Origin: Aigarchaeota archaeon | Lineage (GTDB): Archaea > Thermoproteota > Nitrososphaeria_A > Caldarchaeales > Wolframiiraptoraceae | Direction: 5' to 3' | Length of the DNA: 64,000 nt | Assembly: GCA_025059205.1 (NCBI GenBank) | Contig: JANXDS010000001.1 | Coordinates: forward strand, 76,014 to 140,013 | Shown here: positions 1 through 64,000 of the stretch, one piece after another | How the letters are laid out: each line of letters begins with the position of its first letter | How positions within the stretch are numbered: position 1 is the first letter of the stretch | Translations under genes and position numbers: made by a program | The notes under the pieces: model-generated | Told to the model about the DNA's origin: nothing | The model's database searches: none | The model's input: only the letters and a program-made list of their open reading frames with translations

Positions 1-745
1 GTGTCGTGGGACGGTTACCATAATGTTGTTGGGTGATGCATGCACACGTTCATGCAGGTTCTGTGCGGTCAAAGCAGGAAAACCAATGGGACGCGTTGAT
101 GTATCCGAGCCGGAGAAGGTAGCTATGGCCGTGAAAGAGCTGAATTTGAACCACATCGTCTTGACCTCCGTCTGCAGGGACGATTTGCATGATGGGGGTG
201 CCGGAGTGTTCGCCGAGACTGTAATGAGGATTAGAAGGACGAATCCAAGGGCAAAGGTTGAGGTACTCATACCCGATTTCGGAGGCAATAGAAGCGCGAT
301 CGAGGTAGTGGTAAGATCCAAACCAGACGTCATCGGCCACAACCTGGAAACAATTAAGAGGCTGACACCGATCGTTAGGGATAGGAGGTCGGACTATCAG
401 CTCTCTCTCGATGTTTTAAAGACTGTAAAAGAGCTGGACGATAGCATATACACTAAGTCGTCTCTGATACTCGGCTTTGGTGAGACCGAGCAGGAAGTCG
501 TGGAGGCAATGTCGGACTTAAGGTCGGTCGGGGTTGACATCTTGACTTTGGGACAGTATCTCAGACCTACCAGAAGACATGCACCGGTTGTCGAGTATGT
601 TCATCCTAAAACGTTTGAAAGACTGAAGGATATCGCCCTCTCCTTAGGTTTTAAGGGCGTAATTTCTGCACCCTTAGCGAGAAGCTCGTATATGGCGGCA
701 GAGCTGTTCCAGAAAATTTCGAGAGGTGGTGTTTTTGGAGGCTGA
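1..745 (+). CDS. lipA: lipoyl synthase LipA (radical SAM), N-terminus cut by the window edge
   Basis: The frame is open from base 2. It carries the CTRSCRFC radical-SAM motif and LipA-typical blocks (NHIVLTSVCRDDLHDGGA, LIPDFGG, LGQYLRPTRRHAPV). An Lpd gene follows. Confidence 0.88.
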   Translation, partial: CRGTVTIMLLGDACTRSCRFCAVKAGKPMGRVDVSEPEKVAMAVKELNLNHIVLTSVCRDDLHDGGAGVFAETVMRIRRTNPRAKVEVLIPDFGGNRSAIEVVVRSKPDVIGHNLETIKRLTPIVRDRRSDYQLSLDVLKTVKELDDSIYTKSSLILGFGETEQEVVEAMSDLRSVGVDILTLGQYLRPTRRHAPVVEYVHPKTFERLKDIALSLGFKGVISAPLARSSYMAAELFQKISRGGVFGG

Positions 746-2129
746 TGCGGTAGTTATAGGCGGAGGTCCCGCAGGCTATGTCGCTGCGATAAGGTTGGGC
801 CAGTTACGTAAAAAAACTGTTTTGGTGGAAAAGGACAACCTGGGTGGCACCTGTCTTAACTACGGCTGCATCCCGTCAAAGGTTCTTATAACCGCAGCAG
901 ACATCTTTTGGAAAGTTGGAAAACTCGACAAGCTCGGCATAAAGGTTCAGGGATTATCTATGGAACTTAAACAGTTGCAGGATTGGAAGAGGGAAGTTAT
1001 CGCTAAGCTGAGGGACGGCATAGCCTATCTGCTCAAGGGAAACGGTGTTAAGATAATCAAAGGTTTCGCGACGTTAAGGTCACCTAAGGAAGTCGAGGTT
1101 AGAGAAGGTACCTCCGGGACTATAATCAAAACCAACAGCGTGCTTTGGACCGTGGGTGCTGAGGATGCGGGCCTTCCAAATATACCGTACGACGGTAAGC
1201 GCATACTAAGCGCAAAGGACTTGCTTGACCTAGAAATCGTACCCAAGAGCATGCTGATAGTAGGCGGAGGGGCAATAGGACTCGAACTCGGAACGGCCCT
1301 CGCTAAGATGGGTACGAAGGTCATCATCGTCGAGATAATGGACCAGTTGCTTCCAGGAATCAGTAAAGATGCGGTAACCGTCGTTCACAGGAACCTGAAG
1401 AGGCTCGGTGTCGAAGTATACACTAGCTCCCGTGTTTTGACTTACAGATATGGTGGCGGTCACGTCTCGGTAGATATTACAAAGAACGGCGAGACGTTAT
1501 CTATCAATACAGAATATGTACTCGTTACGGTTGGCAGGAGAGCATCGTCCCAGAATTATGGGCTAAAGGAGCTTGGCGTGGAACTTGACAAGAATGGTTT
1601 CGTGGTCGTGGACTCTAGCATGAGAACTTCTCTCGAGAACATATTCGCAGCTGGTGATGCTGTCGGCCCACCATTCCTCGCACATAAAGCTTCGAGACAA
1701 GGTCTTATTGCCGCCGAGACGATAGCCGGTCAGAAGACACGTCTTATGCTTCCGCCAGTACCTCTTGCACTTTTCACGGATCCAGAGATCGCAGTTGTTG
1801 GCATGTCAGAGGAAGAGGCAAAGGCATCGGGCATAGATGTCGCTGTCGGTAAATTTCCGTTCACGGCTCTGAGTAGGGCGAACATATCGAACGATACCGA
1901 AGGTTTCGTTAAAGTCGTGGTAGACAGGTCTAGCGAAAAAATCCTAGGCGTTCAGATAGTCGGACGTGGAGCAACAGACCTGATAGGCGAGGCCGCCCTT
2001 GCGATATCGGCAGGCATGAGGGTTGACGAGTTGGATAATGCAATTCATCCTCATCCGACGTTCTCTGAGGCAATAGGAGAGGCCGCGGGTGCCGTTAACA
2101 AGAAAGCTATACATTTGCTGAACGTTTGA
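726..2129 (+). CDS. lpdA: dihydrolipoyl (dihydrolipoamide) dehydrogenase
   Basis: GGGPAGY FAD-binding motif, a redox-active disulfide block GGTCLNYGCIPSK, a second NAD Rossmann motif GGGAIGLE, and HPHPTFSE in the dimerisation domain. It starts on GTG. Confidence 0.85.
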   Translation: MVFLEADAVVIGGGPAGYVAAIRLGQLRKKTVLVEKDNLGGTCLNYGCIPSKVLITAADIFWKVGKLDKLGIKVQGLSMELKQLQDWKREVIAKLRDGIAYLLKGNGVKIIKGFATLRSPKEVEVREGTSGTIIKTNSVLWTVGAEDAGLPNIPYDGKRILSAKDLLDLEIVPKSMLIVGGGAIGLELGTALAKMGTKVIIVEIMDQLLPGISKDAVTVVHRNLKRLGVEVYTSSRVLTYRYGGGHVSVDITKNGETLSINTEYVLVTVGRRASSQNYGLKELGVELDKNGFVVVDSSMRTSLENIFAAGDAVGPPFLAHKASRQGLIAAETIAGQKTRLMLPPVPLALFTDPEIAVVGMSEEEAKASGIDVAVGKFPFTALSRANISNDTEGFVKVVVDRSSEKILGVQIVGRGATDLIGEAALAISAGMRVDELDNAIHPHPTFSEAIGEAAGAVNKKAIHLLNV

Positions 2130-2153
2130 ATAACGCTTGCTCGGTGTCTGACG

Positions 2154-2825
2154 ATGAAGAAGGGCTTTCTCGTTGACCTCGGCCTCTGCGAGTACGAGCC
2201 CGTCTGGAAGCTTCAACTTAAGCTAGTGGAGCTTAGGTTATCCTCCGAGATTCCGGATACCCTGCTACTCGTGGAACACAAAAGTGTATTCACGCTTGGA
2301 AGGAGAACCTCTATGGACGACGTAATCGAGAAAAGGGCACCAGTGTTCAGGGTCGAAAGGGGCGGCGGCGCTACATATCACGGTCCAGGCCAGCTCGTAG
2401 GTTATCCAATAATGGATCTGAACGCCATGAAATTGGACATCAAGCAATACATCCGCAAGCTGGAGAATGTCTTGGTTAGGACTCTGCTTAGATTTAATGT
2501 AGCAGCAGACATAAAGGAAGGGTACCCGGGCGTATGGGTCGGCGAAAAGAAGATAGCATCGATAGGTATAGCGATCAGGAACTGGGTGGCCTTTCATGGT
2601 TTTGCGGTGAACATAAACCCAGACATGAGTTACTTCAGATGCATAAGGCCGTGCGGCATGCGACCTGAGGTGATGTCCTCGGTCGAAGAGCTTTTAGGAG
2701 CCTCCCCTGAATTGGATAGGGTAAAAGAGGCCCTTATAAAGGAATTTGAGACAGAATTCGACCTTAATTTACGTCCTTTTCCGTCGGATCTTTGGAAGCT
2801 CGTCACGGAATCCATCGGCTTATAA
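2154..2825 (+). CDS. lipB: octanoyl/lipoyl transferase LipB
   Basis: About 223 aa with the LipB-like core RGGGATYHGPGQLVGYPIMDL. It sits in the lipA-lpd context. Confidence 0.72.
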   Translation: MKKGFLVDLGLCEYEPVWKLQLKLVELRLSSEIPDTLLLVEHKSVFTLGRRTSMDDVIEKRAPVFRVERGGGATYHGPGQLVGYPIMDLNAMKLDIKQYIRKLENVLVRTLLRFNVAADIKEGYPGVWVGEKKIASIGIAIRNWVAFHGFAVNINPDMSYFRCIRPCGMRPEVMSSVEELLGASPELDRVKEALIKEFETEFDLNLRPFPSDLWKLVTESIGL

Positions 2826-2892
2826 ACATATGTAGCAACGCTTATAAACCGAGCCTTTAAATACTATTTAAATAACCACGGAGAGTCGCGTA

Positions 2893-3465
2893 ATGCCAAA
2901 GGGACCCGAGCCAACTATAAAAATAGAGAACGTTGTAGCTAGCGTAACGTTGTTCCAGAGGCTTGATTTGTCCCAGATACAGAGGAGCTTCCCGGACGTA
3001 GAGTACAAGCCGGCACAATTCCCGGGTCTTGTCTTCAGGCTTCAGAAACCGAAGACGGCCACTTTGATATTCAGCAGCGGTAAGATGGTCTGCACTGGAG
3101 CGGAGAGCGAAGAGGAGTCTATCAAGGCCGTCAAAACTGTCGTTAAACTTTTGAAGAAAGAAGGCTTCTTGATCAAGGAGGAGCCTCAGATAGAGATACA
3201 GAACATAGTAGCCAGCGTCGACCTTCATGGCAGAATAGACCTAGAAAGAGCCGCCGCGGAGCTGGAGAACGTCATGTACGAACCGGAACAATTTCCCGGC
3301 TTAATCTATAGGATGGAGCAGCCTAAGGTTGTAATACTTATGTTCGCGAGCGGAAAGCTTGTCTGCACCGGTGCCAAGTATGAGCGGGAAGTCTACGAAG
3401 CCGTACAACGATTGAGGGAAATACTGGAAGAGAAAAATCTACTAATATACACTACAACGTCATAA
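2893..3465 (+). CDS. tbp: TATA-box binding protein
   Basis: Two direct repeats of the TBP fold (ENVVASVTL...QFPGLVFRL and QNIVASVDL...QFPGLIYRM). Size 190 aa. An AT-rich TATA-like element (ctatttaaata) lies upstream. Confidence 0.9.
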
Positions 3466-4488
3466 AGTGCACTTTCCTTTTAACAACAAGTCGACGAGTC
3501 TTTTCGTTACGTCCTCGGTAGTTGCCGTGCCGCCCAAATCGGGCGTCAGACTTTTTGGATCTTTTAGCAAGTAGAGCACGGCATCCTCTATGCTACTCGC
3601 CGCCTCAAGCATCGCTTTGTTGCCCCTCGTCCTGCCGAGCCATTCGAGCATCATCTTCGATGCCATGATTTGGGCTATTGGGTTAGCGTATGACGGGTTT
3701 ATATCGGGCGCCGTTCCATGAACCGGTTCGAACAGACCAAACTCATCTCCTACGTTGGCCGAGTAGGCTAGGCCCAAACTACCGACTACGCCCGCCGCTT
3801 CGTCGCTCAATATGTCGCCGAACATGTTCGTCGTGAGCATCACATCAAACCTTTGTGGATTCATCACTAGCTGATAAGCCGCGTTGTCGACTAGCATTTC
3901 CTCCAACGTTACGGACGGATAAGACTTCGCGACATCGAAGGCTGCCTTCCTGAAGAGCTCAAAACTCTTCAGCACGTTTACCTTGTGGACGAGTGTCACC
4001 TTTTTCCTCCTAACCTCCGCCGTTTGGAATGCGACTTTCGCTATCCTTGTACATGCCTTCCTAGTCAGCACCATTAAGGCTACCGCATGCTCCTCGCCAA
4101 CATCCTCAACGCATTTATACAAATCTTCCGTATTCTCCCTGATTATTATTAGGTCCACGTCCTTCCACTTAGAGCTAACTCCGGGAAGCGTCTTGAAGGG
4201 TCTTATGTTGGCGTAAAGGTCTAGCCTCTGCCTCAGTACGACTATAACATCCCTTGCCGTCTCACCAACAGGTCCCTTCAAACACGCGTCGGAAGATCTT
4301 ATCTTGTCAAACGAGTCCTTCGGCAATGGTTCGCCAAAATCCCTCTTAGCCGCATCGCCGGCCGGCGCCTCAACGAAGCTCAGCTTGAAGCCGTAGACAT
4401 CTGAAGCGGCCTCCAGTACCTCTTTTGCAGACCTGACGACGACCGGACCTATGCCGTCGCCCGGTATTACGCTTATGATGTTAACCAT
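3460..4488 (-). CDS. leuB: 3-isopropylmalate dehydrogenase (isocitrate/isopropylmalate DH family; homoisocitrate DH not excluded)
   Basis: N-terminus [12 protein letters not shown] with a later block [12 protein letters not shown], size 342 aa. It is divergent from leuA-ilvBNC. Confidence 0.7.
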
Positions 4489-4504
4489 GTTCTGTCCCGC
4501 TCTT

Positions 4505-4568
4505 TTATGCGTATTTAAGCGTTTTTCATTCTCAAGTTATGCGTATTTAAGCGTTTTTCATTCTCAAG
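4505..4568. repeat. perfect 32-bp tandem duplication (ttatgcgtatttaagcgtttttcattctcaag x2) directly upstream of the leuB start
   Basis: Read directly from the sequence: 4505-4536 equals 4537-4568. Each copy carries a TTAAATA element on the leuB coding strand, about 26 nt before the ATG for the proximal copy. Confidence 0.9.
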
Positions 4569-4631
4569 CGTCCGAGGCTGATGAACCATGGTACCGTGAG
4601 AGTACGTTCGCATACAACGATGGTTGACTTT

Positions 4632-4681
4632 GGATTAGTTCAGCATCGCGGAAAAAAATTTCCATCGTGCTGAACTAATCC
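4632..4681. promoter_or_regulatory. perfect inverted repeat GGATTAGTTCAGCA-N22-TGCTGAACTAATCC in the leuB/leuA divergent control region
   Basis: 14-bp arms are exactly reverse-complementary and the 22-bp spacer is itself partly palindromic. It lies about 175 bp upstream of the leuA ATG. Confidence 0.5.
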
Positions 4682-4854
4682 GCAAGAAATGCTTATATAT
4701 GCTTATCCAAACAAAATTTACAACGTTCGGTTGGTGAGCAAAGTGAGCCAACTCGAATAAGCTTGGCAAAAAATTTCGAGCCTACGTCCAGTAAATCTTC
4801 TCAAAAAATCTGCCCTGTGAATCTTGCCCTACTCCTTCTCTGAGGTGTTATACC

Positions 4855-6393
4855 ATGGCTTGGAGGAGCCTATTCTCGGAAGAGTATAAACTTCCCGAAA
4901 AGGTCAGCATATTCGACACAACTCTAAGGGACGGTGAGCAGACGCCCGGCGTCGCCCTTACACCGGAGGAGAAGGTCGAGATAGCCATACAGCTCGACAA
5001 ACTCGGCGTTGACATCATAGAGGCAGGATTCCCGATAACGTCAAAAGGTGAGCGAAAAGCTGTATCGGATATATGTAAACTCGGCCTCTCGGCGAAGATA
5101 TGTGCGCTTGCCAGATGCGAGAAGAACGACATAGATGCTGCGGTCGATACGGGCGTTGACTGGGTCCACGTATTTTTAGCAACATCCGATATACATCTGA
5201 AGTATAAGCTTAGAATGACGAGGGAGCAAGCACTCGCAAAGATAGCAGAAGCAGTAGAGTATGCTAAGTCGAGAGGCGTGATCGTTCACTACTCCGCTGA
5301 AGATGCGACGAGAACAGAGCATGATTTTTTGATGAAAGCGTTAAAAGTAGCGGCCGATGCTGGAGCGGATAGCATAGACATACCCGATACCGTTGGCTTT
5401 GCAGTACCAGCAGCGATTCGCAGGCTTGTTTCTTCTGCAAAGATCGTCACAGACAAGCCGGTAGCGGTCCATTGTCACGACGACATGGGGTTAGCGGTAG
5501 CAAACTCGCTCTCAGCCGTTGAAGCAGGTGCGGAGATAATTCATGCGACGGTCAACGGGATAGGCGAAAGGGCCGGTAACGCAAGCCTAGAGGAGATAGT
5601 CGTGGCGTTGCACACGCTTTATGGTGTGAAAACCAACATAAACCTCCAAGAGATATATAAGACGTCGAGACTCGTCGCCAAGCTCACCGGAGTTTGGATT
5701 CCTAAAAACAAGGCAATCGTCGGCGAGAATGCGTTTTCACACGAGAGCGGTATACATGTACATGGTATACTTGGTTCTCCCGAAACCTACGAACCAATAG
5801 CACCGGAACTCGTCGGAAGGAGAAGGAAGATAGTGGCAGGGAAGCACTCGGGCATACATGGTATAGACTTCTTACTCAAGGAGCACGGTATTGATGTAGA
5901 CAAACCAAAGGCTAAGGAGGTTCTTGAAAAGGTTAAGGCCCTCGGCGATATGGGCTTAAGGGTTCCGGACACCAAGCTCAAGACTATAGCCGAAGAAATT
6001 TTGGGAAAATCAGGAGACACTCAGCTAGTGTCCCTGAAGGAGCTTAGTATCACGTCGAACGTTGATGGTGCGGTTGCACGAATATCCTTGAAATTGGGCG
6101 ATGAAGTCTTTATGGCCGAGTCTTTTGGCCACAGTCCTGTTGTCGCGTCTATATCAGCCCTTCTGAATGCCGTATCGAAAAAGATGAACGTCAGGTTAAT
6201 CGACTTTAGAATCGATGCGACATCCTACTCACCGGATTTGACATGTGAGGCAGAAGTTATGTTGACGGTCGACAACTCGCAAGAATATGTTGGCGAGGCG
6301 ACTGGACATGATCCCGCCTTTGTTGCAGTAGGCGCTATAATAGCGGGCATAGAGAAGGCAATAATATCGTCTGTTGGAGGTAAAGCAACATGA
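4855..6393 (+). CDS. leuA: 2-isopropylmalate synthase (LeuA/CimA family, with C-terminal regulatory domain)
   Basis: [15 protein letters not shown]-terminal HMGL-like motif, 512 aa, and a LeuA-dimer-type C-terminal domain. ilvBNC lies downstream. Confidence 0.8.
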
Positions 6394-6570
6394 AGGCTCT
6401 TACGAAATGTTTTTATAATATAGGAGTGTATTATTCTAGCTCGAAGCGTGAGGGTGATAATGAGGCGCCAAGTCCTCTAAACAAGGGCGGGTATGTTCTC
6501 GCCCAGTATCTACCCTCCAGTATCGATACCCTCTTTTCATCCCTAAACTTTCTATGCGTGGTGAAGGTAT

Positions 6571-8325
6571 ATGGTAAGGGCAGCTGATGTTCTAGTCAAG
6601 GCTATGGAATCAAAGGGTGTCGTCGCCATCTTCGGGATACCTGGTGGTTCAATCCTACCGTTCTACGACGCTCTGTACGACAGCAACATAAAGACCATAC
6701 TGATGAGACATGAGCAGCAGGCAGCACATGCCGCGGAGGGTTATGCAAGAGTTAAGGGCAGACCCGGGATAGCCATGGCTACTTCAGGCCCAGGCGCGAC
6801 GAACCTTGTGACGGGCATAGTTAACGCTATGATGGATAGCCAGCCCGTCATAGCGATAACTGGCCAGGTCCCGCGCGACTCGCTCGGAACGGACGCTTTC
6901 CAAGAAACCGACATAACGGGCATACTCTTACCCGTCACGAAGTACGCGGTAACCGTCAAGGATCCATCTAAACTGGCCCAGACGTTCGTAGATGCATACC
7001 ATGTAGCTGTGTCCGGTAGGCCTGGCCCTGTTCTCATAGACGTTCCAAGGGATGTTTTCCAAGCAGACGTCGAACCTCGTTGGGAGGACAAACCGAGCTT
7101 GATAAAGTATGTACTGAACACCGTCACGTCACAAGCTCAGGAACCGGACCCAGAGCTCATATCGAAAGCTGCTGAGATTCTGATGAATGCCGAGAAGCCA
7201 GTGATAATAGCTGGCGGCGGTGTAATAATAAGCAACGCCACTAACGAACTGGTCAAGCTGGCCGAGTACCTCATGGCACCTGTCGTGGTTACTACACCGG
7301 GGATAGGTTCCATACCCTCCGACCATCCGCTCATGCTCGGCGTCATAGGCATGCACGGCAGAGTCGAGGCCAACCTTGCTGTGATAGAGTCGGATGTGAT
7401 TCTAGCGGTTGGCATGAGATTCGCTGATAGATCCGTCGGAAGGTTTGATGAGTTCCAGAAAGGCAGGAAGGTGATCCATATAGATATAGATGCCAGCGAG
7501 CTCGGTAAGAACGTCACGCCGACCGTGAGTATAATTGGTGATGCAAAGAAAACATTGGCAGAAATTTACGCATGCATAGCTTCCAGGGTCGCGAGAAAGG
7601 ATGCGAGACCTTTCATCCAAAGACTCAAAGCCATAGGTGAAAGCTTTGATGAATTCATGAACAATCATGGCGAACCCAGCAAGATAACTTCCTGGCGCGC
7701 TCTGAAAGTGATAAGGGAAGAGCTTCCGAGGAACGCGATAGTGACCACAGGCGTTGGACAGCACCAGATGTGGGTCCAGCTTTGTTTCAAGGTATTCGAA
7801 CCGCGAACTTTAATCACAAGTTGCGGTCTCGGAACTATGGGCTTCGGTCTGCCTGCTGCCTTGGGCGCAAAGGTCGCAGCACCGGATAGGACCGTAGCCT
7901 GCATCGATGGCGACGGTAGCTTTTTCATGACGTGCCAAAGCTTAGCACCGGTCGTCCAGTATAACATCCCTATCATATGTATAATATTCAATAACAGGTC
8001 CCTCGGCATGATAAGACAGCTGCAGGACTTCTTCTATCAAAAGAGGTACAAAGACGAGCATCTTGGGTTATCTAGGAGATACGTTGGGAGAAGCATAGAT
8101 TACGTGAAGCTAGCCGAGTCCATAGGTGTAGAGGGCGCCTCGGCAGAATCCCTGGACGACCTGAGGATGCTACTCAGGAGAGCCGTAAGGTCAGGAGAAG
8201 CGTTCCTCATAGACCTGCCGATAGACAGGGAAGAAAGGGTACTTCCTATGGTACCTCCTGGTAAGTGGCTCAACCAGATGATGACACCTTCGGAGTTTGA
8301 TCTACATGCCCGCGTACGTGTTTAG
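6571..8325 (+). CDS. ilvB: acetolactate synthase large subunit (ThDP-dependent)
   Basis: 584 aa. GIPGGSILPFYDAL and TSGPGATNLVTG motifs, with the ThDP GDG motif CIDGDGSF. Confidence 0.9.
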   Translation: MVRAADVLVKAMESKGVVAIFGIPGGSILPFYDALYDSNIKTILMRHEQQAAHAAEGYARVKGRPGIAMATSGPGATNLVTGIVNAMMDSQPVIAITGQVPRDSLGTDAFQETDITGILLPVTKYAVTVKDPSKLAQTFVDAYHVAVSGRPGPVLIDVPRDVFQADVEPRWEDKPSLIKYVLNTVTSQAQEPDPELISKAAEILMNAEKPVIIAGGGVIISNATNELVKLAEYLMAPVVVTTPGIGSIPSDHPLMLGVIGMHGRVEANLAVIESDVILAVGMRFADRSVGRFDEFQKGRKVIHIDIDASELGKNVTPTVSIIGDAKKTLAEIYACIASRVARKDARPFIQRLKAIGESFDEFMNNHGEPSKITSWRALKVIREELPRNAIVTTGVGQHQMWVQLCFKVFEPRTLITSCGLGTMGFGLPAALGAKVAAPDRTVACIDGDGSFFMTCQSLAPVVQYNIPIICIIFNNRSLGMIRQLQDFFYQKRYKDEHLGLSRRYVGRSIDYVKLAESIGVEGASAESLDDLRMLLRRAVRSGEAFLIDLPIDREERVLPMVPPGKWLNQMMTPSEFDLHARVRV

Positions 8326-8578
8326 CATATTGATAGAAGATTCGCTCGAGGCCCTCGTCAAGGTATTCCTGACCGCTAGACAGGCCCAGGCGAAGCTCAT
8401 CAGCGCAGAAGTTAGCGAGTCCAGCATGGAAAACGTCAAGTTGTTGACGATGACCCTATCGTTAAAACCAGAGAAGGCAGAGTGGCTCAAGAGAAAGCTA
8501 TTTAACCTACCTGTGGTACTGGAAGTAAATTGCACAACATTGGACGCGACCCTAAGTAAGAATGCGTGTGGGAGGTGA
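8297..8578 (+). CDS. ilvN: probable acetolactate synthase small (regulatory, ACT-domain) subunit; start uncertain because it overlaps the ilvB 3' end
   Basis: Roughly 90 aa with an ACT-like alternation (ILIEDSLEALVKVFLTARQAQAKLISAEV...VKLLTMTL...LPVVLEV). It sits in the canonical position between ilvB and ilvC. Confidence 0.5.
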   Translation: MIYMPAYVFSILIEDSLEALVKVFLTARQAQAKLISAEVSESSMENVKLLTMTLSLKPEKAEWLKRKLFNLPVVLEVNCTTLDATLSKNACGR

Positions 8579-8585
8579 AAAATGA

Positions 8586-9566
8586 ATGGCAAAAATATAT
8601 TACGATAGCGATATAAGCCTCGAGCCGTTACTCGGCAAGAAGGTAGCGGTCATAGGTTATGGAAGTCAAGGAAGGGCCCAAGCACTCAACATGAGGGACT
8701 CCGGCATAGACGTCGTCGTCGGCGTGAGGGAAGGAGGGAAATCCTGGAGGATGGTAAAAGAGGATGGCCTCGAGCCCCTTCCTGTAGAAAAGGCAGCGAA
8801 GGAAGGAGACGTAGTCCACATGCTAATACCGGATGTGATACAGCCTGAGGTTTACAAGAAGCTCATAGAGCCGAACATGAAGCCCGGAAAGGTCTTGGGC
8901 TTCTCTCATGGTTACAACATACACTTTAGACAGATAGTGCCGCCGAGCTACGTAGATGTCATACTTGTTGCACCCAAGGCACCTGGTCCGAGAATGCGCG
9001 AGCTGTACCTCGAAGGGAAGGGCGTCCCTGCACTCTTCGCCGTGGGTCAGGACTACTCCGGAAACGCGAGGATGATAGCCTTGGCTATGGCCAAGGCCCT
9101 GGGTTGCGCGAGGGCCGGCGTCCTAGAGACGACGTTCAAAGAGGAGACAGAGACCGACCTGCTGGGAGAGCAGGCAGTCCTAGTCGGTGGTATCATGGAA
9201 CTCATAAAGAAGGGATACGAAGTACTAGTCGAGGCAGGATATCAGCCGGAGCTTGCCTACTTCGAGGTATGTAACGAGATGAAGCTGATAGTCGACCTCA
9301 TATACAAGGGAGGCTTAGTCGGCATGCTGAGTGCGGTCTCGGATACCGCAAAGTTCGGCGGCCTGGTCGTAGGTCCCCAGGTAATCGACGAGCACGTAAA
9401 AGAGAACATGAGGGAAGCCCTTAGGAGGATTCAAGACGGCTCTTTTGCGAGGCTTTGGAGTGAGGACCCAAGGAGTAAGCTGATACTCGAGAAGAAAATG
9501 GAGGAGATAAGGGACCATCCGATGGAGAAGGTTGGCGAGGTCGTCAGGAAGCTGGCCCAAATATAA
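8586..9566 (+). CDS. ilvC: ketol-acid reductoisomerase
   Basis: [23 protein letters not shown] Rossmann motif and a class I KARI C-terminal domain. Size 326 aa. Confidence 0.9.
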
Positions 9567-9578
9567 CGGGCTTCAGGC

Positions 9579-10337
9579 TTAGAGTGGGAAGAACCTGTAG
9601 TACACGGCTAGGCCGAACAGAACCAGCAAAATTAACAGAACCATATAGTCCCTAGGGCCCATCCTGAGCTCCCTTAACGACGTTCTATTTTTTACGGCAC
9701 CGAAACACTTTACCTCCATCGCCTCCGCCAGCTCGTATGCTCTTCTGAGAGCGTTTGCGAGCAACGGCACGAGTATCGGTATTAGCTTCCTAGCTCTCTG
9801 TAAAGGCCCGCCCCTATCCAACTCTACGCCGCGTGCCCTCTGTGCATCCATTATGTCCCTTAGCTCTTGGGCTATTATCGGCGTAAATCTTATCGCCGAT
9901 ATAAAGGCGAACGTGTACTGGTAGGGAACACGCCAACTCGTAAGCGTCAGCCCTATCTCCTCCGGTGTCGTGGTCAAGAAGAATATGGAGAATGAGGAGA
10001 GGAAGAGCACGAGCCTATACGCTAGCGTGGCCGAATGGTAAAGCGTATCCTGTAAGGTTGTGTAGGTTCCGCTTGATATGAAGAACATAGCGTTTAGACC
10101 GAAGACAAGAGCAGCCAGAGGAATCGAGCCCTTTATCGTTTGGAGCCAACGTCGCATGACCTTAGCAACATAAGCTATCGTTGCCTGTACTACTATGAGA
10201 GCTGTCAGCATCCACGCCTCTGCATACATTACCACTGTGATTAACATTAGCACGGAAACAAGAAATTTTACCCTTGGGTCAAGTCTATGTATGGCCGTAT
10301 CGCCGGCATAGAACTTAAAACCTTCTAGTATGCTCAA
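9579..10337 (-). CDS. ecfT: ECF transporter transmembrane component EcfT (CbiQ family)
   Basis: A multi-TM 252-aa protein with a CbiQ-like C-terminal ARGVELD/RARG motif region. It lies downstream of two EcfA ATPases. Confidence 0.78.
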   Translation of the reverse strand: MSILEGFKFYAGDTAIHRLDPRVKFLVSVLMLITVVMYAEAWMLTALIVVQATIAYVAKVMRRWLQTIKGSIPLAALVFGLNAMFFISSGTYTTLQDTLYHSATLAYRLVLFLSSFSIFFLTTTPEEIGLTLTSWRVPYQYTFAFISAIRFTPIIAQELRDIMDAQRARGVELDRGGPLQRARKLIPILVPLLANALRRAYELAEAMEVKCFGAVKNRTSLRELRMGPRDYMVLLILLVLFGLAVYYRFFPL

Positions 10338-11151
10338 GCCTCTTCAGCTCCTCTACTATGCTTTTCACAGCCTCTTCGACCGATATGACTTTAGCGTTAA
10401 AGCCTAAGTCTACTAACCTGGACATCGTTGCAGCCACTTGCGGCATGAGTATTGAACAGCTGCTAAGCAGTTCGCCATCCGTCAGTATGACGTCGGCTCT
10501 ACCATCGGCGACTATTCTTCCCTTTGACATCAGAATAACTCTCGGTCTAAGTTCTGCGACAAACTCCACATCATGCGTCGAGATTATGACGGTCCTTCCC
10601 TGTAAGCTCAGCTGCTTTATCATTTCCTTTAGCTTCTCCTTCTGTGCGCTATCTTGGCCGATGGTAGGCTCATCCATCGCTATGACTTGGGGGTTCCATG
10701 CTAAGATTATCGCGAGGGCCAACCTCTTCTTCTCACCACCGCTTAGCAGAAAGGGAGATCTGTGTTTGTATTCCTCCAGTTCCATGAATCTAAGGGCCCA
10801 GTCTACCCTTTTCTGTACAACGTCTTCGTTAAAGCCCAGATTCCTCAACGAGAAGGCAACTTCTTCCTCGACCGTCGGAAGGAAGAACATATCATCGGCG
10901 TTCTGAAATACCACACCTACAATCCTGGATAGTTGTGCCACGCTAAGTGTCTTGGTGTTCTTCCCGTCTACGTACACGTTGCCGTTAGTGGGCTTTAGGA
11001 GACCGTTCAGATGTTTTATGAACGTAGTCTTGCCAGCACCATTCTCACCCATTAGTGCCACTAGCTCGCCTCTTCCGATTTCGATACTGACACCATTTAG
11101 TGCCCTCACACCCGTCGGGTAAACGTAGGTTACGTTATCGAACCTTATCAT
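10315..11151 (-). CDS. ecfA: ECF transporter ATP-binding protein EcfA'
   Basis: Walker A GENGAGKTT, ABC signature LSGGEKKRL, Walker B IAMDEP. Confidence 0.85.
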   Translation of the reverse strand: MIRFDNVTYVYPTGVRALNGVSIEIGRGELVALMGENGAGKTTFIKHLNGLLKPTNGNVYVDGKNTKTLSVAQLSRIVGVVFQNADDMFFLPTVEEEVAFSLRNLGFNEDVVQKRVDWALRFMELEEYKHRSPFLLSGGEKKRLALAIILAWNPQVIAMDEPTIGQDSAQKEKLKEMIKQLSLQGRTVIISTHDVEFVAELRPRVILMSKGRIVADGRADVILTDGELLSSCSILMPQVAATMSRLVDLGFNAKVISVEEAVKSIVEELKRLEHTRRF

Positions 11152-11989
11152 TGATGAACCTCCTTATGCCCCGCTCGAATTCTTCAGGACTGAGCGGCAT
11201 TTCATTAAACACTTGGATGTGTTTGTTCACACCTTTAGCCATGCCTACAACCTTTGGTACAGGTACGCCGTAAGATATCATTTCATCCGAGACGAAAATT
11301 TCCCTCGGTCTTCCGTCCTTGACTATCCTGCCCTTTTGCATCACGATCACCCTATCCACCTTATCGGCTAACAACTCAACTCTGTGCTCGGCAACTATGA
11401 TGCTAATTCCGAGTTCTTTCTTTATTCTCAGAATCGCCTCGGTTATCGACTTCGCAGATACAGGGTCTAATGAGGACGTGGGCTCGTCGAGTATCATGAG
11501 CTTAGGCATTAGCGCAAGAATCGAGGCAATGGCAACCTTCTGTTGCTGGCCACCCGACAACTCAAAAGGTGACCTCTTCCTCAAATCCTCTATTCCGACC
11601 GCCTTAAGTGCAAAATCCACTCTGCGTCTGATCTCGTCCCTTGGCATGCCCAAGTTCTCGAGCGCGAAGGCTACGTCATTCTCGACGGTCAATGAGAATA
11701 ACTGGTTCTCCGGGTTCTGGAATACCATGCCCACATGCTGGGACAACACATAAGTTGGCGTTTTGGAAACTTCCATGCCTGCGACCACTACTTTCCCATC
11801 AATCTTGCCAGCATAGAAATGTGGTATAAGACCGTTCAGACATCTACAGAGCGTTGACTTCCCGCAACCGCTTGGTCCGAGAAGAAGAACGAACTCTCCC
11901 TCCTCGATGCTGAGGTTTATGTCACTTATAGCAGGAACGTTAGAGCCGTTGTATGTGAATGTTAGCCCTTCGACCTTTACTATCTCCAT
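11135..11989 (-). CDS. ecfA: ECF transporter ATP-binding protein EcfA
   Basis: Walker A GPSGCGKST, signature LSGGQQQKV, Walker B ILDEPTS. It overlaps the next gene and is tandem with a second EcfA. Confidence 0.85.
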   Translation of the reverse strand: MEIVKVEGLTFTYNGSNVPAISDINLSIEEGEFVLLLGPSGCGKSTLCRCLNGLIPHFYAGKIDGKVVVAGMEVSKTPTYVLSQHVGMVFQNPENQLFSLTVENDVAFALENLGMPRDEIRRRVDFALKAVGIEDLRKRSPFELSGGQQQKVAIASILALMPKLMILDEPTSSLDPVSAKSITEAILRIKKELGISIIVAEHRVELLADKVDRVIVMQKGRIVKDGRPREIFVSDEMISYGVPVPKVVGMAKGVNKHIQVFNEMPLSPEEFERGIRRFINDKVR

Positions 11990-11995
11990 TTTCGG

Positions 11996-13009
11996 TTACA
12001 CTCGGCTCAACCTCTCACCGAGCAAGCCTTCTAATAAGTTCAAACATAACTTAATGACCTCTTCTGGCGTTGATTTACAATATGCCCTCGCGGCCATGGC
12101 ATGTCCTCCACCGTAGCCTCCTAACCTTGCGCCAACAATCTGTGCCACATCTTTTCCTAGGTTTATGTTAGTTTTAGTGAAGAAGTCTTGCTGCGACCTC
12201 ATCGACACGGCGACTCCGTCTTTGTACTCGCCAGCTACTATTGAGACGTGACAGCCAAGCGATAGGATGGCCCTAGCGACAGACGTTTGGAAAGAATTCA
12301 CCTGCGAAGTTGCAACCAACCACTCGCAAGCCCTGTATAAGTTCATCCTCATAGCGCCTTTTAGACGTGCTATCCTTTCTGAGATATCGATTGGAACTTC
12401 TATTGCATGTATGCTCTTGGAAGGGTTGACACCAAGCCTTACGAGCTCGCAAACTTTGACCATAGTTTCCGGGTCGGCTATCGACAGTCTCGCGGTGTCA
12501 TAATAGATTCCAAGGAATAGTGCCTCCGCCTCCAACATGTCTAGCTTTACATCCATAAGTTGCAAGACATCCATCATAAGTTCGCAGAGCGCACGATAAT
12601 CTTCAGAAAGGAATGTCAAAAAACCTTGAGGATAACCGCCCTGCGGGGGTATGTGGTGGTCTATAATGCATATTTTACCCTGTAATTTCATGACGTCTTC
12701 GAGGTATTCGCCTACTTGCTCGAGCGAACCAACGTCTACTAGTATCACAGCATCTACATCACCTATGACTTCGCTCTTAACGTCGAGCTTAAGATAATTT
12801 ACCATAGCCTTCACTTGCGCCGACATTTCATCCGGTATGTACACGTGTACCGAAGTGCAGCCTATAACTTCCTCCAGAACTCTCTTGAGAACGTAGGCGG
12901 CACCGACAGCATCAGCATCGCCGCCGACGTGCGTTATTATGGCTACCCTCTTTCCACTCATAGATTTAAGGAAGCTACTGATGCCCCCGGCAAGTGTTCT
13001 GTCCTTCAT
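11996..13009 (-). CDS. DHH-family phosphoesterase (NrnA/RecJ-like oligoribonuclease or pAp-phosphatase type)
   Basis: DHH motif (CIIDHH) and an N-terminal DHH domain with GGDADAVG. Size 337 aa. Confidence 0.7.
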   Translation of the reverse strand: MKDRTLAGGISSFLKSMSGKRVAIITHVGGDADAVGAAYVLKRVLEEVIGCTSVHVYIPDEMSAQVKAMVNYLKLDVKSEVIGDVDAVILVDVGSLEQVGEYLEDVMKLQGKICIIDHHIPPQGGYPQGFLTFLSEDYRALCELMMDVLQLMDVKLDMLEAEALFLGIYYDTARLSIADPETMVKVCELVRLGVNPSKSIHAIEVPIDISERIARLKGAMRMNLYRACEWLVATSQVNSFQTSVARAILSLGCHVSIVAGEYKDGVAVSMRSQQDFFTKTNINLGKDVAQIVGARLGGYGGGHAMAARAYCKSTPEEVIKLCLNLLEGLLGERLSRV

Positions 13010-13365
13010 GACGAGGTCTGCTGGCCGGACATGATTCTTTGTATGTCTTTCTGGACAGATTCTATCTGCGTCCTCATTTTTGCATCTTGCTTCTCCAAGA
13101 TTTTGAGCCTAGTTTCCGTCAGCTCCTTTTTGTCCTTTAGCTCAACCGTAAGCTTGTCCTTGTTCACTTTTACGAGTATTGGGCCTACGGCCTTGTATAC
13201 GATGGCACTCTCGTCGATTTTTTCAAGCTCTTCGAGCGCGCTTTTTATTTCTGCAAGCTCGGCTTCAAGCCTCTGTTTTTCCGCTAATAGAGCACTCAGC
13301 GTCTGCTGGAGCTGTTGTAGCCTGAGAAGTTGCTGCTGAACGTTCGGCGGTATTTCCTTCGACAA
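13006..13365 (-). CDS. pfdB: prefoldin beta subunit
   Basis: 119-aa coiled-coil protein (QQLQ...LEAELAEIK) with a central beta-hairpin region. It sits in the exosome superoperon context. Confidence 0.8.
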   Translation of the reverse strand: MSKEIPPNVQQQLLRLQQLQQTLSALLAEKQRLEAELAEIKSALEELEKIDESAIVYKAVGPILVKVNKDKLTVELKDKKELTETRLKILEKQDAKMRTQIESVQKDIQRIMSGQQTSS

Positions 13366-13436
13366 ACTACCACCCCATAGTAAACTTCTAATAACCCTGG
13401 TCTTCTCTTTTAAAACTTCCCTATAAACGTGTCTTG

Positions 13437-13694
13437 TTAAGCTTTACTGGATGCCAACTCATAAACCTGCAGGGCAGCGTCTATCCAACGTAAAAAGGAG
13501 TTGATGCCGGCCCTCATGGCCGTTAGGTCACTCGCGTTTAATTCCAGGTTAAGGAAATTATCGGAAGCCTCCAATCTCACAGTTACTCTCTTTGACGAGA
13601 GGCTGTCAGCCTCGATCTTTAACGCCCGAGCGATGACTTCCGACGCGTTCTCGTTTATCGGTATGGATATTCTGACCTTTAAATGTCGTTCCAT
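13437..13694 (-). CDS. pcc1: KEOPS complex subunit Pcc1
   Basis: 85 aa. The C-terminal MRAGINSFLRWIDAALQV matches the conserved Pcc1 helix. It occupies the superoperon position next to L37ae. Confidence 0.7.
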   Translation of the reverse strand: MERHLKVRISIPINENASEVIARALKIEADSLSSKRVTVRLEASDNFLNLELNASDLTAMRAGINSFLRWIDAALQVYELASSKA

Positions 13695-13700
13695 GTCCCA

Positions 13701-13925
13701 CTACTTTTTCGAAACGTATGGTGTATATGCGCCGCCTGCAAAGGTGTAACCGCACTTGCGACAGCTCCATACACCGATAAACTTCCGCTTGACGGCCATG
13801 ACACCGCACTTTGGGCACTCATAGGTTGCCTTTTGTTGTTGTTCTATCTCAAGCAGCCTCTTCCTTAAGGTCGCACCGTATCTCGCACCGAATCGTTTGA
13901 CGGTATTTCCGACTTTATTACCCAA
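13701..13925 (-). CDS. rpl37ae: 50S ribosomal protein L37Ae
   Basis: 74 aa with a C4 zinc ribbon CPKCG...CRKCG. Confidence 0.9.
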   Translation of the reverse strand: MGNKVGNTVKRFGARYGATLRKRLLEIEQQQKATYECPKCGVMAVKRKFIGVWSCRKCGYTFAGGAYTPYVSKK

Positions 13926-14739
13926 CCCCTACGACCTCCTTAAACTGCGCCCTGATCTTGCGTATTTGTTCTTCTGCAACATCTATTATACTTTCCACCA
14001 AAGAAAGCGGTATATGTCCCGGAGAGTTCTTCTGTATCGCGACGACGTTAGATGCACTATCCATACACACGACGACCGAGGTATCTAAGGAGTCCTCTTC
14101 AACCAAACAAGGGTCTACTAGCAGCTTGTCTTTGATTATGCCTATGGTCGACGAAAGAGGCACGTCCCTAATAGGCACCTTTATGTACTCGCCCTCGATC
14201 TTCTCGCCAGTGGCCGAATACTTTGGCATGGTACAGGTCGCCAAAGCAGCCATCGCAGATATAACCGCCGGGTCGAAATAGTTACCATCATAATCCAACA
14301 CGTATATGTCTATGTATAAGACATAGGCTGTTTTTCCTGGAACGATGCAGAGTTTCTCGAGGTCTATCGCCTTTCCTTCGCGTATACATCTGTCCACAAC
14401 TCTCGCCAGCTCTATGCCCCTCTCATCGGGTGGACCTGGCTCGAAACTTTTGGATGCGAGCGGTAATAGCTCGGCATTAACGGAGAAGACACCCTCGTTA
14501 GGTCTATCGCTATAGGGCGTACCGAGCTCAACTTTTATTCCCGTAAGTATCCTCGTGCTTCCCATAGATACTAACGCCGAGCCGTTTGCCTTCTCCACAA
14601 CGTTTGTCTGTATCGTTATCTTCCTAAACTCGTACGGCGATCTCTCGTCTATCCTCTTTCCCTGCTGGAGTAGCTTGTATATCTTTTCGCTCATTATTTT
14701 TACAGTGAATGACTTTTCTTTGAGTGGAAGGAATGACAT
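13918..14739 (-). CDS. rrp42: exosome complex component Rrp42 (RNase PH-like, inactive subunit)
   Basis: 273 aa with an RNase PH fold. It lies immediately downstream of rrp41. Confidence 0.85.
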   Translation of the reverse strand: MSFLPLKEKSFTVKIMSEKIYKLLQQGKRIDERSPYEFRKITIQTNVVEKANGSALVSMGSTRILTGIKVELGTPYSDRPNEGVFSVNAELLPLASKSFEPGPPDERGIELARVVDRCIREGKAIDLEKLCIVPGKTAYVLYIDIYVLDYDGNYFDPAVISAMAALATCTMPKYSATGEKIEGEYIKVPIRDVPLSSTIGIIKDKLLVDPCLVEEDSLDTSVVVCMDSASNVVAIQKNSPGHIPLSLVESIIDVAEEQIRKIRAQFKEVVGVG

Positions 14740-14742
14740 GGC

Positions 14743-15495
14743 TTAAACCTCCGTAGTGCTAATCCCATATCTTCTCCTAAGAGCTTCACGTTGGGCCTGG
14801 TAAATCTTCTGGATGCCCATCTGGGCTAGCTCGAGTCCTTGCTTAAACTCATCTTTCGTCATCTTTCCGTTTAGTTGGAGCAATACAACGGTGTTTGAGC
14901 TAGGTGCTATACCAACCGGCATATCGGCCTCTCCATACTTATCCTCTATATCTGAAGGGTCTAGGATAATGGTTCCGTCCACCTTACCGACAGCCACCGC
15001 CGCTATCAACTCCCTCATCGGTATGCCTGCATCTGCCAAGGCGAGTGAGGCAGCCGTAAGCCCCGCGGTCCTTGTGCCACCATCAGCCTGTACAACCTCC
15101 ACGAACACGTCTATGGCCGATCTTGGGAACTCTTCAAGGAACACGACAGACTCGAGCGCATCCCTTATGACCTTAGAGAGCTCTATCTCCCTCCTCGTCA
15201 TGCCGAGGATTTTTCGTTCATCCGTGCTAAAGGACGTCATGTGGTACCTACAGTTGAGTATCGCCCTATCCGGTATAGCTAGGTGCTTCGGATGAGCCTC
15301 TTTTGGTCCATATACGGCAGCATACACCTTCGTCTTGCCCAGCTCCACGTACGCAGAACCATCGCTCTTCTCCAGAACGCTAACCTCTATCTTTAGGGGT
15401 CTTAGATCCGTCGGGCCCCTTCCATCCAACCTTTTACCGTTCTCGTCAATGAGCTTAGGCTTTATCATCTGCGTCATATGAAACCTCACCACCAA
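14743..15495 (-). CDS. rrp41: exosome complex exonuclease Rrp41 (RNase PH-like, catalytic subunit)
   Basis: [15 protein letters not shown]...[14 protein letters not shown] RNase PH motifs. The true start is probably internal, because the listed start overlaps the rrp4 3' end by about 40 nt. Confidence 0.88.
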
Positions 15496-16153
15496 CCAAC
15501 TTGCTTACGTATGCCATAACTTTATCAGTCAAGCCTTGGGAGTGTGCCTCCCTTTCTATAAGCCTTATCGCGGATATCGCGGCAAACTCTTTCGCGGGTG
15601 ATGGACCGTTTACGATTATAAAACCGTTTGTGCCGACTACTATGTTGCATCCAGTAATCTTCTTAAGCATGTTTATCATAGAGCCCCTCTTTCCTATCAG
15701 CCTAGGTATCTTCGTAGGAGTCATCATCAGAAGCACGCCCTCGTTTATCTTCTTAAATTGTTCGTTCACCTCCAGCAAAACTCCTTTAAGCCCACTGCTT
15801 GCAACCCTCGCATAAATAACATCCCCAACTTTTAAGTCGAGCGATACGAGTTCCTTTGCATTCTTAACTTTAAGCAACGCCGTCACGTAACCTCCAAGGT
15901 CGACCTCCACGCCTATCGGTTTTATATCCGATACTATGCCGATGACCATGTCACCAACCATCGGCTTATAAGGTCCTCTGAACGTTATGACCTCTACTTT
16001 TCCATCCCTTATCGTTGCCGCGCCGACCGTGGAAGCGTAAACTTTTCCATTCATGACATATGTGCCCTCGCCAGCCCTCCTGCTATCATCGGACAGAAGT
16101 TGTCCTGGCAAAACAATTTCTCTATCGTTAAAGTAAATAGGCATGCGCACCAC
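15455..16153 (-). CDS. rrp4: exosome RNA-binding subunit Rrp4 (S1 + KH domains)
   Basis: An S1-like middle domain and a C-terminal KH domain with [10 protein letters not shown] (GxxG). Confidence 0.85.
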
Positions 16154-16849
16154 CTACTCTATAGGTCTTGCTTCTGCTCTTCCCGAACAGAGCTTGTTGA
16201 GCTTCTCTATTAGGTCAGCCTGAAGACCAACCATCACTTCAACTTCGCCGACCCAGCTACCGTCACCTTTATACTCTTCCTTTATTATCTTCCCGACGTT
16301 CTTCAAAAGACCGTACGCCTTACCTACAAACTCGCCGGGCACCCTGACGTACATTCTCGCCATGCCTACCTTCATCGGTAGTATCGGGCTAAGCTTCTCT
16401 ATAACTTTCGTTGCTTGCTCTTTTGCGTCAATGAACGGGTCTATCGATACGCCTGCTTGTTCCATAGCCAGCTCGATTCTCTGCGGTGGATGGGGTAACC
16501 TCGTCCTCGGGTCGACCGCGTTCTTGGATATGAACTCTATTATTTGCCTCTTCTTTTCCTCTATCAGTCTATGCCTTTGCTCGGACGTTATCTGTAGGGT
16601 CCCCTCGGTGAGTATCTTGGTAGCTATAGCCAGCTTGTCCTTCGTCTTAAAAGTCTTCAGCAATTGTTCCTCCGATGCCCTTATGCCCTTCTTAGCGTCG
16701 GTGTAGATCTCTTCGTATATAAGAACCTTCGAGATGGGAACCTTTTCGCCCATCTTGTACTTGAGCGCGTTATCCGGGTCTACGAGTATCTCGAACGTTT
16801 CACCGCGTACTAACCTTGCGATAGTATACGACTCCTTTTGTTTTGTCAT
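16154..16849 (-). CDS. sdo1: ribosome maturation protein SDO1/SBDS homologue
   Basis: 231 aa with an FYSH N-terminal domain (YTIARLVRGETFEILVDPDNALKYKMGE). Confidence 0.85.
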   Translation of the reverse strand: MTKQKESYTIARLVRGETFEILVDPDNALKYKMGEKVPISKVLIYEEIYTDAKKGIRASEEQLLKTFKTKDKLAIATKILTEGTLQITSEQRHRLIEEKKRQIIEFISKNAVDPRTRLPHPPQRIELAMEQAGVSIDPFIDAKEQATKVIEKLSPILPMKVGMARMYVRVPGEFVGKAYGLLKNVGKIIKEEYKGDGSWVGEVEVMVGLQADLIEKLNKLCSGRAEARPIE

Positions 16850-16862
16850 TCTAAAAACCCGA

Positions 16863-17612
16863 CTATTTCAAAACATGGGATCTGTATTTTTCCATCATCT
16901 CTTTGATGTACTTGTCAAGCTCCGAGGGCGGCATAGGCGAATACTTCCTAGTGGACGTGGGTATCGTGACGAGCCTAATGGTCCATCCTTCATCTATCTT
17001 CTCAGCTTGGATTATCAAGGACGCGACGGCTAACCTTATGGCATCCTCTAGGCTTATGTCGTTTCTGTAGTTCGCCTCCAAGAACTCCTTTACTTTGTCG
17101 GCACCCCTTCCTATAGACCACGAAAAGTACTCCAAAACTAGACCGCTTGGTTCTGTGTAGAATACGTGCGGGCCAGTCTTGTCAACACCGCCGATCAACA
17201 GAGCAGCACCAAACGGTCTCACGCCTGCGTGTTGTGTATACATCTGCATAATGTCCCCGACCCTCTTTCCGATAGCCTCTACTGTCGCTGCATCGTCGTA
17301 TGAGAGCCTTATTATCTGCGCGTATATTCTTGCATTATCCACCAAAACTCTCGCATCGGAGTTTAGACCTGCAGCTGCCGCCCCTATGTGTTCGTCAATC
17401 TGGAAAAGCTTCCATGAATATTCCGGATTCTGGAGCTTTGTATGCATCCTTTCCTCAACTGCTAAAACAACGCCCTCTTTCGATGTTATGGCAACGACTG
17501 TAGAACCAGACCTTACAGTCTCGAGGGCATACTCTACCTGGTACAATCTTCCTTGTGGCGAGAAGACAGTAATCGCTCTGTCGTAAGCTCCCGCTATACC
17601 TAACGCTGCCAT
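16863..17612 (-). CDS. psmA: proteasome alpha subunit
   Basis: YDRAITVFSPQGRLYQVEYALE N-terminal alpha-subunit signature. Size 249 aa. Confidence 0.9.
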   Translation of the reverse strand: MAALGIAGAYDRAITVFSPQGRLYQVEYALETVRSGSTVVAITSKEGVVLAVEERMHTKLQNPEYSWKLFQIDEHIGAAAAGLNSDARVLVDNARIYAQIIRLSYDDAATVEAIGKRVGDIMQMYTQHAGVRPFGAALLIGGVDKTGPHVFYTEPSGLVLEYFSWSIGRGADKVKEFLEANYRNDISLEDAIRLAVASLIIQAEKIDEGWTIRLVTIPTSTRKYSPMPPSELDKYIKEMMEKYRSHVLK

Positions 17613-17722
17613 CTTATATCTATCCCCTTATTTCTAAAAATTGGAAGTATTTTGGCATTAATTAAACATATCTCCCATTAAAAGTTCTTGATTTGCCGGC
17701 TGATACGCGTACAGTGCCAGCC

Positions 17723-18394
17723 TCAGTCTTCTTTATTTAGTATTCTTACTTCGCACTTGGCCAGCTTTTTGAACTGCTCAGCATCCTTTTCTGAGCCGAC
17801 TATCGCGCCGTAGTGCATGGGTATGGCAAGCTTCGGCATTATGGTGTTCGCGGCAGAAGCAGCCTCCTCAGCCGTCATGACGTACGTTCCGCTGACCGGA
17901 ACCAAGAAAACATCTACCTTTAATTCCTTCATCTCCGGTATAAAATCCGAGTCGCCTGTATGGTATATGCTTATGCCCTTCATGTTAACTATGTAGCCGA
18001 CACCGCCCGCATCCTTTGGATGAAATGGCCTTCCAGGTTCCCTGAATTTCGTAATGTTATACGCAGGTACGGCCTTTATCTTTATACCGTCGACCTCAAG
18101 CTCATCACCAGGCTTCACGTACTTTATCTCCTTTGCCTTCACTCTTCCCAACTGGTTTGCACAAGGTTTAGCAGCTATTATCACACACTTCTCAGAAGAT
18201 ATCTTGTTGATATCATCAACACTGAGATGATCAAAATGCTCGTGCGTTATTAAGATTATATCCGCCATCTCTTTTCCCTTTATCTTGTAAGGGTCTATGT
18301 AGATCGTTTTGTCGTCTTTCAACCTGAAAGCATCGTGACCGAGCCAGCTTATCTTAACGCCCCCAAACTCTGTTGGCATACCGTACAACCCCAC
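17723..18394 (-). CDS. metallo-beta-lactamase-fold metal-dependent hydrolase (UPF0173-like)
   Basis: HEHFDH metal-binding motif. Size 223 aa. Confidence 0.7.
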   Translation of the reverse strand: MGLYGMPTEFGGVKISWLGHDAFRLKDDKTIYIDPYKIKGKEMADIILITHEHFDHLSVDDINKISSEKCVIIAAKPCANQLGRVKAKEIKYVKPGDELEVDGIKIKAVPAYNITKFREPGRPFHPKDAGGVGYIVNMKGISIYHTGDSDFIPEMKELKVDVFLVPVSGTYVMTAEEAASAANTIMPKLAIPMHYGAIVGSEKDAEQFKKLAKCEVRILNKED

Positions 18395-18423
18395 ATTTAT
18401 TCCGAAGACTATGCTTAAAAAAG

Positions 18424-19299
18424 TTACGTCACCATGTTAAGCATCTCGATGAAGGCAAGTATCGCCGTGTAGTCAAGGTCACCGTACCGCTTTCCTGCTG
18501 CCCTATAGATCTGCTCAGCCAGCGACGCGAAAGGTAGGACGACGGAGAGTTCCTTAGCCGTCTCGTTTATTAGCCTAAGATCCTTCAACATCATATCGAG
18601 TGCAAAGGTCTTTTCGAACTTACCCTGCACCATCTTCGGCCCTTTCCTCTCGCTTAAACCTGTTCTGTACTCGGTCGAGTTAAGGACCTCTACGAAGGTG
18701 CTTGGGTCTACGCCCGAGGCCTTAGCCAACACAATACCCTCAGAGACCGCCACCGCGGTTAAGGCTACCTGCAGATTTAAGGCGAGCTTCAGGGCGTTCG
18801 CCTTTCCCTGACCGCCTATGTAGAATATCTTAGACGCGATGGCATCTAGCACGTCCTTGATGAGCTCATAGTGTTGCCCGCTACCGCTAACTAATATGAC
18901 GAGCATGCCACGCTCTGCCAGCGGAGGCCCGCCCATCACCGGTGTGTCCAGCATGACTATGCCTTCCCTCTCAAGTCTGCTAGATATCCTGACCGCCTCC
19001 GACGGGCTTATTGTGCTTACGTTCGCTACCACAACGTTCTTCCGAGCGCTGTAGGCTATGCCCCCTTCACCGAACATCACGCTTTCGAGTGCCACGGCAT
19101 CCTTCAGTATCGTCAGGACGACATCGGAGCTTTCCGCTACTTGCCTCGGTGTCTCCGCAACTTTTACGCCTATCGGTGCCAACTCCTCGACCTTACTCCT
19201 AGTCCTGTTAAACCCCAAAACTTCGTATCCTTTGCTGATTAACCTTCTAGCAATCGCGCTTCCCATCAATCCTGTTCCTATTATACCTACCTTACGCAT
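18424..19299 (-). CDS. NAD(P)-dependent oxidoreductase, 3-hydroxyisobutyrate/6-phosphogluconate dehydrogenase-like
   Basis: N-terminal GIIGTGLMGSAIARRL Rossmann motif. Size 291 aa. Confidence 0.7.
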   Translation of the reverse strand: MRKVGIIGTGLMGSAIARRLISKGYEVLGFNRTRSKVEELAPIGVKVAETPRQVAESSDVVLTILKDAVALESVMFGEGGIAYSARKNVVVANVSTISPSEAVRISSRLEREGIVMLDTPVMGGPPLAERGMLVILVSGSGQHYELIKDVLDAIASKIFYIGGQGKANALKLALNLQVALTAVAVSEGIVLAKASGVDPSTFVEVLNSTEYRTGLSERKGPKMVQGKFEKTFALDMMLKDLRLINETAKELSVVLPFASLAEQIYRAAGKRYGDLDYTAILAFIEMLNMVT

Positions 19300-19350
19300 A
19301 CATTAAAGAAACTAATCAGCACTTTTATCTTTGCTTTACTGGGCACCCGT

Positions 19351-19560
19351 TCAAACCGTTGACTTTTGCTTCTCAAACCGTTCTCTACGTAGCACAAAGA
19401 TTATGCCTACGCCACCAGCTACGATGAGCGAAGAGTACGTTACAGAAAGTACGAGAATCTCGTACCACTGAATGTTTTGCAATAGCACGAGCAGTGTCGG
19501 AAGACCTACGGCGCCTATGAGTATAATGAATTTGTATTGTAACAGTAGTCTTCTTCGCAT
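19351..19560 (-). CDS. small hypothetical protein with two predicted TM helices
   Basis: Two hydrophobic stretches in 69 aa. The only evidence is an ORF of plausible placement. Confidence 0.25.
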   Translation of the reverse strand: MRRRLLLQYKFIILIGAVGLPTLLVLLQNIQWYEILVLSVTYSSLIVAGGVGIIFVLRRERFEKQKSTV

Positions 19561-19608
19561 GAAGCGGCTTTAATTCTAATGCCCTATAAACTTTTACCAA
19601 AAACTACT

Positions 19609-20277
19609 CTAAAGCTTCAAGTTCAACCTTCTTTTTTCTTGACCGTAGCCTTTCAGGTATGCCTCTCTAAGCTTCCTCACTTCTTCAGCATCAAAGGGTT
19701 TTGCATAACCTAAGGAGCTTGCAAGAATGAACGTCCTCGCTTCGTCCTCTATCAACAAAGCTGTCTGGAATGCATCCTCTAAGGAATCACCGACCGCGAT
19801 TACGCCATGGTTCCTCAACAAAACCGCCTTTCCTTCACCCAGTGTCTTAACGACTTCTTCTGCAAACTCATGCGTGCCCGACGTGACGTAGCGTGTGACG
19901 GGTACTTTGTGACCTACAGCTGACGCAAACTCGGAGGTTAGCACCGGTATTTCCTGTCCGGCGACAGCTAATGCGGTTGCGTAATGCGAGTGTGTATGTA
20001 TTACTGCATTTACATCTTCTCTTACTTTGTAAATCAGGCTATGAACGGGCACTTCCGATGAAGGTTTCCATTTACCCTTGAGGACTTTGCCATGCAGGTC
20101 CATCAGAATGATGTCGCTCGGCTTCAGCGCTACCTTCTCGAAACCACTTGGTGTTATAAGCATCTTGTCTTTACCAAACCTTGCGCTTATGTTGCCCCAG
20201 GTCCCGGATAGGAGCCTATACTCGAAAGCCTTCTTTCCTACAGACACCAACTTCCTCCTAAGTTCTTGCTCCGACAT
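19609..20277 (-). CDS. class II aldolase/adducin-family protein (fuculose-phosphate aldolase / MTRu-1-P dehydratase-like)
   Basis: Metal-binding His triad context HTHSHYATA in a 222-aa aldolase_II fold. Confidence 0.72.
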   Translation of the reverse strand: MSEQELRRKLVSVGKKAFEYRLLSGTWGNISARFGKDKMLITPSGFEKVALKPSDIILMDLHGKVLKGKWKPSSEVPVHSLIYKVREDVNAVIHTHSHYATALAVAGQEIPVLTSEFASAVGHKVPVTRYVTSGTHEFAEEVVKTLGEGKAVLLRNHGVIAVGDSLEDAFQTALLIEDEARTFILASSLGYAKPFDAEEVRKLREAYLKGYGQEKRRLNLKL

Positions 20278-20355
20278 CTTCGCGGATGTCCCTAATCCTA
20301 AGCGAGCATAATAAACATTCTCTTACTCGTAATATGTAAAAAATAAAATGGGGGG

Positions 20356-20556
20356 CTAGGCGCTTCGGCTCGTCTTTTCCATCTCTTCCGATATGTGCCT
20401 CAGCAACCAGTCGTTCATGAATTGGCTGAAGCTCAAAGGTCTTCTACGTTCTTCGATCATCTTTTGGACTAGCTTTCGATGCAATCCTTCAAGATACTCG
20501 GCGACCTGCGGGTCAACGGTTATCGTCATCTTAACCTTAGCTGGAGGCATACCCAT
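20356..20556 (-). CDS. small ribbon-helix-helix (CopG/Arc/MetJ-like) protein, translationally coupled to the upstream capsid gene
   Basis: KVKMTITVDPQVAEYLEGLHRKL fits the RHH beta-strand plus helix. Its ATG overlaps the TGA of the capsid gene (TGATG on the minus strand). Confidence 0.45.
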   Translation of the reverse strand: MGMPPAKVKMTITVDPQVAEYLEGLHRKLVQKMIEERRRPLSFSQFMNDWLLRHISEEMEKTSRSA

Positions 20557-21524
20557 CAGATGCTTATGTCTATCCTTGCTACGGCTTTTGAACGTAGGAT
20601 ATCCATACCTATTCGCTCACTCGCCATGATGCCGTAGACTTCGTCCTTCATCGTCTCGTAGCTGCTTATTGTTAAATCTCGTCTAAGGAGCAGCACACCA
20701 GCCGCCTTCCTATCTATAACGAACGCCTTGTTATCTGGGACCGAGCCGCTATTGTCAACTATTAGTTCTAGGCCTAAGAAGTTGCCAAGCACGCCCCTCT
20801 GCTTATCAACGGCATCGCCGAAGTAAAAGCTGTGTATAAACCTGTCATCCTTCCAAAGGTCGGCCTCCCTAGACACGCTGACCAGCAGGCAGTCTGGATG
20901 GAACATCTCCTTTAGCACAGCCTTCCTCGCGTTGACAACGTCCTCGTAACTAAGCCTTCCGACGTTGATAGTAGTAATCTCCGAACCTCCAGCGAGTTCG
21001 TCTTCGGGTATCCGCAAGAACATTCCTATAACCTCTTCCGTCTCTAGTAGACCGACTGCTCTGCCAAGCTCCGCAGCCTGTCTTTCTAACACGCTCCACG
21101 GCGCATCTTCAAGAAACTTCCTCGTCCACTCGGCAGCCGCCCTTATCTCTAAGTCGGCCTTAACGTCTTGAACCTCATATTTCTCACCGGTAATCCAAAC
21201 CTGAGCCAGTTCCGCACTCCTATAAGCCCTCGCCTTCTTTGCCTTGGGGAACCTCACAACTGGGTCCGACGTTCTTATAACCTGAACTAGTCGCCTCGCT
21301 ATCAAGTTAGGCTGGGCCGCCTCGACTACTACGTCGTGCATTCTTGCTACTGCACCTAGCATACTGCTCGTTATCGACTCATAGCCAGACGGGAATAGCT
21401 CCGATATGCGTGCGAACACTGGGTTCGTCGAGAACTTTGGCAAGAGTTCGTTGAGTTCATCCCTAACCCTAGGGTCGCTGTAGAGAACCTCAAACCTTTT
21501 TGGCATTACGTCCTGCCAGCTCAT
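20556..21524 (-). CDS. HK97-fold major capsid protein-like (phage MCP / encapsulin superfamily)
   Basis: 322 aa. The C-terminal ~50 aa (AFVIDRKAAGVLLLRRDLTISSYETMKDEVYGIMASERIG) follows the hallmark pattern of HK97-fold shell proteins as recalled from T. maritima encapsulin and phage MCPs. Decoration-like, portal-like and protease-like neighbours support the call. Confidence 0.5.
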   Translation of the reverse strand: MSWQDVMPKRFEVLYSDPRVRDELNELLPKFSTNPVFARISELFPSGYESITSSMLGAVARMHDVVVEAAQPNLIARRLVQVIRTSDPVVRFPKAKKARAYRSAELAQVWITGEKYEVQDVKADLEIRAAAEWTRKFLEDAPWSVLERQAAELGRAVGLLETEEVIGMFLRIPEDELAGGSEITTINVGRLSYEDVVNARKAVLKEMFHPDCLLVSVSREADLWKDDRFIHSFYFGDAVDKQRGVLGNFLGLELIVDNSGSVPDNKAFVIDRKAAGVLLLRRDLTISSYETMKDEVYGIMASERIGMDILRSKAVARIDISI

Positions 21525-21525
21525 G

Positions 21526-21960
21526 TTACTTCACCACAAGGATTCTACCGGTATCGCCGGGAGCGGTGAATTTATCTAGGGCGATACCGAGCCTCCTGGC
21601 ATAGTATATCGTATACGTGCCGGTTCCACTTTCATTTACATCTTGATCTGTCAGCGGAAGTATGCGTCTCAAGCTATCCGCACCACACACGGCCTGGCCT
21701 ATGTTTATGGTTGCGCCTGCCACAACCTTCACTACACCAAATACACACACCGGTACGTAATCACCCTCCGAAGCGTTTTTCAAGGCTATCCCTAAACAAT
21801 TCGTAGGTGCCGTCGCCGGTGCTACAGTATCTTGGTCTACTAAGTATACGGGATCGCCTTTGGCTATCGTTGCAGCGGCCTTGAAGCTCAACACGACGCT
21901 CTCATCCCTTGGGGAAACTAAGTCCCCGACATCCGAATCAGGCCAAGCGTCCATTTCCAC
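21526..21960 (-). CDS. DUF2190-like phage head decoration/cement protein candidate
   Basis: 144 aa, Gly/Val-rich beta pattern (GDPVYLV...GDYVPVCVFGVVKVVAGATINIGQAV), immediately upstream of the MCP-like gene. Confidence 0.35.
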   Translation of the reverse strand: MEMDAWPDSDVGDLVSPRDESVVLSFKAAATIAKGDPVYLVDQDTVAPATAPTNCLGIALKNASEGDYVPVCVFGVVKVVAGATINIGQAVCGADSLRRILPLTDQDVNESGTGTYTIYYARRLGIALDKFTAPGDTGRILVVK

Positions 21961-22024
21961 TCAAAGCAATTTGTACAAATACTTTCCTAAAAACTATGAC
22001 ATAGATTTCGTAAATTACAGAACG

Positions 22025-22309
22025 TTAGATATTTTTTGCGTTTTCGCAGTTAAAGCTAACCCAGACATTCAATAATCTCTCTCCCTTCTCGGTAAGCTCG
22101 TAAATTTTTGCACCGGCTCTCGCCTGCTTATACGTCATTATGCCTTCGTTCACTGCATATTCTAGAATGCGCTTAAGCTTCTGATAATTGATACCCAGAA
22201 CGCGCCCAATTCTGTAAGGTGTGACACCACCGGCATTTGCCAACTCCAGTATTCTTACGAATTGTTCCAGTTCTCTCATACCAAAATAATTTTCACAAAA
22301 CTTGGTCAT
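22025..22309 (-). CDS. winged-helix DNA-binding protein (putative regulator of the capsid cassette)
   Basis: 94 aa with an HTH-like segment (TPYRIGRVLGINYQKLKRILEYAVNEG). It is first in the minus-strand operon and divergent from the portal-like gene. Confidence 0.45.
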   Translation of the reverse strand: MTKFCENYFGMRELEQFVRILELANAGGVTPYRIGRVLGINYQKLKRILEYAVNEGIMTYKQARAGAKIYELTEKGERLLNVWVSFNCENAKNI

Positions 22310-22396
22310 AAATTTTTTACATATATTTTCGTTCCACTTTCACGACACTTTGTACTATGCAATTTTTATCCATCTTGGTTTTAACATTTCTTTGAT

Positions 22397-23677
22397 ATGC
22401 TCCTGAAAAGGTTAACTGGAAAGGTACCCATTAGGCCTCTGACAGAGTATATGCAACACTCAACCACCCACGTGACATCCGGTACTCTCGAGTACCCAGC
22501 CGTACCGTTCCAGCACTACATAGACTACTATCTGAGCGATCCGCTCATCATGAGCGCGGCTGATTACATAGAACAGGCGGTCGCAGGTATGGGGGGTTAT
22601 ACAACGGCCGATTTTGATCCTGCAAAGGAGAGCATCGATGAATTTAATGCAAAGATAAACCTCGACGAACTTCACCTGAAAATCGCGAAGTGGACGACAC
22701 TCTGCGGCAACTTTTTCTTGGAGAGAGTTTACGACGTTTACGACGTCGAGGTATTGAGAGATCCATGGACATCTGCGAAAGTGGAACTCATAGTACCAGC
22801 AAAAGGTGCGGCGTTGGTCGATGTGAGACCTTTACCGCTTAGCTCTATAGTATCGGCAGCTCGAACGTCAGATGGAGAGATTTTATGGTACAATCGTTTG
22901 TACAGGGGTCAACAGAGCAAGCTATCATCTAAGCTAGTTGTTCACTATAAGTGGAACGTCGTTGACGAGCGTGCCTTCGGTACGGGCTGGTTAACCTCGA
23001 TGCTCACAGAAGGTGTAGGTTTCACGGTAAAAGGTAAAGTTAGAAAGCGTGAACCATTCGTCAAACTGAAGGAGAAGCTTGACGACGCCTCCATGAGACT
23101 TGCCATAAAGGCAATACCGAGGCACGTTTACGTCTTTCCCACGATGCCACTAGACATCCTAAAAGAGGCTCAATCGCAGCTAGAGAAGCTCGAGCCGGAG
23201 CAGGACTTCTTGACAAATAGCAAAGAATTTGACGTGAGGGAGGTAGGCGTCTCGTCTAGGGCCGTCTTGGAGTTCTTCTGGAAGCACATACTCGATCAGT
23301 TCATAATGGGCACGCAGACACACCACGTAAGGCTCTTTACAGTTCCTGGATTTACGGAAGCCTCTGCCAAGGTGGCAGACTCGGCTATGGAAAGGAAGCT
23401 CATGGCCGTTAGAAGATTCATCAAGCGTATTACGGAGCGCGAGATATTCGACGAGTACCTGAGAACCCACGGTATAGACCCCAGACGGGCAAACGTGAGG
23501 TGGAATTGGGGCCTGAAGGAAGAACCAAAGATAGAGATAGAGCATCTCATAAGGTTCGCTGAACTGCTGACACGCGGTGTGCAGGTTGTCAGGTTAGATG
23601 AGTTACGGGAGATGTTGAAACGACTAGGTTTCATGCTTACGGAGTCCGAGGAGCAGGGAAAGGAGGTGGCGGAATAA
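22397..23677 (+). CDS. portal-like protein candidate (no motif-level confirmation possible)
   Basis: 426 aa with an acidic C-terminus and no Walker A motif, so not a terminase. It lies immediately upstream of, and overlaps by 1 nt, a prohead-protease-like gene. The assignment is by position only. Confidence 0.3.
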   Translation: MLLKRLTGKVPIRPLTEYMQHSTTHVTSGTLEYPAVPFQHYIDYYLSDPLIMSAADYIEQAVAGMGGYTTADFDPAKESIDEFNAKINLDELHLKIAKWTTLCGNFFLERVYDVYDVEVLRDPWTSAKVELIVPAKGAALVDVRPLPLSSIVSAARTSDGEILWYNRLYRGQQSKLSSKLVVHYKWNVVDERAFGTGWLTSMLTEGVGFTVKGKVRKREPFVKLKEKLDDASMRLAIKAIPRHVYVFPTMPLDILKEAQSQLEKLEPEQDFLTNSKEFDVREVGVSSRAVLEFFWKHILDQFIMGTQTHHVRLFTVPGFTEASAKVADSAMERKLMAVRRFIKRITEREIFDEYLRTHGIDPRRANVRWNWGLKEEPKIEIEHLIRFAELLTRGVQVVRLDELREMLKRLGFMLTESEEQGKEVAE

Positions 23678-23678
23678 A

Positions 23679-24497
23679 ATGCCTTGGGAGGAAACTGAAG
23701 ATTACATAAGGAGCGGCCATAGAGACCCCGACGAATTCGAGCCCGAAAGCTTCAGGACGATAGATATCGATACCGAAAAAGGAATAAAAGCTGTAGTTGC
23801 CAAACCAAAGGGTAAAGATACGACGGAAGTACAGAGTTTTCTGTTCGCGAAGTCTAAAGGCTGGACGCTAGAGAAGGCAAAAGAGTGGTTTGAGAAACAC
23901 GCTGCTGGCGCAGAATCTTTCAACTGGGCCTCGGAAGTGTTCAGACTGTACAAGAATCTAGCGGAGTCTAGTGGCGCAAAGGTCTGGAAGGTCAAGGCGC
24001 TCCATGTAGGAAAGACTAGAAACAACACGCTCTTTACCGAGGATGAGTTGAGGCTTGCGGCTAGGAGTCTTGCCATGAGGCCCGTGAGCATAAACCACTC
24101 GGAGTTGCTGCCTTTTCCGGATAATGTAGTGATCACCGCGGAGTACGAGGACGGTGCTGTTGAAGCACTAGTCTGGATATCGGACCAGAACGTGAATCGG
24201 ATGATAGAGTCGGGCGAGATAAGTGGAGCAAGCGTTGAGTGGGTGGCGATGAGTGCGTTACCTGTCAACGGTATAAAACCAAGCGGTCTCGTCTTTACGG
24301 GTTTGGCGCTGCTCACAAAGAATGTCGAACCAGGTGATCCACTCGCAAGGATAATCAAGGAGGATGTTAGCATGACAAAAGTCGATCATGAACGCCTGAT
24401 GCGGAGCCCTGCCGCTAGGGCTATCCTATCGAAATATGGAAACCCGAAGTCGGTAACGCTACGCGGAAAAATTCTGAGAAGTGTTATGAAGGAATAA
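23679..24497 (+). CDS. HK97-family (S78-like) prohead protease candidate
   Basis: His (VSINHSE, ~aa 140) and Ser (EISGASVEW, ~aa 185) are spaced about 45 aa apart, as in prohead proteases. The gene lies between the portal-like gene and the tRNA. Confidence 0.4.
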   Translation: MPWEETEDYIRSGHRDPDEFEPESFRTIDIDTEKGIKAVVAKPKGKDTTEVQSFLFAKSKGWTLEKAKEWFEKHAAGAESFNWASEVFRLYKNLAESSGAKVWKVKALHVGKTRNNTLFTEDELRLAARSLAMRPVSINHSELLPFPDNVVITAEYEDGAVEALVWISDQNVNRMIESGEISGASVEWVAMSALPVNGIKPSGLVFTGLALLTKNVEPGDPLARIIKEDVSMTKVDHERLMRSPAARAILSKYGNPKSVTLRGKILRSVMKE

Positions 24498-24505
24498 TAG
24501 ATTGA

Positions 24506-24621
24506 TAGCCCGGGCCGGATTCGAACCGGCGTCCGCGGGGTTCTCCTCCGCCATGAGATCCAGAGCCCGCGATCCTTAGCCCAGCATCCGACCGAGCGTT
24601 TGGCCGCTAGACGACCGGGCT
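24506..24621 (-). tRNA. tRNA-Gln(CUG) with two predicted introns (D-arm region and anticodon loop), CCA not encoded
   Basis: Reverse complement shows acceptor AGCCCGG/CCGGGCT, T-arm GCCGG-TTCGAAT-CCGGC, anticodon stem GCGGG/CCCGC and loop CUCUGGA. The exons reconstruct the archaeal-type D-arm GTCTAGCGGCC+AAGGAT. The extra ~24 nt (plus 24578..24601) and ~19 nt (plus 24540..24558) are taken as introns. Confidence 0.6.
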
Positions 24622-24661
24622 ATCAGATAAAAGTTTCCCCTCGTTCTATTTCAATTTTCCG

Positions 24662-25237
24662 CTACGTCATCCTCTTGAATATCGGTAAGATGCCCAGATA
24701 AACTACGTCATTACGCTCGCTACCTTCTAGGAGTATAGCAGCCTTCTTTTCGACCGTTCCGCCGGCCCTTGTGACGATTCTTTCCATAGCACTTAAAGTT
24801 TCTCCTGTGCTAACTATGTCATCTATTATGCCGACTCTCTTACCGGCAATTTTCTCCTTATATCTTCCGTCAATGCAAAGTACCAACTCCTTGCTAGAGG
24901 TTATTGGTTTATAGGACACAAATATGGGATCGTGCATGAATGGTTTAATCTCTTTTCTGCAGACAACATAAAACTTATGGTTCAACATGTTCGCCAGTTC
25001 GTGGACAAGCGCTATACCTTTGCTCTCGGTCGTCATGAGGACGTCGCAGGTCAATAGGTGTTTATAAAGCTCCTTCGCACAATGATCTATGAATTCCTTG
25101 TCGCCCAGGCTGTCAAAGTATGCGATCCATGTGTCTGGAGATACTTGAACGAGAGGCAACTTTCTTCTGAACCCTCTCACCTCCAGCTCATAGTATTCCT
25201 GCCCTTCGTATTTCAGCACGTACGTCAACCTACTCAC
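24662..25237 (-). CDS. type I phosphoribosyltransferase (adenine/purine PRTase-like)
   Basis: PRPP-binding motif VGIIDDIVSTGETL. Size 191 aa. Confidence 0.7.
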   Translation of the reverse strand: MSRLTYVLKYEGQEYYELEVRGFRRKLPLVQVSPDTWIAYFDSLGDKEFIDHCAKELYKHLLTCDVLMTTESKGIALVHELANMLNHKFYVVCRKEIKPFMHDPIFVSYKPITSSKELVLCIDGRYKEKIAGKRVGIIDDIVSTGETLSAMERIVTRAGGTVEKKAAILLEGSERNDVVYLGILPIFKRMT

Positions 25238-25415
25238 CAGCTGTTTTTAAGGAAAGCATGTATGTATAAGTTTTTCAAGGAAACCCTGCCGCACATGATT
25301 TTCAAATGAAACTCGAAACGAATAGCACAGATTATTCTATTGAGTACGTAAACGTGATTCAGGAATTATTCAGCCATCTACGTAAACCCAACGGTTATAG
25401 CCCTGGATCAAAGCC

Positions 25416-26615
25416 GTGCGGCTCTTGATGAACATTCGTTGCACGGTTTTAAGCACAGATATACCTGACTCTTGGAAGTACGCAGGCGACGGTTGGGGTT
25501 CGAGCCTACACAGAATATGCTCCAGAACCGGCTCGTTCCCTCCTGCTCTTGCCCACTATTTTGTGAAAAAATACTCTAGACGCGGTGACATAGTCCTCGA
25601 CCCATTTTCTGGAAAGGGTACGCTGCCCCTCGAAGCGTGCCTGAACGGAAGAGTTGGTATAGGCAACGACCTGGCGCCAGAGGCATACGTAATAACTAGG
25701 GCAAAAGTGAACCCGGTTACTTTGTATGATGTAAAGGAATGGATATGCAAGACGAGAGAAAAATGGAGCCCAGAAAGTTATGATGTCGACGAAGTGAGTG
25801 ATGACGTTCGTGTATTCTTCAGCAAATACACGCTCAGACAGATATTGGCGATAAGAGAAATACTGATGGACGACGATTCGGATCTAGCAAACTTTATAAA
25901 AGCTCTCATGTGTGGGATACTCCACGGTCCCACCAAGATACATTTAAGCATACCGTGTTCCCATGCTTTCTCGATGTCTCCGAAGTACATACGGCGTTTT
26001 GCAAAGAAGAACGGTCTAAAAAAACCCAGGAGGGACGTGCTAAAGTGCCTCCTTATGAAGGCTGAGAGGGTTTTGGCAGATGGTCTGCCAAAAGTTAGGG
26101 GCATGGCTACGATGGAAGATGCCAGGAAGTTAACGCTGGAGGACGAAAGCGTCAACCTGATAGTTACCTCTCCGCCATACTTTAACATGCAGACTTATGC
26201 TTGGGATAATTGGCTTAGGTTATGGTTTTTAGGATATGACTACTTAGACGTGAAAAATAAACTATTCCAGTCCGAATCGAAGCAAAAGTTCAAAGTCTTT
26301 ATGCTTGAATCCCTGAAAGAAATGTTCAGGGTATTAAAGAACAATTCAGCTTGCTTTGTAGTTGTTGGTGATGTGAAGCTAAACGGTTACTACATCAACA
26401 TGGCAGAGATGATAGCGCCGATAGCTGAAAGTGTAGGCTTTACTGTTGCTAGGTTGATTTCAGACTCCATACCGAAGTCGAATAAACACCTTATGTACAT
26501 AAAAGAGGAAGAAGGTGTAAGCCGAGAGAGGATACTAGAACTCCACAAAGGCAATCCAATATATAACGACGAACCCGTCGCTTGGGCTAAGGTAACCATG
26601 GAGGTTTTTGCATGA
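25416..26615 (+). CDS. DNA methyltransferase, N4-cytosine/N6-adenine family, alpha architecture
   Basis: AdoMet motif I VLDPFSGKGT near aa 60 and catalytic motif IV TSPPYF near aa 250, with the target-recognition region between them. Confidence 0.8.
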   Translation: MRLLMNIRCTVLSTDIPDSWKYAGDGWGSSLHRICSRTGSFPPALAHYFVKKYSRRGDIVLDPFSGKGTLPLEACLNGRVGIGNDLAPEAYVITRAKVNPVTLYDVKEWICKTREKWSPESYDVDEVSDDVRVFFSKYTLRQILAIREILMDDDSDLANFIKALMCGILHGPTKIHLSIPCSHAFSMSPKYIRRFAKKNGLKKPRRDVLKCLLMKAERVLADGLPKVRGMATMEDARKLTLEDESVNLIVTSPPYFNMQTYAWDNWLRLWFLGYDYLDVKNKLFQSESKQKFKVFMLESLKEMFRVLKNNSACFVVVGDVKLNGYYINMAEMIAPIAESVGFTVARLISDSIPKSNKHLMYIKEEEGVSRERILELHKGNPIYNDEPVAWAKVTMEVFA

Positions 26616-27709
26616 TTCTGGAAACACATGGGGATGTTTGCAGACTGGGCTACATGAGGCTCATAGCATGCCTTGCCGAGGAAGATACGCCCAAGAGTTT
26701 TGACTTCTTATCATCCATCCTTTACGACTTCGTACGTAACATTGGACCGCCACAGCTTCCGATAAAACCGATAGGTATAATCACCAGACCCGTAAACGCA
26801 AGAAACTACGTATCCGTTGCTGCAGAGATGAACGTATTAGATAAAAAAACTCAGACTTTAGGGGAAATTGGTAGGCTTTACATAAGGCTAGACTCCGCCA
26901 AGAAATTCCTCAACGAAAGTAAACAAATTACACATGAGGAACTGTTAACACTAAATCCGGTTGAGAAGGTGCTGCTATTTGCTGCCCTAATTTCTGCAGA
27001 TTTCCCATTTTTGTTGAACGTTATGATTTGGACTTTAGAGCACGAAGAGTTCACGAGAATGGAGGCGATGAATTACATGATGGAAGAGCTTTATCCTTCT
27101 GCTCTGAGGAGCATTATAACAAAGGTTGACGCGAAGAAGAGGAGTCTGATAGAAAGGGAGATCGCTGAAGCGGAAAAATTCAAGACGAAGAGATTAGGTC
27201 TAGAGAATAAGAGCGAATGGATAAAAAGTAGCCAGTATGCTAAGTACAGACACGCAGCTCCGCCTAGGTTGGAATGGCTCGTAGATTTAGGGATTCTCAA
27301 AAGAGCCGGTAGAGGCAAGTATTCTGTGGATGAGACTTTCGTCAAATGTAAAGAGATATTCGAAGATTACCTTAAGATCTCCACGAAAAAGCTCGAAGAA
27401 GAAATTATAAAGGATGTAGCTCCGCTCATGGTTCCAGGCTTGACAAAAGCTAGTAGACTTGACATGGCGAACATGATAATCGAGGCATATAGGAGGTTTG
27501 CGAGCGGGGGAAATGCAGTAAATCTCAGCATGTTAGAAAGGCTTTGTGTTTTCCTTCTGCTGGAAAGGAAGCTATTCTCAACGCCTAGCATGGTTCACGA
27601 CGTCTTCAACAACTTAGCCATTAGGTTTCCGGACAAGATGTTCGTACAAAGAGGAAAGACGGGCAGCGTAGAGGTAGCCATGATGAACATATCTCCGTCT
27701 GACATTTAA
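26612..27709 (+). CDS. hypothetical protein translationally coupled to the methyltransferase (candidate restriction endonuclease or specificity partner)
   Basis: Its start overlaps the methyltransferase stop (ATGA). 365 aa with no recognisable motif. Confidence 0.3.
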   Translation: MILETHGDVCRLGYMRLIACLAEEDTPKSFDFLSSILYDFVRNIGPPQLPIKPIGIITRPVNARNYVSVAAEMNVLDKKTQTLGEIGRLYIRLDSAKKFLNESKQITHEELLTLNPVEKVLLFAALISADFPFLLNVMIWTLEHEEFTRMEAMNYMMEELYPSALRSIITKVDAKKRSLIEREIAEAEKFKTKRLGLENKSEWIKSSQYAKYRHAAPPRLEWLVDLGILKRAGRGKYSVDETFVKCKEIFEDYLKISTKKLEEEIIKDVAPLMVPGLTKASRLDMANMIIEAYRRFASGGNAVNLSMLERLCVFLLLERKLFSTPSMVHDVFNNLAIRFPDKMFVQRGKTGSVEVAMMNISPSDI

Positions 27710-27812
27710 CAATGAGGTTTTTGGTGAAGTGCAGGGAGCACCTACAAGTCACGAAAAAAACTTATAACGCCTAGCAGCCCGCTTACGTTTTGATTCGAAG
27801 AGGTGCGTAGGT

Positions 27813-29024
27813 TTGGATTTCGATTTTACCGAGGAGCAAGAGCTTTTTAGAAAGTCCGTTAGAGAATATTGTCAAAAGAACTTAGCCTCAAGGCTCCTAG
27901 ATATAGAGGAAGGTGGCAGAATACCTCAGGAGATAATTGAAGGCTTAGCGAGCATAGGAGTCCTTGCGATGACAGTATCGCCCGAAAAAGGCGGAGCGGG
28001 TGCGGATGCCGTGACTGCAGGCATAGCAGGCGAGGAAATAGGTAGAGCTGACGTATCTTGCGCTACTGCCGTCTTTTACCTCGTTCCCGCAGCATGGGGC
28101 TATATATTTGACAAATACGGAGACCCCGAACTCTCAAAGAAGGTTCTTTCAAAGGTTACAAAGGGTAGAGCATTCGTCGGAATAGCAACCACAGAGCCAG
28201 CAGCCGGTTCAGACCTTGCCAACATACGGATGACTGCCGTAAAGAAGGGTAGCACATACATCCTTAACGGTGAGAAGCTTTACACCTCTGGCGTAAAGGA
28301 GGTAATGGAGCTTCTACCTGAAGGTGGTGGCTTCCTCACTTTGGCAAAGACCGACCCATCAAAAGGAGCGAGGGGCATGTCGCTGTTTTACGTACCAATA
28401 AAGGAGGTTTCTGGAGAGGTCAGCGTTACGTACCTCAAAGAGATGGGAAGGAAGGGCATATCGACCGGAGGCTTTTCGTTAAAGGACGTAGAGATCCCTG
28501 AAGAGAATATGGTCGGACCGGAGAATAGGGGATTCTACATTTGCATGGAGGGCTTTGACTTTGCTAGGTCGATAATATCGGTTGTCTGTTGTGGTGCGGC
28601 CATGGCGGCTCTTGAGATGGTGATGGATTATATAAAACAAAGGAACGTCTTTGGCAACCCGTTGGCCAAATATGAAGGTGTGCAGTTTAAGCTGGCAGAG
28701 AACTATGCAAAGCTTGATGCCGTGAGACTTTTAGGTTATAGAGCATTATGGATGTTCGATAAGGAGCAGAGAGAAGGCAGGTTCACGAGGTTCGAGGTAA
28801 CGAAGGCGGCCGCAGAAGCTAAAATGTTGGCACCATGGGTAGCGTTTGATGCGATAAACGATGCTATGCAGTGGTATGGAGCATACGGTTACATGGCCGA
28901 GTGTCCTCTTCAGATAGCATTGAGGGGTGTGAGATCTTACATGTGGGCCGAAGGTGCTACAGAGATAATGAAGATAATAGTGGCAAGGGAGCTGCTTGGT
29001 AAAGAGTACATAGCATATAGGTAA
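27813..29024 (+). CDS. acyl-CoA dehydrogenase
   Basis: 403 aa with an ACAD fold, including the catalytic-base region near YMWAEGATEIMKIIVAREL at the C-terminus. Confidence 0.85.
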   Translation: MDFDFTEEQELFRKSVREYCQKNLASRLLDIEEGGRIPQEIIEGLASIGVLAMTVSPEKGGAGADAVTAGIAGEEIGRADVSCATAVFYLVPAAWGYIFDKYGDPELSKKVLSKVTKGRAFVGIATTEPAAGSDLANIRMTAVKKGSTYILNGEKLYTSGVKEVMELLPEGGGFLTLAKTDPSKGARGMSLFYVPIKEVSGEVSVTYLKEMGRKGISTGGFSLKDVEIPEENMVGPENRGFYICMEGFDFARSIISVVCCGAAMAALEMVMDYIKQRNVFGNPLAKYEGVQFKLAENYAKLDAVRLLGYRALWMFDKEQREGRFTRFEVTKAAAEAKMLAPWVAFDAINDAMQWYGAYGYMAECPLQIALRGVRSYMWAEGATEIMKIIVARELLGKEYIAYR

Positions 29025-29041
29025 CGCTTAAGGATGCAAGA

Positions 29042-29689
29042 TTGGACGAGGAAACCTTCGTAAAAATAATTAACTTGCTAGCTGAGCGTTACGGTATTCA
29101 GGCTCCCGTACATTTAGATAGCCTTGACCCGTTCAAAGTACTCGTGGGTACGGTACTTTCGCATAGAACCCGCGATGAGGTGACGGATTTAGCATTCAGA
29201 AGACTATTCTCAAAGTATAAGAACGTCGAGGAGATCGCAAATGCACCACTCGATGATATAACGCGCCTGATAAAGCCCGTAGGATTTTACAAGGAAAAGG
29301 CTAAAAGGATAAAGGAAATCGCAAAGTTGATACTTGAGCGTTATGGCGGCCAAGTCCCAAGAAGCAGGGAGCTACTTATGGAACTTCCAGGTGTAGGCTA
29401 CAAAACAGCAGATATAGTGTTATCGGTCGCCTACGGTGAACCTATCGTGGCCGTAGATACACATGTCGAGACGATCTCGAAAAGGCTTGGAATAGTTGGT
29501 TGGAACGCGAAGTACGAAGAGATAAGAAAGGGTATAGAGAGGATTACGCCGCCGCATATGAGAAGGATTGTAAACAGAGTGTTAGTTACGTTCGGAAAGG
29601 AAATATGCAGGAAGCCAAGACCAAAATGCGAATCCTGTCCGATAACTGCTTACTGCGAATGGTATACGAAGAAGACTTTGTCGCGTTAG
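29042..29689 (+). CDS. nth: endonuclease III (HhH-GPD DNA glycosylase with 4Fe-4S cluster)
   Basis: HhH-GPD motif (LPGVGYKTADIVL...VDTHV) and a C-terminal CX6CX2CX5C cluster. Confidence 0.85.
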   Translation: MDEETFVKIINLLAERYGIQAPVHLDSLDPFKVLVGTVLSHRTRDEVTDLAFRRLFSKYKNVEEIANAPLDDITRLIKPVGFYKEKAKRIKEIAKLILERYGGQVPRSRELLMELPGVGYKTADIVLSVAYGEPIVAVDTHVETISKRLGIVGWNAKYEEIRKGIERITPPHMRRIVNRVLVTFGKEICRKPRPKCESCPITAYCEWYTKKTLSR

Positions 29690-29740
29690 TATGTTTTGTA
29701 ACGTAAAAAATAAATACATTATTTTATTAATTACGTTTTT

Positions 29741-29965
29741 ATGACTCAAGAAGAAAAAATAGTAAAGATAGTAGTTCGCAAAAACGGTCCCTATAGGGTT
29801 TATGGGTCTTTCCAACTCGTGGATTACGAGGACAACGCTTTCCAGCTACCTACGGATAAAGAGTTTATCTCCCTTTGTAGGTGCGGCGCCTCGGAAAATA
29901 AGCCGTTTTGTGACGGATCACATCACAAGATAAACTTCCAGGCCGATACTAAGGCCAAGAAGTAA
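29741..29965 (+). CDS. CDGSH iron-sulfur domain protein (mitoNEET-like)
   Basis: CRCGASENKPFCDGSH motif. Confidence 0.7.
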   Translation: MTQEEKIVKIVVRKNGPYRVYGSFQLVDYEDNAFQLPTDKEFISLCRCGASENKPFCDGSHHKINFQADTKAKK

Positions 29966-30064
29966 CGCCAAAGTTGCATAAATTGCATAAGCGCTAAAGA
30001 TTTTAACATAATTTGCCATCAAAGATAGATTTTAAACGAACATGTTTCCAAGAAAAGTTTTAGG

Positions 30065-31078
30065 ATGATGAAGCGACGAAACTTATTGATAATAACGACA
30101 GTCGTCATCGTAGCACTCGTCCTAATCGCTTCCCTTATTTTCTTGCCCAAAGAGGAAACCAAGTACAGCATCAAGATAGGTAACGTTCCAGCGATAACAT
30201 ACGCTCCAACATACGTTGCGATTAGTCTCTTCATGGACGACGTGGGTATAAATGCGACCTACGTAGCGTTCCCGAGCGGCACTAAGGCAAGGGAGGCCCT
30301 CATAACCGGCGAGATAGACTTTGCCTCACTATCAACGGTGCACGTACCCATAGCTAGGCTTAAGGATAGGCCCCTGAAGATAATAATGTCGCTGCACTCC
30401 CGAGAAATATTTTCGCTGATGGTCAGGTCGGAATTGAAGGATACCGTTAAGGATGTTAAAGACCTGAAAGGTTTGAGGCTGGGTTTCTCGGCACCTGGTG
30501 CGGGAAGTTGGGCGTTTGCTGTCTACCTCTTAAAAAAAGCCGGACTCGAACCTGGGAAGGATGTAGAAATGGTGGCCGTTGGAGAACTTTCGACAATGTA
30601 CTCAGCCTTAAAGGCTGGAAAGGTTGACGCAGCCATGACGTGGGATCCGTTGACGACGCAGCTGATAGAAAGTGGTGAGGCTTACGCTTTGGTAGATCTC
30701 TACGACCCGGAACAGCACGCCAAGTTGTTGGGAGATGAAGCGATGTCGCAGGTCTTAGTCACGAATGAGAACCTCATATCTAAGAATCCTGGCCTCGTCG
30801 AGAGGGTCGTGAGGGCTCACGAGATGGCCTTGGAGTTCATTAAGAAAGAGGATACCAGGAAGGTTGCCGAGATCCTCCAACCGTACTTCAAGGGTATGGA
30901 TATAACGTTACTTGAGAAGGTCTTGAAGAGGATAAAAGAGGCTATACCTGAGGATGGTAGCCTAAGCGAGTCAGCCTACTACGCTGACCTAGTGCCGTTA
31001 ATCGAAACTGGTGTTCTAGAGAAAGGTGTGAAGTTCGAAGAAGCCGTAGACTGGAGATTTGTCGGCAGGAGACCTTAA
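30065..31078 (+). CDS. ABC transporter substrate-binding protein (NMT1/THI5, nitrate/sulfonate/bicarbonate-type)
   Basis: N-terminal TM/signal anchor. It sits upstream of an NitT/TauT-type ATPase and permease. Confidence 0.65.
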   Translation: MMKRRNLLIITTVVIVALVLIASLIFLPKEETKYSIKIGNVPAITYAPTYVAISLFMDDVGINATYVAFPSGTKAREALITGEIDFASLSTVHVPIARLKDRPLKIIMSLHSREIFSLMVRSELKDTVKDVKDLKGLRLGFSAPGAGSWAFAVYLLKKAGLEPGKDVEMVAVGELSTMYSALKAGKVDAAMTWDPLTTQLIESGEAYALVDLYDPEQHAKLLGDEAMSQVLVTNENLISKNPGLVERVVRAHEMALEFIKKEDTRKVAEILQPYFKGMDITLLEKVLKRIKEAIPEDGSLSESAYYADLVPLIETGVLEKGVKFEEAVDWRFVGRRP

Positions 31079-31080
31079 TT

Positions 31081-31890
31081 ATGAATACGGAATGCGTATC
31101 GGTTGACGGACTGAGCGTCTCTTATCTTTCATCGACGGGAAGACTTGAGGCGCTTCGGAACGTGTCATTCAAAGTATACGACGGCGAATTCGTCACAATA
31201 GTTGGTCCAAGCGGTTGTGGGAAGACTACATTACTTAATGCCATAGCAGGTCTGCTAACTTTTCGAAAGGATGTGTTGATGGACGGCAAGGTATTCGTCA
31301 AGAATGCCAGAAGTATAGGTTACGTTTTTCAAAGAGATGCGCTCCTTCCTTGGAGGACGGTCATCGATAACGTCGCGCTAGGTCTCGAAATCAGAAAATT
31401 TCCAAAGGAAAAAAGAAAGGATATAGCGCTAGGCTTCTTGAAAATGGTTGGACTTGAAGATTACGAGAATAAGTATCCACGTGAACTATCCGTGGGTATG
31501 AGACAGAGGGTTGCGTTGGTTAGGGCTATCGCATATGATCCGGAAATCATACTTATGGATGAGCCGCTCGGCTCGCTTGACGCCCAAACTAGGATGGCTC
31601 TTCAGGATGAGGTACTGATGATACATGAGAGGACACGAAAGACCGTGCTAATGGTTACGCACGACATAGCCGAGGCCATAATATTGAGTGACAGAGTACT
31701 CGTGATGAGCAGCAGACCTGGTAGCGTAAAGTCAGAGTACTTCATCGAATTACCAAAACCCAGGTCCGCATTCAGTTCAAGACTCGAGCCAGAATTTAAT
31801 AGGCTTTATAGGCTCATACTGGATGACCTAAAGGAAGGTATACGATCGGGTCGGCAAGATCTCCGTGAACGTGGAAGGTACGGGTCATGA
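31081..31890 (+). CDS. ABC transporter ATP-binding protein (NitT/TauT family)
   Basis: Walker A GPSGCGKTT, signature LSVGMRQRV, Walker B ILMDEP. Confidence 0.85.
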   Translation: MNTECVSVDGLSVSYLSSTGRLEALRNVSFKVYDGEFVTIVGPSGCGKTTLLNAIAGLLTFRKDVLMDGKVFVKNARSIGYVFQRDALLPWRTVIDNVALGLEIRKFPKEKRKDIALGFLKMVGLEDYENKYPRELSVGMRQRVALVRAIAYDPEIILMDEPLGSLDAQTRMALQDEVLMIHERTRKTVLMVTHDIAEAIILSDRVLVMSSRPGSVKSEYFIELPKPRSAFSSRLEPEFNRLYRLILDDLKEGIRSGRQDLRERGRYGS

Positions 31891-32678
31891 AGTTCCTAAA
31901 GAATAGCTGGACGTTACATCTAAGGCGTTTAATGCTTCTGATAACGTTCTTATTTCTTTGGGAAGCCTTAGCCGGTGGAATACACCCATCTTTTTCACTC
32001 TTCGACCCATTTTACTCGAGTAGTCCAACCCGTATTGCACGCGAACTATACGTGCTTTTCTTCCAAGAGAACATCCTAAAGGATATACTCATAACGCTTG
32101 GAGAAGCTTTCGCAGGTCTTGTTATAGGTATAGCGAGCGGTGTAGCTTTAGGTCTAATTTTCGCCTACTCAGAGCCGATAGCCTCTACATTCGAACCGCT
32201 AATGTCTGCGCTGAACTCCATTCCTAGACCGGCACTTGCACCATTAGTCATCTTCTGGTTTGGTATTGGAATCTTCTCTAAGATATTCCTAGCATGGTCG
32301 ATCGTGTTCTTTGTCATATTCTACAACACCTATCTCGGTATAAAATCCATAGACCCGGATATACTGAACGTCATGAGGGTCATGAACGCCAGCAGGTTTC
32401 AGACGATGCGAATAGTTATTCTGCCATCCGTGGCATCATGGATATTTGCAGGTCTAAGGCTTAGCATCTCGTATGCTCTCATAGGCGCGATAATAGGAGA
32501 ATTCGTCGGCGCAACTGCAGGTATTGGATACCAACTCATCTATGCCGAGGGACTCTTAATGAGTGATAGGCTCTATGCGCTAGTTTTGATAATTGCTGTC
32601 ATGGGTGCTACACTCGTGGAAATTACCAAACGGGTAGAAAGCAAACTCTTAAGATGGAGACCGGAAGTCATTCTTTAA
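31887..32678 (+). CDS. ABC transporter permease (NitT/TauT family)
   Basis: Six-TM BPD_transp_1-type protein, overlapping the ATPase gene. Confidence 0.8.
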   Translation: MKFLKNSWTLHLRRLMLLITFLFLWEALAGGIHPSFSLFDPFYSSSPTRIARELYVLFFQENILKDILITLGEAFAGLVIGIASGVALGLIFAYSEPIASTFEPLMSALNSIPRPALAPLVIFWFGIGIFSKIFLAWSIVFFVIFYNTYLGIKSIDPDILNVMRVMNASRFQTMRIVILPSVASWIFAGLRLSISYALIGAIIGEFVGATAGIGYQLIYAEGLLMSDRLYALVLIIAVMGATLVEITKRVESKLLRWRPEVIL

Positions 32679-33528
32679 CTATCATAACATCTAAACTAAT
32701 ATCTATAGACCTAGCGGAGTGCGTAATCTCACCTATTGAGATTATGTCCACACCGGTTGTTGCATATTCAACGACATTCTCTTCGGTGATACCGCCTGAT
32801 GCTTCGATTAACAGTCTTTCCCGTAATCCGGCTGCTTCTAACGTTTTGATCACCTCTTTGATTTCGGATGGTTCCATGTTGTCGAGCATTATTATATCGG
32901 CACCCCCTTTCGCAGCTTCGAGCGCATCCTTCACGTTCGAAACTTCAACTTCAACTTTTATAGCAAAGCTCGCGAGCTTTTTTGCTCTCTCGACCGCTAA
33001 CCTAACGTCGCCTAGGACAGCTATGTGGTTGTCCTTTATCAGCACCATGCTCGACAAATCGTATCTATGAGTATCGCCGCCACCTATCCTTACGGCTTTC
33101 TTCTCGAAAAACCTTAAACCCGGTAACGTCTTTCTCGTGGCCGCAACCCTTACATTTGGGTTTACTCGACGTACTTTCTCAACAATCCTTCTCGTATGTG
33201 TAGCTACACCGCACATATGCGCAAGTAGGTTTAGGAGAACCCTCTCGACCGATAAAATATTCCTTACGCTGCCTGTGAGTTCCAGCAAGACTTCGCCCTT
33301 ATCAAAAGGTTCTCCATCCTTCTTGAGGACTTTAACGTTAAGATTAACCAGATCTGCCAGCTCTTTAGCTTCATCACCACCACACATTATGCCCGGCTCT
33401 TTTGCTATCACAACCCCTTTACCTAACGCATCTTCCGGAATTAATAACTCGCTCGTTACATCTCCCCAGCCTAAATCCTCTTCAAGGAATTTAAGCAGCT
33501 GCCTCCTCAAACTCATCACTAGAACCAC
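32668..33528 (-). CDS. nadC: nicotinate-nucleotide pyrophosphorylase (quinolinate phosphoribosyltransferase)
   Basis: N-terminus LLKFLEEDLGWGDVTS and a C-terminal TIM-barrel with IIMLDNM...IEASGGIT. Confidence 0.8.
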   Translation of the reverse strand: MVLVMSLRRQLLKFLEEDLGWGDVTSELLIPEDALGKGVVIAKEPGIMCGGDEAKELADLVNLNVKVLKKDGEPFDKGEVLLELTGSVRNILSVERVLLNLLAHMCGVATHTRRIVEKVRRVNPNVRVAATRKTLPGLRFFEKKAVRIGGGDTHRYDLSSMVLIKDNHIAVLGDVRLAVERAKKLASFAIKVEVEVSNVKDALEAAKGGADIIMLDNMEPSEIKEVIKTLEAAGLRERLLIEASGGITEENVVEYATTGVDIISIGEITHSARSIDISLDVMIVKE

Positions 33529-33563
33529 TTACGTCATATAGTGTTAAAACAAGAAAATTAAGT

Positions 33564-35144
33564 CTACGTTGAACCTCCAACAGCTGTTAACTGCTTTCTG
33601 ACGTAAAAATCTTGACTCAACTTTCTACCGGTGCGCCGCTCCCACTCAGGGATAGGTATGCCGTACTTCGCCTGTATAACGTCTCTGTAAATCTCTGGTA
33701 AAACGTTGAAGGCGCAAAACGGGATAATGCGACCGTCCGGCACGAGGTAGTGAATACTGCACCTTTTAACTCTCTCTATGTCGTAGTTGTACTTGTCTTG
33801 GAAGTGCATCATACCAAGGAAAAGGCTTCTTTTGTGCCACTCGCCAAGGCTTCTGTAGTCATGCTTTACAAGCATCTGGAAGAGGATTCTGGATATGTTC
33901 AGTCCAGTGGGCTTTTTACTTTCATTTATAAAACTCTTTATCTTCATGAGCAGCTTTAACCCGACCACGTACTTATTCTTTCCTTGCCTTATCTCTTCTG
34001 CCTTTTCAGAGACGTAATTAAGCAAACCTTCAACATCGACGAAGTCAGTTATCGGTACGAGCCTGTCTCCGTCTTTAAAAACGTAGGTTCCGGCACCGCA
34101 AACAAAGTGAGGCGTCAACTCATACTGTGGCCTAAGTGTTAGGGCCTCTACGAAGTGCGTCACTGGCGTACACGTAGGAACCGGAAACCAAGCATCCGCC
34201 GGTATCTGTCCATCCGTTTGCTCTTCTATGAGGTGAATACAGTCAGGTATTGTTATCCTATACTTCTCTCTGTCTTTTCTTGGCATCAAACCCGTTAAGG
34301 ATACCGGTTGGAAGTTCACAGACCTGACTATGTCTATGTTTCTGAAACCAAACCTGATAATTTCTCCCAACTCATGATCGTTGACGGACTTTATTATAGT
34401 AGGTACAAGAACGACACCAGTGTTAAGCTTCCTTGCATTATCCAAAATTGCTGGCACCTCCCAGTGGTTCTTCAAGTTCGCCTCTGGTGTTACACCATCG
34501 AAGCTTAGGTATAGCGTGCTCAAGCCAGCCTCCTTAACCTTTCTGAAAAACTCGAAGTCGTTGGCGAGCCTTATGCCGTTCGTGTTAAGCTGGACATGGT
34601 CGACACCGTGCTTTTTAATTATGCGTATTATCTCGGGAAGGTCATCTCTCAGGCATGGCTCCCCACCAGTCAACTGTACGGAGTTACCCGGCACCGGTCT
34701 CTCCATCCTAAGTATCTTTACCATCTCATCTATTTGTTCCAACGTAGGCTCGTAAACATACCCTGCCCTCTCGCTGTAGAAGAAGCAGTACCAGCACCTT
34801 ATGTCGCACCTGTTTGTTACAACAAGGTTTGCGAGAGCCGTGTGGCTCAGATGCATGCTGCATAGACCACAGTCCATTGGACAGGTCGGTTCCTTGATCT
34901 GGACGTTTGGGTTCTCTATCCCTTTACCGTCGTGTGCCCATCTGCTAAACCTTCTGTACATATTCACGTCGCCAAAGTAAAGTTCCTCGACGTAACCGTG
35001 CTCGGGACAAGATTTTCTCATCATAACTTTTCCATCGATTTCGACAAGCTGTGCCGGTATTATCGCATTGCAAGTAGGACAAACGCTCTGGGTAGTGGTG
35101 ATGACATTAGCATCTTCCTTTAAAGATTTAACGGCTTGAGTCAA
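33564..35144 (-). CDS. radical SAM protein with N-terminal zinc-ribbon/rubredoxin-like Cys pairs; tetraether-lipid-synthase (Tes)-like family suspected
   Basis: CDIRCWYC radical-SAM motif, N-terminal CPTCN...CPEHG, size 526 aa. The Tes assignment is from memory of that family's architecture, not from a motif. Confidence 0.45.
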   Translation of the reverse strand: MTQAVKSLKEDANVITTTQSVCPTCNAIIPAQLVEIDGKVMMRKSCPEHGYVEELYFGDVNMYRRFSRWAHDGKGIENPNVQIKEPTCPMDCGLCSMHLSHTALANLVVTNRCDIRCWYCFFYSERAGYVYEPTLEQIDEMVKILRMERPVPGNSVQLTGGEPCLRDDLPEIIRIIKKHGVDHVQLNTNGIRLANDFEFFRKVKEAGLSTLYLSFDGVTPEANLKNHWEVPAILDNARKLNTGVVLVPTIIKSVNDHELGEIIRFGFRNIDIVRSVNFQPVSLTGLMPRKDREKYRITIPDCIHLIEEQTDGQIPADAWFPVPTCTPVTHFVEALTLRPQYELTPHFVCGAGTYVFKDGDRLVPITDFVDVEGLLNYVSEKAEEIRQGKNKYVVGLKLLMKIKSFINESKKPTGLNISRILFQMLVKHDYRSLGEWHKRSLFLGMMHFQDKYNYDIERVKRCSIHYLVPDGRIIPFCAFNVLPEIYRDVIQAKYGIPIPEWERRTGRKLSQDFYVRKQLTAVGGST

Positions 35145-35387
35145 GAGATAGCACCGAGCTTATCACATAAGAACCCTTTGCGATTTTTAAACGTTTCTAA
35201 CCGAATACATAGATGAGTGGTGTTAGTACGTTTCCAATAGATGAGTAAACCACACTTCAACAACGTTCCACGTTCATCATCCGTTAAAATTTTTTACAGT
35301 TATAGAACAAAGACCTTTTATTATAAATCCGCCACCTCACCTTTAAATTTCGGAATAAATTTCTAATCTTAAGGGAGCGCCCAGGCT

Positions 35388-36071
35388 TTGCCAGACGAAA
35401 TAGAGGTAATAGTACCCGATAAAGAGGAGGTCCTTGACATAGAACTTGAAGAGGATTTACTCGAAGCCAATAGAAAAATAGCCGAAGAAAATAAACAACT
35501 CTTAGAAAAGTACCGAATAAGAGCAATTGATGTAATGGGCTCGGTGGGTTCGGGAAAAACGACGTTGATCGAAAGACTGATAGGGCTACTAAAGGACAGA
35601 TATAGAATCGCGGTGTTCGGTGGCGATGTTACGACGACGATAGACGCCGAAAGATTAAGGAAGGCTGGTGCTAAGACGTTACAGATAAACACTGGTAAGG
35701 AATGTCACCTTGATGCCAACCTCGTGAGAAAGGCTCTAGGCAAAATAGACCTAAACGACATCGACGTACTTTTCATAGAGAATGTTGGGAACCTCATATG
35801 TCCGGCCGAATTTCCACTTGGAACTGACAGCAGAGTCGTCGTCATAAGTGTGACAGAGGGCCCCTACACACCACTGAAGCACCCTTACATATTCATGGAA
35901 GCTGATGTAGCAGTCATCAATAAGATAGATCTAGCTGAAGCCATGGATGTGGACGTTAACGAGTTGGAGGCTAAGATAAAAAAAGTTTCTCCGGATGTTG
36001 TGGTCGTTAGGACGAGTTGCAAAACCGGCGAGGGTATAGAGAAGGTAGCTAAGGTACTGGGTCTGTTATAG
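35388..36071 (+). CDS. hypB: hydrogenase nickel-incorporation GTPase HypB
   Basis: G1 motif GSVGSGKTT and the HypB C-terminal region. It starts on TTG. Confidence 0.85.
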   Translation: MPDEIEVIVPDKEEVLDIELEEDLLEANRKIAEENKQLLEKYRIRAIDVMGSVGSGKTTLIERLIGLLKDRYRIAVFGGDVTTTIDAERLRKAGAKTLQINTGKECHLDANLVRKALGKIDLNDIDVLFIENVGNLICPAEFPLGTDSRVVVISVTEGPYTPLKHPYIFMEADVAVINKIDLAEAMDVDVNELEAKIKKVSPDVVVVRTSCKTGEGIEKVAKVLGLL

Positions 36072-36073
36072 AC

Positions 36074-36445
36074 ATGCACGAGTTCTCTGTAGTGTTAAAC
36101 CTCATAGAGAAAGTGGTGGAGGAAGCTAAGAAAAGAGACGCGAAAAGAGTTATAGAGGTTGAATTGGACGTCGGTCAGTTATCCTTCCTTAATCCAGAAC
36201 AGATGCGCTTCGCGTACAACGTACTTTCTAAGGACACGATCCTAGAAAATTCCAATCTAATAATCAACACCGTAGACGCCCGTGTTAGATGCGGGGTATG
36301 CGGTTTTGATGGTAAGCCGGACTATGCGGATGACGCATCTTATCATATCTCGGCGCCTCTGTTCCTGTGCCCTATCTGTGGAAACCCTGTGGAAGTTATA
36401 GAGGGGAAGGGTTGCATCATAAAAAGGGTGAGGCTTGAACTTTAG
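36074..36445 (+). CDS. hypA: hydrogenase nickel-insertion protein HypA
   Basis: N-terminal MHE motif plus a CGVCG...CPICG zinc site. Confidence 0.8.
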   Translation: MHEFSVVLNLIEKVVEEAKKRDAKRVIEVELDVGQLSFLNPEQMRFAYNVLSKDTILENSNLIINTVDARVRCGVCGFDGKPDYADDASYHISAPLFLCPICGNPVEVIEGKGCIIKRVRLEL

Positions 36446-36493
36446 AGGTCTGACGAGGGTTTATTAGCTAGAATGACGTGATTTTATAGAAGA

Positions 36494-36709
36494 ATGTGCT
36501 TAGCTATACCCGCAAAGGTTATCGAAAAAACCGGTAACATAGCCAAGGTAGATTTTGGTGATAGTACACTCAGAGAGGTTGACGTATCGCTTGTAGAAGT
36601 TTCAGTAGGACAGTATGTGCTTGTTCACGCTGGCTACGCCATACAAGTTCTTGATGAAGAAGAAGCGCTCAAGACGATAGAGTTGTTGTCAGATATGCTT
36701 AGCGAATGA
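36494..36709 (+). CDS. hypC: hydrogenase maturation factor HypC
   Basis: 71 aa, MCLAIP N-terminus with Cys2. Confidence 0.85.
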   Translation: MCLAIPAKVIEKTGNIAKVDFGDSTLREVDVSLVEVSVGQYVLVHAGYAIQVLDEEEALKTIELLSDMLSE

Positions 36710-36733
36710 TGGTTGTATCTTTGGTGATACTGG

Positions 36734-37819
36734 TTGAGTTTTTTGAAGGAATTCAGGAATAGAGAGTTAGCGGAGGCACTTGTACGCAAGCTCAGGGACA
36801 TCCCTTTGAGGAAACCTATTAAGATATGTCATGTATGCGGTACGCATGAATGGACAATAGTCCATTATGGTTTACGCTCACTCCTCCCAGCCAACATAGA
36901 GCTCATCGCCGGACCTGGCTGCCCTGTATGTATAACCCCCGCGTTGGATATAGACCAAGCCGCTGAGCTTGCACTTCAAGGCAAGATTGTCACTGTATTC
37001 GGAGACGTGTCAAGGTCCATTGGTACTAAATACTCCTTAGAGGCTGTAAGGTCCGAAGGCGGTAGCGTGAAAATTGTTTATAGCATAATCGACGCCATAA
37101 AAATAGCGAAATCGGATCAAAGCAAGGAGGTTGTCTTCTTCGCAGTAGGCTTTGAGACTACTGCTCCAATCACTGCACTATACATACTTAGAACTCCGCC
37201 GAAAAACTTCTCGATACTCAACTCGCATAGATACGTGCCGCCCGCGGTCATTAACCTTTACTCGCGTGGTAAGTTGGAAATGGACGGCGTAATAGCTCCT
37301 GGTCACGCCACAACTATAAGTGGTTTAAAGGCTTACGAGCCTCTCGCTAAAGAATACGGGATACCCGTCGTTGCTTCCGGCTTTGAGCCCGTGGACGTTT
37401 TGATGTCTATCTTCATGCTAGTTAAACAGATATCAGAAGGTAAGGCGGAGGTGCTGAATCAGTATTCGAGATCCGTTACATGGGAAGGCAATGTTAAAGC
37501 AATGCAAACGATCGGCCGTGTGTTCGAGCTGACCGATGCTCACTGGAGGGGTATAGGCAAGATAGACCATAGCGGCTTCGTATTAAAGGACGAGTTTAAG
37601 GATTACGACGCAAGGTACAAGTACGGTCTGAAGAATGTGGACTACGCCAGCGAAATGCATCCGGGATGCAGATGCGCCGAGGTTATGCTTGGAAGGATTA
37701 AGCCTACACAATGCCCGCTCTACATGAAAACGTGCAAGCCAAATAAACCCATCGGACCGTGTATGGTCTCCGTAGAAGGTGCATGCAGGATATGGGCAAC
37801 CCACATGTTGTTACCATGA
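36734..37819 (+). CDS. hypD: hydrogenase maturation factor HypD
   Basis: 361 aa with CHVCGTH (CGxH), GPGCPVC and a C-terminal Cys cluster. Confidence 0.9.
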   Translation: MSFLKEFRNRELAEALVRKLRDIPLRKPIKICHVCGTHEWTIVHYGLRSLLPANIELIAGPGCPVCITPALDIDQAAELALQGKIVTVFGDVSRSIGTKYSLEAVRSEGGSVKIVYSIIDAIKIAKSDQSKEVVFFAVGFETTAPITALYILRTPPKNFSILNSHRYVPPAVINLYSRGKLEMDGVIAPGHATTISGLKAYEPLAKEYGIPVVASGFEPVDVLMSIFMLVKQISEGKAEVLNQYSRSVTWEGNVKAMQTIGRVFELTDAHWRGIGKIDHSGFVLKDEFKDYDARYKYGLKNVDYASEMHPGCRCAEVMLGRIKPTQCPLYMKTCKPNKPIGPCMVSVEGACRIWATHMLLP

Positions 37820-37865
37820 TTATTGAAAAAGTTATATACGCACAAAAATTCTCAAAATATGACTT

Positions 37866-38981
37866 ATGAGTACGAAACGAGAGTCGCCAGAATACGTAAG
37901 AATAAGTCTTGCTGCGGCCATGACCCTGGGTCTGGTAAATGGTGCATTCTTTAGGAATGCGACCCTATATTGCGTTAACCTTCTCTTAACGTACGACAGT
38001 GGTTGCGTAGGAAGGTGTGCTTACTGCGGACTTTCCAGAAGTAGGAAGCTAGAGAAGGTTTGGACCGACTATAGCTTCATACGTGTTGACTGGCCGACGG
38101 TTAGCCTAGACGAGGTCCTTGAAAGGATAGATTCGTGCCCATATGTCGAAAGGGTTTGCGTATCGATGGTAACAAACCGCAAAGCACCTGAGGATTGTCT
38201 AACTATCGTCAGGAGGTTACGCGAAAGGACGGACTCGATATCCAGTCTGATAACGCCGACGATAATAGACCGTAGCTGGCTCGAGGAGTTAAAGAGGGTA
38301 GGGGCCGACAAAGTAGGTATAGCGATAGATGCTGCTACGCCGGAGCTTTTTGACAAGTTAAGGGGCAAAGGGGTTAATGGTCCCCATCGTTGGGAGAAAT
38401 ACTGGAATACGGTCGAAGAGGCTATAGAGGTATTCGGCAAGTACAATGTTGGTATTCACTTGATAGTCGGCCTTGGTGAGACTGAGGAAGAGATGGTTAG
38501 GTGCATACAAACGGCTTATGATATTGGTGCGCTAACGCATCTGTTCTCATTCTTCCCAGAAGAGGGCTCAGCTATGGAGAAAAGCTCCCAACCTCCGATC
38601 GGACAGTATAGGCGTGTGCAGCTCGCCCGCTACTTGATTAACAAAGGTCTAACGGTCGTTGACAATATGCGTTTTGACAATTCCGGAAGATTGATAGATT
38701 TTGGTCTAGAAAAAGATGTACTCGATGAAGTGATAGAAAGTGGACTTCCTTTCATGACATCAGGATGTGCCAGTAAGAAAAGAGATAACGCGTGCAACAG
38801 GCCCTTCTCGGATTATACGCCGTACCATGCTCTAATAGGTGAAATAAGAAATTATCCATTCGTACCAACAAAGGAGGATATCAAGCTGATAAGAAGACAG
38901 TTGCAGGACTACTCCAACATTCCGGTTAAAGTATGGGTAGAAGGACTGGAAGGTCTATCGGGATGTGCTGAACATATCTAG
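37866..38981 (+). CDS. radical SAM protein, candidate alternative lipoyl synthase subunit (LipS-type) of the sLpl/LipS/LipT module
   Basis: CVGRCAYC CX3CX2C motif. It lies 47 bp after hypD, immediately before a second radical SAM gene and a lipoate-protein ligase gene. The family call is by gene-neighbourhood signature, not by alignment. Confidence 0.5.
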   Translation: MSTKRESPEYVRISLAAAMTLGLVNGAFFRNATLYCVNLLLTYDSGCVGRCAYCGLSRSRKLEKVWTDYSFIRVDWPTVSLDEVLERIDSCPYVERVCVSMVTNRKAPEDCLTIVRRLRERTDSISSLITPTIIDRSWLEELKRVGADKVGIAIDAATPELFDKLRGKGVNGPHRWEKYWNTVEEAIEVFGKYNVGIHLIVGLGETEEEMVRCIQTAYDIGALTHLFSFFPEEGSAMEKSSQPPIGQYRRVQLARYLINKGLTVVDNMRFDNSGRLIDFGLEKDVLDEVIESGLPFMTSGCASKKRDNACNRPFSDYTPYHALIGEIRNYPFVPTKEDIKLIRRQLQDYSNIPVKVWVEGLEGLSGCAEHI

Positions 38982-39010
38982 GCTAAGCTAACGGTGTCAT
39001 CGGTGGTTTT

Positions 39011-40003
<993 letters not shown>

Positions 40004-40007
40004 TGTA

Positions 40008-41597
40008 ATGCGTCAGTGGAGACTTATTGACACGGGCCTAAGGCCAGCGTCCGAGAACATGGCTCTTGACGACGTGATTTTAGAGTGCAAAGCTAGGAAT
40101 TTAGTGCCCGATACCGTAAGGTTTCTTAGGTTCAGTCCACCAGCGGCTCTCGTTGGGTATCACCAAGATGTCGAACAAGAGGTTCGACTGGAGTACGCGA
40201 AGGAGAACGGAATAGACGTTAACAGGAGGTTAACGGGAGGTGGTGCTATCTACTTTGACAGCTCTACCGTCGGGTGGGAGGTTATAGCATCAAAGTACTC
40301 GTTCACAAATTACTCTTTAGAATGGATTTTTAAGACTATGTGCGAATGTGTGGTAAACGCCCTAAAAGAGTTTGGTTTAGATGCTCGCTTTCGACCTAGG
40401 AATGACATAGAGATAGATGGTAGGAAAATATCAGGCACGGGCGGTGTTGAGAGGGAAGGTGCCTTTCTCTTCCAAGGTACGCTCCTTGTAGACTTTGACA
40501 TCGAAACGATGATAAAGGTGTTAAAGATTCCGATAATAAAACTTAAGGATAAAGAATTGGAATCGGTGAGGAAAAGGGTAACCTGCCTTAAGTGGGAATT
40601 GGGCTATGTTCCGGATTATGAGGAAATCAGGAGTGCATTAATCAGAGGTTTCGAGAAAACTCTCAACATAGAACTCAAATCCGGCGAACTCACAGATCAC
40701 GAATTAGAGGTCTTTGAAAAAAGATTGACATGGTTTAAATCCGAAGAATGGATATTCATGGACAGGTGTTCATCAAAAGGATCTGCGATGGTGCACGCGG
40801 TTGATAAGAAGCCAGGTGGTGTTATCCGTGTATCGTTGAATGTGGATAAAGATGCGAATGTCATAAAAAGCGTGTTAGTAACAGGGGATTTTTTCATATT
40901 CCCCCAAAGAGCGATCTTGGATTTGGAAGCCGCCCTTAAGTTCGTTCCAGTGGATGCTGATAAGATAAGGGAGATAGTTCACAAGGTATTCGAGGAAAAA
41001 CAAGTTAGGGCACTCAGCATAACTGAAGACGACATAGTGGAGCTTATACTCGAGGCCTTAGAAAAAACCGAGCTTGAATCTTATGGTATAGATTACAACG
41101 AAGTTAATAACGTATACCCGATAACAAATGATATCGATTCAACACTCAAGAACGGCTTTGACTATATGTTACTACCTTACTGTTCCAAGATGGTTTCATG
41201 CACGTATAGGAGAACGGACGGTTGTGCAAAATGTGGTAGGTGCACGGTTGGCGATGCATATCGTTTAGCAGAGGAATTCGGTCTAAAACCTATAACGATT
41301 CATAACTTTGAACACCTGATAGAAGTTTTGAAGACTATGAGGACCGAAGGTGCAAGAGGCTTTATTGGTTGTTGCTGCGAGGCATTCTACGTAAAACACC
41401 GAGACGAGATGAGAAACGTGGGCGTGCCAGGGATAATAATAGATATTGAGGATAAAACCTGCTACGATCTGGGCAAGGCAGAAGAAGCTTATAGGGGTGT
41501 TTTCGAGGCCCAGACCAAGTTAAACCTAGAGCTTTTAAAGAAGGTACTGTTGACGTCCTTGAAAATGGGTGGTGTAAAGTGCATAGATTCGACGTGA
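40008..41597 (+). CDS. lipoate-protein ligase (LplA-type catalytic domain) with a ~170-aa cysteine-rich C-terminal extension
   Basis: N-terminal BPL/LPL catalytic domain (RFLRFSPPAALVGYHQ...RRLTGGGAIYFD). The C-terminus carries CTYRRTDGCAKCGRC and GFIGCCCEAF motifs. 529 aa is well above typical LplA size. Confidence 0.7.
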   Translation: MRQWRLIDTGLRPASENMALDDVILECKARNLVPDTVRFLRFSPPAALVGYHQDVEQEVRLEYAKENGIDVNRRLTGGGAIYFDSSTVGWEVIASKYSFTNYSLEWIFKTMCECVVNALKEFGLDARFRPRNDIEIDGRKISGTGGVEREGAFLFQGTLLVDFDIETMIKVLKIPIIKLKDKELESVRKRVTCLKWELGYVPDYEEIRSALIRGFEKTLNIELKSGELTDHELEVFEKRLTWFKSEEWIFMDRCSSKGSAMVHAVDKKPGGVIRVSLNVDKDANVIKSVLVTGDFFIFPQRAILDLEAALKFVPVDADKIREIVHKVFEEKQVRALSITEDDIVELILEALEKTELESYGIDYNEVNNVYPITNDIDSTLKNGFDYMLLPYCSKMVSCTYRRTDGCAKCGRCTVGDAYRLAEEFGLKPITIHNFEHLIEVLKTMRTEGARGFIGCCCEAFYVKHRDEMRNVGVPGIIIDIEDKTCYDLGKAEEAYRGVFEAQTKLNLELLKKVLLTSLKMGGVKCIDST

Positions 41598-42643
41598 TAG
41601 TGGTTGGCGGCGGCCCTTCTGGTGCCGTATGTGCAATAAAATGCGCTAAGATGGGTTTTAGGACAATGTTGTTAGAAAAATCGACGAGTTACAGAAAGAA
41701 GGTCTGCGGAGGCATCACACCGACTATAACAAAAGATTTACTAGAACTTGAGTTAGGGCTAAGCATTCCCAAGTCGGTGCTATCTGTACCGGAAAGATTA
41801 GGGCTTTTCTACGTACCGCCCAGTGGTAAGCACAACGGTGGTACGATGAGAAATTATTCATTAATTAATTTATGCAGGGTTGCCTTCGATGAATGGTTGA
41901 GAGAAGAAGCCAGTATGCATAACGTTCATCTTTTGTACCGAGCAGAATTTAATGCGCTGAAGCTAGGGAAGCATAGCGTATTGAAGGTAAGAGTGAATGG
42001 TAACCTAGAGTTCTTTGAAGCTACTTACGTGGTTGGCGCCGACGGTGCTTTTTCAAAAGTTCGTTCTTGCTTATTTCCAAACTATAAGCTCAGAATGCTT
42101 ACGGTCATACAAGAAGTCTGGGATGCTGAAGGCGATTTTCAAGATAATTTTTACGTAATCCTCAACGGCAAAATCGTACCGACTTATGGTTACGTAATTC
42201 CCAAGGACGAAAATTTTCTCATAGGATTTGGTTTTGAAAGCGGAGCGGCCGACCCAAAGTTTTACAGAGATGGGCTTTTGGGTTTATTAAAAGACGAGTT
42301 CTCATTTAAGCCTATAAAAATGAATGTAAGAGAAGTCGCGCCCATCCCATTTGCCCTATCACCTTTAGGACTAGGGAATGTTGTACTTGTTGGTGATGCT
42401 GGAGGCTTATGTAATCCTTTCTCAGGGGAGGGCATAAGGTTCGCGATCGAGAGCGGGGCTATCGCGGCAGAGTCCATTAAAATCTCACATGAAGAGGATG
42501 CAAATTTGATAACCATCTATGAATCGAGGATGGAGTGGTTGAAGGAGTTTTTACTTAAAATGCATACATTCGTAAGCGAGCTTGACGATGAGAAAAGAGA
42601 AGCTTTCGTCAAGGAAGAACTGTCGCGTCTTAACGTATTTTAG
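41579..42643 (+). CDS. FAD-dependent geranylgeranyl-reductase-family oxidoreductase (LipT-like member of the lipoate assembly module)
   Basis: FAD motif VIVVGGGPSGAVCA and a GGR-like length of 354 aa. It overlaps the ligase gene by 19 nt. Confidence 0.6.
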   Translation: MHRFDVIVVGGGPSGAVCAIKCAKMGFRTMLLEKSTSYRKKVCGGITPTITKDLLELELGLSIPKSVLSVPERLGLFYVPPSGKHNGGTMRNYSLINLCRVAFDEWLREEASMHNVHLLYRAEFNALKLGKHSVLKVRVNGNLEFFEATYVVGADGAFSKVRSCLFPNYKLRMLTVIQEVWDAEGDFQDNFYVILNGKIVPTYGYVIPKDENFLIGFGFESGAADPKFYRDGLLGLLKDEFSFKPIKMNVREVAPIPFALSPLGLGNVVLVGDAGGLCNPFSGEGIRFAIESGAIAAESIKISHEEDANLITIYESRMEWLKEFLLKMHTFVSELDDEKREAFVKEELSRLNVF

Positions 42644-42651
42644 CACATAGC

Positions 42652-43698
42652 TTAGCAAATTCTTGGGACAGGATCACCGATCGGTGGAGGTAAAAGCCTC
42701 CTACCTCCTACTATCGTCTCAAGCACAACGTGCTCGTACTTATCAGTAGCCTCACCTATTATTTCGGCGTCCCTTCCTTCCGGCGTTTCACGGATGGCCT
42801 CTAATACCGCCTCGGCCATCTGAGGCACCACAGCAATTATAACTTTTCCTTCGTTTCCTACTTCTAGGGGATCTATGCCTAGCATCTCACAAGCAGCCCT
42901 AACACCCTCCCTTATCGGTATCTTATACTCTTTTATGTAGATTCCGACCCCTGACTTTTGAGCCCATTCATTGAGGGCATTTGATAGGCCGCCTCTTGTC
43001 GGGTCCTTCATAGCAACAATTCCACCAACCTCTAAGGCCTTCCTTATCATTTTGTTAAGGGGCGCGACATCGGACTTTATGATGGTATCAAACCCGTAAC
43101 CTTCTCTTGAGGATAGTACGGCTATACCGTGGTCGCCTATAGTTCCAGAAACTATTATCTTATCACCTGGTCTAACATTAGAGTCAAGGAGCCACCTCGT
43201 CTCGAGATTCCTGTAACGTCTGACGACGCTAAGGTTGTGATCTAACGCCGCCTGTCTCTTCCCGATACCGGACGAATTTATAATAAACCCGTCCAAGGCA
43301 CCTCTCTCCACGACTTTTGTATCACCTGTTGCTACGAATACGTCAGCCTCCATACATGTCTGTCTTATGCTCACGATTATCCTCTCAAAATCCGATAATG
43401 GGAACCCCTCTTCTAAAACGAAACCCATGGCGAGAGCAACGGGTTCAGCTCCTAGCACAGATATGTCGTTCACGGTTCCTGATACTGCCAGCCTACCTAT
43501 ATCGCCGCCTGGAAAGAATAACGGTTTGACAGTATAAGAATCTGACTTTATCACGATACCGTCTACGACCGCTGCGTCGTCCAGCGCCTCCAGAGGAACC
43601 TCAGCACTTCCCCAGGCAAGGTTCTTAAGTATGAAGTCCTTAATCAGAGATTGCATTACAACGCCTCCCGCACCATGGGCCATCGTTATCCTATCCAA
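42652..43698 (-). CDS. hypE: hydrogenase maturation carbamoyl dehydratase HypE
   Basis: AIR-synthase-like fold, N-terminal MAHGAGG, and a C-terminal PRIC motif ending the protein. Confidence 0.9.
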   Translation of the reverse strand: MDRITMAHGAGGVVMQSLIKDFILKNLAWGSAEVPLEALDDAAVVDGIVIKSDSYTVKPLFFPGGDIGRLAVSGTVNDISVLGAEPVALAMGFVLEEGFPLSDFERIIVSIRQTCMEADVFVATGDTKVVERGALDGFIINSSGIGKRQAALDHNLSVVRRYRNLETRWLLDSNVRPGDKIIVSGTIGDHGIAVLSSREGYGFDTIIKSDVAPLNKMIRKALEVGGIVAMKDPTRGGLSNALNEWAQKSGVGIYIKEYKIPIREGVRAACEMLGIDPLEVGNEGKVIIAVVPQMAEAVLEAIRETPEGRDAEIIGEATDKYEHVVLETIVGGRRLLPPPIGDPVPRIC

Positions 43699-43848
43699 AT
43701 GACATCAACCCCAGTATTGATATCCGCAACGCTACTATTTTATTCCGTAACACAATCGATAACCCCCCTTAAAAATTAATTTTGTATATACGGATTCACG
43801 CACCATCTGTAAAACTATATATCCAGATGACGGAATACGTTATTCGGG

Positions 43849-44922
43849 ATGCGCCCACAACTCCGTAAAGTCATAAGGTTGGGTAGGTCTGCTCTAGCCG
43901 TGACGTTACCTAAAGAGTGGACGTCCTTGGTTAAGCTAAAAGAGGGCGACTACGTTCTCATAGAGGATATCGAAGAAAACTGTATCAGAATGAAGAAAGC
44001 TGATAGTGAGTCTGAGACTCCGCCCGCCGTCTGTGTAATTAACGCGGATATTTGCACCTCACAAAATATGCTATGGAGGATTATAATCGGTGCGTATATG
44101 GTCGGTCACAAAACCATTTGGATACAGACGAAGAATAGTTTTAAACCTAGCGATATTGAAGGGATAAGGACTCTAACGGATATATTAGTAGGACTTCACG
44201 TAACAGAGCAGACCGATAACATAATCATACTTCAAAGTCTTGCTGACCCTTCCAGACCTACGATTGATAGCTCTATCCGTAGACTCCATTTAATGTCTTC
44301 TAGCATGTACGATATGGCGTTAGGTGTCCTTTTAGGTGAAGAGAATCCAAAACGGCTTGAAGATATCAAGGCGCTTGAGATAGAGTGCGATAAAGTTTAC
44401 TGGCTTGTAACAAGACAACTGCTCCTGTCAGTGAACGATCGGGCCTTAGCAAAGGAGCTTGGTATAAGGTCTAACCTTTGGCTTTTAGGAAATAGGGCGG
44501 TCGTCAGGATTTTGAAGAGTATAGTTACAGACAGTAAGTACATATCCAGATATGTCGAAAATTTGCTGAAGCTTGATTATAAGCTTGACACAGAGACCAT
44601 CCGTTGGTTTGCCAACATACGCGACGAGGTTAGAAAGATATCAAACATGGCAGTCGATTCTCTTATTACAAGAGACTTGCTGAGCGGCAATGATGCTATT
44701 GAATCCGCTAACAAGCTTGTGAAGACTCTTGAGGCGGCGGAGATGGTGGCTCCAAAAAAATATGACGTTAACGTTTGTCCGTCCCTATCGGGTATACTCA
44801 GGTCTTTAAGAAACATCGTTCTAAACTACAGATACATAGGAGAAGTTGCGATCAACAGATCGGTTGAGGAATCCAACGAGTACGTGAGCATAGATACCGG
44901 CAGTTTTGAGGATAAAGTCTGA
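43849..44922 (+). CDS. AbrB/SpoVT-like N-terminal domain fused to PhoU-like helical domains (archaeal PhoU-type regulator)
   Basis: The N-terminal VIRLGRSALAVTLPKEW...GDYVLIE swapped-hairpin motif is followed by ~250 aa of helical repeats. A paralog lies at 46629. Confidence 0.5.
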   Translation: MRPQLRKVIRLGRSALAVTLPKEWTSLVKLKEGDYVLIEDIEENCIRMKKADSESETPPAVCVINADICTSQNMLWRIIIGAYMVGHKTIWIQTKNSFKPSDIEGIRTLTDILVGLHVTEQTDNIIILQSLADPSRPTIDSSIRRLHLMSSSMYDMALGVLLGEENPKRLEDIKALEIECDKVYWLVTRQLLLSVNDRALAKELGIRSNLWLLGNRAVVRILKSIVTDSKYISRYVENLLKLDYKLDTETIRWFANIRDEVRKISNMAVDSLITRDLLSGNDAIESANKLVKTLEAAEMVAPKKYDVNVCPSLSGILRSLRNIVLNYRYIGEVAINRSVEESNEYVSIDTGSFEDKV

Positions 44923-45503
44923 ACACATACTTAAAAAGGAATCAAAACTTTAATGAACGATGAAACTAGGTCAAACACTTTAACTTTTTAACGTAAGACT
45001 ACAATGGGATCGTTCCACGGGTGCCGAGGCCTTCACTAAAGGAGGTAGTGTTCGTCTGGACATGCCTAGGACTTCGGTGGTTTAGGAAGATATCCGTGTC
45101 CGGATGAGGTATTCCTTTCTGCATTAGGTGGGTGCATGATAACTACGTTCGTTTACTTTCAGCGACGATTGGGCACAAAGATAGAAGGGGTTAGAGGTTG
45201 ACGTTAAAGGAAAAGTTAAACTGGATAACGGGAGGTATAGGGTCACCGATGCAAGAATTAAATTAAAGGCTTTAGTAGGAGACTCGGAGTTTGAGAACGT
45301 TACGGGTTGTGCGAAATTAGCTATCGAACACTGTCGCATAACTAAGTCCATAAAACCATCCATCGCTTTAAATGTAGAGTACGAAGTCGTTAACCTAGGC
45401 AATCCCTAAAGCGCGAACTATTTTAAAAAATTTAAAAGAAATATTTTTAAAAATGCTTATCTGTAATTTTGTAATTAAATTTGAGGAAAAGGGTGTGGTG
45501 GCC

Positions 45504-45932
45504 ATGGTGAAGCTATTCGATAAGTACGAGTTTCCAGAAGGTTTGTACTACTCCAAAGATCATCTATGGTTAAAGCTCGAGGGCGACCTTGTGAGGGTTG
45601 GTGTTACAGACTTAGCACAGCAAGCGGCTGGCCCAATAGTATACGTAAGAGTCGTACCAAAGGGTAAGGTTATAGAGGCGGGGAAGCCCATAGCGACCGT
45701 AGAAACCGGAAAATGGGTTGGATCTTTCAAGTCTCCCGTGTCTGGAACGATAGTCGAGGTTAATGAAGCCTTGAAGTCTCAGCCTAAACTTCTGAACGAA
45801 GACCCATATGGGAAAGGGTGGTTAGCTCTCATAAAACCTTCAAAGCTTGAGGAGGAGTTGAAAGGTTTATTCTCAAAAATTGAAGATATGATTCCGTGGC
45901 TAAAAGACGAGATGCCGAAGATGATCAAATAG
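45504..45932 (+). CDS. GcvH-like lipoyl-carrier protein (LbpA-like); start moved to MVKLFDK
   Basis: GcvH fold. The lipoyl-lysine sits in ETGKWVGSFKSPVSG exactly 8 residues before the conserved SPVSG proline, as in E. coli GcvH. A poly-T terminator follows the gene. No gcvT or gcvP lies nearby. Confidence 0.8.
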   Translation: MVKLFDKYEFPEGLYYSKDHLWLKLEGDLVRVGVTDLAQQAAGPIVYVRVVPKGKVIEAGKPIATVETGKWVGSFKSPVSGTIVEVNEALKSQPKLLNEDPYGKGWLALIKPSKLEEELKGLFSKIEDMIPWLKDEMPKMIK

Positions 45933-46091
45933 TTAGCTCAAAGCTACATAGCATTAAAGAGTTAGCTAATAATACATACTTTAAACCTACTTTTTCGTTT
46001 TTTATTAAGGGTCCTAGCGCTCAGGTCTAAACTCTTTAACGCACAAATTTTTACAACAGCATTTAGTGATACAGCCGTCAGTCCGTCCACG

Positions 46092-46499
46092 CTACTCTGG
46101 TAACTTTAACTCAACTAAATATTTTATGTCTTCTTCGTAGTTAATCGGCCTAAACACCGCGATCCATCCCTCGCCGTAAGGATCTTCGTTTATAAGGTCA
46201 GGCTTTTCTCTTAACTTCTCGTTAACTTCAACTATCCAGCCGGACACTGGGCTTCTTAGAAGCATCACACGCGTTCCATACTCTACGGAGCCGAAAGGAT
46301 GCCCCCTGCTGATCAGACGTCCCTTGGGAAGGACTCTAACAAACTCTATCGTGCCCATATGCTCTGCGATACTCTCCACAAGACCGACGCGTACAAATAT
46401 CTCAGAATTCTCGCTCATTTGTTCAAACCTTGCCCATATCCCACGACTAAGCTTTGAAACGAATAGTTTTCCTAAGAGCTCAGGAACATACATTTCCAT
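46092..46499 (-). CDS. GcvH-like paralog apparently lacking the lipoyl-lysine (Thr at the canonical position)
   Basis: GcvH fold (SPVSGWIVEVNEKL...NEDPYGEGWI). The position 8 residues upstream of the SPVSG proline is T in SVEYGTRVMLLRSPVSG. Confidence 0.65.
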   Translation of the reverse strand: MEMYVPELLGKLFVSKLSRGIWARFEQMSENSEIFVRVGLVESIAEHMGTIEFVRVLPKGRLISRGHPFGSVEYGTRVMLLRSPVSGWIVEVNEKLREKPDLINEDPYGEGWIAVFRPINYEEDIKYLVELKLPE

Positions 46500-46628
46500 T
46501 TTTCTTAAGCCACCTCAAAATGAGGCTAGTTATAGCACGATATTGCTCATAACGTGTTGTTTCATATAACTGGTAAATATTACGTATACGTTACACATAA
46601 ATACCAGACGTAAAATTTTTACACGGAA

Positions 46629-47720
46629 TTGGGCACAGAAAGTAGCCGCTTATACGGTTATACATTAAGAAAAGTAATGAAGCTCGGACGATCTGCGTTA
46701 TGCGTTACGTTGCCGAAAGCCTGGGTTGCCGCCGTTGGGATAAAGGAGAATGATTACTTAGCCGTAAGACAAACCGGCAACTCTTTAGAATTAAGCAAAG
46801 TTGAACGGGAAGAAGGAGTTGGGTCGCCGGTTTGTATAATAAATGTGGACGCATGCATAGAGCCCCATTCTATAACTAGAGTTTTGATAGGAGCTTACAT
46901 AGCCGGCCATGATACGATCTGGTTACAATCCAAAAGACCTTTTACGCAAAAACAAATTGAAGAAGTTAATTCGGTGACGAGGAAGCTTATCGGAGTGCAC
47001 ATCGCAGATAGCTCCGAAAATATAATAATTATTCAGAACCTCTCAAATCCCCTAAGGCCTTCCATGGACAGTTCTATCAGAAGGTTTCATAACCTAGTAA
47101 TGGACATGCTTGAAGGTGCCGTGAGTATGCTCTCAAGTGGCAATCAAGATATGATTAAGCGTATTATGAGTATAGGTGAAGAGTGTGACAGGCTTTATTG
47201 GTTAACGTTGAGGCAACTTATAAGAGCAGCCAGCGACCCTGGCGTAAGGGAAGCTCTCGGAATAAAATCAACCCTATGGTTGCTTGGCAACCGATTGGTC
47301 CTGGTTTTACTCAAGAAGGCTGTCAACCTGAGCGAATTGATTGCTCTTTCAGCATACGAAATATTTACGAACGGGTGCGGAATTGAGAAGCGTATTACAG
47401 AGTGGTGCGCGGATTTCTGTACAACACTAAAGCACATCTCTCAAAATACGATAGATTCCCTCATGTCGAAGGATCTTTTGCTGGCAAATAAAACAATATC
47501 CCAGATCGACAACTTGATTGGAGAGAGAATAGAGGCCGGCGAAAAAATGGCCAGCAGTAGTAGATCACTCAGACATCATCTCTTCCGAATAATATATGCT
47601 TTTAAGGAAATTGGTTTGTGCTACCGTCAGATCGCAGAGGTGGCGATAAATAGGTCCCTAGAAGAATCCGGAAAATTCGTTACGATCGAATGTCCACCCA
47701 AGAATTCGGAGGAAGGTTAA
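46629..47720 (+). CDS. AbrB/SpoVT-like + PhoU-like regulator, paralog of 43849..44922
   Basis: N-terminal VMKLGRSALCVTLPKAW...NDYLAV followed by a PhoU-like helical region. It is divergent from the second gcvH-like gene. Confidence 0.5.
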   Translation: MGTESSRLYGYTLRKVMKLGRSALCVTLPKAWVAAVGIKENDYLAVRQTGNSLELSKVEREEGVGSPVCIINVDACIEPHSITRVLIGAYIAGHDTIWLQSKRPFTQKQIEEVNSVTRKLIGVHIADSSENIIIIQNLSNPLRPSMDSSIRRFHNLVMDMLEGAVSMLSSGNQDMIKRIMSIGEECDRLYWLTLRQLIRAASDPGVREALGIKSTLWLLGNRLVLVLLKKAVNLSELIALSAYEIFTNGCGIEKRITEWCADFCTTLKHISQNTIDSLMSKDLLLANKTISQIDNLIGERIEAGEKMASSSRSLRHHLFRIIYAFKEIGLCYRQIAEVAINRSLEESGKFVTIECPPKNSEEG

Positions 47721-47907
47721 AATTTATAGTAAATCGTTTTATTGGACGATCAAGCGGCTTATATCTACACTTCGATCTTCTTGTCGATTTATCGCTCGTA
47801 GCTTTTTTTTCTAACGTTTAAAGACTTACCTAACGCGATAATAAAGCACAGCACTTCAAAATGAAGATCCGGAAAGTCCACGTCGAACCGCTATTAACTG
47901 TAGTAAA

Positions 47908-48378
47908 CTAAAGCTTAATCTCTTCTTCAATCATCTCGATGCATTTTGGTACGGCAGCTTTTACCTCTTCACTCAGCCCCTCTTGATAGCAGCTTGGTTT
48001 TTGGATGGTTATTCCAAAAATCACTACCTCGTCCGGAAAAGATTCTCTATCGATAGTTTTAACGAGTTCGACAGAGGTTACGAAGTCCATATCATGAAGG
48101 CCGATGAATCTTTTCGACGCCCTCCTTAGGTCTTCGAGGGTTAGTCTTATTATTTTTCCAGGAGCTACGCCCTCTTCAACTAAAGCATCTACGATTATTG
48201 CTTTCTTATAACCAAGCATTGTTTCCGCCGCGGTTAAACCTCCGGCACTCAACTCGACAACATCAACAGACTCGCCTAACCTCTTTCTTAACTCGGATAC
48301 GATAATCAAGCCTAAGGCATCGTCACCAAGTATCGGATTACCAAGCCCTATTACAACTATGCCGCTTTTCTTCTTCAA
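47908..48378 (-). CDS. hycI: hydrogenase maturation endopeptidase (HycI/FrhD family)
   Basis: 156 aa with N-terminal GLGNPILGDDALG. It is last in the mvh operon and overlaps mvhA by 4 nt. Confidence 0.8.
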   Translation of the reverse strand: MKKKSGIVVIGLGNPILGDDALGLIIVSELRKRLGESVDVVELSAGGLTAAETMLGYKKAIIVDALVEEGVAPGKIIRLTLEDLRRASKRFIGLHDMDFVTSVELVKTIDRESFPDEVVIFGITIQKPSCYQEGLSEEVKAAVPKCIEMIEEEIKL

Positions 48379-49835
48379 GGACGCTTTATCTCAACCAAAA
48401 GTTTTCCATTCGCATCGTATATGCAGACGTCAAGCGGCATTTGTCCTGGCAAAGCATGTGTTCCACAAGCCAAGCATGGGTCATAAGCCCTGAATGCCAT
48501 CTCTATCATGTTGAGCAGACCGTCGCTTATATTGCCGCCTTTTATGAGTTGCTGCGAGGCCTTCTTTACGGACATACATATACCTGCATTGTTGTGTGTC
48601 GTCGCGACTATTAGGTTAACGTCGGTCAGTATACCGCCCTGGTCCGTCTTATAATGGTGTATGAGCGTACCCCTCGGCGCCTCAACGATGCCGACACCTT
48701 CGTCAGGGGTGTTTGTTAGAGGAACCCTAAAGTCCTTCCCGGTTATATCCGCATCTTTACTCAATTCAAGGGTTCTTTCAGCGGCGTTAAGTATCTCTAT
48801 GACCCTCGCCCAATGGTATCCGAGCGTTGCATGAGCTGGCTTACCCAAGGTTTCTTTGAACTTTTCATAGGCTTCCTGCGCATAGGGTGTCGTAAACCCT
48901 TCGGCCACGTTGAGTCTGGCAAGGGGGCCTACTCTGTACGCGCCTGATGCTTCACCATCGACTATTCCCTTCCAGCCCAGTTCCTTCAAGTACGGGAACT
49001 TGAGATAAGTCCACGTCTCCACATGCTCGCCTATGTATTTAAGATAGTCTTTTGGATGAAATTCCGCGTAGATTCTTCCTTTCGGATCCACGACTCTGAC
49101 TTTTCCGTCATAGTAATTAACCAGCCCCTTTTCATCGACCAAACCCATATAGTAAGTCTCATGCTTGTATACATCGCCCATGAGTAAGTCAAGGTATTTT
49201 TGATTTTTCAGAACTACGTCCTCGAAAATCTTTAGTGTAAATTGGGCGAACTCCACCAGTTTCTTTGCACCTTCTTCTATTTCCTTTCTGTCATCTTCTG
49301 TCAAAGATTTGGAGACACCACCCGGAACAGCACAAGTCGGTATTATTGCTCTTCCGGCAAGTTTCTCCAGGAGCTTCGTTGCCACCATCCTGGCGTTTAT
49401 GACTCTCTTTCCAGTTTCCAGTCCAACCTTTCCAATAAGACCAAGAATGTTCCTTTCAGCCCTCGGTGCATCAGGTCCAACTACGAAGTCCGGCGCGGAA
49501 AGTGTGTAGAATACTGCCGAATGGTCGTGTATGTAGAATATATTATAGGCCAATTCCCTTATCTTCTTCGCAGTTTCCGGCAACTCGGCTCCGTAGACGG
49601 CATCCACGGCCTTAGCCGATGCCATGTGATGTGCCCATGGACAGACGCCGCAGATCCTTGAGGTTATTATAGGCATTTCCTCGACAGGTCTCCCTATACA
49701 GAACTTCTCGAAGCCCCTGAACTCAACTACCTGATAGTAGGCGTCCTTAACGTTGCCGGCTTCGTCTAAAAATATCGAAATCTTACCGTGCCCCTCAAGC
49801 CTAGTTATTGGCTGAATTGTTACGACTTTCTTCAT
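48375..49835 (-). CDS. mvhA: [NiFe] hydrogenase large subunit, MvhA-type (group 3c)
   Basis: N-terminal RICGVCPWAH (L1) and C-terminal DPCLACGTH (L2) Ni-binding motifs. Size 486 aa. Confidence 0.9.
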   Translation of the reverse strand: MKKVVTIQPITRLEGHGKISIFLDEAGNVKDAYYQVVEFRGFEKFCIGRPVEEMPIITSRICGVCPWAHHMASAKAVDAVYGAELPETAKKIRELAYNIFYIHDHSAVFYTLSAPDFVVGPDAPRAERNILGLIGKVGLETGKRVINARMVATKLLEKLAGRAIIPTCAVPGGVSKSLTEDDRKEIEEGAKKLVEFAQFTLKIFEDVVLKNQKYLDLLMGDVYKHETYYMGLVDEKGLVNYYDGKVRVVDPKGRIYAEFHPKDYLKYIGEHVETWTYLKFPYLKELGWKGIVDGEASGAYRVGPLARLNVAEGFTTPYAQEAYEKFKETLGKPAHATLGYHWARVIEILNAAERTLELSKDADITGKDFRVPLTNTPDEGVGIVEAPRGTLIHHYKTDQGGILTDVNLIVATTHNNAGICMSVKKASQQLIKGGNISDGLLNMIEMAFRAYDPCLACGTHALPGQMPLDVCIYDANGKLLVEIKRP

Positions 49836-50809
49836 TCTCTAACACCCCATACCCTACGCATGATTGATTTTGGCAAAGTGTATCTGTAAAACGTCCCTAA
49901 CGGGTCCTTTATCTGCAGTACAAGTTTTCTAACGTCCTCATCACTTACACCCGCCTCACCTTCTAGGCCTATCACGGAAGATAAGGCAGATAGCATCCTG
50001 GCGCCCTGATCGCGGGACTCTGATGTCGGTCCCATACAACCCCTGCAGGGAATGTTCACAGTCGGACATATCGCGTCGCAACCACCTCTGGTTGCAGGGC
50101 CCATGCAAACTATACCTTGCTCAAGAAGACACTTTTCGGCATCCGGAACAATCTGATGGTAACGTTTTATCTCAGTTATTCTTTTATTCTCACGGATACG
50201 CTTACAATCATCGCAGACAGACTTCATCGAACCGAATACTGTGCCCTTTGGTGGAAGTTTTCCGGAAAGTGCAGCGACCAGCGCGTCAGCCGTTAATTTG
50301 AGTGGTGGTGGACAGCCTGGCAAATAATAATCCACTTTGACCACTTGATCGAGTGATTTGACAGTCTCAAGGAGTTCTGGTACTGTTAACTCTCCACCGT
50401 CAACCTTCGTTATTTTATACGGCACGATTCCTTGCTGGTTTACGGTGCTTAAACTCTTTATGTATGCCTTTTGAAGGATACTGTCCCGTGAGGCGACGTT
50501 TGCGAGACCGGGTATACCGCCGAAGCAAGCGCACGCTCCAAATGCTATTAGATTCTTTGCCTTTTTCCTCGCAAGTTTAGCCATCTCTTCCGTCTCGTCG
50601 TTGTTCACGGCACCTTCAAAGAGCACTATATCTATTGAACCGTCCGGTAGTTTCTCCAAGTCCTCCAACTTTAAGTCTGCGGCCGTCGGCCAGTAAGCTA
50701 TTTCCGTAGCTATTAGAACATCAATTATCTTTTCGCCCAAGTCCAGGAGTGAATAATCGCAGCCAGCGCAGTTCGCTCCGGGTATTATGGCCAGCTTTGG
50801 TTTACTCAA
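49832..50809 (-). CDS. mvhG: [NiFe] hydrogenase small subunit MvhG; start corrected to TTG (MSKPKLAIIPGANCAGCD) preceded by GGAGGTGG
   Basis: The small-subunit N-terminal Cys motif CAGCD. The TTG start overlaps the mvhD stop (TTGA). The longer 365-aa ORF in the track would overlap mvhD by 124 nt. Confidence 0.8.
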   Translation of the reverse strand: MSKPKLAIIPGANCAGCDYSLLDLGEKIIDVLIATEIAYWPTAADLKLEDLEKLPDGSIDIVLFEGAVNNDETEEMAKLARKKAKNLIAFGACACFGGIPGLANVASRDSILQKAYIKSLSTVNQQGIVPYKITKVDGGELTVPELLETVKSLDQVVKVDYYLPGCPPPLKLTADALVAALSGKLPPKGTVFGSMKSVCDDCKRIRENKRITEIKRYHQIVPDAEKCLLEQGIVCMGPATRGGCDAICPTVNIPCRGCMGPTSESRDQGARMLSALSSVIGLEGEAGVSDEDVRKLVLQIKDPLGTFYRYTLPKSIMRRVWGVRE

Positions 50810-51246
50810 ACTACTGCCACCTCCTTCCTCAGTTTTTCTGCGATGCGGTTTGGTCCTAGTTTCCTTATCTGTTCGACAAATTCTTTCGCGATGTTGGCAA
50901 ACCTTTCTCCTTCCGATGCGGAAACCCATTCTAACCTTAATCTTTCTTTTTCAACACCAAACTGTTCAAGTAACCTCTCCAAAAGCATAATCCTCCTTCT
51001 GGTCTTGTAGTTTCCAGATATGTAATGACAATCGCCAGGATGACAACCAGTAACGAGAACACCATCCGCACCGTTTGCAAAAGCCTCGAGTATGTGTACT
51101 GGGTTGATTCTACCGGAACACATTACTCTTATTACTTTAAGGTTATGGGGGTACTGTAGTCGGCTGGTTCCGGCCAGGTCCATTCCAGCGTAGGAGCACC
51201 AGTTACATGCAAAAACCAATATGTTTGGCTCAAAATCCTTTTCCAT
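50806..51246 (-). CDS. mvhD: methyl-viologen-reducing hydrogenase delta subunit MvhD
   Basis: 146 aa, N-terminal ILVFACNWCSY with a [2Fe-2S]-type Cys pattern, between hdrA and mvhG. Confidence 0.85.
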   Translation of the reverse strand: MEKDFEPNILVFACNWCSYAGMDLAGTSRLQYPHNLKVIRVMCSGRINPVHILEAFANGADGVLVTGCHPGDCHYISGNYKTRRRIMLLERLLEQFGVEKERLRLEWVSASEGERFANIAKEFVEQIRKLGPNRIAEKLRKEVAVV

Positions 51247-51252
51247 TTTAAC

Positions 51253-53232
51253 TCACCCCGTAAGCGTTCTTACCATTGCAGAAATCTGTTCGTCATCAAA
51301 CCCGAGTTGTTGGGCTGCTCCAGATGGACATGCAGCTACACATACTCCGCAGCCCTTGCACTTGCTTATGTCGACCTTTGCTACCTGCTTCCCGTCTTCC
51401 TTCTTAACCAGTGATATTGCGTCAAAAGCGCATAGGGGTTGGCATATGCCACAACCGCTGCACAAGTCTTCGTTAATCGAGGATACATAAGGTATAGTTT
51501 CTACGTAGCCCCTCGACATCAGCGCTATGGCCGAAGACGCTGCAGCACCTGCTTGAGCTACTGTATCAGGTATATCCTTTGGTCCTTGTACTGCACCGGC
51601 CAAGAATACGCCATCAACGGACGTCTCAGTAGGTCTGAGCTTTGGATGCAACTCTAACGCAAAACCATCTGGGCCCACCGAACACTTTAGCACCTTGGCA
51701 ACTTCTTTAAATGTTGGATGAGGAACTATGCCCGTCTCAAGGACGATGAGATCTGGTCTAAGTGTTACAACCCTATTTGTGTTCGCATCGAATACGTCGA
51801 AGTAGAGGCTTCCATCAGCATCTTGTAATATTTCCATCGGGCTACCTCTTATGAACTTGACGTTTTCGTAACTTCTAATCCTCTCGTAGAACTCTTCGTA
51901 ACCTTTCCCGAAGGTTCTGATGTCCCTATAACATATGTATACTTCCGCATCCGGTATGTGGCTCACTATGTAGTAAGCGTGCTTCAATCCTGCAACGCAC
52001 CCGAACCTGCAGCAGAACCTTAGATGCTTTTCGTCCCTCGAACCGACGCAGAGGATTATAGCAACCTTTTTCGGCTCTTTTCCGTCGCTAGGTCTGAGTA
52101 TGTGCCCCTTCGTCGGTCCTGTGGCAGAAACAAGCCTCTCCAGTTCCAACCCAGTTATTACGTCCTTGTACTTACGATAACCATATTCTGGCATATTCTT
52201 TGCAACATCGTACAAACCGTATCCAGTAGCCAAGATTATTGCCCCAACTTCAAGCTCTATCTCTTCTGGTTTCTGGTCGAAGTTTATGGCTTTGGGAGGA
52301 CAGAATTTCTCACAGGCTCTACACGTCCCTTTCTGGAAATACATACAATGCTCAGGATCGATTACGGGAATAAGCGGGACCGCTTGCGGAAATTCAAAGT
52401 ATATTGCCTTTCTCTTTCCAAGTCCCAAGTCGAACTCGCTCGGCACGGTCCATGGACATTTTGTGACACAAACACCGCAACCGGTACATTTTGCCTCATT
52501 AACATACCTTGGTTTCTTCAGCAGTTTAACTTTAAAGTTTCCGACAGAACCGTCAATACTTACAACGTCTGTATAGGTGTGGAGGGTTATATTTGGATGT
52601 CTGCTCGCTTCTACCATAAGAGGTGTCAGTATGCACTGAGAGCAGTCGAGTGTCGGAAACGTCTTATCTAACCTAGCCATGTTTCCCCCTATGCTGGGTC
52701 TTGTCTCGACTAAGTGGACTTCGAAACCGGCGTTTGCTATATCAAGCGAAGCTCTGATGCCTGCTATCCCACCACCTATAACCAGCGCCCTCGGTATTAC
52801 CTTGACCTTTTCTACCTTCAATGGTTTTAACAACCTGGCTTTGGCGACTGCAGCTTTAACTATTTTAATGGCTTTTTCCGTCGCTGCAGATTTTTCCTTC
52901 TCGTGAACCCAAGAACAGTGTTCCCTTATATTAGCCATCTCGAAGAGATATGGATTAAGACCCCCCCTCTCAACAGCCCTCTGAAATGTAGGTTCGTGCA
53001 TTCTCGGCGAGCAGGCAGCTACGACGACCCTGTTAAGTTTGTGTTCCTTTATATCCTCTACTATTATATTCTGGCCCGGTTGAGAACACATGAACTGATA
53101 ATCTTTCGCAACCACGACGTTAGGTACTTTTGATAATTCTTCAGCCACTTTCTTTACGTCAACCACGGCTGCTATGTTAACGCCGCAGTGGCATACGTAA
53201 ACACCTATTCTAATCTCTTCGCCTTCAACCAT
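51253..53232 (-). CDS. hdrA: heterodisulfide reductase subunit A (FAD, multiple 4Fe-4S)
   Basis: 659 aa with N-terminal GVYVCHCG, the FAD motif LVIGGGIAGIRA and several CxxCxxCxxxCP ferredoxin motifs. Confidence 0.9.
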   Translation of the reverse strand: MVEGEEIRIGVYVCHCGVNIAAVVDVKKVAEELSKVPNVVVAKDYQFMCSQPGQNIIVEDIKEHKLNRVVVAACSPRMHEPTFQRAVERGGLNPYLFEMANIREHCSWVHEKEKSAATEKAIKIVKAAVAKARLLKPLKVEKVKVIPRALVIGGGIAGIRASLDIANAGFEVHLVETRPSIGGNMARLDKTFPTLDCSQCILTPLMVEASRHPNITLHTYTDVVSIDGSVGNFKVKLLKKPRYVNEAKCTGCGVCVTKCPWTVPSEFDLGLGKRKAIYFEFPQAVPLIPVIDPEHCMYFQKGTCRACEKFCPPKAINFDQKPEEIELEVGAIILATGYGLYDVAKNMPEYGYRKYKDVITGLELERLVSATGPTKGHILRPSDGKEPKKVAIILCVGSRDEKHLRFCCRFGCVAGLKHAYYIVSHIPDAEVYICYRDIRTFGKGYEEFYERIRSYENVKFIRGSPMEILQDADGSLYFDVFDANTNRVVTLRPDLIVLETGIVPHPTFKEVAKVLKCSVGPDGFALELHPKLRPTETSVDGVFLAGAVQGPKDIPDTVAQAGAAASSAIALMSRGYVETIPYVSSINEDLCSGCGICQPLCAFDAISLVKKEDGKQVAKVDISKCKGCGVCVAACPSGAAQQLGFDDEQISAMVRTLTG

Positions 53233-54107
53233 TAGACCCTCATCTCCTCGAGTAAAACTTCGACCGGACTCATGTTCAAGTTCATCCCCAGCTCCTTCTC
53301 GTCTAAGCCTAATGCAAGACCCAACAACTGCGTATAGTAAAGCGCTGGGATCGAAACGCTTTGGTCGCCGGTTATCGTTTTAGCAGCATCTTGCTTTCCG
53401 TCGAGCATTTCTATACAATACGGACACAGGCTAGTTATAGCCCTCGAACCCACAGCCAGTGCCTTTTTTATCCTAGAGGCCGTAACCCTTATCGCCGCCT
53501 CAGGCGAATAAGGAAGTATGGCTGCCCCACAACATTCATACTTTTCGGGATAATCTCTCGCCCTAAGGCCTATGGCCTCGATCAACCTATCCAACTTAAG
53601 TGGACCATTTCTTGTCTCTGGCCTCGGGAACTCCGTCGGTCTAATCAGATGACAGCCAGGATGAGAAGAAACCGGCATTTCCGGTAGCTTCCTCTTTATC
53701 GCAGATGTTATCTTTTCAACACCTATCTTGTCGTGCAAAACTTCTACCGGATGATAAACCGTTGCTTTGCCTGTGTATCTTAACCCTTCCTCTCTAAGAA
53801 GCTCGTTCACAGCATTCATAAGTGGCGGATTCAACTTTAACTTGTAGATCGTTTCCGTTAGGTTTAGGTGGCAACCGTTACATGGTGAGACGATATCCAA
53901 ACCTTGCGACTCGGCTATCGCCATGATCCTTGCGCACGCATAATATGGGTAGAACCTACTTATCCCCTTCATAGGAACTCCGCAACAATTCATATCCTTA
54001 GGGTATTCCAACTCTACACCTAATAGTGGTAAAGTGCCCCTCAACGATAACTCATAACCGTACTGTTTCGTCGCGGTGGTGCAACCTAAATAAAGTAGAA
54101 ACCTCAT
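53232..54107 (-). CDS. hdrB: heterodisulfide reductase subunit B (two CCG domains)
   Basis: CCGVP and CCGAA Cys-rich CCG-domain motifs. Size 291 aa. Confidence 0.9.
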   Translation of the reverse strand: MRFLLYLGCTTATKQYGYELSLRGTLPLLGVELEYPKDMNCCGVPMKGISRFYPYYACARIMAIAESQGLDIVSPCNGCHLNLTETIYKLKLNPPLMNAVNELLREEGLRYTGKATVYHPVEVLHDKIGVEKITSAIKRKLPEMPVSSHPGCHLIRPTEFPRPETRNGPLKLDRLIEAIGLRARDYPEKYECCGAAILPYSPEAAIRVTASRIKKALAVGSRAITSLCPYCIEMLDGKQDAAKTITGDQSVSIPALYYTQLLGLALGLDEKELGMNLNMSPVEVLLEEMRV

Positions 54108-54109
54108 AC

Positions 54110-54538
54110 CTAAATAGCCCCCTTCAACCTTTCAAACCCTATTAGCAGTACGTGTTGCCTGAACTTCTCGATATCTTTCGGTTTTGGCATCTCGGGTAGG
54201 CCCAGTTCCGTCCTAGAAACTTCCTCAAAATCCTTTGACATTATATACGTAGGTTCTTGAATGTGGCCGACCTTCAATATGGATTTTGCCATTTCAACGA
54301 AGGATTTCGGAGGCGCTATCCCTCTTTCGATAGCCTCGTTTCTAAGTGACATAACTACCTCAAACGGCGAAACTCGTTGGGGACAGTATTCTACGCACTT
54401 TAAGCAAACCGAACATGCCCATATCACATCGCTATTTATAAGCTCATCAGAATAGCCTGCCTTTACTAGGGCCACGATTTCGTGGGGTCTGTACTTATTG
54501 ACGACTTTTGTGGCTGTACATCCGCTAGAGCACTTCAT
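54110..54538 (-). CDS. hdrC: heterodisulfide reductase subunit C (short form)
   Basis: 142 aa with the ferredoxin-type motif CSVCLKCVEYCP plus N-terminal Cys residues. It is first in the hdrCBA-mvhDGA operon. Confidence 0.78.
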   Translation of the reverse strand: MKCSSGCTATKVVNKYRPHEIVALVKAGYSDELINSDVIWACSVCLKCVEYCPQRVSPFEVVMSLRNEAIERGIAPPKSFVEMAKSILKVGHIQEPTYIMSKDFEEVSRTELGLPEMPKPKDIEKFRQHVLLIGFERLKGAI

Positions 54539-54773
54539 ACATTGATAACATAGTTGCGGCCTAAGTTCCCTTATTGCATCTTCTAGTGAAATTTTAAACG
54601 TAAATACTCAGCCCCCTAACTTAATTAGGAAACAAATGCCTTAAATTTAAGTTTCAAATATTATTTATGATTCGCGCTCCACAAAAACTAATGATGTAAA
54701 TACTTTAATTATTAACTTGATTGCCGATAACGTCTACTATATGTTGTAGACTAGACTATGTTTTATATGGCTA

Positions 54774-57065
54774 ATGAAAAAGATCAGGGCTGAGGTAAGC
54801 GTTTCGGGCATAGTTCAAGGGGTGGGCTTTAGACCGTTCGTTTACAGAATCGCCGTTAGTAGGGGACTTAGGGGATTCGTCCAGAATCTAAAGGACGCAT
54901 CCGTTAGAATAGTCGTAGAAGGACCTGAATCACACATAAGGTCTTTCTTAGATGCTTTGGTTGAAGAAAAACCACCTTTAGCTCGTATAACCAGGATCAA
55001 TGTAAATTACTCGGAACCAAAGAACGAATTCGTGGATTTCAAGATACTAAAGAGTTCAGAGCAGGGCTCGCTCACAAGCTCCGTGATACCGGCGGATGTT
55101 GCAATATGCGACGAATGTGTTAAGGAACTCTTAAATCCTACTGATAGGAGGTTCGGCTACTTCTTTATAACGTGCACAAACTGTGGGCCAAGATTTACTG
55201 CTATATTGGACACACCGTACGACAGGCAAAATACATCTATGAGAGATTTTCCGATATGCGAGTTGTGTAGTTCTGAATATATGGACCCATCGAACAGGAG
55301 GTTTCACGCTCAAACGATAGCATGCCCCGCTTGTGGTCCAGTAGTTTATCTAACAACGAACGATGGAGAAATTGTTGCATGCAAAGAACCGATAAAGGAA
55401 GCAGCTAAGCTTATCGACGAAGGATATATAGTAGCCGTAAAAGGGAACGGCGGCTTTCATGTAGCAACAGCAACGACAATCTCAGAGCCTATAGTAAGGC
55501 TTAGGAAGGCTAAGCATAGACGACAGAAACCCTTTGCAATAATGGCTAAAGATCTAAAGACCATAAAATCTTTTGCCATAATTAATAAACAAGAGGAAGT
55601 AGTACTCACGTCACCGGCACGCCCCATCGTTTTATTACGTAAAAGTGAGGACTACTATCTATCTGAAGAGATAGCGCCGGGCCTACACAACATAGGTGTT
55701 ATGTTACCATATACAGGCCTACATCTTTTACTGCTGCTCAATAGTAAGGAGCCGGCATACGTTATGACGAGCGCAAACCCGTCGGGCGAGCCAATAGTTA
55801 TACATAATCAGGAGGCCTATGCGAGAATTGGAAAAGATGTTGATTATTTGCTCCTTCACAATCGGGAAATCGTGAATAGATGTGATGATTCTGTAGTAAG
55901 GGTAATTGGTGAGTCTATCAGTTTTATACGCCGTTCAAGAGGTTATGTGCCAGAGCCGATTATTTTACCACATAATTCTAATAAAAACGTCTTTGCTTTA
56001 GGAGGTGAACTTAACGTTACTGCTTGTATCCTCATGGGTGATAAAGCGTTCTTAACGCAGCATATTGGCGATGTAGAATGTGTAGAAACTTACGAGTTTC
56101 TGAAGTCGGCGGTTTACCATCTGGCTAAGCTTACCAGAGCGCAGCCGGAGGTGATAGCCCACGATCTACATCCAGGATTCCAGACAACTAGGCTTGCGGA
56201 GGAACTAGCTGAAAGGTTTAGGATACCAACGTTGGCTATCCAGCACCATCATGCGCATGTCGCCTCAGTAATGGCAGAACATGGGTTAGAGGAAGTCGTA
56301 GGAATAGCATGCGATGGATTTGGTTATGGTAGCGACGGCTTGGCGTGGGGTGGTGAAGTTCTTTTATGCGATAGTAGCGGTTACCGCCGTTTAGGACATC
56401 TAGAAAACCATCCAATGCCAGGTGGTGACCTAGCCGCAAAGTATCCAGCGAGGATGGTCGCAGGAATATTGTTCGGTTCGGACATATGTGAAAGATGGTT
56501 ATTTTCGAATGTTGATAAACTCCCAAGAGGAAGGGACGAAGCAGAACTGATACTGAAACAGATTAAAAGTGGAAGAAACATAAAGACTTCGAGTGTCGGC
56601 AGAGTTCTGGATAGTATTGCGGCCATATTGGGCGTATGTCACGAGAGGACCTACGAGGGCGAGCCTGCTATGAAACTTGAATCCGCAGCGATAGGCGGAT
56701 CAGATATCTTGGGGTTGAAACCAGAAATAAAAGGTAGAGTCCTGCTCACAAAGCATATTGTAGAATCGATAGCTGAAATAGCGATGAAAGGTTTAAACCA
56801 AGAGAAGATAAGGGACCTTGCCTTCTCAGCCCAGAATTATTTAGCGCTAGGATTAGCTGAGCTCGCCTTGGAAATAGCCGCTAGCGAAGGTGTGAAGAAC
56901 ATTGTTTTTACAGGTGGTGTGGCATACAATGAGCAAATAACGATGACAATACGACGAGCAGTCGAGACCAGAGGTTTGAAGTTTTACACAAATACGAAGG
57001 TTCCACCTGGCGATGGTGGACTTTCGTTCGGTCAAGCAGTAATTGCAGCCAAATTAAGCGATTAG
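54774..57065 (+). CDS. hypF: [NiFe] hydrogenase maturation carbamoyltransferase HypF
   Basis: 763 aa with an acylphosphatase domain (VSGIVQGVGFRPFV), two zinc-finger pairs (CxxC...CxxC), a YrdC domain and a Kae1-like C-terminal domain. Confidence 0.9.
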   Translation: MKKIRAEVSVSGIVQGVGFRPFVYRIAVSRGLRGFVQNLKDASVRIVVEGPESHIRSFLDALVEEKPPLARITRINVNYSEPKNEFVDFKILKSSEQGSLTSSVIPADVAICDECVKELLNPTDRRFGYFFITCTNCGPRFTAILDTPYDRQNTSMRDFPICELCSSEYMDPSNRRFHAQTIACPACGPVVYLTTNDGEIVACKEPIKEAAKLIDEGYIVAVKGNGGFHVATATTISEPIVRLRKAKHRRQKPFAIMAKDLKTIKSFAIINKQEEVVLTSPARPIVLLRKSEDYYLSEEIAPGLHNIGVMLPYTGLHLLLLLNSKEPAYVMTSANPSGEPIVIHNQEAYARIGKDVDYLLLHNREIVNRCDDSVVRVIGESISFIRRSRGYVPEPIILPHNSNKNVFALGGELNVTACILMGDKAFLTQHIGDVECVETYEFLKSAVYHLAKLTRAQPEVIAHDLHPGFQTTRLAEELAERFRIPTLAIQHHHAHVASVMAEHGLEEVVGIACDGFGYGSDGLAWGGEVLLCDSSGYRRLGHLENHPMPGGDLAAKYPARMVAGILFGSDICERWLFSNVDKLPRGRDEAELILKQIKSGRNIKTSSVGRVLDSIAAILGVCHERTYEGEPAMKLESAAIGGSDILGLKPEIKGRVLLTKHIVESIAEIAMKGLNQEKIRDLAFSAQNYLALGLAELALEIAASEGVKNIVFTGGVAYNEQITMTIRRAVETRGLKFYTNTKVPPGDGGLSFGQAVIAAKLSD

Positions 57066-57189
57066 TGTTACGATTTCTACTGGTAGGCTGTAATATAGGC
57101 CCCATAATGGGGGTGCTATAAAGTTAGCAAAGGGTATCCGACGACCGAGAAGCAGATATAAGGCAGCAATCATTAAATCATATGATTAT

Positions 57190-57987
57190 ATGAGCTCGTC
57201 TGAAAAGATTGGAAGTAACATAACAGTCAGTGAGAGAGTCAAAAAGGCGATGCAAAACCTAGGCCTTACAGATTACGAGATTAGGGCATACCTTCCTCTT
57301 ATTCAGATAGGTCCGTTGACCGCTAGTGAGTTAAGTAACATAGCTGAGATACCTTATTCGAAAATTTACGAAGTGTTAGGAAGCCTAGAAGAGAAAGGAT
57401 GGGTTGAAGTGGAAGGTGGAAGGCCTGCAAGGTATCATGCAAAATCTCCTGTTACAGCAGTCGAGACTATGAAGTTAAAACTCGAGGAAAAACTCCAACA
57501 AAATAGCGATATAATAATATCTGAACTCATGCCAATCTTTGAAGATAGGTGGGCTAAAGAAAAACCAGACATTTGGATATTAAGAGGGGAACATAATATC
57601 TTAACTAAACTAAAGGAACTCATCGCTAATTGCGAGCGAGAACTCTTGTTGGCAACACCGATGCTTCCTAAGGAGATTTTGCGTACGTTGTTACCATTCT
57701 TTATAACAATCAAGGGGAAGAACGGTAGAGTACAGATAATGCTCACATCGGATACTGATCAACAGACATTAAGGAAGATAGCCGAAGTTGCAGAAGTCAG
57801 AATCAGAGAGCATATGTTTGGTTGTGGTGCAATTCGTGATTTGAGAGAAGTTATGATAATATTTGCAGCCGAAAACGGAAAGAGACCAGCCATAGCTATC
57901 TGGTCGGAGCATACAAGCTTGGCAAAGTTTGCTAGGGATTACTTTGACTATCTTTGGAATAGTGCGTACACAGTAAAAAAAGTTTAA
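57190..57987 (+). CDS. trmB: TrmB-family transcriptional regulator
   Basis: N-terminal wHTH (LGLTDYEIRAYLPLIQIGPLTASELSNIAEIPYSKIYEVLGSLEEKGWV) plus a C-terminal effector domain. Size 265 aa. Confidence 0.65.
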   Translation: MSSSEKIGSNITVSERVKKAMQNLGLTDYEIRAYLPLIQIGPLTASELSNIAEIPYSKIYEVLGSLEEKGWVEVEGGRPARYHAKSPVTAVETMKLKLEEKLQQNSDIIISELMPIFEDRWAKEKPDIWILRGEHNILTKLKELIANCERELLLATPMLPKEILRTLLPFFITIKGKNGRVQIMLTSDTDQQTLRKIAEVAEVRIREHMFGCGAIRDLREVMIIFAAENGKRPAIAIWSEHTSLAKFARDYFDYLWNSAYTVKKV

Positions 57988-58014
57988 AGTCACTGATAGA
58001 CGAGCTCGAGCCGT

Positions 58015-60822
58015 ATGCGAGCCGCATACTATCCAAACAGGAAAATACCGTCAAGAAAGTGGGCAATTAGAATAATAGTTCTAATAATAGTCTTATTGAT
58101 GTTTTTCATAGTCGGTAACCAGATCGTTAATTTATTTCTAAATTTTATGGAATTCGGCGAACTCTTCATAAGACCATTTTACTACGCGTTAGTTGGCGGT
58201 TTAGTGCTTTCAGCAATAGCCTTCTTTAGGATCGATTTTAAGAATAGGCGCTCGCTTGTTTTTTGGTTCTTCAAACTGATCGTAAATGTTATTAGAAGCC
58301 CTGGTGTAATTCATCTAGATTTAATAGATTTTTCAAACTTTAGGATGAGTGTACGTAATTTTGTGATATGGCAGATAACAAAAACGATAGTAGGAACTGT
58401 GTTTTTCACAAACACGCTCTTTGGTATGTCAGTGCTGGCGATGCTGAATGGATGGGACCCAAAGCTGGGCGAGCTTTGGAGGATATTCCCATTACCGTTC
58501 ATCACACCTCCCGTTAATGAAGCGTTCGCTCAAAGCATGGTTATACCAGCACTTCCGGCGTTGTTGCTTATCGTGCCTCCAGTACTCAATGCATTAGGGG
58601 TTAGACTCGTCGTTCTGGTAGGTATCACACAGTTCGTCAAGAGCATTAGTACATCAGTCGTAAAGTATCTGGAAGAGGGAAGAGTCGTTATACCCGTTGC
58701 CACAATAGAGGCTTTAATAGCAATTGGTCTCTTCTGGACCGCTTTCAATTCGTTCTTCACAACATATATTGATTATAATACGAAAGTAACTCTCATAGCA
58801 ACAATAATCGTTGCGACACTGTTTGCGATTTATGCGTACTTCGACTCTCGTAAGTTGGGCAGGTTAAGAAACATTTACGTGAGAGTCGGGGCCATAGTGC
58901 TTGTCGCTTTGTCAGCAGGTTCTATAATCGCCATACAAAACAGTATAGCTGATGCGAGAAAGGTAGAGTGGCTAGGTCCCTACGTCGTCCAGGAGATATC
59001 AGTGAACCGTTATTTGGCAGAGCTTGACGAGATTAAAGAATTGTCCTACAATTTTTCTATAAAGAAGATACGTCAAGAGACAATACCTCTATATGTTGAA
59101 AGAAACAAAAACATGTTATCAAAAATTAGGTTGTGGGATTGGGATGCTGCATTCACAAAGCTCAAACCGGAGATAGGTCTTATACCCTACGTTGATTTTG
59201 AAGATTCTGACATAATAAGGTTCAATGGTACGCTTTATTGGAGCGCATCGATGAAGCCGATACTGCCAGCGTTCGTGAGACCTGAAGACCGTTGGTTTAA
59301 CGAGCACATGGTTTACACACACGTACCAAACGGCTTCCTTTTGTTGAATGCACACGATGGAATTATTGAAGATTCTAGCAAATTCTTCAAGCAGCGTAGA
59401 GTCTATTATGGAGAAGGTGGCTTACTTTCAACTACGTGGTCAGCTTATGTGGTTGGTGAGGATAAGAGTAAAGAAGTTGGTGGACATTTCTATTCAGGAA
59501 AAGGTGGCGTGGATGCTCAGCCACCATTGAGCTGGTTGTTCGATATAACGTTCATGCTATCGTATCCTGACAAGACCGTTCACATAATGAGGTACAAGGA
59601 CGTATACGAAAGGATGAGGCTCCTATTTCCTTATTTCTCGTATGATTGGGGCGACTCGTCGATCGATATGTTCCCAGTAACTGACGGTGAAAAGACATAC
59701 TGGTTGATGCCGCTTATCTTCAAGGTGCCTGCCGAGAATGTGCCGTGGAGTAGGGGCGAGTTCTTTATGCGCTTCGTTGGTTACTCATTAATAGATATAT
59801 ATGATGGAACAATACAGCTCATAGTAATAGGTGATGATTTCTTCAGCGAGCTATTCAAGAATCTTTATGCCGAATATATTAACACAGAAATGCCTGCTTG
59901 GTTGTATAAACAAACCAGATATCCCGTTGAGTTGTTTGAATGGAGGATTGGTATATATAACAAGTACCATGTCAGGGATCCTGCTACATTTATAGGTGCG
60001 AGGGAATTCTTTGAAATTCCTGAAGGACTTGAAACGTACTTTATATACGCACAACCACCCGGTTTTGAAGAGATCGAATTTGTTGGTATGCTTTCTTTGC
60101 AGCTTAAAGGCGCTTTGGGGAAGAATCTTGCAGGCTACGCCGTGGTAAGAAACGACTACCCCCATCTTGGCGAGGTAATAGTATACAAGGTTCCCCTAGA
60201 GTCTACAGTTAAGCTTCTAGGTCCGACGGCGGCAATCGAAGCGTTAAGAAGGGACCCCGTCTTTAAGCAGATGGAGACATTACTCAGAAACCCGAGGATA
60301 GGCGACAACATATTATACCAAATCGGCGATTACCCAGTTTACTTTATCCCAGTGTACACAGCACCAGCAGAGGGCGTCATAACGACGATCGGTACCGTAG
60401 CTGTAGTGGGGGCTGCCTTTACTGGCGAATACTATGTCGGCCTTGGATCTACGCCCGAAAATGCTTTCAGAGCATTCCTGTCAAAGTTGGCAGGATTGGA
60501 AACACCACCTCCTGAGGTCACGGAGGGAGAACAAAAGATTTCTGACATTAAGGAGTTTGTTTCAACATTATTTGAGCGCGCAAACGTCACCGTGGTTAGG
60601 CCCGAAAAGATAAATGCCCACCTGGTTTTCCTTGAGGGTAAAGTAAGCGTAAAGTCGGCCGAAGATTACCGAAAAGTGGAAGAACTCGTTCAGGCATTTA
60701 TAAAAAGGTGGACGGAAAAGAGGGTGCTAGAATGGGTAGAGGATAATGTTATTAAATACGGCGTTATTTTAGTAGAAAGTGGGATAGTGGAGTTGCATTA
60801 CATATCTATCGTTTTAGAGTAG
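58015..60822 (+). CDS. very large multi-pass membrane protein with extracytoplasmic domain (UPF0182/COG1615-like suspected)
   Basis: 935 aa with about 7 N-terminal TM helices followed by a large soluble region. The family call rests on size and architecture only. Confidence 0.4.
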   Translation: MRAAYYPNRKIPSRKWAIRIIVLIIVLLMFFIVGNQIVNLFLNFMEFGELFIRPFYYALVGGLVLSAIAFFRIDFKNRRSLVFWFFKLIVNVIRSPGVIHLDLIDFSNFRMSVRNFVIWQITKTIVGTVFFTNTLFGMSVLAMLNGWDPKLGELWRIFPLPFITPPVNEAFAQSMVIPALPALLLIVPPVLNALGVRLVVLVGITQFVKSISTSVVKYLEEGRVVIPVATIEALIAIGLFWTAFNSFFTTYIDYNTKVTLIATIIVATLFAIYAYFDSRKLGRLRNIYVRVGAIVLVALSAGSIIAIQNSIADARKVEWLGPYVVQEISVNRYLAELDEIKELSYNFSIKKIRQETIPLYVERNKNMLSKIRLWDWDAAFTKLKPEIGLIPYVDFEDSDIIRFNGTLYWSASMKPILPAFVRPEDRWFNEHMVYTHVPNGFLLLNAHDGIIEDSSKFFKQRRVYYGEGGLLSTTWSAYVVGEDKSKEVGGHFYSGKGGVDAQPPLSWLFDITFMLSYPDKTVHIMRYKDVYERMRLLFPYFSYDWGDSSIDMFPVTDGEKTYWLMPLIFKVPAENVPWSRGEFFMRFVGYSLIDIYDGTIQLIVIGDDFFSELFKNLYAEYINTEMPAWLYKQTRYPVELFEWRIGIYNKYHVRDPATFIGAREFFEIPEGLETYFIYAQPPGFEEIEFVGMLSLQLKGALGKNLAGYAVVRNDYPHLGEVIVYKVPLESTVKLLGPTAAIEALRRDPVFKQMETLLRNPRIGDNILYQIGDYPVYFIPVYTAPAEGVITTIGTVAVVGAAFTGEYYVGLGSTPENAFRAFLSKLAGLETPPPEVTEGEQKISDIKEFVSTLFERANVTVVRPEKINAHLVFLEGKVSVKSAEDYRKVEELVQAFIKRWTEKRVLEWVEDNVIKYGVILVESGIVELHYISIVLE

Positions 60823-60834
60823 TTGGTGTAAAGT

Positions 60835-61257
60835 ATGCAAACCAGCAAGAACCGTAGAGTTCAAGAGTTTAGACCCTTGACGATAGTGCTTCTGACAGCA
60901 CTTATGATAGTGGTTATTGTACTTGCTCTCAGAATGCATAAAGGGTTTGTGGGAATAATATTAGCATCTATCACGGCGTTTATCTTATTTTACTGGGTAA
61001 AAGAAATTCATAAAATGCTCAAGAAATCAGGGTTGAAAGATTTCATGTACGAGGTCCTAGACGAAGGAAATTACGTAAGCATAATTGCACAGGTTCCAGG
61101 TTCTGAAGATGACGTAAAAGTGTTGACTTTGGGCAAGCGCGTAATTATAAAAGGTGGCGGTGGTTTTAGAAAGACTCTAGTTTTGCCTCATAAAGTGGAG
61201 CTGATACATAAATCATATAAAAATGGAGTTTTAACAATAAGAATGCAAAAATTATAG
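60835..61257 (+). CDS. membrane-anchored alpha-crystallin/Hsp20-like small protein
   Basis: Two N-terminal TM helices, then an ACD-like C-terminus (NYVSIIAQVPGSEDDVKV...HKSYKNGVLTIRM). Confidence 0.35.
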   Translation: MQTSKNRRVQEFRPLTIVLLTALMIVVIVLALRMHKGFVGIILASITAFILFYWVKEIHKMLKKSGLKDFMYEVLDEGNYVSIIAQVPGSEDDVKVLTLGKRVIIKGGGGFRKTLVLPHKVELIHKSYKNGVLTIRMQKL

Positions 61258-61274
61258 ATCTTTAAAACGTTTTA

Positions 61275-62900
61275 CTAACTTTCGCTCTTCTTCTCTTCTT
61301 CACTCTTCTTCTCGGTGAACTTCTTCCTTGAAGCGGCGACGACGTCATCAATACGTAATATCATGGCAGCTGCTTCCAAAGATGACTTTAGTGCGTTCTC
61401 TTTGACCCTTAGTGGTTCTAGGACACCTAGCTTTAACATGTCGTCAACCTTACCAGCGAATAGGTTAATTCCATAGTTCTTACCGTTGTTCTCATGGGCA
61501 TGTCTTAAAGATGCCATTATCTCGACAGGCTCGAGACCCGCGTTCTCTGCGAGCGTCCTCGGTATGACTTCTACAGCATCGGCAAAGGCAAGGAATGCCA
61601 GCTGCTCTTTACCGGTCAGCTTGCCCATCTCTTTTCGTATAGCCTTGGCTATCTCTATTTCCGCAGCACCACCGCCCGGTACTATCTTATTGTTCTCTAC
61701 AAGGTTGATGACGTTCATGATGGCATCGTTTAGAGCCCTCTCAGCCTCATCCATTTGTCTCTCCAGACCAGCACGAATCACTATAGAAACCGCACCAGGA
61801 TTCTCGCATCTTTCAACAAATACTAGCCTGTCCTCGCCTATCTTCCTCTCCTCTACAAGTCCAGCCCTTCCTAAGTCTTTCTCGGTAAGGCTTTCGATAT
61901 TTGTGACGATCCTTCCTCCCGTAGCTTTCGCCAACTTTTCCATGTCAGACCTTTTAACGCGTCTTACGGCTAGTATGCCGGCTTTTGCTAAGAAGAACTG
62001 AGCAGCGTCATCTATGCCTTTCTGGCATACTACGACGTTCGCACCAACAGAAACTATCTTGTCAACCATCTCTTTGAGTATGTTAGTCTCTTCGTCTAAG
62101 AATGCCTTTATCTTGGACGGATCTCTAATCCTGATTTCGGCGCTGAACTCCGTCTTCTCTATCTCCAGCGGTGTATCAAGCAGCGCTATCTTAGCATTCT
62201 CGACCCTCTTCGGCATCGCAGGGTGAACAACCTCTTTATCTATTACGATGCCTCTCACGAGCTCAGACTCCATAAGACTCTTGCCGACTTTCTTTACGAT
62301 CTGTATATCGTCCTTGTCAGCTACTAGCTTGCCATCTCTCTCTTTTACGACCGAGAGAACGGACTCTATCGCCAGGTCAGCTATATGGTCTAGCGCGTAC
62401 CCTAACGATTTGCTGCTAAGTGCGGTCTTTACGACGTTCTTGATCGTGTTCTTGTCTTTTAGATCTACGGTCAATGTTATTTCTTGAAGAGCCTTGTAAG
62501 CAACGTCCACGGCTTTCCTGTAGCCGCTGATTATAGTACTTGGATGGATTTTCTGCTCCATGAGCTCCTCAGCCTTCTTCAGAAGCTCACCAGCCAAGAT
62601 AACCGCAGTAGTCGTACCGTCACCAACCGTTTCATCTTGCGCCTTTGCAACCTCCACTATCATTTTAGCGGCAGGGTGCTCGACGTCTATCTTCTTAAGG
62701 ATAGTTGCGCCATCATTCGTGACAACTACGTCGCCTAAGCTGTCCACCAACATCTTATCCATTCCTTTTGGTCCGAGCGTGCTCTTGACCATTTCCGCGA
62801 TTATCTTGGCTGCCAATATGTTATTGTGCTGGGCTGGTCTACCCCTTGTCCTTTGAGTCCCTTCCTTTAATATTAAGATAGGTTGTCTTGTCATAGACAT
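61275..62900 (-). CDS. ths: thermosome (group II chaperonin) subunit
   Basis: 541 aa with [26 protein letters not shown], a GDGTTT ATP motif and a C-terminal lysine-rich tail. Confidence 0.9.
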
Positions 62901-63054
62901 GTAAGATCACCTCTCAACAGTTTCCGAGGAATTTACCGGAGTAAGCAAAATATTAAGGTTTAGTCGCGATTGCGGCATATTCGGGCGATTCCACGTTTTT
63001 AACTTTTTAATGACGAAATGCTTAATTTATGGATGCCTATAAGACTATTCTGCC

Positions 63055-63132
63055 GCTCCGGTAGTATAGTCCGGTTAAGTATACGGGCCTCTCGAGCCCG
63101 GGACCCGGGTTCAAATCCCGGCCGGAGCACCA
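63055..63132 (+). tRNA. tRNA-Glu(CUC) with encoded CCA
   Basis: Acceptor GCTCCGG/CCGGAGC, anticodon stem CGGGC/GCCCG with loop CUCUCGA, T-arm CCGGG-TTCAAAT-CCCGG, discriminator A and CCA. The D-arm is weak (G.U pairs) but Glu-typical. Confidence 0.72.
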
Positions 63133-63255
63133 GTACTTCATTCCGCTCGTCGCAAGTTTCAAGCCCATACTGGAATGGCTACAGAAACATCCAAGAAAAG
63201 GCGACGTCAACGCCCCATTATGGGCATCTATTTCAAACAACTCGAAGAATGGTAG

Positions 63256-63537
63256 GGTAAGTTACTATTACCTGGGAAGAGCATTAAAAAACTGGCGGAA
63301 AAGGCTGGCGTTGAAAAGGATGTTTGGCCATACATTTTCCGCCACACAACACTTACAAAACTTGCTAAGGTGCTTACGGAGTCGAGACTTGAACACTTCG
63401 CCGGTTGAGTTCAGGGATCCTGCATGGCAAGGCGGTATGTTCATTTTTCGACGAGAGAGATTGAGGACGCAATGCTGGAGCTGCATGGAATAAAAAGAAG
63501 GACGAAGCAGAAGGTATATTAAAAGCTTCTGGTGCAA
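63256..63537 (+). pseudogene. C-terminal fragment of a tyrosine recombinase/integrase, interrupted by an in-frame TGA at 63406, immediately 3' of tRNA-Glu
   Basis: The translation KSIKKLAEKAGVEKDVWPYIFRHTTLTKLAKVLTESRLEHFAG*VQGSCMARRYVHFSTREIEDAM carries the integrase box II elements RH...(H/W)...RY(V)H with the catalytic Tyr. It has no N-terminal domains and one internal stop. Confidence 0.55.
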
Positions 63538-63632
63538 TATACTTGCTAGAACTTTATGTTATGTGTTATAAACCAAAAGTAAAATTATTCAGGGTTAAAA
63601 ATTATTCGAAATGGGCCGGAAGTTTTGTCAAA

Positions 63633-64000
63633 TGAAAGGAAAAACATTAATTCTAATTCCTTGTTGTGGTTCAAAAAATCCTGGAGGATTTACGATATAT
63701 AATGGAAAACGTTGCATTGCTAACTATTTGAGCGTGAATGTAGGGAAAAGGTTGATGGAGTTAAGGAGGCATGTCGCTATCGCTTTTGGAGAAAGATTAG
63801 GGCCTGATGTAGGAGTTGAAGTATTGGGGACTCAGATAAGTTACATGAAAGCCTATGAGAGATATTGTGGGAACCTCTACAGTAAAATATCGAAAAGCTC
63901 ATGGGAAAAGCTTAACGACTCTCAAAATTTAAGTTTAGTTATTGTTTCCGCATTTTATGGAATACTTAGACATGACGAGCTTATTAGAAACTATAATAGA
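63633..64000 (+). CDS. partial ORF (runs off the window end) in AT-rich, compositionally foreign DNA; function unknown
   Basis: An open frame from ATG at 63633 to the window edge (MKGKTLILIPCCGSKNPGG...). GC looks far lower than the surrounding DNA. Confidence 0.3.

Follow-up and report, generated by a model that had tools for sequence, protein, structure and literature searches.

The window analysed here, a stretch of 64,000 nucleotides from a MAG (metagenome-assembled genome) of the hot-spring archaeon Candidatus Terraquivivens (Caldarchaeales/Aigarchaeota), carries at positions 20356-24497 six closely packed open reading frames (ORFs), all present at the coordinates stated in an earlier note on this DNA. 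On the reverse strand, an operon led by a winged helix-turn-helix (wHTH) gene (22025-22309; 94-aa ORF) continues with a cement/decoration protein of the DUF2190 family (21526-21960; 144 aa), an HK97-family major capsid protein (MCP; 20556-21524; 322 aa) and a ribbon-helix-helix (RHH) protein (20356-20556; 66 aa). Divergent from it, the forward strand encodes a portal protein (22397-23677; 426 aa) and a prohead protease with an assemblin/T4 gp21/HK97 gp4-type fold (23679-24497; 272 aa), and both operons are separated by an intergenic control region with conserved A/T-rich TATA-like boxes (22310-22396). The packing is operon-like, with one base common to the MCP stop and RHH start codons, and one-base gaps between the cement and MCP genes and between the portal and protease genes. 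The GC content of the cassette (0.487, against 0.463 for the window) is host-like, as had been estimated before. Aldolase II, the cassette, a tRNA and a PRTase-MTase follow one another in the neighbourhood, and a type II methyltransferase (MTase) with an overlapping partner gene adjoins the Terraquivivens cassette.

The earlier note had recognized in these ORFs an HK97-type MCP, a DUF2190/cement protein, a portal, a prohead-protease fold, a wHTH and an RHH protein, and all six identities were borne out; the four structural genes are those of an MCP, a cement protein, a portal and a prohead protease. By its profile matches, the MCP is an HK97-family capsid protein: it narrowly missed the cut-off for Pfam Phage_capsid (E 8e-5; 22.5 bits, cut-off 24.2) and matched the PHROG major head protein (E 4.5e-6), while PF25209 and PF05065 were matched by 22 and 21, respectively, of the 36 members of its family, whose profile also matched the solved capsid proteins phage G gp27 (E 6e-15) and the HK97-like MCP of HFTV1 (E 4e-6). 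[quoted passage not shown] The portal of the cassette has no direct Pfam match; among 18 members of its family, five matched Portal_Mu (best E 2.8e-11) and two Phage_portal, and a Foldseek comparison of its AlphaFold model (pLDDT 73.7) with the PDB returned portals only among the best 50 matches, including those of HFTV1 (E 5e-8), RcGTA, HK97 and lambda. The protease has no Pfam match either, and the S78 similarity that the earlier note had looked for holds at the level of fold but not of sequence. Its N-terminal domain (approximately residues 1-75) is conserved, but it lacks the C-terminal ~130-180 aa present in all viral homologues (385-456 aa or more), a loss that could harm targeting or scaffolding. 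The end of the protease coincides exactly with the tRNA junction, and in some lineages the ORF extends into the tRNA.

The two small proteins are related to proteins of the same viruses. The RHH protein matched Pfam RHH_3 weakly (E 0.072), as did its profile the TraM RHH domain (E 0.12), and it is a homologue of the small protein that closes the head module of related viruses (cluster d29, matched by the window copy at E 3.9e-4 and by orthologues at values as low as 3.7e-6), with which it aligns (alignment A6) through a common K.K..T.D...PSFSQ motif. The wHTH protein matched Pfam HTH_45 (E 1.2e-5) and small wHTH families of related viruses, namely c5 (60 loci; E 1e-4 to 4e-4) and the PadR-like c21. 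Its true start is probably Met11 at 22279, which gives 84 aa, because the upstream ATG lacks conservation in two lineages (L007 and L009) and gene calls for the orthologues range from 81 to 84 aa. Within the control region, the blocks ATAAATTTTTTACAT, AATTTTTAT and TTAACATT are invariant or almost so across seven aligned lineages, in contrast to the synonymous sites of the adjacent genes (dS ~1), and positions 22305-22320 form an AT-rich palindrome. Region 22310-22396 is thus a putative promoter/operator, as judged from these sequence features.

The tRNA (24506-24621, reverse strand), whose 3' end points towards the cassette and lies 8 nt from the stop codon of the protease gene, folds into a real cloverleaf with two intron-like insertions, of 23 nt in the D-loop and 19 nt in the anticodon loop. 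It went undetected by ARAGORN with default settings and by Rfam at the gathering threshold (partial tRNA match, 21.8 bits), and ARAGORN reported tRNA-Gln(CUG) once both inserts were removed, the Gln(CUG) call appearing only without the 19-nt intron; an identity as tRNA-Gln(CUG) is therefore probable, in keeping with the intron-containing tRNA-Gln proposed previously. An orthologous tRNA occupies the identical junction in four lineages (L007, L009, L010 and L013), and no att-like repeat of it was found elsewhere within the 64-kb window, which agrees with the lack of att duplication noted by eye. The flanks were searched with Pfam tables for the source contig and syntenic loci and with 168 family-specific HMMs from related viral loci, covering ~72 kb of the 597-kb contig. 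No terminase, tail, integrase or replication genes were found in the window or in ~5 kb to its left and ~3 kb to its right, the ~25 kb left and ~43 kb right of the cassette containing cellular genes only; the head-only content was thereby upheld, and a full provirus contiguous outside the window was likewise not found in those ~8 kb. PADLOC defence models gave no match to the head proteins.

The evidence base consists of MAGs and metagenome contigs. Comparison with related lineages placed the same cassette at the same site in no fewer than five other lineages of species rank; NCBI MAGs of T. tengchongensis, T. yellowstonensis, T. ruidianensis and others, as well as metagenome contigs (L001-L004), have all six genes. 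For 10 pairs among five intact Terraquivivens lineages (dS 0.9-1.4, near saturation, which makes the ratios approximate, although the sister clade at lower dS agrees), median dN/dS was 0.045 for the MCP, 0.056 for the wHTH and the portal, 0.073 for the RHH protein, 0.077 for the cement protein and 0.094 for the protease. Flanking housekeeping genes gave 0.023-0.059 against this range of 0.045-0.094, and by this measure the cassette genes are under purifying selection about as strong as that acting on their neighbours. Pairwise protein distances of cassette and flanks correlate with r=0.95, which together with the same site in all lineages points to vertical descent and not to repeated integration; on these sequence comparisons, we regard the immobility of the cassette and its co-divergence with the chromosome as established. 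One lineage (L012) serves as an internal control: its flanks are intact, but an in-frame stop interrupts the MCP, and frameshifts disrupt the portal, protease, cement and RHH genes; the cassette is dispensable, since its function has been lost there.

A sister clade, with MCPs 60-64% identical, shows the same inverted head-only layout, and its dN/dS of 0.03-0.18 at unsaturated dS (0.07-0.78) indicates purifying selection. Within this clade, cassettes that share 90-94% DNA identity are followed by differing DNA straight after the protease stop. At one of these loci a ParE toxin-antitoxin pair, a type I restriction-modification (R-M) system and, ~10 kb off, an integrase gene were observed. Among the next relatives (MCP identity 47-50% or lower) are complete, uncultivated tailed viruses of Bathyarchaeia and Nitrososphaeria, and 147 contigs in IMG/VR encode related MCPs. 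These viruses share with the cassette a homologous MCP (33-47% identity), cement protein, protease, portal, small wHTH and RHH, as well as the PROT-CEM-MCP core order, and all six cassette genes are of viral descent. However, the viruses are complete, with an integrase, TerL (Terminase_6N/6C), a PROT-CEM-MCP-PORTAL module and tube, sheath-like and tail genes; in the cassette, unlike in them, portal-protease diverges from wHTH-cement-MCP-RHH, and the protease has 272 aa against at least 385-456 aa.

The reading that we favour, on balance and with clear reserve, is that the cassette is a head-morphogenesis module that derives from a tailed virus, has been immobilised, passes on vertically and still functions. 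In an ancestor of Candidatus Terraquivivens, the head module of an archaeal Caudoviricetes, from the family with complete members in Bathyarchaeia and Nitrososphaeria, would have become fixed in the chromosome beside tRNA-Gln, with loss of terminase, tail, integrase and att sites, followed by vertical inheritance under selection for function. The divergent operons, presumably controlled by the cassette's own wHTH and RHH proteins once switched on, would yield an HK97-type procapsid built from the MCP with the portal as nucleator, matured by the assemblin-fold protease and stabilised by the cement protein, the product being a tail-less shell with a portal. This shell most likely works with components supplied in trans, because the portal, a docking ring for terminase and tail, is conserved and yet no packaging ATPase lies nearby. 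As to its role, we prefer the speculation that the shell interferes with related tailed viruses that infect the cell, or exploits them, for instance through decoy procapsids that would capture viral terminase-DNA complexes or poison virus assembly. Defence-type genes do neighbour the cassettes (type II MTase in Terraquivivens; ParE and type I R-M in the sister clade), but R-M genes often adjoin tRNAs anyway, so the association is weak. The cellular role may be interference with viruses, participation in a system like a gene transfer agent (GTA) whose other parts lie at a distance, or a compartment. Given that the head genes are fixed in the chromosome and kept with the stringency of housekeeping genes, the cell probably still puts this viral capsid to a use of its own. 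A domesticated capsid, one of the options raised in the earlier note, is the one favoured by the evidence, its GTA-like and encapsulin-like variants being weaker.

The GTA-like variant, in which terminase, connector and tail genes would lie elsewhere in the genome and particles would package host DNA, is unlikely but carries some weight. The cassette bears the signature of GTAs, being vertically inherited and under purifying selection and having no integrase, att or replication genes; portal conservation makes most sense if DNA is packaged, and split layouts exist in the family, as homologous head and tail modules in Bathyarchaeia genomes are separated by MFS transporter, cation efflux and OMP decarboxylase genes. 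Against it, virus-derived HMMs revealed no TerL, connector, sheath, tube or other tail homologues within +/-10 kb of seven Terraquivivens loci, nor in the window and ~8 kb beyond, and the portal lacks an adjoining TerL in six Terraquivivens lineages and the sister clade, whereas described GTAs such as RcGTA keep TerL beside the portal in their main cluster. The same signature is seen in immobilised Caudovirales-derived elements of Thaumarchaeota/Aigarchaeota that have been proposed to be GTA-like (PMC6563490, PMC5797428).

We consider it very unlikely that the cassette is an inert, not yet decayed leftover of an old provirus with no present function. The locus adjoins a tRNA 3' end, a classic integration site, the protease is cut off exactly at the tRNA junction with its ORF entering the tRNA in some lineages, terminase, tail and integrase genes are gone, and L012 has decayed outright. 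Nevertheless, six genes are intact in five lineages at dS ~1 with dN/dS matching that of housekeeping neighbours, the promoter region is conserved, the sister clade bears the same selection signal, and L012 itself shows how fast the cassette breaks once selection lapses. The dN/dS values in both clades largely refute this reading, so that the tailed-provirus remnant formerly suggested holds as to origin and not as to present state.

More doubtful still is an encapsulin-like compartment, that is, an HK97-fold shell enclosing a cellular enzyme or storing a substrate: a shell protein of the HK97 family, accompanied by neither packaging nor tail genes, is indeed chromosomal, vertically inherited and under selection, but selection has also retained the portal, the prohead protease and the cement protein, no cargo-type gene is visible in the operons, whose two extra genes encode DNA-binding proteins of viral descent, and the profile of the MCP family hits capsid proteins of viruses. 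Evolution in both directions between small HK97 viruses and encapsulins is argued for in a recent preprint (bioRxiv 10.1101/2025.06.18.659913). Least credible for the present locus is that it still moves as a capsid-forming satellite, an archaeal counterpart of the capsid-forming phage-inducible chromosomal islands (cf-PICIs), making its own heads and borrowing terminase and tails from a helper virus, since, even though MCP, portal, protease and decoration genes without TerL or tails are the content of such satellites and sister-clade cassettes with 90-94% DNA identity are flanked by different DNA, one with an integrase ~10 kb away, the Terraquivivens cassette lacks an integrase, att repeats, replication genes and a small terminase and occupies one constant site with its divergence following that of the flanks (r=0.95). 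An ancestral origin from a capsid-forming satellite may nonetheless apply.

Among known systems, encapsulins resemble the cassette in having an HK97-fold shell gene in a cellular chromosome and neither packaging nor tail genes; their systems pair the shell with cargo enzymes and are not known to have a portal, maturation protease or cement protein, whereas the cassette has all three and no visible cargo. The cf-PICIs and other capsid-encoding satellites resemble it in their head-only MCP, portal and protease genes without TerL and tails, but are mobile, with integrase, att, replication genes and helper-sensing regulators, and often carry a small terminase and head-tail adaptors, all of them absent from the vertically inherited cassette. 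GTAs (RcGTA and relatives; the Methanococcus voltae VTA) are likewise virus-derived, fixed in the chromosome, vertically inherited, under purifying selection and devoid of replication and integration genes, and the portal of RcGTA ranks with the best structural matches to the modelled cassette portal; they possess TerL and tails and package host DNA, and these defining genes are missing within -25/+43 kb of the cassette. The earlier note had added interest to the locus by placing it in a lineage without known tailed viruses, which is incorrect, as tailed proviruses and viral MAGs have been reported for Caldarchaeales (Aigarchaeota); the argument is weakened because Caudoviricetes-derived elements and viral MAGs of Aigarchaeota and Thaumarchaeota were already described (PMC6563490, PMC5797428, PMC10547907, bioRxiv 10.1101/2025.08.23.671958). 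Among these, Nvie-Pro1, NCAV2-Pro1 and CalSub-Pro (PMC6563490, PMC5797428) come from the same host class (Nitrososphaeria including Aigarchaeota) and, like the cassette, lack integrase, att and replication genes while their morphogenesis genes appear intact; domestication, as GTA-like or killer particles, was proposed for them instead of decay (PMC6563490, PMC5797428). CalSub-Pro has a protease that is S78 by sequence, and in Nvie-Pro1 and NCAV2-Pro1 the protease forms one protein with the MCP; that of the cassette is separate, of assemblin fold and without Pfam match. Finally, these three elements retain TerL and full head and tail sets and were described from single genomes with no selection analysis, whereas the cassette comprises head genes only and is characterized by genus-wide synteny, measured selection and one decayed lineage.

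The interval 20356-24497 comprises six tightly packed ORFs with host-like GC, arranged in two divergent operons, and the gene calls that the earlier note had made for this cassette proved correct when assessed with Pfam, PHROG and family profiles and with predicted structures. The minus strand carries the genes for a wHTH protein (22025-22309), a cement protein (21526-21960), the major capsid protein (MCP; 20556-21524) and an RHH protein (20356-20556), the start of the latter overlapping the capsid stop by one base; the plus strand carries a portal gene (22397-23677; 426 aa) and, one base after it, a protease gene (23679-24497; 272 aa). Eight bases beyond the protease gene lies the 3' end of a tRNA gene (24506-24621, minus strand), which was missed by ARAGORN under default settings and by Rfam at the gathering threshold. 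A permissive Rfam scan recovered part of it, and ARAGORN assigned it to tRNA-Gln(CUG) once two intron-like insertions, of 23 nt in the D-loop and ~19 nt in the anticodon loop, were taken out manually; folding the unspliced sequence by free energy gave no useful signal (z = -0.4), and the orthologues in loci L007, L009, L010 and L013 measure 93-96 nt and received an ambiguous, 4-base anticodon from ARAGORN. No att duplication had been seen by eye, in agreement with a direct-repeat search over 14-32 kb and with a blastn-short search for a second copy of the tRNA end, in which the tRNA region was compared with the entire window; both returned only chance matches of ≤14 nt.

By sequence and profile similarity, the MCP belongs to the HK97 family of major capsid proteins. 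Its score against PF05065 (Phage_capsid) is 22.5 bits, just under the 24.2-bit cut-off, and it matches PHROG major head protein families; among family members, PF25209 is matched by 22/36 and PF05065 by 21/36, and the family profile retrieves, from solved capsid proteins, the phage G gp27 MCP (E 6e-15) and the HK97-like MCP of Haloferax tailed virus 1 (HFTV1; E 4e-6). The cement protein is identified by its score against PF09956 (DUF2190; 41.5 bits, above the cut-off of 24) and by its position, the gene being directly upstream of the MCP gene in the window and in 113 of 128 related loci. In the INPHARED phage collection, only head proteins of Enterococcus and Streptococcus phages were retrieved, at 30% coverage, which means that no close isolates were present.

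Since the family profiles of the portal and the protease found no match among PDB sequences, the fold of both proteins had to be predicted. The 426-aa protein itself has no Pfam match, and Portal_Mu is matched by 5/18 of its homologues. Its AlphaFold model (pLDDT 73.7) points to a tailed-virus portal fold, as all 50 of the top 50 Foldseek matches in the PDB are portal proteins, led by those of HFTV1, RcGTA and HK97 (best match E 5e-8, probability 1.00; TM 0.47-0.50). The 272-aa protein is likewise predicted to adopt an assemblin-like fold (assemblin / HK97 gp4 / T4 gp21), with His140 and Ser185, 45 residues apart, as the candidate catalytic His/Ser; neither these residues nor His14 and Glu123 vary among 40 homologues. 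The S78 similarity proposed in the earlier note thus stands at the level of the fold, which is assemblin-type, and fails at the level of sequence: the window protease has no Pfam or PHROG match at all, and PF04586 (MEROPS S78) is matched by 0/40 homologues. The protease measures 259-287 aa in the cassettes versus 385-456 aa in relatives. In the cassettes its end coincides with the tRNA junction, and some lineages have an ORF that continues into the tRNA; the short form fits a deletion that took out whatever lay between the protease domain and a former attachment site at the tRNA. Conservation across the family is highest in residues 1-75 (window 23679-23900; alignment A2), an N-terminal domain with the motif PWE..YIRSGHR...GIKAV.GKPKG...WTLEKAKEWF, whose sole precomputed annotation is PF27290 YonD_N; in the viral forms of 385-456 aa, a related segment is found again on the C-terminal side of the protease domain.

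The surroundings of the cassette are cellular. To the left are genes for DNA polymerase B, branched-chain amino-acid metabolism, an ECF transporter, exosome and proteasome subunits, and an aldolase; to the right are a PRTase, a type II methyltransferase with an overlapping 365-aa partner, an acyl-CoA dehydrogenase, hydrogenase maturation proteins, a NiFe hydrogenase and a thermosome subunit. A survey of precomputed Pfam tables for the source contig and syntenic loci, covering the window, ~5 kb to its left and ~3 kb to its right, revealed no terminase, tail, integrase or replication genes. All stop-to-stop ORFs in the window and at six Terraquivivens loci (the same chromosomal site in relatives of the host) were searched with HMMs of 168 ORF clusters from related loci; no match was obtained for TerL, for integrase or for tail families, sheath-like and tube proteins included, and the tail clusters c7, c11, c12 and c14 had no homologue. 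The only matches bearing on the cassette were the RHH and wHTH proteins, the remainder being generic, cellular-type flanking genes (type II methyltransferase, ABC-transporter ATPases). The Pfam tables and an HMM of the related-virus TerL gave no TerL match in the window, in the ~8 kb beyond it or within ±10 kb of the Terraquivivens loci. The absence of a packaging ATPase and of tail, replication and integrase genes, first noticed by reading the sequence, therefore extends over the window and ~8 kb beyond.

The closest relatives of the host are Candidatus Terraquivivens tengchongensis, T. yellowstonensis and T. ruidianensis, members of a genus of thermophilic Caldarchaeales, formerly Aigarchaeota (PMC9246946). 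The comparison with related strains suggested in the earlier note was carried out and recovered the same six genes at the same site in Terraquivivens lineages, flanked by the same aldolase and tRNA/PRTase genes; the copies come from four metagenome contigs (JGI and ENA), two NCBI MAGs and five GTDB species representatives. Among ten pairs drawn from five intact lineages, median dN/dS was 0.045 for the MCP, 0.077 for the cement protein, 0.056 for the wHTH protein, 0.056 for the portal, 0.094 for the protease and 0.073 for the RHH protein; seven flanking genes gave 0.023-0.059, with dS of ~0.9-1.4. Pairwise protein distances of cassette and flanks are strongly correlated (r=0.95), indicating that the cassette diverged with the chromosome rather than by repeated arrival. 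In the 87-bp divergent intergenic region, A/T-rich boxes are near-invariant while neighbouring synonymous sites are almost saturated. One lineage (L012; uncultured archaeon S1_Bin_METABAT__43_1, CALKCF010000007.1, 7000-11200) has an in-frame stop in the MCP gene and frameshifts that break the portal, protease, cement and RHH genes, with every flanking gene remaining a single full-length match; the cassette thus decays once selection lapses, and its intact copies elsewhere are not a product of inertia. Regarding local gene content, in T. ruidianensis (L013 11463-12848) a 461-aa gene, whose product is membrane glycosyltransferase-like as judged from sequence, is inserted between the RHH and aldolase genes, and a 291-aa NAD-binding dehydrogenase gene of the window (18424-19299) is absent from the metagenome contig L001.

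The MCP family comprises at least 127 matches at E ≤ 0.001 in a search that scored 8,000 pre-filtered candidates, and a relative is found on 147 IMG/VR contigs. Three groups are distinguished by identity to the window MCP: the Terraquivivens cassettes (80-95%), a sister clade (60-64%), and a broad group of MAGs and viral contigs, mostly from Bathyarchaeia (33-50%). After clustering the ORFs of 128 loci, the viral contigs were seen to follow the order (integrase ...) (TerL) protease-cement-MCP-(wHTH)-portal, or portal-protease-cement-MCP, and their head genes are followed by a small protein (cluster c9) and an RHH protein, and then by a tail module with a Phage_tube_2 protein. According to Pfam, some of these contigs encode tyrosine integrases and TerL (Terminase_6N/6C), a true TerL being present in only four IMG/VR contigs, with TerL sequences that are 91-93% identical. 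The RHH fold of the 66-aa protein is weakly supported by general profiles (Pfam E 0.07; TraM RHH E 0.12), and the cluster HMM from related viruses matches it with E down to 3.7e-6 across the window and six Terraquivivens loci (alignment A6); the wHTH protein matches related-virus HMMs at E ~1e-4. Taken together, the structural matches, the viral counterparts of the RHH and wHTH proteins and the lack of a match to any other viral family indicate that all six cassette genes are of viral descent and that the rest of the virus is gone.

Among the Bathyarchaeia relatives, two conserved proteins, A4 (469 aa, upstream of the tube gene) and A5 (331 aa), were considered as TerL and discarded, having no terminase match in Pfam, PHROGs or the PDB; both look like tail proteins. 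Ten other large ORFs near these relatives were all cellular (CysRS, NrdD, an MFS transporter, a histidine kinase and others). In six Bathyarchaeia MAG loci (L016, L017, L019, L020, L024 and L030), homologous portal, head and tail modules are parted by cellular genes, namely an MFS transporter, a cation-efflux protein and OMP decarboxylase, with CysRS nearby; this split layout is shared by several species-level genomes, with no terminase in the ±10 kb around it, and could correspond to an old, domesticated head-tail system. A third context was observed in Nitrososphaeria archaeon JZ2_bin.220247 (L014), where collinear genes for wHTH, portal (349 aa), protease, cement protein and MCP (50% identity) lie between ABC-transporter and MFS genes, the protease being short (218 aa) and overlapping the portal ORF; no tail genes were seen on this contig. 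Head modules of this archaeal type also appear on two contigs assigned to bacterial MAGs (L021 and L044; Pirellulales, Desulfobacterales), probably as a result of mis-binning.

The sister clade (L006, L128, L129 and L130) provides a second setting in which the head-only unit is under selection. As in the window, portal-protease are divergent from cement-MCP; unlike in the window, the protease is full-length (451-456 aa). The cassettes share 90-94% DNA identity over ~3.9 kb, and dN/dS is 0.03-0.18 with unsaturated dS. The head-only unit therefore either predates Terraquivivens or moved as a unit. DNA similarity ends at the protease stop codon, beyond which two contigs carry polysaccharide-synthesis genes and L129/L130 carry a ParE toxin-antitoxin pair, a type I restriction-modification system and an integrase ~10 kb away, a pattern suggestive of a hot spot for insertion or of an integrative island of larger size.

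Several observations concern possible defence functions. None of the head proteins matched PADLOC defence models. The cassette wHTH protein has weak matches to the Pfam family 'wHTH-PRTase associated' (E 0.005) and to PADLOC PRTase_III-A / WH_III-A (E ~1e-3), and the PRTase gene on the far side of the tRNA (24662-25237) weakly matches the Shosta toxin ShosT in PADLOC (E 3e-5), which may be coincidence or functional pairing. At 25416-27709, a 399-aa type II N6/N4 DNA methyltransferase overlaps by 4 nt the 365-aa protein, which has no Pfam or PADLOC match; the two are probably a restriction-modification pair, lie in a region of lower GC (0.43-0.45) and are kept in all Terraquivivens loci with dN/dS of ~0.05.

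These data best support a head-morphogenesis module that is immobilised, passed on vertically and still functional. Judging from the roles of these families in tailed viruses, the portal would nucleate the shell, the protease would mature it and the cement protein would stabilise it, under the control of the wHTH and RHH proteins. As cellular use, we favour decoy or interfering procapsids that would interact with infecting relatives, given that the portal is conserved without a nearby packaging motor and that restriction-modification-type genes lie beside the locus in both clades. The main rival is a split GTA-like system, for which speak structural genes that are virus-derived, immobile, vertically inherited and under purifying selection; however, the TerL and tail genes of such a system were not found within the ~72 kb inspected. 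A capsid-forming satellite (cf-PICI-like) would likewise encode an MCP, a portal and a protease of its own and lack TerL and tails, as is the case here, but the locus has no integrase, replication gene or att repeat, and the cassette and its flanks co-diverge. An encapsulin system is at odds with the maintenance under selection of portal, protease and cement protein, and with operons that hold no enzyme-like cargo gene. The co-divergence with the flanks, with neither integrase nor att, also argues strongly against an element currently mobile at its present locus, and an integrated Caudoviricetes provirus is difficult to reconcile with a locus where four structural and two small DNA-binding genes remain and att, integrase, TerL and tail are missing. 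A decaying remnant is largely refuted by the intact genes with low dN/dS and by the contrast with L012.

Beyond the functional head-morphogenesis module itself, we advance only tentatively, and as a rather unlikely proposal, that the cassette represents a new class: a tail-less, terminase-less, portal-bearing HK97 capsid kept for its own benefit by an archaeal genus and, independently, by its sister clade. It could serve as a decoy against related tailed viruses or poison their assembly, or it could equally be the immobilised descendant of an archaeal capsid-forming satellite; to our knowledge, no chromosomal head-only module that is inherited vertically has been assigned either function in any organism.

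The earlier remark that tailed viruses are not known for this lineage does not apply, as Caldarchaeales elements and families have been described (PMC10547907; PMC6563490; 10.1101/2025.08.23.671958). These include Mu-like prophages in Caldarchaeales MAGs (PMC10547907) and four families of head-tailed viruses proposed in a 2025 preprint, with capsid and tail genes shared with hosts (10.1101/2025.08.23.671958). Further, Krupovic et al. 2019 (PMC6563490) and Abby et al. 2018 (PMC5797428) reported elements derived from Caudovirales in Nitrososphaera, in Nitrosocaldus and in Caldiarchaeum, an aigarchaeon; these lack an integrase, att sites and replication genes, and a GTA-like domestication was suggested for them. 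Each was observed in a single genome and has TerL together with a full set of tail genes, whereas the present cassette lacks both and spans several species; we encountered no published account of a cassette reduced to head genes or of the selection acting on it. Multi-species synteny and quantified selection render measurable what had been speculation on domesticated Caudoviricetes-derived elements in Nitrososphaeria, and thermophilic Caldarchaeales join the lineages long associated with HK97-type viruses. L012 offers a natural loss-of-function lineage for comparison, and with only four structural genes to co-express, particle assembly and cryo-EM become straightforward.

Domesticated parts of tailed viruses comprise tails (tailocins and contractile injection systems), whole particles (GTAs) and the bare shell (encapsulins). 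A procapsid kit of portal, protease, shell and cement protein, with housekeeping-like conservation and no motor or tail nearby, falls outside the tailocin, GTA and encapsulin categories, and suggests that a portal-bearing capsid as such is of use to the cell.

Follow-up and report, generated by a model that had tools for sequence, protein, structure and literature searches.

Which disulfide might Mvh-HdrABC reduce outside methanogens? In the window, the whole stretch of 64 kb analysed here, an Mvh-HdrABC operon adjoins a lipoic-acid carrier with its own lipoic-acid attachment genes, so the lipoyl carrier of this hot-spring archaeon is a testable candidate for that disulfide. The window, from a Terraquivivens-like archaeon of the Caldarchaeales ('Aigarchaeota'), contains a thiol/disulfide redox island, and its features are listed in Table 1.

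The Mvh-HdrABC operon and the eroded local copy

The sequence-only reading had placed hdrC-hdrB-hdrA-mvhD-mvhG-mvhA-hycI in one minus-strand operon, and the coordinates and the Pfam/NCBIfam matches agree, as hdrCBA-mvhDGA-hycI is a single tight unit in which the genes overlap or nearly abut. The RICGVC and DPCLACGTH motifs are both present in MvhA, and HdrB has two CX(n)CCX(n)CXXC sets, which are both non-cubane cluster motifs. The closest solved relatives of HdrB are methanogen HdrB proteins, aligned at full length (9sfi_C, E 5e-48; 5odc_B, E 1e-46). The start of mvhG was placed by comparison with locus L097, whose HdrB is 91% identical, and its 325 codons align with L097 MvhG. The hydrogenase/HdrABC operon of Mvh type is complete, with hyp and hycI maturation genes, and the hdr and mvh genes are under purifying selection (dN/dS 0.035-0.07; hdrA 0.035), as are all retained genes (0.02-0.16).

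The hdrC open frame extends beyond its only canonical start, so the original start was destroyed. An in-frame TGA (54610-54608) lies just beyond the open frame, the remaining start comes only after the initial CxxC of cluster motif one, and the ATG used by L097 hdrC has been wiped out here by several small indels. This damage had been overlooked, as had the frameshifted osmC, which carries frameshifts and stop codons with interruptions in all three frames. Segments of 2.7 kb and 4.8 kb found in relatives are missing from the window, and the local island is without the HdrD-like modules that relatives carry, HdrB being the only CCG protein left in it. With accessory modules deleted or pseudogenised, the copy is therefore a minimal, partly eroded system.

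Table 1. Features of the window discussed in the text.
Feature	Position	Strand	Evidence
lipA, canonical lipoyl synthase (truncated by window start)	2..745	+	PRK05481 (NCBIfam), 326 bits vs cut-off 203; Radical_SAM
lpd, dihydrolipoyl dehydrogenase (E3)	726..2129	+	TIGR01350, 521.7 bits vs cut-off 408.8
lipB, octanoyl/lipoyl transferase	2154..2825	+	TIGR00214, 171.8 bits vs cut-off 83.55
hypB, [NiFe]-hydrogenase maturation	35388-36071	+	Pfam cobW
hypA, [NiFe]-hydrogenase maturation	36074-36445	+	Pfam HypA
hypC	36494-36709	+	tblastn; MCLAIP N-terminus
hypD	36734-37819	+	Pfam HypD; TIGR00075
lipS2-like radical SAM lipoyl synthase subunit	37866..38981	+	NF053743 LipS2 best match, 228.8 bits, under cut-off 270
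lipS1, radical SAM lipoyl synthase subunit	39011..40003	+	NF053742 LipS1, 234.9 bits vs cut-off 230
lipoate-protein ligase LplA/DUF116 fusion	40008..41597	+	PF21948, PF10437, PF01976
lipT-like FAD oxidoreductase, geranylgeranyl-reductase family	41579..42643	+	TIGR02032, 154.7 bits vs cut-off 158.8
hypE	42652..43698	-	AIRS, AIRS_C domains; 96% identity to L001 HypE
AbrB/SpoVT-PhoU-like putative regulator 1	43849..44922	+	PF04014, PF01895, each slightly under cut-off
osmC pseudogene	44987..45394	+	tblastn, 49% over 142 aa vs intact L001 OsmC
gcvH1, LbpA-type lipoate-binding protein	45504..45932	+	PF01597 (GCV_H), 128.5 bits
gcvH2, GcvH-fold paralogue	46092..46499	-	PF01597, 87 bits
AbrB/SpoVT-PhoU-like putative regulator 2	46629..47720	+	PF01895, 29.6 bits; PF04014, 26.6 bits
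hycI-type hydrogenase maturation endopeptidase	47908..48378	-	PF01750
mvhA, [NiFe]-hydrogenase large subunit, Mvh/Vhu type	48375..49835	-	PF00374; NF041785 VhuA best match, 421.8 bits
mvhG, hydrogenase small subunit	49832..50809	-	PF01058
mvhD	50806..51246	-	PF02662 FlpD, 195 bits
hdrA, flavoprotein/polyferredoxin subunit, full-length 659 aa	51253..53232	-	NF040770 HdrA2, 863 bits, model positions 1-641
hdrB, catalytic CCG subunit	53232..54107	-	PF02754 x2
hdrC	54110..54607 open frame; 54110-54538 from sole canonical start	-	TIGR03290, 81.9 bits (extended frame)
hypF	54774..57065	+	divergent from hdrC; five HypF domains
TrmB-family regulator	57190..57987	+	PF01978, PF11495; L097 has TrmB in same position

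GcvH1, GcvH2 and two lipoylation gene sets

Two lipoyl carriers had been read from the sequence, which is half right because the lipoyl lysine is found in GcvH1 only. Both genes belong to PF01597, and Lys70 of GcvH1 (VETGK70W, in ETGKWVG) aligns with the lipoyl-Lys of solved GcvH, whereas in the alignment of GcvH2 Thr76 (VEYGTR) replaces it. GcvH2 orthologues are also without this lysine and have Met there. Judged by the alignment, GcvH2 has no residue that could be lipoylated in the canonical position. Selection is purifying for gcvH1 (dN/dS 0.08) and gcvH2 (0.13); gcvH1 is a stand-alone gene, in no operon with any HdrD-like gene, and the L001 orthologue of gcvH2 is the first gene of a gcvH2-FAD oxidase-HdrD-like operon. 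The AbrB-PhoU-like partner claimed for each gcvH was confirmed, as paralogous AbrB(MazE/SpoVT)+PhoU genes (39-40% identity) adjoin each; orthologues of regulator 1 were found in L001, L007, L008 and L091.

A dedicated lipoylation set, lipS2-lipS1-lplA/DUF116-lipT (37866-42643), sits between hypBACD and hypE, and is the same gene set as that of the lipS1-slpl(AB)-lipT-lipS2 clusters (PMC10332631). In the ligase, an LplA catalytic domain and an LplB-like C-terminal domain are fused to a Cys-rich DUF116 with 8 invariant Cys in the alignment (AF2 model pLDDT 87.6). These genes are under purifying selection (dN/dS 0.05-0.11), lipS2 being 91% identical to its L001 orthologue with a dN/dS of 0.05. 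A second, canonical route, lipA-lpd-lipB (2-2825), lies 35 kb away, and Lpd is a possible NAD-linked partner of lipoyl proteins. Neither lip set had been remarked on before. Organisms with sHdr-LbpA have two lipoylation routes too, the dedicated one serving LbpA only (PMC10332631). The E[TS]GKWVG motif, the adjoining LplA/LipS1/LipS2/LipT set and the separate LipA/LipB/Lpd set support the assignment of GcvH1 as a predicted LbpA-type lipoyl protein and not a glycine-cleavage H protein. It differs from most LbpA proteins in that their two usual cysteines are absent; GcvH1 contains no cysteine at all.

Neighbours of K-W-type genes

The K-W motif marks LbpA-type proteins, and E[TS]GKWVG also occurs in five bacterial loci (L013, L018, L054, L035, L087), in GcvH-like genes that have hdr-like, lplA and lipS genes around them. 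We compared 142 K-W-type genes, 22 in the locus set and 120 in a separate metagenome contig sample picked by motif, with 59 canonical-motif genes. None of the 142 lay beside gcvT/P (0/22 in the locus set; 0/120 on the metagenome contigs), against 16 of the 59 canonical genes, and E. coli GcvT and GcvP gave no tblastn match in the 64-kb window. The claim that gcvT and gcvP are missing was thus upheld for the window. A CCG-domain gene was present within 6 kb of 18/22 K-W-type genes versus 0/59 canonical ones (Fisher p = 1.6e-14) and on 45/56 metagenome contigs of at least 6 kb, giving a CCG-domain (HdrB/HdrD-like) gene at about 80% of K-W-type loci of that size.

A synteny comparison, which had been proposed as a check of the lipoyl-Hdr link, gave a divided answer. 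Genes for the lipoyl protein and hdrCBA are again neighbours, in altered orders, in several divergent archaeal lineages, and an LbpA-type gene, hdrCBA and mvhDGA are together in at least four, the window counted. In L097, hdrCBA-mvhDGA-hycI is followed by NarI-HdrD and the GcvH3 module; in L094 (HdrB 60% identical), KW-type GcvH-FADox-CCG lies 4 kb off hdrCBA-mvhDGA-hycI; and L009 (43%) has hypFED-lplA-GcvH1-unk281/CCG-OsmC-hdrCBA-mvhDGA-hycI. The window order is found in L001-L003 and L010, loci that stop within mvhA. Only hdr genes are seen in L008 (50%; GcvH set-OsmC-hdrCBA) and, without mvhDGA, in L007, and L091 ends before any hdr could show. In bacterial L017, a KW-type GcvH is directly upstream of hdrCBA-mvhD, and a separate HdrD-like gene was not detected in that locus. 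On the other side, the HdrBC loci L095 and L096 (HdrB 45-46% identical) have no GcvH, which counts against a lipoyl-Hdr link, and the conserved partners in the wider family are HdrD/GlcF-like CCG proteins, GlcD-like flavoproteins, the Pfam-less 280-aa unk281 and OsmC, not Mvh-HdrABC. [NiFe]-hydrogenase was found on 0/120 metagenome contigs, which counts against the Mvh link.

A candidate reaction, its alternatives and its precedents

As the island retains no CCG protein other than HdrB, the likely reaction would be that of Mvh-Hdr with lipoyl-GcvH1. LplA-DUF116 would ligate octanoate onto Lys70, and LipS1/LipS2 would sulfurate octanoyl-GcvH1 with electrons supplied by LipT. The protein-bound lipoyl disulfide/dithiol would then act as redox partner of CCG-domain enzymes, a role likened to that of CoM-S-S-CoB or DsrC in other systems. 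H2 would be oxidised by MvhAG and electrons passed via MvhD to the HdrA flavin, from which one pair would travel through HdrC and the two HdrB non-cubane clusters to reduce lipoyl-GcvH1 and the other would reach ferredoxin; the reverse, from dihydrolipoyl and reduced ferredoxin to H2, may also occur. Since lipoamide is near -290 mV, the reaction would be near equilibrium and possibly reversible, and H2-driven bifurcation onto lipoamide yields a marginal ~-7 kJ/mol versus -36 for CoM-S-S-CoB (textbook potentials). Lpd could drain dihydrolipoyl-GcvH1 to NAD+; in relatives, further outlets could be OsmC peroxidase, the quinone-linked NarI-HdrD and the GlcD-HdrD modules. The proposal of the sequence-only reading that lipoyl-LbpA is the HdrB substrate is helped by the LbpA-type GcvH1, the two lipoylation routes, the purifying selection on the retained genes and the recurring hdrCBA adjacency, and weakened by the HdrD-like wider partners, the marginal energetics, the eroded local copy and the absence from GcvH1 of the two LbpA cysteines; we regard lipoyl-LbpA (GcvH1) as redox partner of HdrB as plausible but unproven, a little short of an even call.

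It is rather unlikely, yet worth serious consideration, that the lipoyl protein instead partners HdrD-like modules and OsmC, Mvh-HdrABC being a mere neighbour in a redox gene island. GcvH1/2/3 would serve GlcD-HdrD (2-hydroxyacid-linked), unk281-HdrD, NarI-HdrD (quinone-linked) and OsmC peroxidase, Mvh-HdrABC would reduce something else, such as DsrC or a low-molecular-weight disulfide, and the lipoyl system of the window would be left over, orphaned by the loss of its real partners. In line with this, every additional gcvH paralogue of relatives has a CCG gene of its own in the same operon (gcvH2-FADox-CCG389, gcvH3-unk281-CCG411; unk281 and CCG are fused in L007 and L009), and the modules still go with GcvH1 in loci that have neither Hdr nor Mvh within 10 kb of the K-W-type gene (L004-6, L012, L014, L093). 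Exactly these modules are missing from the window, where osmC is dead, the gcvH3 module is seen breaking up in L097, and DsrC was put forward as acceptor of Aigarchaeota Mvh:Hdr by Hua et al. 2018. However, gcvH1, gcvH2 and the four lip genes are intact (dN/dS 0.05-0.13), gcvH1 stands outside any HdrD-like operon, the rearranged hdrCBA adjacency recurs at just 43-60% HdrB identity, L017 pairs a K-W-type gene with hdrCBA-mvhD, and neither dsrC nor dsrAB was among the window ORFs scanned.

An antioxidant role seems improbable. Dihydrolipoyl-GcvH1, recharged by Lpd/NADH and/or Hdr-type enzymes, would supply electrons to a lipoyl-dependent peroxidase of the OsmC/Ohr type, in the manner of the H and L proteins with OsmC in the Trichomonas hydrogenosome, the function being lost in the present genome. 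Protein-bound lipoyl groups reduce OsmC/Ohr enzymes, and a dependence of T. vaginalis OsmC on the L and H proteins has been proposed (PMC5384416); the window carries lpd, and osmC adjoins gcvH1 or sits between gcvH1 and hdrC in L001-3, L008, L009, L010, L091 and L171. Nevertheless, gcvH1 and the lip genes survive here but osmC is a pseudogene, and OsmC is absent from L004-6, L007, L093 and L094 and present on just 1/120 metagenome contigs. Such a role would in any case be compatible with lipoyl-GcvH1 serving HdrB, not opposed to it.

Archaeal sHdr-type sulfur oxidation from sulfane sulfur to sulfite, in which LbpA would carry sulfur or accept electrons, is very unlikely: the LbpA-type protein and LplA/LipS1/LipS2/LipT set are hallmark sHdr accessories and sulfide oxidation is often predicted for Aigarchaeota, but one hdrCBA replaces hdrC1B1A-hyp-hdrC2B2, HdrA is of the full-length type and followed by mvhDGA, HdrB resembles methanogen HdrB (167 bits, full length) more closely than HdrB of sHdr-type contigs (~29-30% identity), both LbpA cysteines are absent, and TusA, DsrE and rhodanese genes, which PMC11094781 describes as constant companions of sHdr-LbpA systems, were not found in the 35-58 kb island. 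Equally little chance is given to GcvH1 being the usual H protein of glycine cleavage, or a 2-oxoacid dehydrogenase lipoyl relay, with T/P elsewhere and a coincidental mvh-hdr adjacency: the protein exceeds the PRK01202 'GcvH' subfamily cut-off (NCBIfam; 133 bits vs 117), public MAGs label this type 'GcvH', its closest solved relative is T. thermophilus GcvH, lpd and lipA/lipB show that the organism has conventional lipoyl enzymes, and the L092 K-W-type gene has no redox neighbours, but GcvH1 falls under the gcvH equivalog cut-off (NCBIfam; 106.8 bits vs 115.85), has lipoylation machinery of its own distinct from LipA/LipB, and combines conserved synteny with CCG/Hdr genes with the lack of gcvT/P neighbours described above.

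The pairing of lipoyl-GcvH1 with HdrB is not new in kind. CCG enzymes that work with lipoyl carrier proteins have a precedent in sHdr-LbpA (PMC6067878), and Kohtz et al. 2022 proposed GcvH as the carrier of an alternative disulfide for HdrB/HdrA2B2C2 in Culexarchaeia (PMC9723716). The present proposal is a variant of this LbpA-Hdr theme.

Gene content of the hydrogenase/Hdr island

The ORFs of the window were scanned with Pfam and NCBIfam, which resolved hdrCBA, mvhDGA and hycI as a tight operon on the minus strand (table). Together with the cofactor motifs, these scans confirmed the single operon hdrC-hdrB-hdrA-mvhD-mvhG-mvhA-hycI that a sequence-only reading had proposed. MvhA carries both [NiFe] ligand motifs, RICGVC (RxCGxC) and DPCLACGTH (DPCxxCxxH), and mvhG, mvhD (FlpD) and hdrA are contiguous. 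HdrA is full-length (659 aa) and matches NF040770 over model positions 1-641 with 863 bits, below the exception-level cut-off of 1100. HdrB contains two CCG motifs for two non-cubane [4Fe-4S] clusters, C9..C41C42..C76xxC79 and C162..C192C193..C228xxC231, and its best solved relatives, aligned over the full length, are the HdrB subunits of methanogens. All subunits missed the NCBIfam equivalog cut-offs (e.g. 180.8 against 345 for HdrB and 421.8 against 800 for VhuA). The closest relatives of the island proteins are found in Caldarchaeales ('Aigarchaeota') MAGs including Ca. Terraquivivens, with 86-91% protein identity.

The open frame of hdrC encodes CYQCMKCSSGC, and its sole ATG/GTG/TTG start is downstream of the first CxxC in the first cluster motif. 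In L097, a homologous locus whose HdrB is 91% identical to that of the window, the hdrC ATG lies 11 codons further upstream; in the window it is destroyed by small indels (-1, +2, +1, +1) that lead to in-frame stops. The damage may be true decay or an assembly error, or translation may begin at a non-canonical codon. The start region also holds an in-frame TGA and an AGGGGG Shine-Dalgarno-like element followed by GTA.

Two PF01597 genes, gcvH1 and gcvH2, flank the island centre, with gcvH1 7.3 kb from hdrB. Each adjoins one of two paralogous AbrB/SpoVT-PhoU-like genes, so the pairing described from sequence alone was reproduced by Pfam, and E. coli GcvT and GcvP queries had no match in the 64 kb window, as had also been claimed. 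Of the two lipoyl carriers postulated there, only one stands: GcvH1 has the lipoyl lysine (VETGK70W), whereas GcvH2 has Thr76 at this position and its orthologues have Met. GcvH1 exceeds the cut-off of the subfamily PRK01202 (133 against 117 bits) but not that of the equivalog TIGR00527 (106.8 against 115.85 bits), and GcvH2 falls below both. Neither GcvH1, read from the Met at 45504, nor GcvH2 contains cysteine. Purifying selection (dN/dS 0.13, window gene and L001:13096-13497) acts on this lysine-less GcvH, which carries Thr or Met where the lipoyl lysine would be; in relatives it is the first gene of an operon that also encodes a GlcD-like FAD oxidase and an HdrD-like protein.

The sequence-only reading had overlooked the lipoylation genes, which form two groups. 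A dedicated lip set (lipS2-lipS1-lplA/DUF116-lipT, 37866-42643) sits between hypBACD and hypE and is read in the direction of hypBACD. The hyp and lip genes may be co-transcribed, although the 46-nt gap between hypD and lipS2 holds a TATA-like element. The second group, lipA-lpd-lipB, represents the canonical octanoyl-transfer/LipA route plus E3, and the genome therefore has two lipoylation routes plus E3. The two lipoyl synthase types occur together very rarely in archaea (Tanabe et al. 2023). The DNA immediately upstream of the window may hold a 2-oxoacid dehydrogenase operon.

No k-mer of at least 9 nt was shared by three or more of six island promoter regions. Predicted sigma-70 promoters and intrinsic terminators, for which the models fit archaea poorly, were no more frequent than in shuffled sequence, and a tRNA-Glu was the sole Rfam match. 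Outside the island, a Phage_cement_2 protein and a DNA methylase lie among Pfam-less ORFs at 20556-27709, with a GC-skew sign change near 22 kb, and this region may be what is left of a provirus or mobile element. The hyp genes are closely preceded by the gene of a radical SAM protein whose N-terminal zinc ribbon is of the HMPTM type (PF23545); we take this family to be methanopterin-related pterin methyltransferases, which would be unexpected in a non-methanogen.

Coordinates of the island genes and other features of the window
Feature	Position	Strand	Evidence or remark
lipA (partial)-lpd-lipB	2-2825		canonical route and E3; lpd at 726-2129
Pfam-less ORFs	20556-21524, 22397-23677, 23679-24497, 26612-27709
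Phage_cement_2 protein	21526-21960
DNA methylase	25416-26615
radical SAM protein	33564-35144	-	PF23545
hypBACD	35388-37819	+
lipS2	37866-38981	+	228.8 bits, best match, below cut-off 270
lipS1	39011-40003	+	234.9 bits, above cut-off 230
lipoate ligase fused to DUF116	40008-41597	+	LplA catalytic and C-terminal domain
lipT-like FAD reductase	41579-42643	+	GG-reductase family, 154.7 bits, cut-off 158.8
hypE	42652-43698
osmC	44987-45394		pseudogene, frameshifts and stops
gcvH1	45504-45932	+	PF01597, 128.5 bits; Lys70 aligned with GcvH lipoyl-Lys
gap 1 relative to L001	45934-46115		in place of 2.7 kb of L001
gcvH2	46092-46499	-	PF01597; Thr76 at lipoyl position
gap 2 relative to L001	47728-47921		in place of 4.8 kb of L001
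hycI	47908-48378	-	maturation endopeptidase, downstream of mvhA
mvhA	48375-49835	-	[NiFe] ligand motifs
mvhG	49832-50809	-	PF01058, 89.6 bits
mvhD	50806-51246	-	PF02662, 195 bits
hdrA	51253-53232	-	NF040770
hdrB	53232-54107	-	PF02754, two copies
hdrC	54110-54538	-	Pfam/NCBIfam; open frame to 54607
hdrC start region	54538-54640		in-frame TGA; AGGGGG, then GTA

Candidate partners of the lipoyl protein

The substrate of HdrABC outside methanogens has been a question for two decades, with DsrC and unknown thiols as the usual guesses. As the most likely reading, with slightly less than even confidence, we tentatively propose that lipoyl-GcvH1 serves CCG-domain enzymes as a protein-bound disulfide/dithiol; in this genome the enzyme would be HdrB of Mvh-HdrABC. 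Gene identities, motifs, synteny and selection are what we observed, and from them we infer all of the electron-transfer steps. Electrons from H2 would pass through MvhAG and MvhD to the HdrA flavin, where they would be split, one branch reducing the lipoyl group through HdrC/HdrB and the rest going to ferredoxin. Using textbook potentials of -414 mV for H2, -500 mV for ferredoxin, -290 mV for lipoamide and -140 mV for CoM-S-S-CoB, bifurcation onto lipoamide was computed to yield about -7 kJ/mol, compared with -36 for the methanogen reaction. The reaction would therefore be near equilibrium and could equally make H2 from the dihydrolipoyl group and reduced ferredoxin. Lpd could join the lipoyl carrier to NAD(H). 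In relatives, NarI-HdrD could link it to quinone and GlcD-HdrD to 2-hydroxyacids, and it could supply electrons to OsmC, which belongs to the lipoyl-dependent OsmC/Ohr peroxidases (PMC5384416). A far-reaching version of this proposal, which we regard as speculative and on balance unlikely, is that the lipoyl group of GcvH1 serves as the physiological 'heterodisulfide' of hydrogenase-linked HdrABC in non-methanogenic archaea. It would then be a dithiol/disulfide hub for H2 and ferredoxin, quinone, 2-hydroxyacids, NAD and peroxide removal, and this archaeal arrangement may also be ancestral to bacterial sHdr-LbpA sulfur oxidation and its archaeal-type lipoylation genes.

Homologous loci from other genomes place this proposal in a wider setting. 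L009 (GcvH1 56% identical) has the order hypF-hypE-hypD-lplA-gcvH1-(unk281/HdrD fusion)-osmC-hdrCBA-mvhDGA-hycI, where unk281 is a Pfam-less protein of about 280 aa, and L008 (57%) has a gcvH set-AbrB-NarI/HdrD-osmC-hdrCBA. In L007 (59%), gcvH1-lplA lies amid several hdrA, mvhD and hdrBC paralogues. In L094 (HdrB 60%, HdrA 71% and MvhA 65% identical), a gcvH with Trp after the lipoyl lysine (K-W type) and GlcD/HdrD genes are 4 kb upstream of hdrCBA-mvhDGA-hycI. A K-W GcvH is also directly upstream of hdrC-hdrB-full-length hdrA-mvhD in L017 (1244-10044), a MAG labelled Betaproteobacteria; additional HdrA/MvhD paralogues and no hydrogenase were seen in the range covered there. On the other hand, L095 and L096 (HdrB 45-46%, short HdrA) have neither Mvh nor gcvH, and in L004-6, L012, L014 and L093 the lipoyl protein is accompanied by HdrD-like modules, with no Hdr/Mvh within 10 kb. 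By this distribution, the association of the lipoyl protein with hydrogenase-linked HdrABC is recurrent in one archaeal clade and rare overall, and it comes second to a deeper link with CCG proteins of the HdrD-like kind.

The window locus is a reduced, partly eroded copy of the system. Apart from two clean gaps, it is collinear with L001, and about 80% of the nucleotides are identical. At the first gap, L001 carries an operon in which gcvH2 is joined by genes for a 389-aa HdrD-like protein (Fer4+CCG) and a 475-aa GlcD-like FAD oxidase; at the second, L001 encodes two more HdrD-like proteins (411 and 405 aa), a third GcvH, a 281-aa protein with no Pfam match, and a NarI-like membrane subunit. 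Homologous modules adjoin GcvH1 in the far more distant L004-6, L007, L008, L009, L091, L093, L012, L171, L174 and L196, so we consider them ancestral and lost, at least locally, in the window lineage. At the two junctions, a search for remnants of the modules found nothing beyond chance 9-12-mers, and the polarity, deletion rather than insertion, is accordingly taken from the outgroups alone. In L097:18488-20709, the gcvH3-unk281-HdrD module, which includes the third GcvH paralogue, is broken into many short ORFs with a 111-bp inversion, which suggests that it is being lost in this clade. The protein of about 280 aa (L001:15962-16807, minus strand) is absent from the window; elsewhere it is always next to an HdrD-like Fer4+CCG protein beside GcvH genes, or fused to its N-terminus (L009:10464-12494, minus strand). 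The osmC pseudogene, like the damaged hdrC start, had escaped the sequence-only reading and was recognized by comparison with relatives; osmC is intact beside gcvH1 or hdrC in L001, L008, L009 and L091. Relatives such as L001, L009 and L094 are better experimental subjects than the window copy.

This erosion bears on the strongest alternative, in which the HdrD-like modules and OsmC are the true partners and the window keeps an orphaned remnant. The ancestral modules speak for such a history, which we nevertheless hold to be doubtful. All retained genes are under purifying selection, with dN/dS of 0.02-0.16 at a dS of about 1 (gcvH1 0.08, gcvH2 0.13, lip genes 0.05-0.11, hdr/mvh 0.035-0.07), and the gcvH and lip genes show no relaxed selection after loss of the HdrD modules (0.05-0.13), although a recent relaxation would escape this measure since dS is about 1. 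A primarily antioxidant role of GcvH1 via OsmC seems rather improbable; the neighbouring intact osmC of relatives fits it, the osmC of the island is a pseudogene, and the role is compatible with a disulfide/dithiol partnership with HdrB rather than opposed to it.

The K-W motif and the identity of GcvH1

In GcvH1, the lipoyl lysine is followed by Trp within the motif E[TS]GKWVG. To compare this motif with the canonical one, we cross-tabulated both against gene neighbours in all loci fetched. Among 22 K-W genes, none was beside gcvT/P, 18 had a CCG-domain gene within 6 kb, 16 had a ligase nearby and 10 had LipS nearby, whereas the corresponding numbers for 59 canonical genes were 16, 0, 2 and 2. 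The contrast in CCG-domain neighbours was significant (Fisher p = 1.6e-14), also after near-identical loci were collapsed (3.6e-12). The same motif is present in the bacterial loci L013, L018, L054, L035 and L087, in which hdr-like, lplA and lipS genes surround GcvH-like genes in an arrangement that resembles known sHdr-lbpA clusters. A scan of a genome collection with two patterns from the GcvH1 alignment, one of which also hits canonical GcvH, listed mostly bacterial gcvH; about eight useful archaeal loci were among the matches listed, and the bacterial loci were reused as the control set.

As an independent sample, metagenome contigs were scanned with an exact DNA pattern for the motif. Of the 120 contigs obtained, none had gcvT/P and none had a [NiFe]-hydrogenase; among the 56 of at least 6 kb, 45 had a CCG-domain gene and 55 had Hdr/CCG or lipoylation genes. 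Over fetched loci and metagenome contigs together, gcvT/P was beside 0/142 K-W genes. Based on the motif, the neighbourhood and the dedicated maturation genes, GcvH1 is assigned as an LbpA-type protein, LbpA being the Hdr-associated lipoate-binding protein. That GcvH1 belongs to a conventional glycine cleavage system whose T and P proteins are encoded elsewhere agrees with its subfamily score, but we regard it as very improbable given the absence of gcvT/P from the window and from the surroundings of K-W homologues. The K-W motif is a practical marker to separate LbpA-type proteins from true GcvH, which current annotation merges under 'glycine cleavage system protein H'.

Comparison with known systems

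Literature searches did not turn up an mvhADG-hdrABC-hyp island that harbours an LbpA-type protein and dedicated lipoylation genes, and Hdr, Mvh and lipoate go unmentioned in the Wolframiiraptoraceae/Terraquivivens paper. The arrangement is therefore new within a known theme, LbpA-Hdr coupling being established for sulfur oxidation (PMC6067878, PMC10332631, PMC11094781). The idea of a lipoyl carrier as HdrB substrate is partly supported, by synteny, the motif and the lip genes, but the wider partners of the carrier are HdrD-like, and the idea was partly anticipated in earlier papers. The locus and its relatives give a testable candidate, a lipoyl carrier protein with its own maturation genes in a hydrogenase/Hdr/hyp island. 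If correct, lipoate would have a part in hydrogen metabolism and flavin-based bifurcation/confurcation, in addition to its roles in sulfur oxidation and in 2-oxoacid/glycine metabolism, the two lipoylation routes of these archaea would be explained, and methanogen-type Hdr would be bridged in evolution to bacterial sHdr-LbpA. Co-transfer of hdr and lip genes from archaea has been a speculation of Tanabe et al. (2023).

The sHdr-LbpA systems of Hyphomicrobium denitrificans, Thioalkalivibrio and Sulfolobaceae (Cao et al. 2018; Tanabe et al. 2023/2024) likewise have a GcvH-fold lipoate-binding protein beside CCG-domain Hdr subunits, with a dedicated lipoate ligase and LipS1/LipS2/LipT alongside the canonical lipoylation route, and GcvH1 shares the K-W motif with the bacterial loci named above. 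In contrast, the island has one hdrCBA, its HdrA is full-length, and MvhD and a [NiFe]-hydrogenase accompany it; further differences are the lysine-less paralogue, the ligase fused to DUF116 and the predicted H2/ferredoxin-linked chemistry. Most LbpAs carry two conserved cysteines, near the N- and C-terminus, some archaeal ones excepted (Cao et al. 2018, PMC6067878); GcvH1 lacks both. Despite the shared features, sHdr-type sulfur oxidation is hardly credible here, as the operon is hdrCBA with mvhDGA and not hdrC1B1A-hyp-hdrC2B2, and TusA, DsrE and rhodanese were absent among the Pfam-scanned ORFs of the 35-58 kb island.

The methanogen MvhADG-HdrABC (PDB 5ODC and related) has the same six subunits in one operon with the same cofactor motifs, and window HdrB aligns with the solved subunits over the full length. 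Unlike that complex, the window cluster embeds a lipoyl protein with its maturation genes and belongs to a non-methanogenic Caldarchaeales host, where CoM-S-S-CoB cannot be assumed as substrate. The Culexarchaeia 'Ehe' cluster (Kohtz et al. 2022, PMC9723716) is also from a non-methanogenic TACK archaeon and combines a membrane [NiFe]-hydrogenase, HdrBC, HdrA2B2C2 and GcvH, the last already proposed there as carrier of an alternative disulfide for HdrB. Its hydrogenase is of the membrane-bound group 4, with SdhA and CdhA and no reported dedicated lipoylation genes, whereas the window has a cytoplasmic Mvh-type hydrogenase and a full lip set among hyp genes, with HdrD-like modules in relatives. 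Mvh-Hdr is further known from non-methanogens as Mvh:Hdl of Archaeoglobus profundus (Mander et al. 2004) and Mvh:Hdr of Aigarchaeota JZ bin_15, for which DsrC was proposed as acceptor (Hua et al. 2018, PMC6053391); for these systems, DsrC or another carrier feeding sulfite reduction was suggested and no lipoyl protein was noted. In the hydrogenosome of Trichomonas vaginalis (cited in PMC5384416), a stand-alone H protein, lacking P and T proteins, acts with L protein as a lipoyl redox carrier with OsmC as its proposed partner; that system is eukaryotic, driven by NADH and L protein and not coupled to Hdr or hydrogenase, and the osmC of the window is a pseudogene. Finally, in DsrMK(JOP)-DsrC the CCG-domain DsrK acts on the disulfide/trisulfide of a small dedicated protein, and relatives of the window have NarI-type membrane partners (NarI-CCG405) as in DsrMK(JOP). 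The carrier of the window would use a lipoyl-lysine arm in place of the DsrC cysteine pair, so the analogy is one of mechanism only.

Follow-up and report, generated by a model that had tools for sequence, protein, structure and literature searches.

Few enzyme systems are known to use lipoate, and the latest of them, sHdr/LbpA, was added in 2018. The locus described here raises the question of why an archaeon would keep, next to a GcvH-like protein that can be lipoylated, a second protein of the same fold that has lost the attachment lysine. The locus points to a conserved family of the H-protein fold that has no cofactor yet is under selection. Operons, and gene fusions in another phylum, link this family to a flavin and CCG iron–sulfur enzyme amid lipoate-assembly, OsmC and Hdr genes. 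All coordinates refer to the whole stretch of 64,000 nt that was analysed (the window), in which the lysine-less gene (GcvH2) and its surroundings are arranged as follows.

37866–42643, plus strand: lipoate assembly genes of the sLpl(AB)/LipS1/LipS2 type (pathway per PMC10332631)
37866–38981, plus strand: LipS2
39011–40003, plus strand: LipS1
40008–41597, plus strand: LplA/B ligase fused to DUF116
41579–42643, plus strand: geranylgeranyl-reductase-like FAD protein (LipT-like)
43849–44922, plus strand: second AbrB-PhoU regulator, a paralog of 46629–47720; heads the OsmC–GcvH1 unit in relatives
44953–45394, plus strand: OsmC pseudogene; homology to the 151-aa OsmC of relatives through alternating frames, with three frameshifts
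45504–45932, plus strand: GcvH1, lipoylatable paralog, 142 aa from the Met at 45504 (longest ORF from 45453); convergent to GcvH2
45933–46091, no strand: deletion junction, a 159-bp spacer; relatives have ~2.6 kb here with GlcD-like (475 aa) and HdrD-like (389 aa) genes
46092–46499, minus strand: GcvH2, Lys-less GcvH-fold protein ('type A'), 135 aa; Thr76 at the lipoyl-lysine position, followed by the clade-conserved Arg77
46500–46628, no strand: intergenic region between the divergent GcvH2 and regulator genes; Shine–Dalgarno-like GAGGTGG 11 nt before the ATG
46629–47720, plus strand: AbrB/MazE(SpoVT)-PhoU-domain regulator, divergent from GcvH2 and 82% identical to its ortholog in the related locus L001; pairing conserved in all related loci
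47908–54538, minus strand: Mvh-Hdr cluster (hydrogenase maturation protease HycI, MvhA, MvhG, MvhD, HdrA, HdrB and HdrC)

An intact H-protein fold without the lipoyl-lysine

The open reading frame of GcvH2 begins with ATG, and its sequence is identical in two assemblies. Its translation contains SVEYGTRVMLLRSPVSG; ETGKWVGSFKSPVSG is found in the translation of the neighbouring GcvH1 (45453/45504–45932). Both match Pfam GCV_H (PF01597), with E values of 1.2e-24 for GcvH2 and 1.7e-37 for GcvH1. The position tested for a lipoyl-lysine is the tip of the β-hairpin, 8 residues before the Pro of PVSG, and GcvH2 has no lysine there. Thr76 falls on the lipoyl-lysine column in gapless phmmer alignments against solved H-proteins (pea 1dxm/1hpc, Thermus 1onl and Thermotoga 2ka7), which pair fgsveyg-T-rvmllrspvsg with FGAVESV-K-ATSDVNSPISG, and MAFFT alignments that included E. 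coli GcvH together with 27 homologues place it identically, as does an HMM-based column read-out of 254 domains. The Thr76 codon occupies 46272–46274 (cgt on the plus strand; reverse complement ACG), flanked by those of Gly75 (46275–46277) and Arg77 (46269–46271). A lysine shifted in register was ruled out, because the translation has no lysine anywhere in residues 60–94 and no alternative register can supply one to the hairpin. Nor is there a cysteine anywhere in the 135 residues.

The AlphaFold2 model of GcvH2 (mean pLDDT 91.1, pTM 0.84) has a hairpin of β-strands 68–74 and 77–82 with Gly75–Thr76 at its tip, and the top 21 Foldseek matches to this model are all H-proteins (TM 0.71–0.84; 0.76–0.83 to 1onl, 3a8i and 1htp). 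GcvH2 is a real and intact gene whose product has the H-protein fold without the lipoyl-lysine and cannot carry lipoate at the canonical site. The first-pass annotation of this DNA had claimed that a threonine replaces the lipoyl-lysine in the second of two paralogs lying beside Hdr genes. The replacement stands in pairwise, multiple and HMM alignments alike, none of which puts a lysine at the hairpin tip of GcvH2. The lipoylatable paralog with its Lys70 does adjoin, and the Mvh-HdrABC cluster is ~1.4 kb away.

Lys70 of GcvH1 lies within ETGKWVG; the protein is 89% identical to its counterpart in L001 (GcvH142) and scores 133 bits against PRK01202/NF002270, over the cut-off of 117. Elsewhere in the window an Lpd gene lies at 726–2129. 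A scan of the ORFs of at least 120 aa revealed neither GcvP nor GcvT, the scanned ORFs yielded no DsrE or TusA either, and HdrB is the only CCG-domain protein found in the window. Upstream of GcvH2, a perfect palindrome at 46582–46591, ACGTATACGT, is a candidate operator, and the intergenic region aligns well with that of three related loci (L001, L007 and L008), conserving the candidate expression signals and operator. With its single copy in the window, the palindrome does not outline a regulon.

Loss of the lysine across an orthologous clade

Around 15 orthologous clusters come from thermophilic Nitrososphaerota (Caldarchaeales/Aigarchaeota, relatives of Ca. Terraquivivens), and the lysine is absent from all of them, with T, M, V or R in its stead. 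As every member of the clade lacks it at this column, the substitution in GcvH2 is neither chance nor private. The orthologs share a remodelled and strongly conserved hairpin, GHPFGS-E-G-x-R-xx-LLR-PVSG. We defined this 'type A' clade by the motif G-[HY]-P-F-G-S-x-E-x-G-x-[RK]-x-x-L-L-R-x-P with a residue other than lysine at the old attachment site, together with an N-terminal insertion and the lack of a C-terminal helix extension, and GcvH2 has all of these features. An alignment of 15 sequences, with identity down to 42%, has 27 invariant columns, all of which are retained in GcvH2, and a variable ex-lysine column; the only private substitutions of GcvH2 are four conservative ones, none at a clade-invariant column. 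Judged from these alignments, the loss of lysine in the type A family is old and family-wide. Conservation of the threonine in orthologs, a point raised by the first-pass annotation, holds for the missing lysine and not for the threonine itself, which varies as described above.

dN/dS was 0.10–0.18 between GcvH2 and its relatives, a comparison in which dS is ~1.0–1.3, near saturation, leaving pairwise dN/dS blind to the period after the deletion described below; among the relatives dN/dS was 0.11–0.20. The relative rate of GcvH2 is not raised over that of neighbouring genes. A recent inactivating mutation or decaying gene was ruled out by the clade-wide loss, the conserved hairpin, dN/dS of 0.1–0.2 and the intact invariant columns.

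GcvH1 and GcvH2 belong to the same subfamily, with 41–44% identity. Shared indels, motifs and identities, on which the relationships between Lys-less and Lys-bearing GcvH proteins rest, indicate that the type A family derives from the 'GKWVG'-type lipoyl carriers that GcvH1 represents. A second Lys-less paralog, 'type B', is 50% identical to type A and sits within another HdrD-like module (NarI-like, HdrD405, GcvH122, unk281 and CCG411); as both types lie beside HdrD-like genes, an HdrD-like CCG protein is the common neighbour of the family. The residue directly after the ex-lysine carries a positive charge in types A and B alike (Arg, or Lys in P0015 and in GcvH122 of L001) and is Trp in Lys-bearing relatives, and His67, Arg55 and Arg82 are newly conserved around the type A hairpin. 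Some type B relatives have a lysine at +1, and one protein (P0100) has one at the canonical column, so the ex-lysine column is variable in the wider family.

Operon and fusion partners in relatives

The type A gene is followed directly downstream by a GlcD-like gene in 12 of the 12 loci retrieved through orthologs (L001–L010, L021 and L022) and, wherever the contig reaches, next by an HdrD-like gene, the type A gene being first in the operon. A locus retrieved via its GlcD gene (L015) has the same layout, and a divergent AbrB/MazE-PhoU regulator stands beside the type A gene in all of these loci, L015 included, and in the window. The GlcD-like protein of relatives (475 aa) is a GlcD/LctD-like FAD 2-hydroxyacid dehydrogenase, with best matches to LctD (7qh2_C; E 6e-31) and TIGR00387 glcD that stay below the family cut-offs. 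The HdrD-like Fer4/CCG protein (389 aa) is HdrD/TfrB-like, with two [4Fe-4S] motifs and two CCG domains; its best matches are TfrB, LdhH, GlpC and GlcF, all with scores below the family cut-offs. The usual partners of the GcvH2 family are these GlcD/HdrD-like proteins, not HdrABC.

The same components occur as a single chain in 12 Anaerolineae clusters, which join one to three Lys-less GCV_H domains to FAD_binding_4/FAD-oxidase_C, Fer4_8 and two CCG domains and align colinearly with both archaeal proteins, GlcD at 31% identity (E 6e-70) and HdrD at 34% (E 1e-82). Their GcvH domains are divergent (~47 bits each against the clade profile) and, by their sequences, probably lost the lysine independently; the fusions therefore back the linkage and not a shared mechanism. 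In a Geothermarchaeales relative the gene directly upstream of GlcD-HdrD retains the lysine (MESAKWVGP), and Anaerolineales have an uninterrupted row of genes for LplA, a radical SAM protein, GlcD and HdrD, close to which a Lys-bearing GcvH is encoded. We take a Lys-bearing GcvH beside GlcD-HdrD, as read from these sequences, to be the ancestral state.

One natural fusion, P0382, is 1042 aa long. In further Lys-less proteins the GcvH domain is joined to an apparent ribbon-helix-helix N-terminus (P0101; judged by eye from sequence).

The first-pass annotation had offered a decoy, a scaffold or a different modification as explanations. Because the orthologs are always co-operonic with GlcD-like and HdrD-like genes and are fused to such domains in Anaerolineae, a scaffold or structural subunit is favoured among these. 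Our preferred explanation, held with moderate confidence, is that GcvH2 is a former lipoyl carrier turned into a non-lipoylated docking subunit of a GlcD/HdrD-type oxidoreductase within a lipoate/Hdr redox island.

A competitive decoy or negative regulator, analogous to BADC (see below), would instead vie with lipoyl-GcvH1 for a shared docking site, be it an HdrB/HdrD-like CCG site, the lipoate ligase or LipS1/S2, and so throttle flux. A pure decoy is hard to reconcile with the Anaerolineae chains, in which as many as three copies are part of the enzyme itself and a permanent cis inhibitor is implausible. The invariable first place of the type A gene in the GlcD-HdrD operon suggests stoichiometric co-expression, and a hairpin strongly unlike that of GcvH1 argues against simple mimicry. 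The hairpin is the docking element of lipoyl domains, and in the decoy's favour it is the most conserved part of the type A protein. The gene also adjoins a lipoylatable paralog of its own subfamily, is served by a separate regulator and preceded by a conserved operator-like palindrome, and outlasted the loss of GlcD/HdrD, as did GcvH1, the lipoate assembly genes and HdrABC. On balance we regard a decoy as unlikely.

An intact orphan in the window

In the window, GcvH2 is an intact orphan with no sign of decay, and GlcD/HdrD are cleanly missing from the site. tblastn with the L001 proteins gave no match to either in the 64-kb window, and sensitive blastn and tblastn found no remnants in the 159-bp spacer; the same junction is present in an independent Logan contig (L012). 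No GlcD ortholog attributable to the source assembly appeared among GlcD homologues from a search of 5.8 billion proteins, which returned contigs of relatives only, and a single-protein scan of genome contigs for GlcD had matches in two Terraquivivens species only. The source genome is a MAG, and GlcD/HdrD could lie on an unrecovered contig. The type B block is absent from the window by a search with L001 proteins and is fragmented in L007. The missing GlcD/HdrD and the OsmC pseudogene together make GcvH2 an orphan. The first-pass annotation had named a recent inactivating mutation in a frameshifted or decaying gene as grounds against its own reading: the neighbourhood shows decay, with the partner genes deleted and OsmC a pseudogene, and the GcvH2 gene itself does not.

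GcvH2 persists without GlcD/HdrD, so either the partnership is not its sole role or it is a relic yet to decay. According to the latter possibility, which we judge improbable, GcvH2 worked only with GlcD/HdrD and became functionless on their deletion, with disabling mutations still to accumulate. The absence of GlcD/HdrD from both the syntenic site and the window, with no GlcD ortholog attributable to the assembly, is as this would have it; the frameshifted OsmC, the absent type B block and its fragmentation in L007 point to ongoing erosion of the island, and saturated dS limits the power of dN/dS. Against it, the open reading frame is intact with its Shine–Dalgarno-like and operator region conserved, the 27 clade-invariant columns carry no substitution, the few private changes are conservative, and the relative rate is not above that of neighbouring genes. 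By a rough inference, equal spans of neutral evolution for GcvH2 and OsmC (3 indels in 456 bp) would predict ~2.7 indels in the 408 bp of GcvH2, with P(0) ~0.07.

Proposed mechanism and further alternatives

If GcvH2 is a docking subunit, the type A protein of relatives would be the dedicated small partner of a two-gene GlcD-like/HdrD-like enzyme. It would have ceased to be a substrate carrier and become a fixed docking or structural module without a cofactor, whose old hairpin face may bind the HdrD-like CCG subunit. Lipoylated GcvH1 would be a mobile dithiol/disulfide carrier that, in relatives, supplies the lipoyl-dependent peroxidase OsmC. Among the proteins found in the window, HdrB/HdrC of the adjacent Mvh-Hdr is the one CCG-type candidate partner for the orphan GcvH2, which might retain a residual function with it. 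The lipoyl-disulfide route is an assumption, because thiol/disulfide chemistry is not universal among CCG proteins (GlpC, LldE and YdiJ, for example). Were the partnership physical, it would be a case of a substrate carrier that became a pseudo-carrier subunit, as with BADC and BCCP, and provide a testable handle on the HdrD-like CCG proteins of non-methanogenic archaea; the source genome would be a natural deletion variant in which to ask about an enzyme-independent role of GcvH2.

A more far-reaching version of the docking-subunit explanation, tentative and in our view rather doubtful, is that the Lys-less GcvH is an obligatory part of an undescribed class of '2-hydroxyacid : lipoyl-protein (disulfide) oxidoreductase', encoded by the separate genes of an operon in thermophilic Nitrososphaerota and by one fused gene in Anaerolineae, and that within this class the carrier became a cofactor-less docking domain or binds free lipoate non-covalently via Arg77. 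If true, Hdr-type CCG chemistry would be tied to lipoyl-protein redox cycling outside sulfur oxidation, H2 or a hydroxyacid would reduce lipoyl-GcvH and then OsmC, and the orphan GcvH2 would reveal a second partner of the module, such as HdrBC of Mvh-Hdr.

Very unlikely, by comparison, is that GcvH2 carries something else, either a non-covalent ligand (such as free lipoate or dihydrolipoate, whose carboxylate Arg77 would hold) or a modification at another residue. The positive charge conserved after the ex-lysine where Lys-bearing relatives have Trp and the newly conserved His67, Arg55 and Arg82 are in keeping with such a role, and the apparent ribbon-helix-helix N-termini of other Lys-less GcvH proteins (by eye, as in P0101) hint at ligand sensing. 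The ex-lysine residue itself varies (T/M/V/R), which rules out a conserved modification there, and together with the lack of cysteine makes some other modification at Thr76 unlikely; no sirtuin- or macrodomain-type modifying enzyme, as accompanies GcvH-L, was found in the GcvH2 neighbourhood. That the assignment is an artefact, with a lysine really at the hairpin tip or an ORF that is no gene, has next to no chance of being right, being ruled out by gapless alignments to several solved H-proteins, the AlphaFold2 hairpin geometry, residues 60–94 without lysine, conserved orthologs under purifying selection and the matching sequence of the second assembly.

Comparison with known systems

GcvH2 has the fold of GcvH (PF01597, TIGR00527) and keeps its PVSG-x-V-EVN and DPYGEGW motifs. 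It differs in having Thr76 in place of the lipoyl-lysine, in the 5–6 residues inserted ahead of the first long strand and in the missing C-terminal helix extension, and it scores far under the NCBIfam cut-offs (68.2 against 115.85 bits for TIGR00527; 76 against 117 for NF002270).

The plant BADC proteins, which Salie et al. reportedly described in Plant Cell in 2016, are said to be BCCP-like proteins without the biotinyl-lysine that inhibit acetyl-CoA carboxylase. Like GcvH2, BADC is a conserved paralog of a swinging-arm carrier that lacks the attachment lysine and still engages the parent enzyme system. It is, however, biotinyl and of another family, and inhibits by competition, whereas for GcvH2 the operons and fusions point to an integral subunit.

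For the deleted partners, the closest known relatives are GlcDEF, LctD, E. coli YdiJ (NF049975) and TfrB, and we know of no FAD-linked oxidase/CCG 2-hydroxyacid dehydrogenase with a GcvH-like subunit or domain. In the full-text literature searched, we found no description of a Lys-less GcvH with GlcD/HdrD, or with lipoate/Hdr in Aigarchaeota, and the Wolframiiraptor/Terraquivivens paper has no mention of Hdr, Mvh, lipoate or glycine cleavage.

LbpA, the lipoate-binding protein of the sulfur-oxidising sHdr system (Cao et al. 2018, PMC6067878; Tanabe et al. 2023, PMC10332631), is likewise GcvH-like and encoded with Hdr-type CCG proteins and sLpl(AB)-LipS1/LipS2-LipT lipoate assembly genes, a picture that the neighbouring GcvH1 fits. 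The lysine is strictly conserved in 95 of 95 LbpAs, most of which also have two conserved cysteines (PMC6067878), near the N and C termini with some archaeal LbpAs excepted; GcvH2 has neither the lysine nor the cysteines. In place of the sHdr cluster (hdrC1B1A-hyp-hdrC2B2 with dsrE/tusA), the window has HdrABC with MvhAGD and hydrogenase maturation, and the usual partners of the type A family are GlcD-like and HdrD-like proteins.

The GcvH-L proteins of Streptococcus pyogenes and Staphylococcus aureus (5a35) keep the lysine, are lipoylated and are encoded with SirTM and a macrodomain protein (PMC12440151). They resemble GcvH2 as GcvH paralogs outside the glycine cleavage system that are tied to oxidative-stress defence, and 5a35 is a weak structural match (TMt 0.81); SirTM and the macrodomain are absent at the GcvH2 locus. 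Finally, curated GcvH homologues outside glycine cleavage include TIGR03077 'not_gcvH' from Chlamydia and NF045810 'GcvH-related protein' from Desulfobacterota, against which GcvH2 scores 47.5 (cut-off 144.05) and 32.5 (cut-off 150) bits, respectively. The Desulfobacterota proteins, of ~204 aa, likewise have no lysine in register, and both these and the Chlamydia family differ from GcvH2 in their hairpin motifs (QGR) and C-terminal extensions.

GcvH2 lacks the lipoyl attachment lysine

Two GcvH-like genes converge in the window:

46092–46499, minus strand: GcvH2, 135 aa, begins MEMYVPELLGK
45504–45932 (longest ORF from 45453), plus strand: GcvH1, the second GcvH

GcvH2 has the H-protein fold and belongs to the GCV_H fold family: Pfam GCV_H recognises it (E 1.2e-24), and its top Foldseek matches are H-proteins only (TM 0.76–0.83). 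Against the NCBIfam models for GcvH it stays far under the cut-offs (76 bits where 117 are needed, 68 where 115.85 are). Several lines of evidence confirm the Lys-to-Thr substitution proposed in the first-pass annotation. First, phmmer alignment with PDB sequences of pea, Thermus and Thermotoga H-proteins places Thr76 on the lipoyl-Lys column without gaps (VEYG-T-RVMLLRSPVSG against VESV-K-ATSDVNSPISG). Second, the placement is the same in a MAFFT alignment with Escherichia coli GcvH and when the columns of 254 domains are read out by HMM. Third, in the AlphaFold2 model (pLDDT 91.1, pTM 0.84), strands 68–74 and 77–82 form a hairpin with Gly75-Thr76 at its tip. Inspection of the sequence found no Lys in this hairpin to rescue the site, and no Cys anywhere in the 135 residues. 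GcvH1 keeps its lysine, as had also been noted, with the motif ETGKWVG and 133 bits, over the NF002270 cut-off.

Lipoate ligases are strict on the position of the lysine. Because this defining residue was tested for and is absent, GcvH2 is functionally neither GcvH nor LbpA, the lipoate-binding protein of the sHdr sulfur-oxidising system, in which, unlike in GcvH2, the attachment Lys is strictly conserved (PMC6067878).

Loss of the lysine is old and selected

A search of 5.8 billion proteins returned a protein identical to GcvH2 in the Nitrososphaerota/Aigarchaeota MAG GCA_033581195.1 and around 14 further clusters at 42–75% identity. The former Lys column holds T, M, V or R in all of these clusters and Lys in none, such that absence of the lysine is conserved among orthologs but Thr itself is not. 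The following residue is Arg across the clusters (Lys in cluster P0015), and 27 other columns are invariant, concentrated in and around the remodelled hairpin (EF-R-LP...G-PFGS-E...LLR-PV-G), which is thus conserved. Nei–Gojobori dN/dS is 0.10–0.18 between the window and relatives and 0.11–0.20 among relatives, at a dS of about 1, near saturation. The window copy has four private changes, all conservative and none at an invariant column. A recent lesion is ruled out by the clade-wide Lys loss, the invariant hairpin columns and dN/dS of 0.10–0.20; the Lys-less state is old and under selection.

Set against Lys-bearing 'GKWVG'-type relatives (44–45% identical), members of the Lys-less clade have three derived traits in common: an N-terminal insertion of 5–6 residues, loss of the C-terminal helix extension and a new hairpin. 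The family is small, since only four of 1.84 billion representatives gave a match below 1e-30 in an exhaustive profile search.

GcvH2 orthologs accompany a GlcD-like and HdrD-like enzyme

In relatives, the Lys-less GcvH is obligatorily linked to a GlcD-like and HdrD-like enzyme. All 12 loci retrieved via GcvH2 orthologs (L001–L010, L021, L022) carry a divergent AbrB/MazE-PhoU regulator, the Lys-less GcvH and then a FAD_binding_4/FAD-oxidase_C protein of 475–480 aa, followed, wherever the contig reaches, by a Fer4_8 protein with two CCG domains (389–394 aa); contigs ending early were checked by BLASTP. A Nitrososphaerales locus found through its GlcD gene (L015) has the same layout. The flavoprotein is nearest to LctD (7qh2_C, E 6e-31) and TIGR00387 GlcD, and the Fe–S protein to TfrB, LdhH, GlpC and GlcF, all with scores under family cut-offs. 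The close relatives, Ca. Terraquivivens species, also hold a convergent Lys-bearing GcvH142 (the GcvH1 counterpart) with OsmC, a second AbrB-PhoU regulator, LipS2-LipS1-LplA/B-DUF116-LipT genes, Mvh-HdrABC and a block of NarI-like, HdrD405, GcvH122, unk281 and CCG411 genes.

The profile search also surfaced a Lys-less GcvH within fusion proteins:

L020 3234–7409: P0095, with clusters P0373–P0383, fusion family of 950–1400 aa, Anaerolineae

P0095 (MFQ6102322.1, 1391 aa) contains, in order, three GCV_H, FAD_binding_4, FAD-oxidase_C, Fer4_8 and two CCG domains, and is colinear with archaeal GlcD475 (31% identity, E 6e-70) and HdrD389 (34%, E 1e-82). A follow-up search of NCBI and JGI sources found 12 such clusters with 1–3 GcvH domains each, making the functional linkage of GcvH with the GlcD and HdrD parts clear. 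Lys occurs in one of the six fusion hairpins read, one residue out of the canonical register; as these domains are divergent, they probably lost Lys separately. The L020 gene adjoins a PAS/GAF histidine kinase, a response regulator and a UbiA prenyltransferase.

A second Lys-less type, type B, includes GcvH122 (IEHGRKILILRSP, 50% identical); its members have 122–137 aa and carry RK or RR where the Lys used to be:

L001 4428–8775 and L018 4880–9520: type-B module (NarI/HdrE-like, HdrD-like, GcvH, 281-aa protein, CCG protein)

This module is absent from the window, and its 281-aa protein has no match in Pfam or NCBIfam. P0094, a distant ortholog, is likewise found in a membrane module of the HdrD-like kind. 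Because type B too occurs in HdrD-like modules, an HdrD-like CCG protein is the shared neighbour of the whole Lys-less family. This family-level tie to GlcD/HdrD is the valuable part of the analysis. A literature search returned nothing on Lys-less GcvH with GlcD/HdrD, and the LbpA papers mention no Lys-less paralogs, GlcD, HdrD or DUF116.

Two further Lys-less classes were seen: a Desulfobacterota/Syntrophobacterales class (about 204 aa; P0055, P0060–P0093) in which the Lys column holds Gly and the C-terminus is extended, and a 'TWMF' class (P0099, P0101, P0136, P0150) including tandem-domain proteins with N-termini that, by eye, resemble ribbon-helix-helix.

As to polarity, the gene immediately upstream of GlcD-HdrD in a Geothermarchaeales MAG retains Lys (MESAKWVGP); an Anaerolineales MAG has contiguous LplA, radical SAM, GlcD and HdrD genes with a Lys-bearing GcvH close by; and in a Nitrososphaerales MAG, LipS2-LipS1-LplA/B-LipT directly follow the Lys-less GcvH-GlcD-HdrD operon. 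Most simply read, the enzyme was ancestrally served by a lipoyl carrier, and one lineage turned a copy into a cofactor-less module.

The window copy is an orphan

The window has lost these partners. By tblastn of all L001 proteins, it has orthologs of all but six: GlcD475, HdrD389, NarI-like, HdrD405, unk281 and CCG411. The spacer 45933–46091 holds no GlcD/HdrD remnants, an independent Logan contig has the identical deletion junction, and none of 191 GlcD homologues is an ortholog assignable to the window assembly, itself a MAG. A neighbouring gene is broken, with all genes flanking it intact:

~44953–45394, plus strand: OsmC pseudogene, reading frame shifted three times relative to the 151-aa OsmC of relatives

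Between GcvH2 and its divergent regulator, the intergenic sequence is conserved, including the ribosome-binding motif GAGGTGG. It contains a perfect 10-bp palindrome, ACGTATACGT (46582–46591), occurring once in the window, kept in L001 and L008 and with one mismatch in L007; this is a candidate operator. With partner genes gone and OsmC broken, yet the GcvH2 region conserved, GcvH2 is an orphan, itself intact, in an island that is eroding. Decay thus holds for the neighbourhood but not for GcvH2. In the relative L007, from a Logan assembly, the type-B block (4554–6775) is split into many short ORFs, which suggests pseudogenisation, or assembly errors, in an island also reduced in the window.

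Possible roles

We infer that GcvH2 has no catalytic role and serves for docking or structure, as a subunit whose old lipoyl hairpin face would bind the HdrD-like CCG protein, with lipoylated GcvH1 as the mobile redox carrier. According to PMC10332631, which cites Cussiol 2010 and Nyvltova 2016, OsmC/Ohr enzymes are lipoyl-dependent peroxidases. Rival readings make GcvH2 a decoy like the plant BCCP paralogs (BADC), a relic, or a carrier of a ligand or of another modification. Any function left to it in this genome would have to run through a different CCG protein (HdrB/HdrC), through the lipoate machinery or through the regulator; the activity of this orphan is uncertain.

Other lipoate, Hdr and neighbouring features

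23–2825, plus strand: canonical lipoate module LipA, dihydrolipoyl dehydrogenase, LipB
40008–41597, plus strand: lipoate-protein ligase (LplA-B_cat and Lip_prot_lig_C) with C-terminal DUF116 fused
33564–57065: HypB, HypA, HypD, HypE, HypF and HycI, a near-complete hydrogenase maturation set

LipA, truncated by the window edge, matches PRK05481 (319 bits), the dehydrogenase TIGR01350 (522 bits, over cut-off) and LipB TIGR00214 (172 bits). With this module besides sLpl(AB)/LipS1/LipS2, the genome has both routes. The ligase–DUF116 fusion is kept in relatives from Terraquivivens (L001) and Nitrososphaerales (L015) and goes unmentioned in the lipoate assembly paper. The maturation genes are interspersed with lipoate assembly genes, the GcvH pair and Mvh-HdrABC in this non-methanogenic archaeon, and lipoyl-GcvH1 is a candidate physiological disulfide substrate of the window Hdr.

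Elsewhere, a 322-aa ORF (20556–21524, minus strand), beside a 144-aa ORF with no NCBIfam match, resembles an HK97-fold major capsid protein weakly and below threshold (NF042927, E 4e-6); it may encode an encapsulin shell or be what remains of a provirus.
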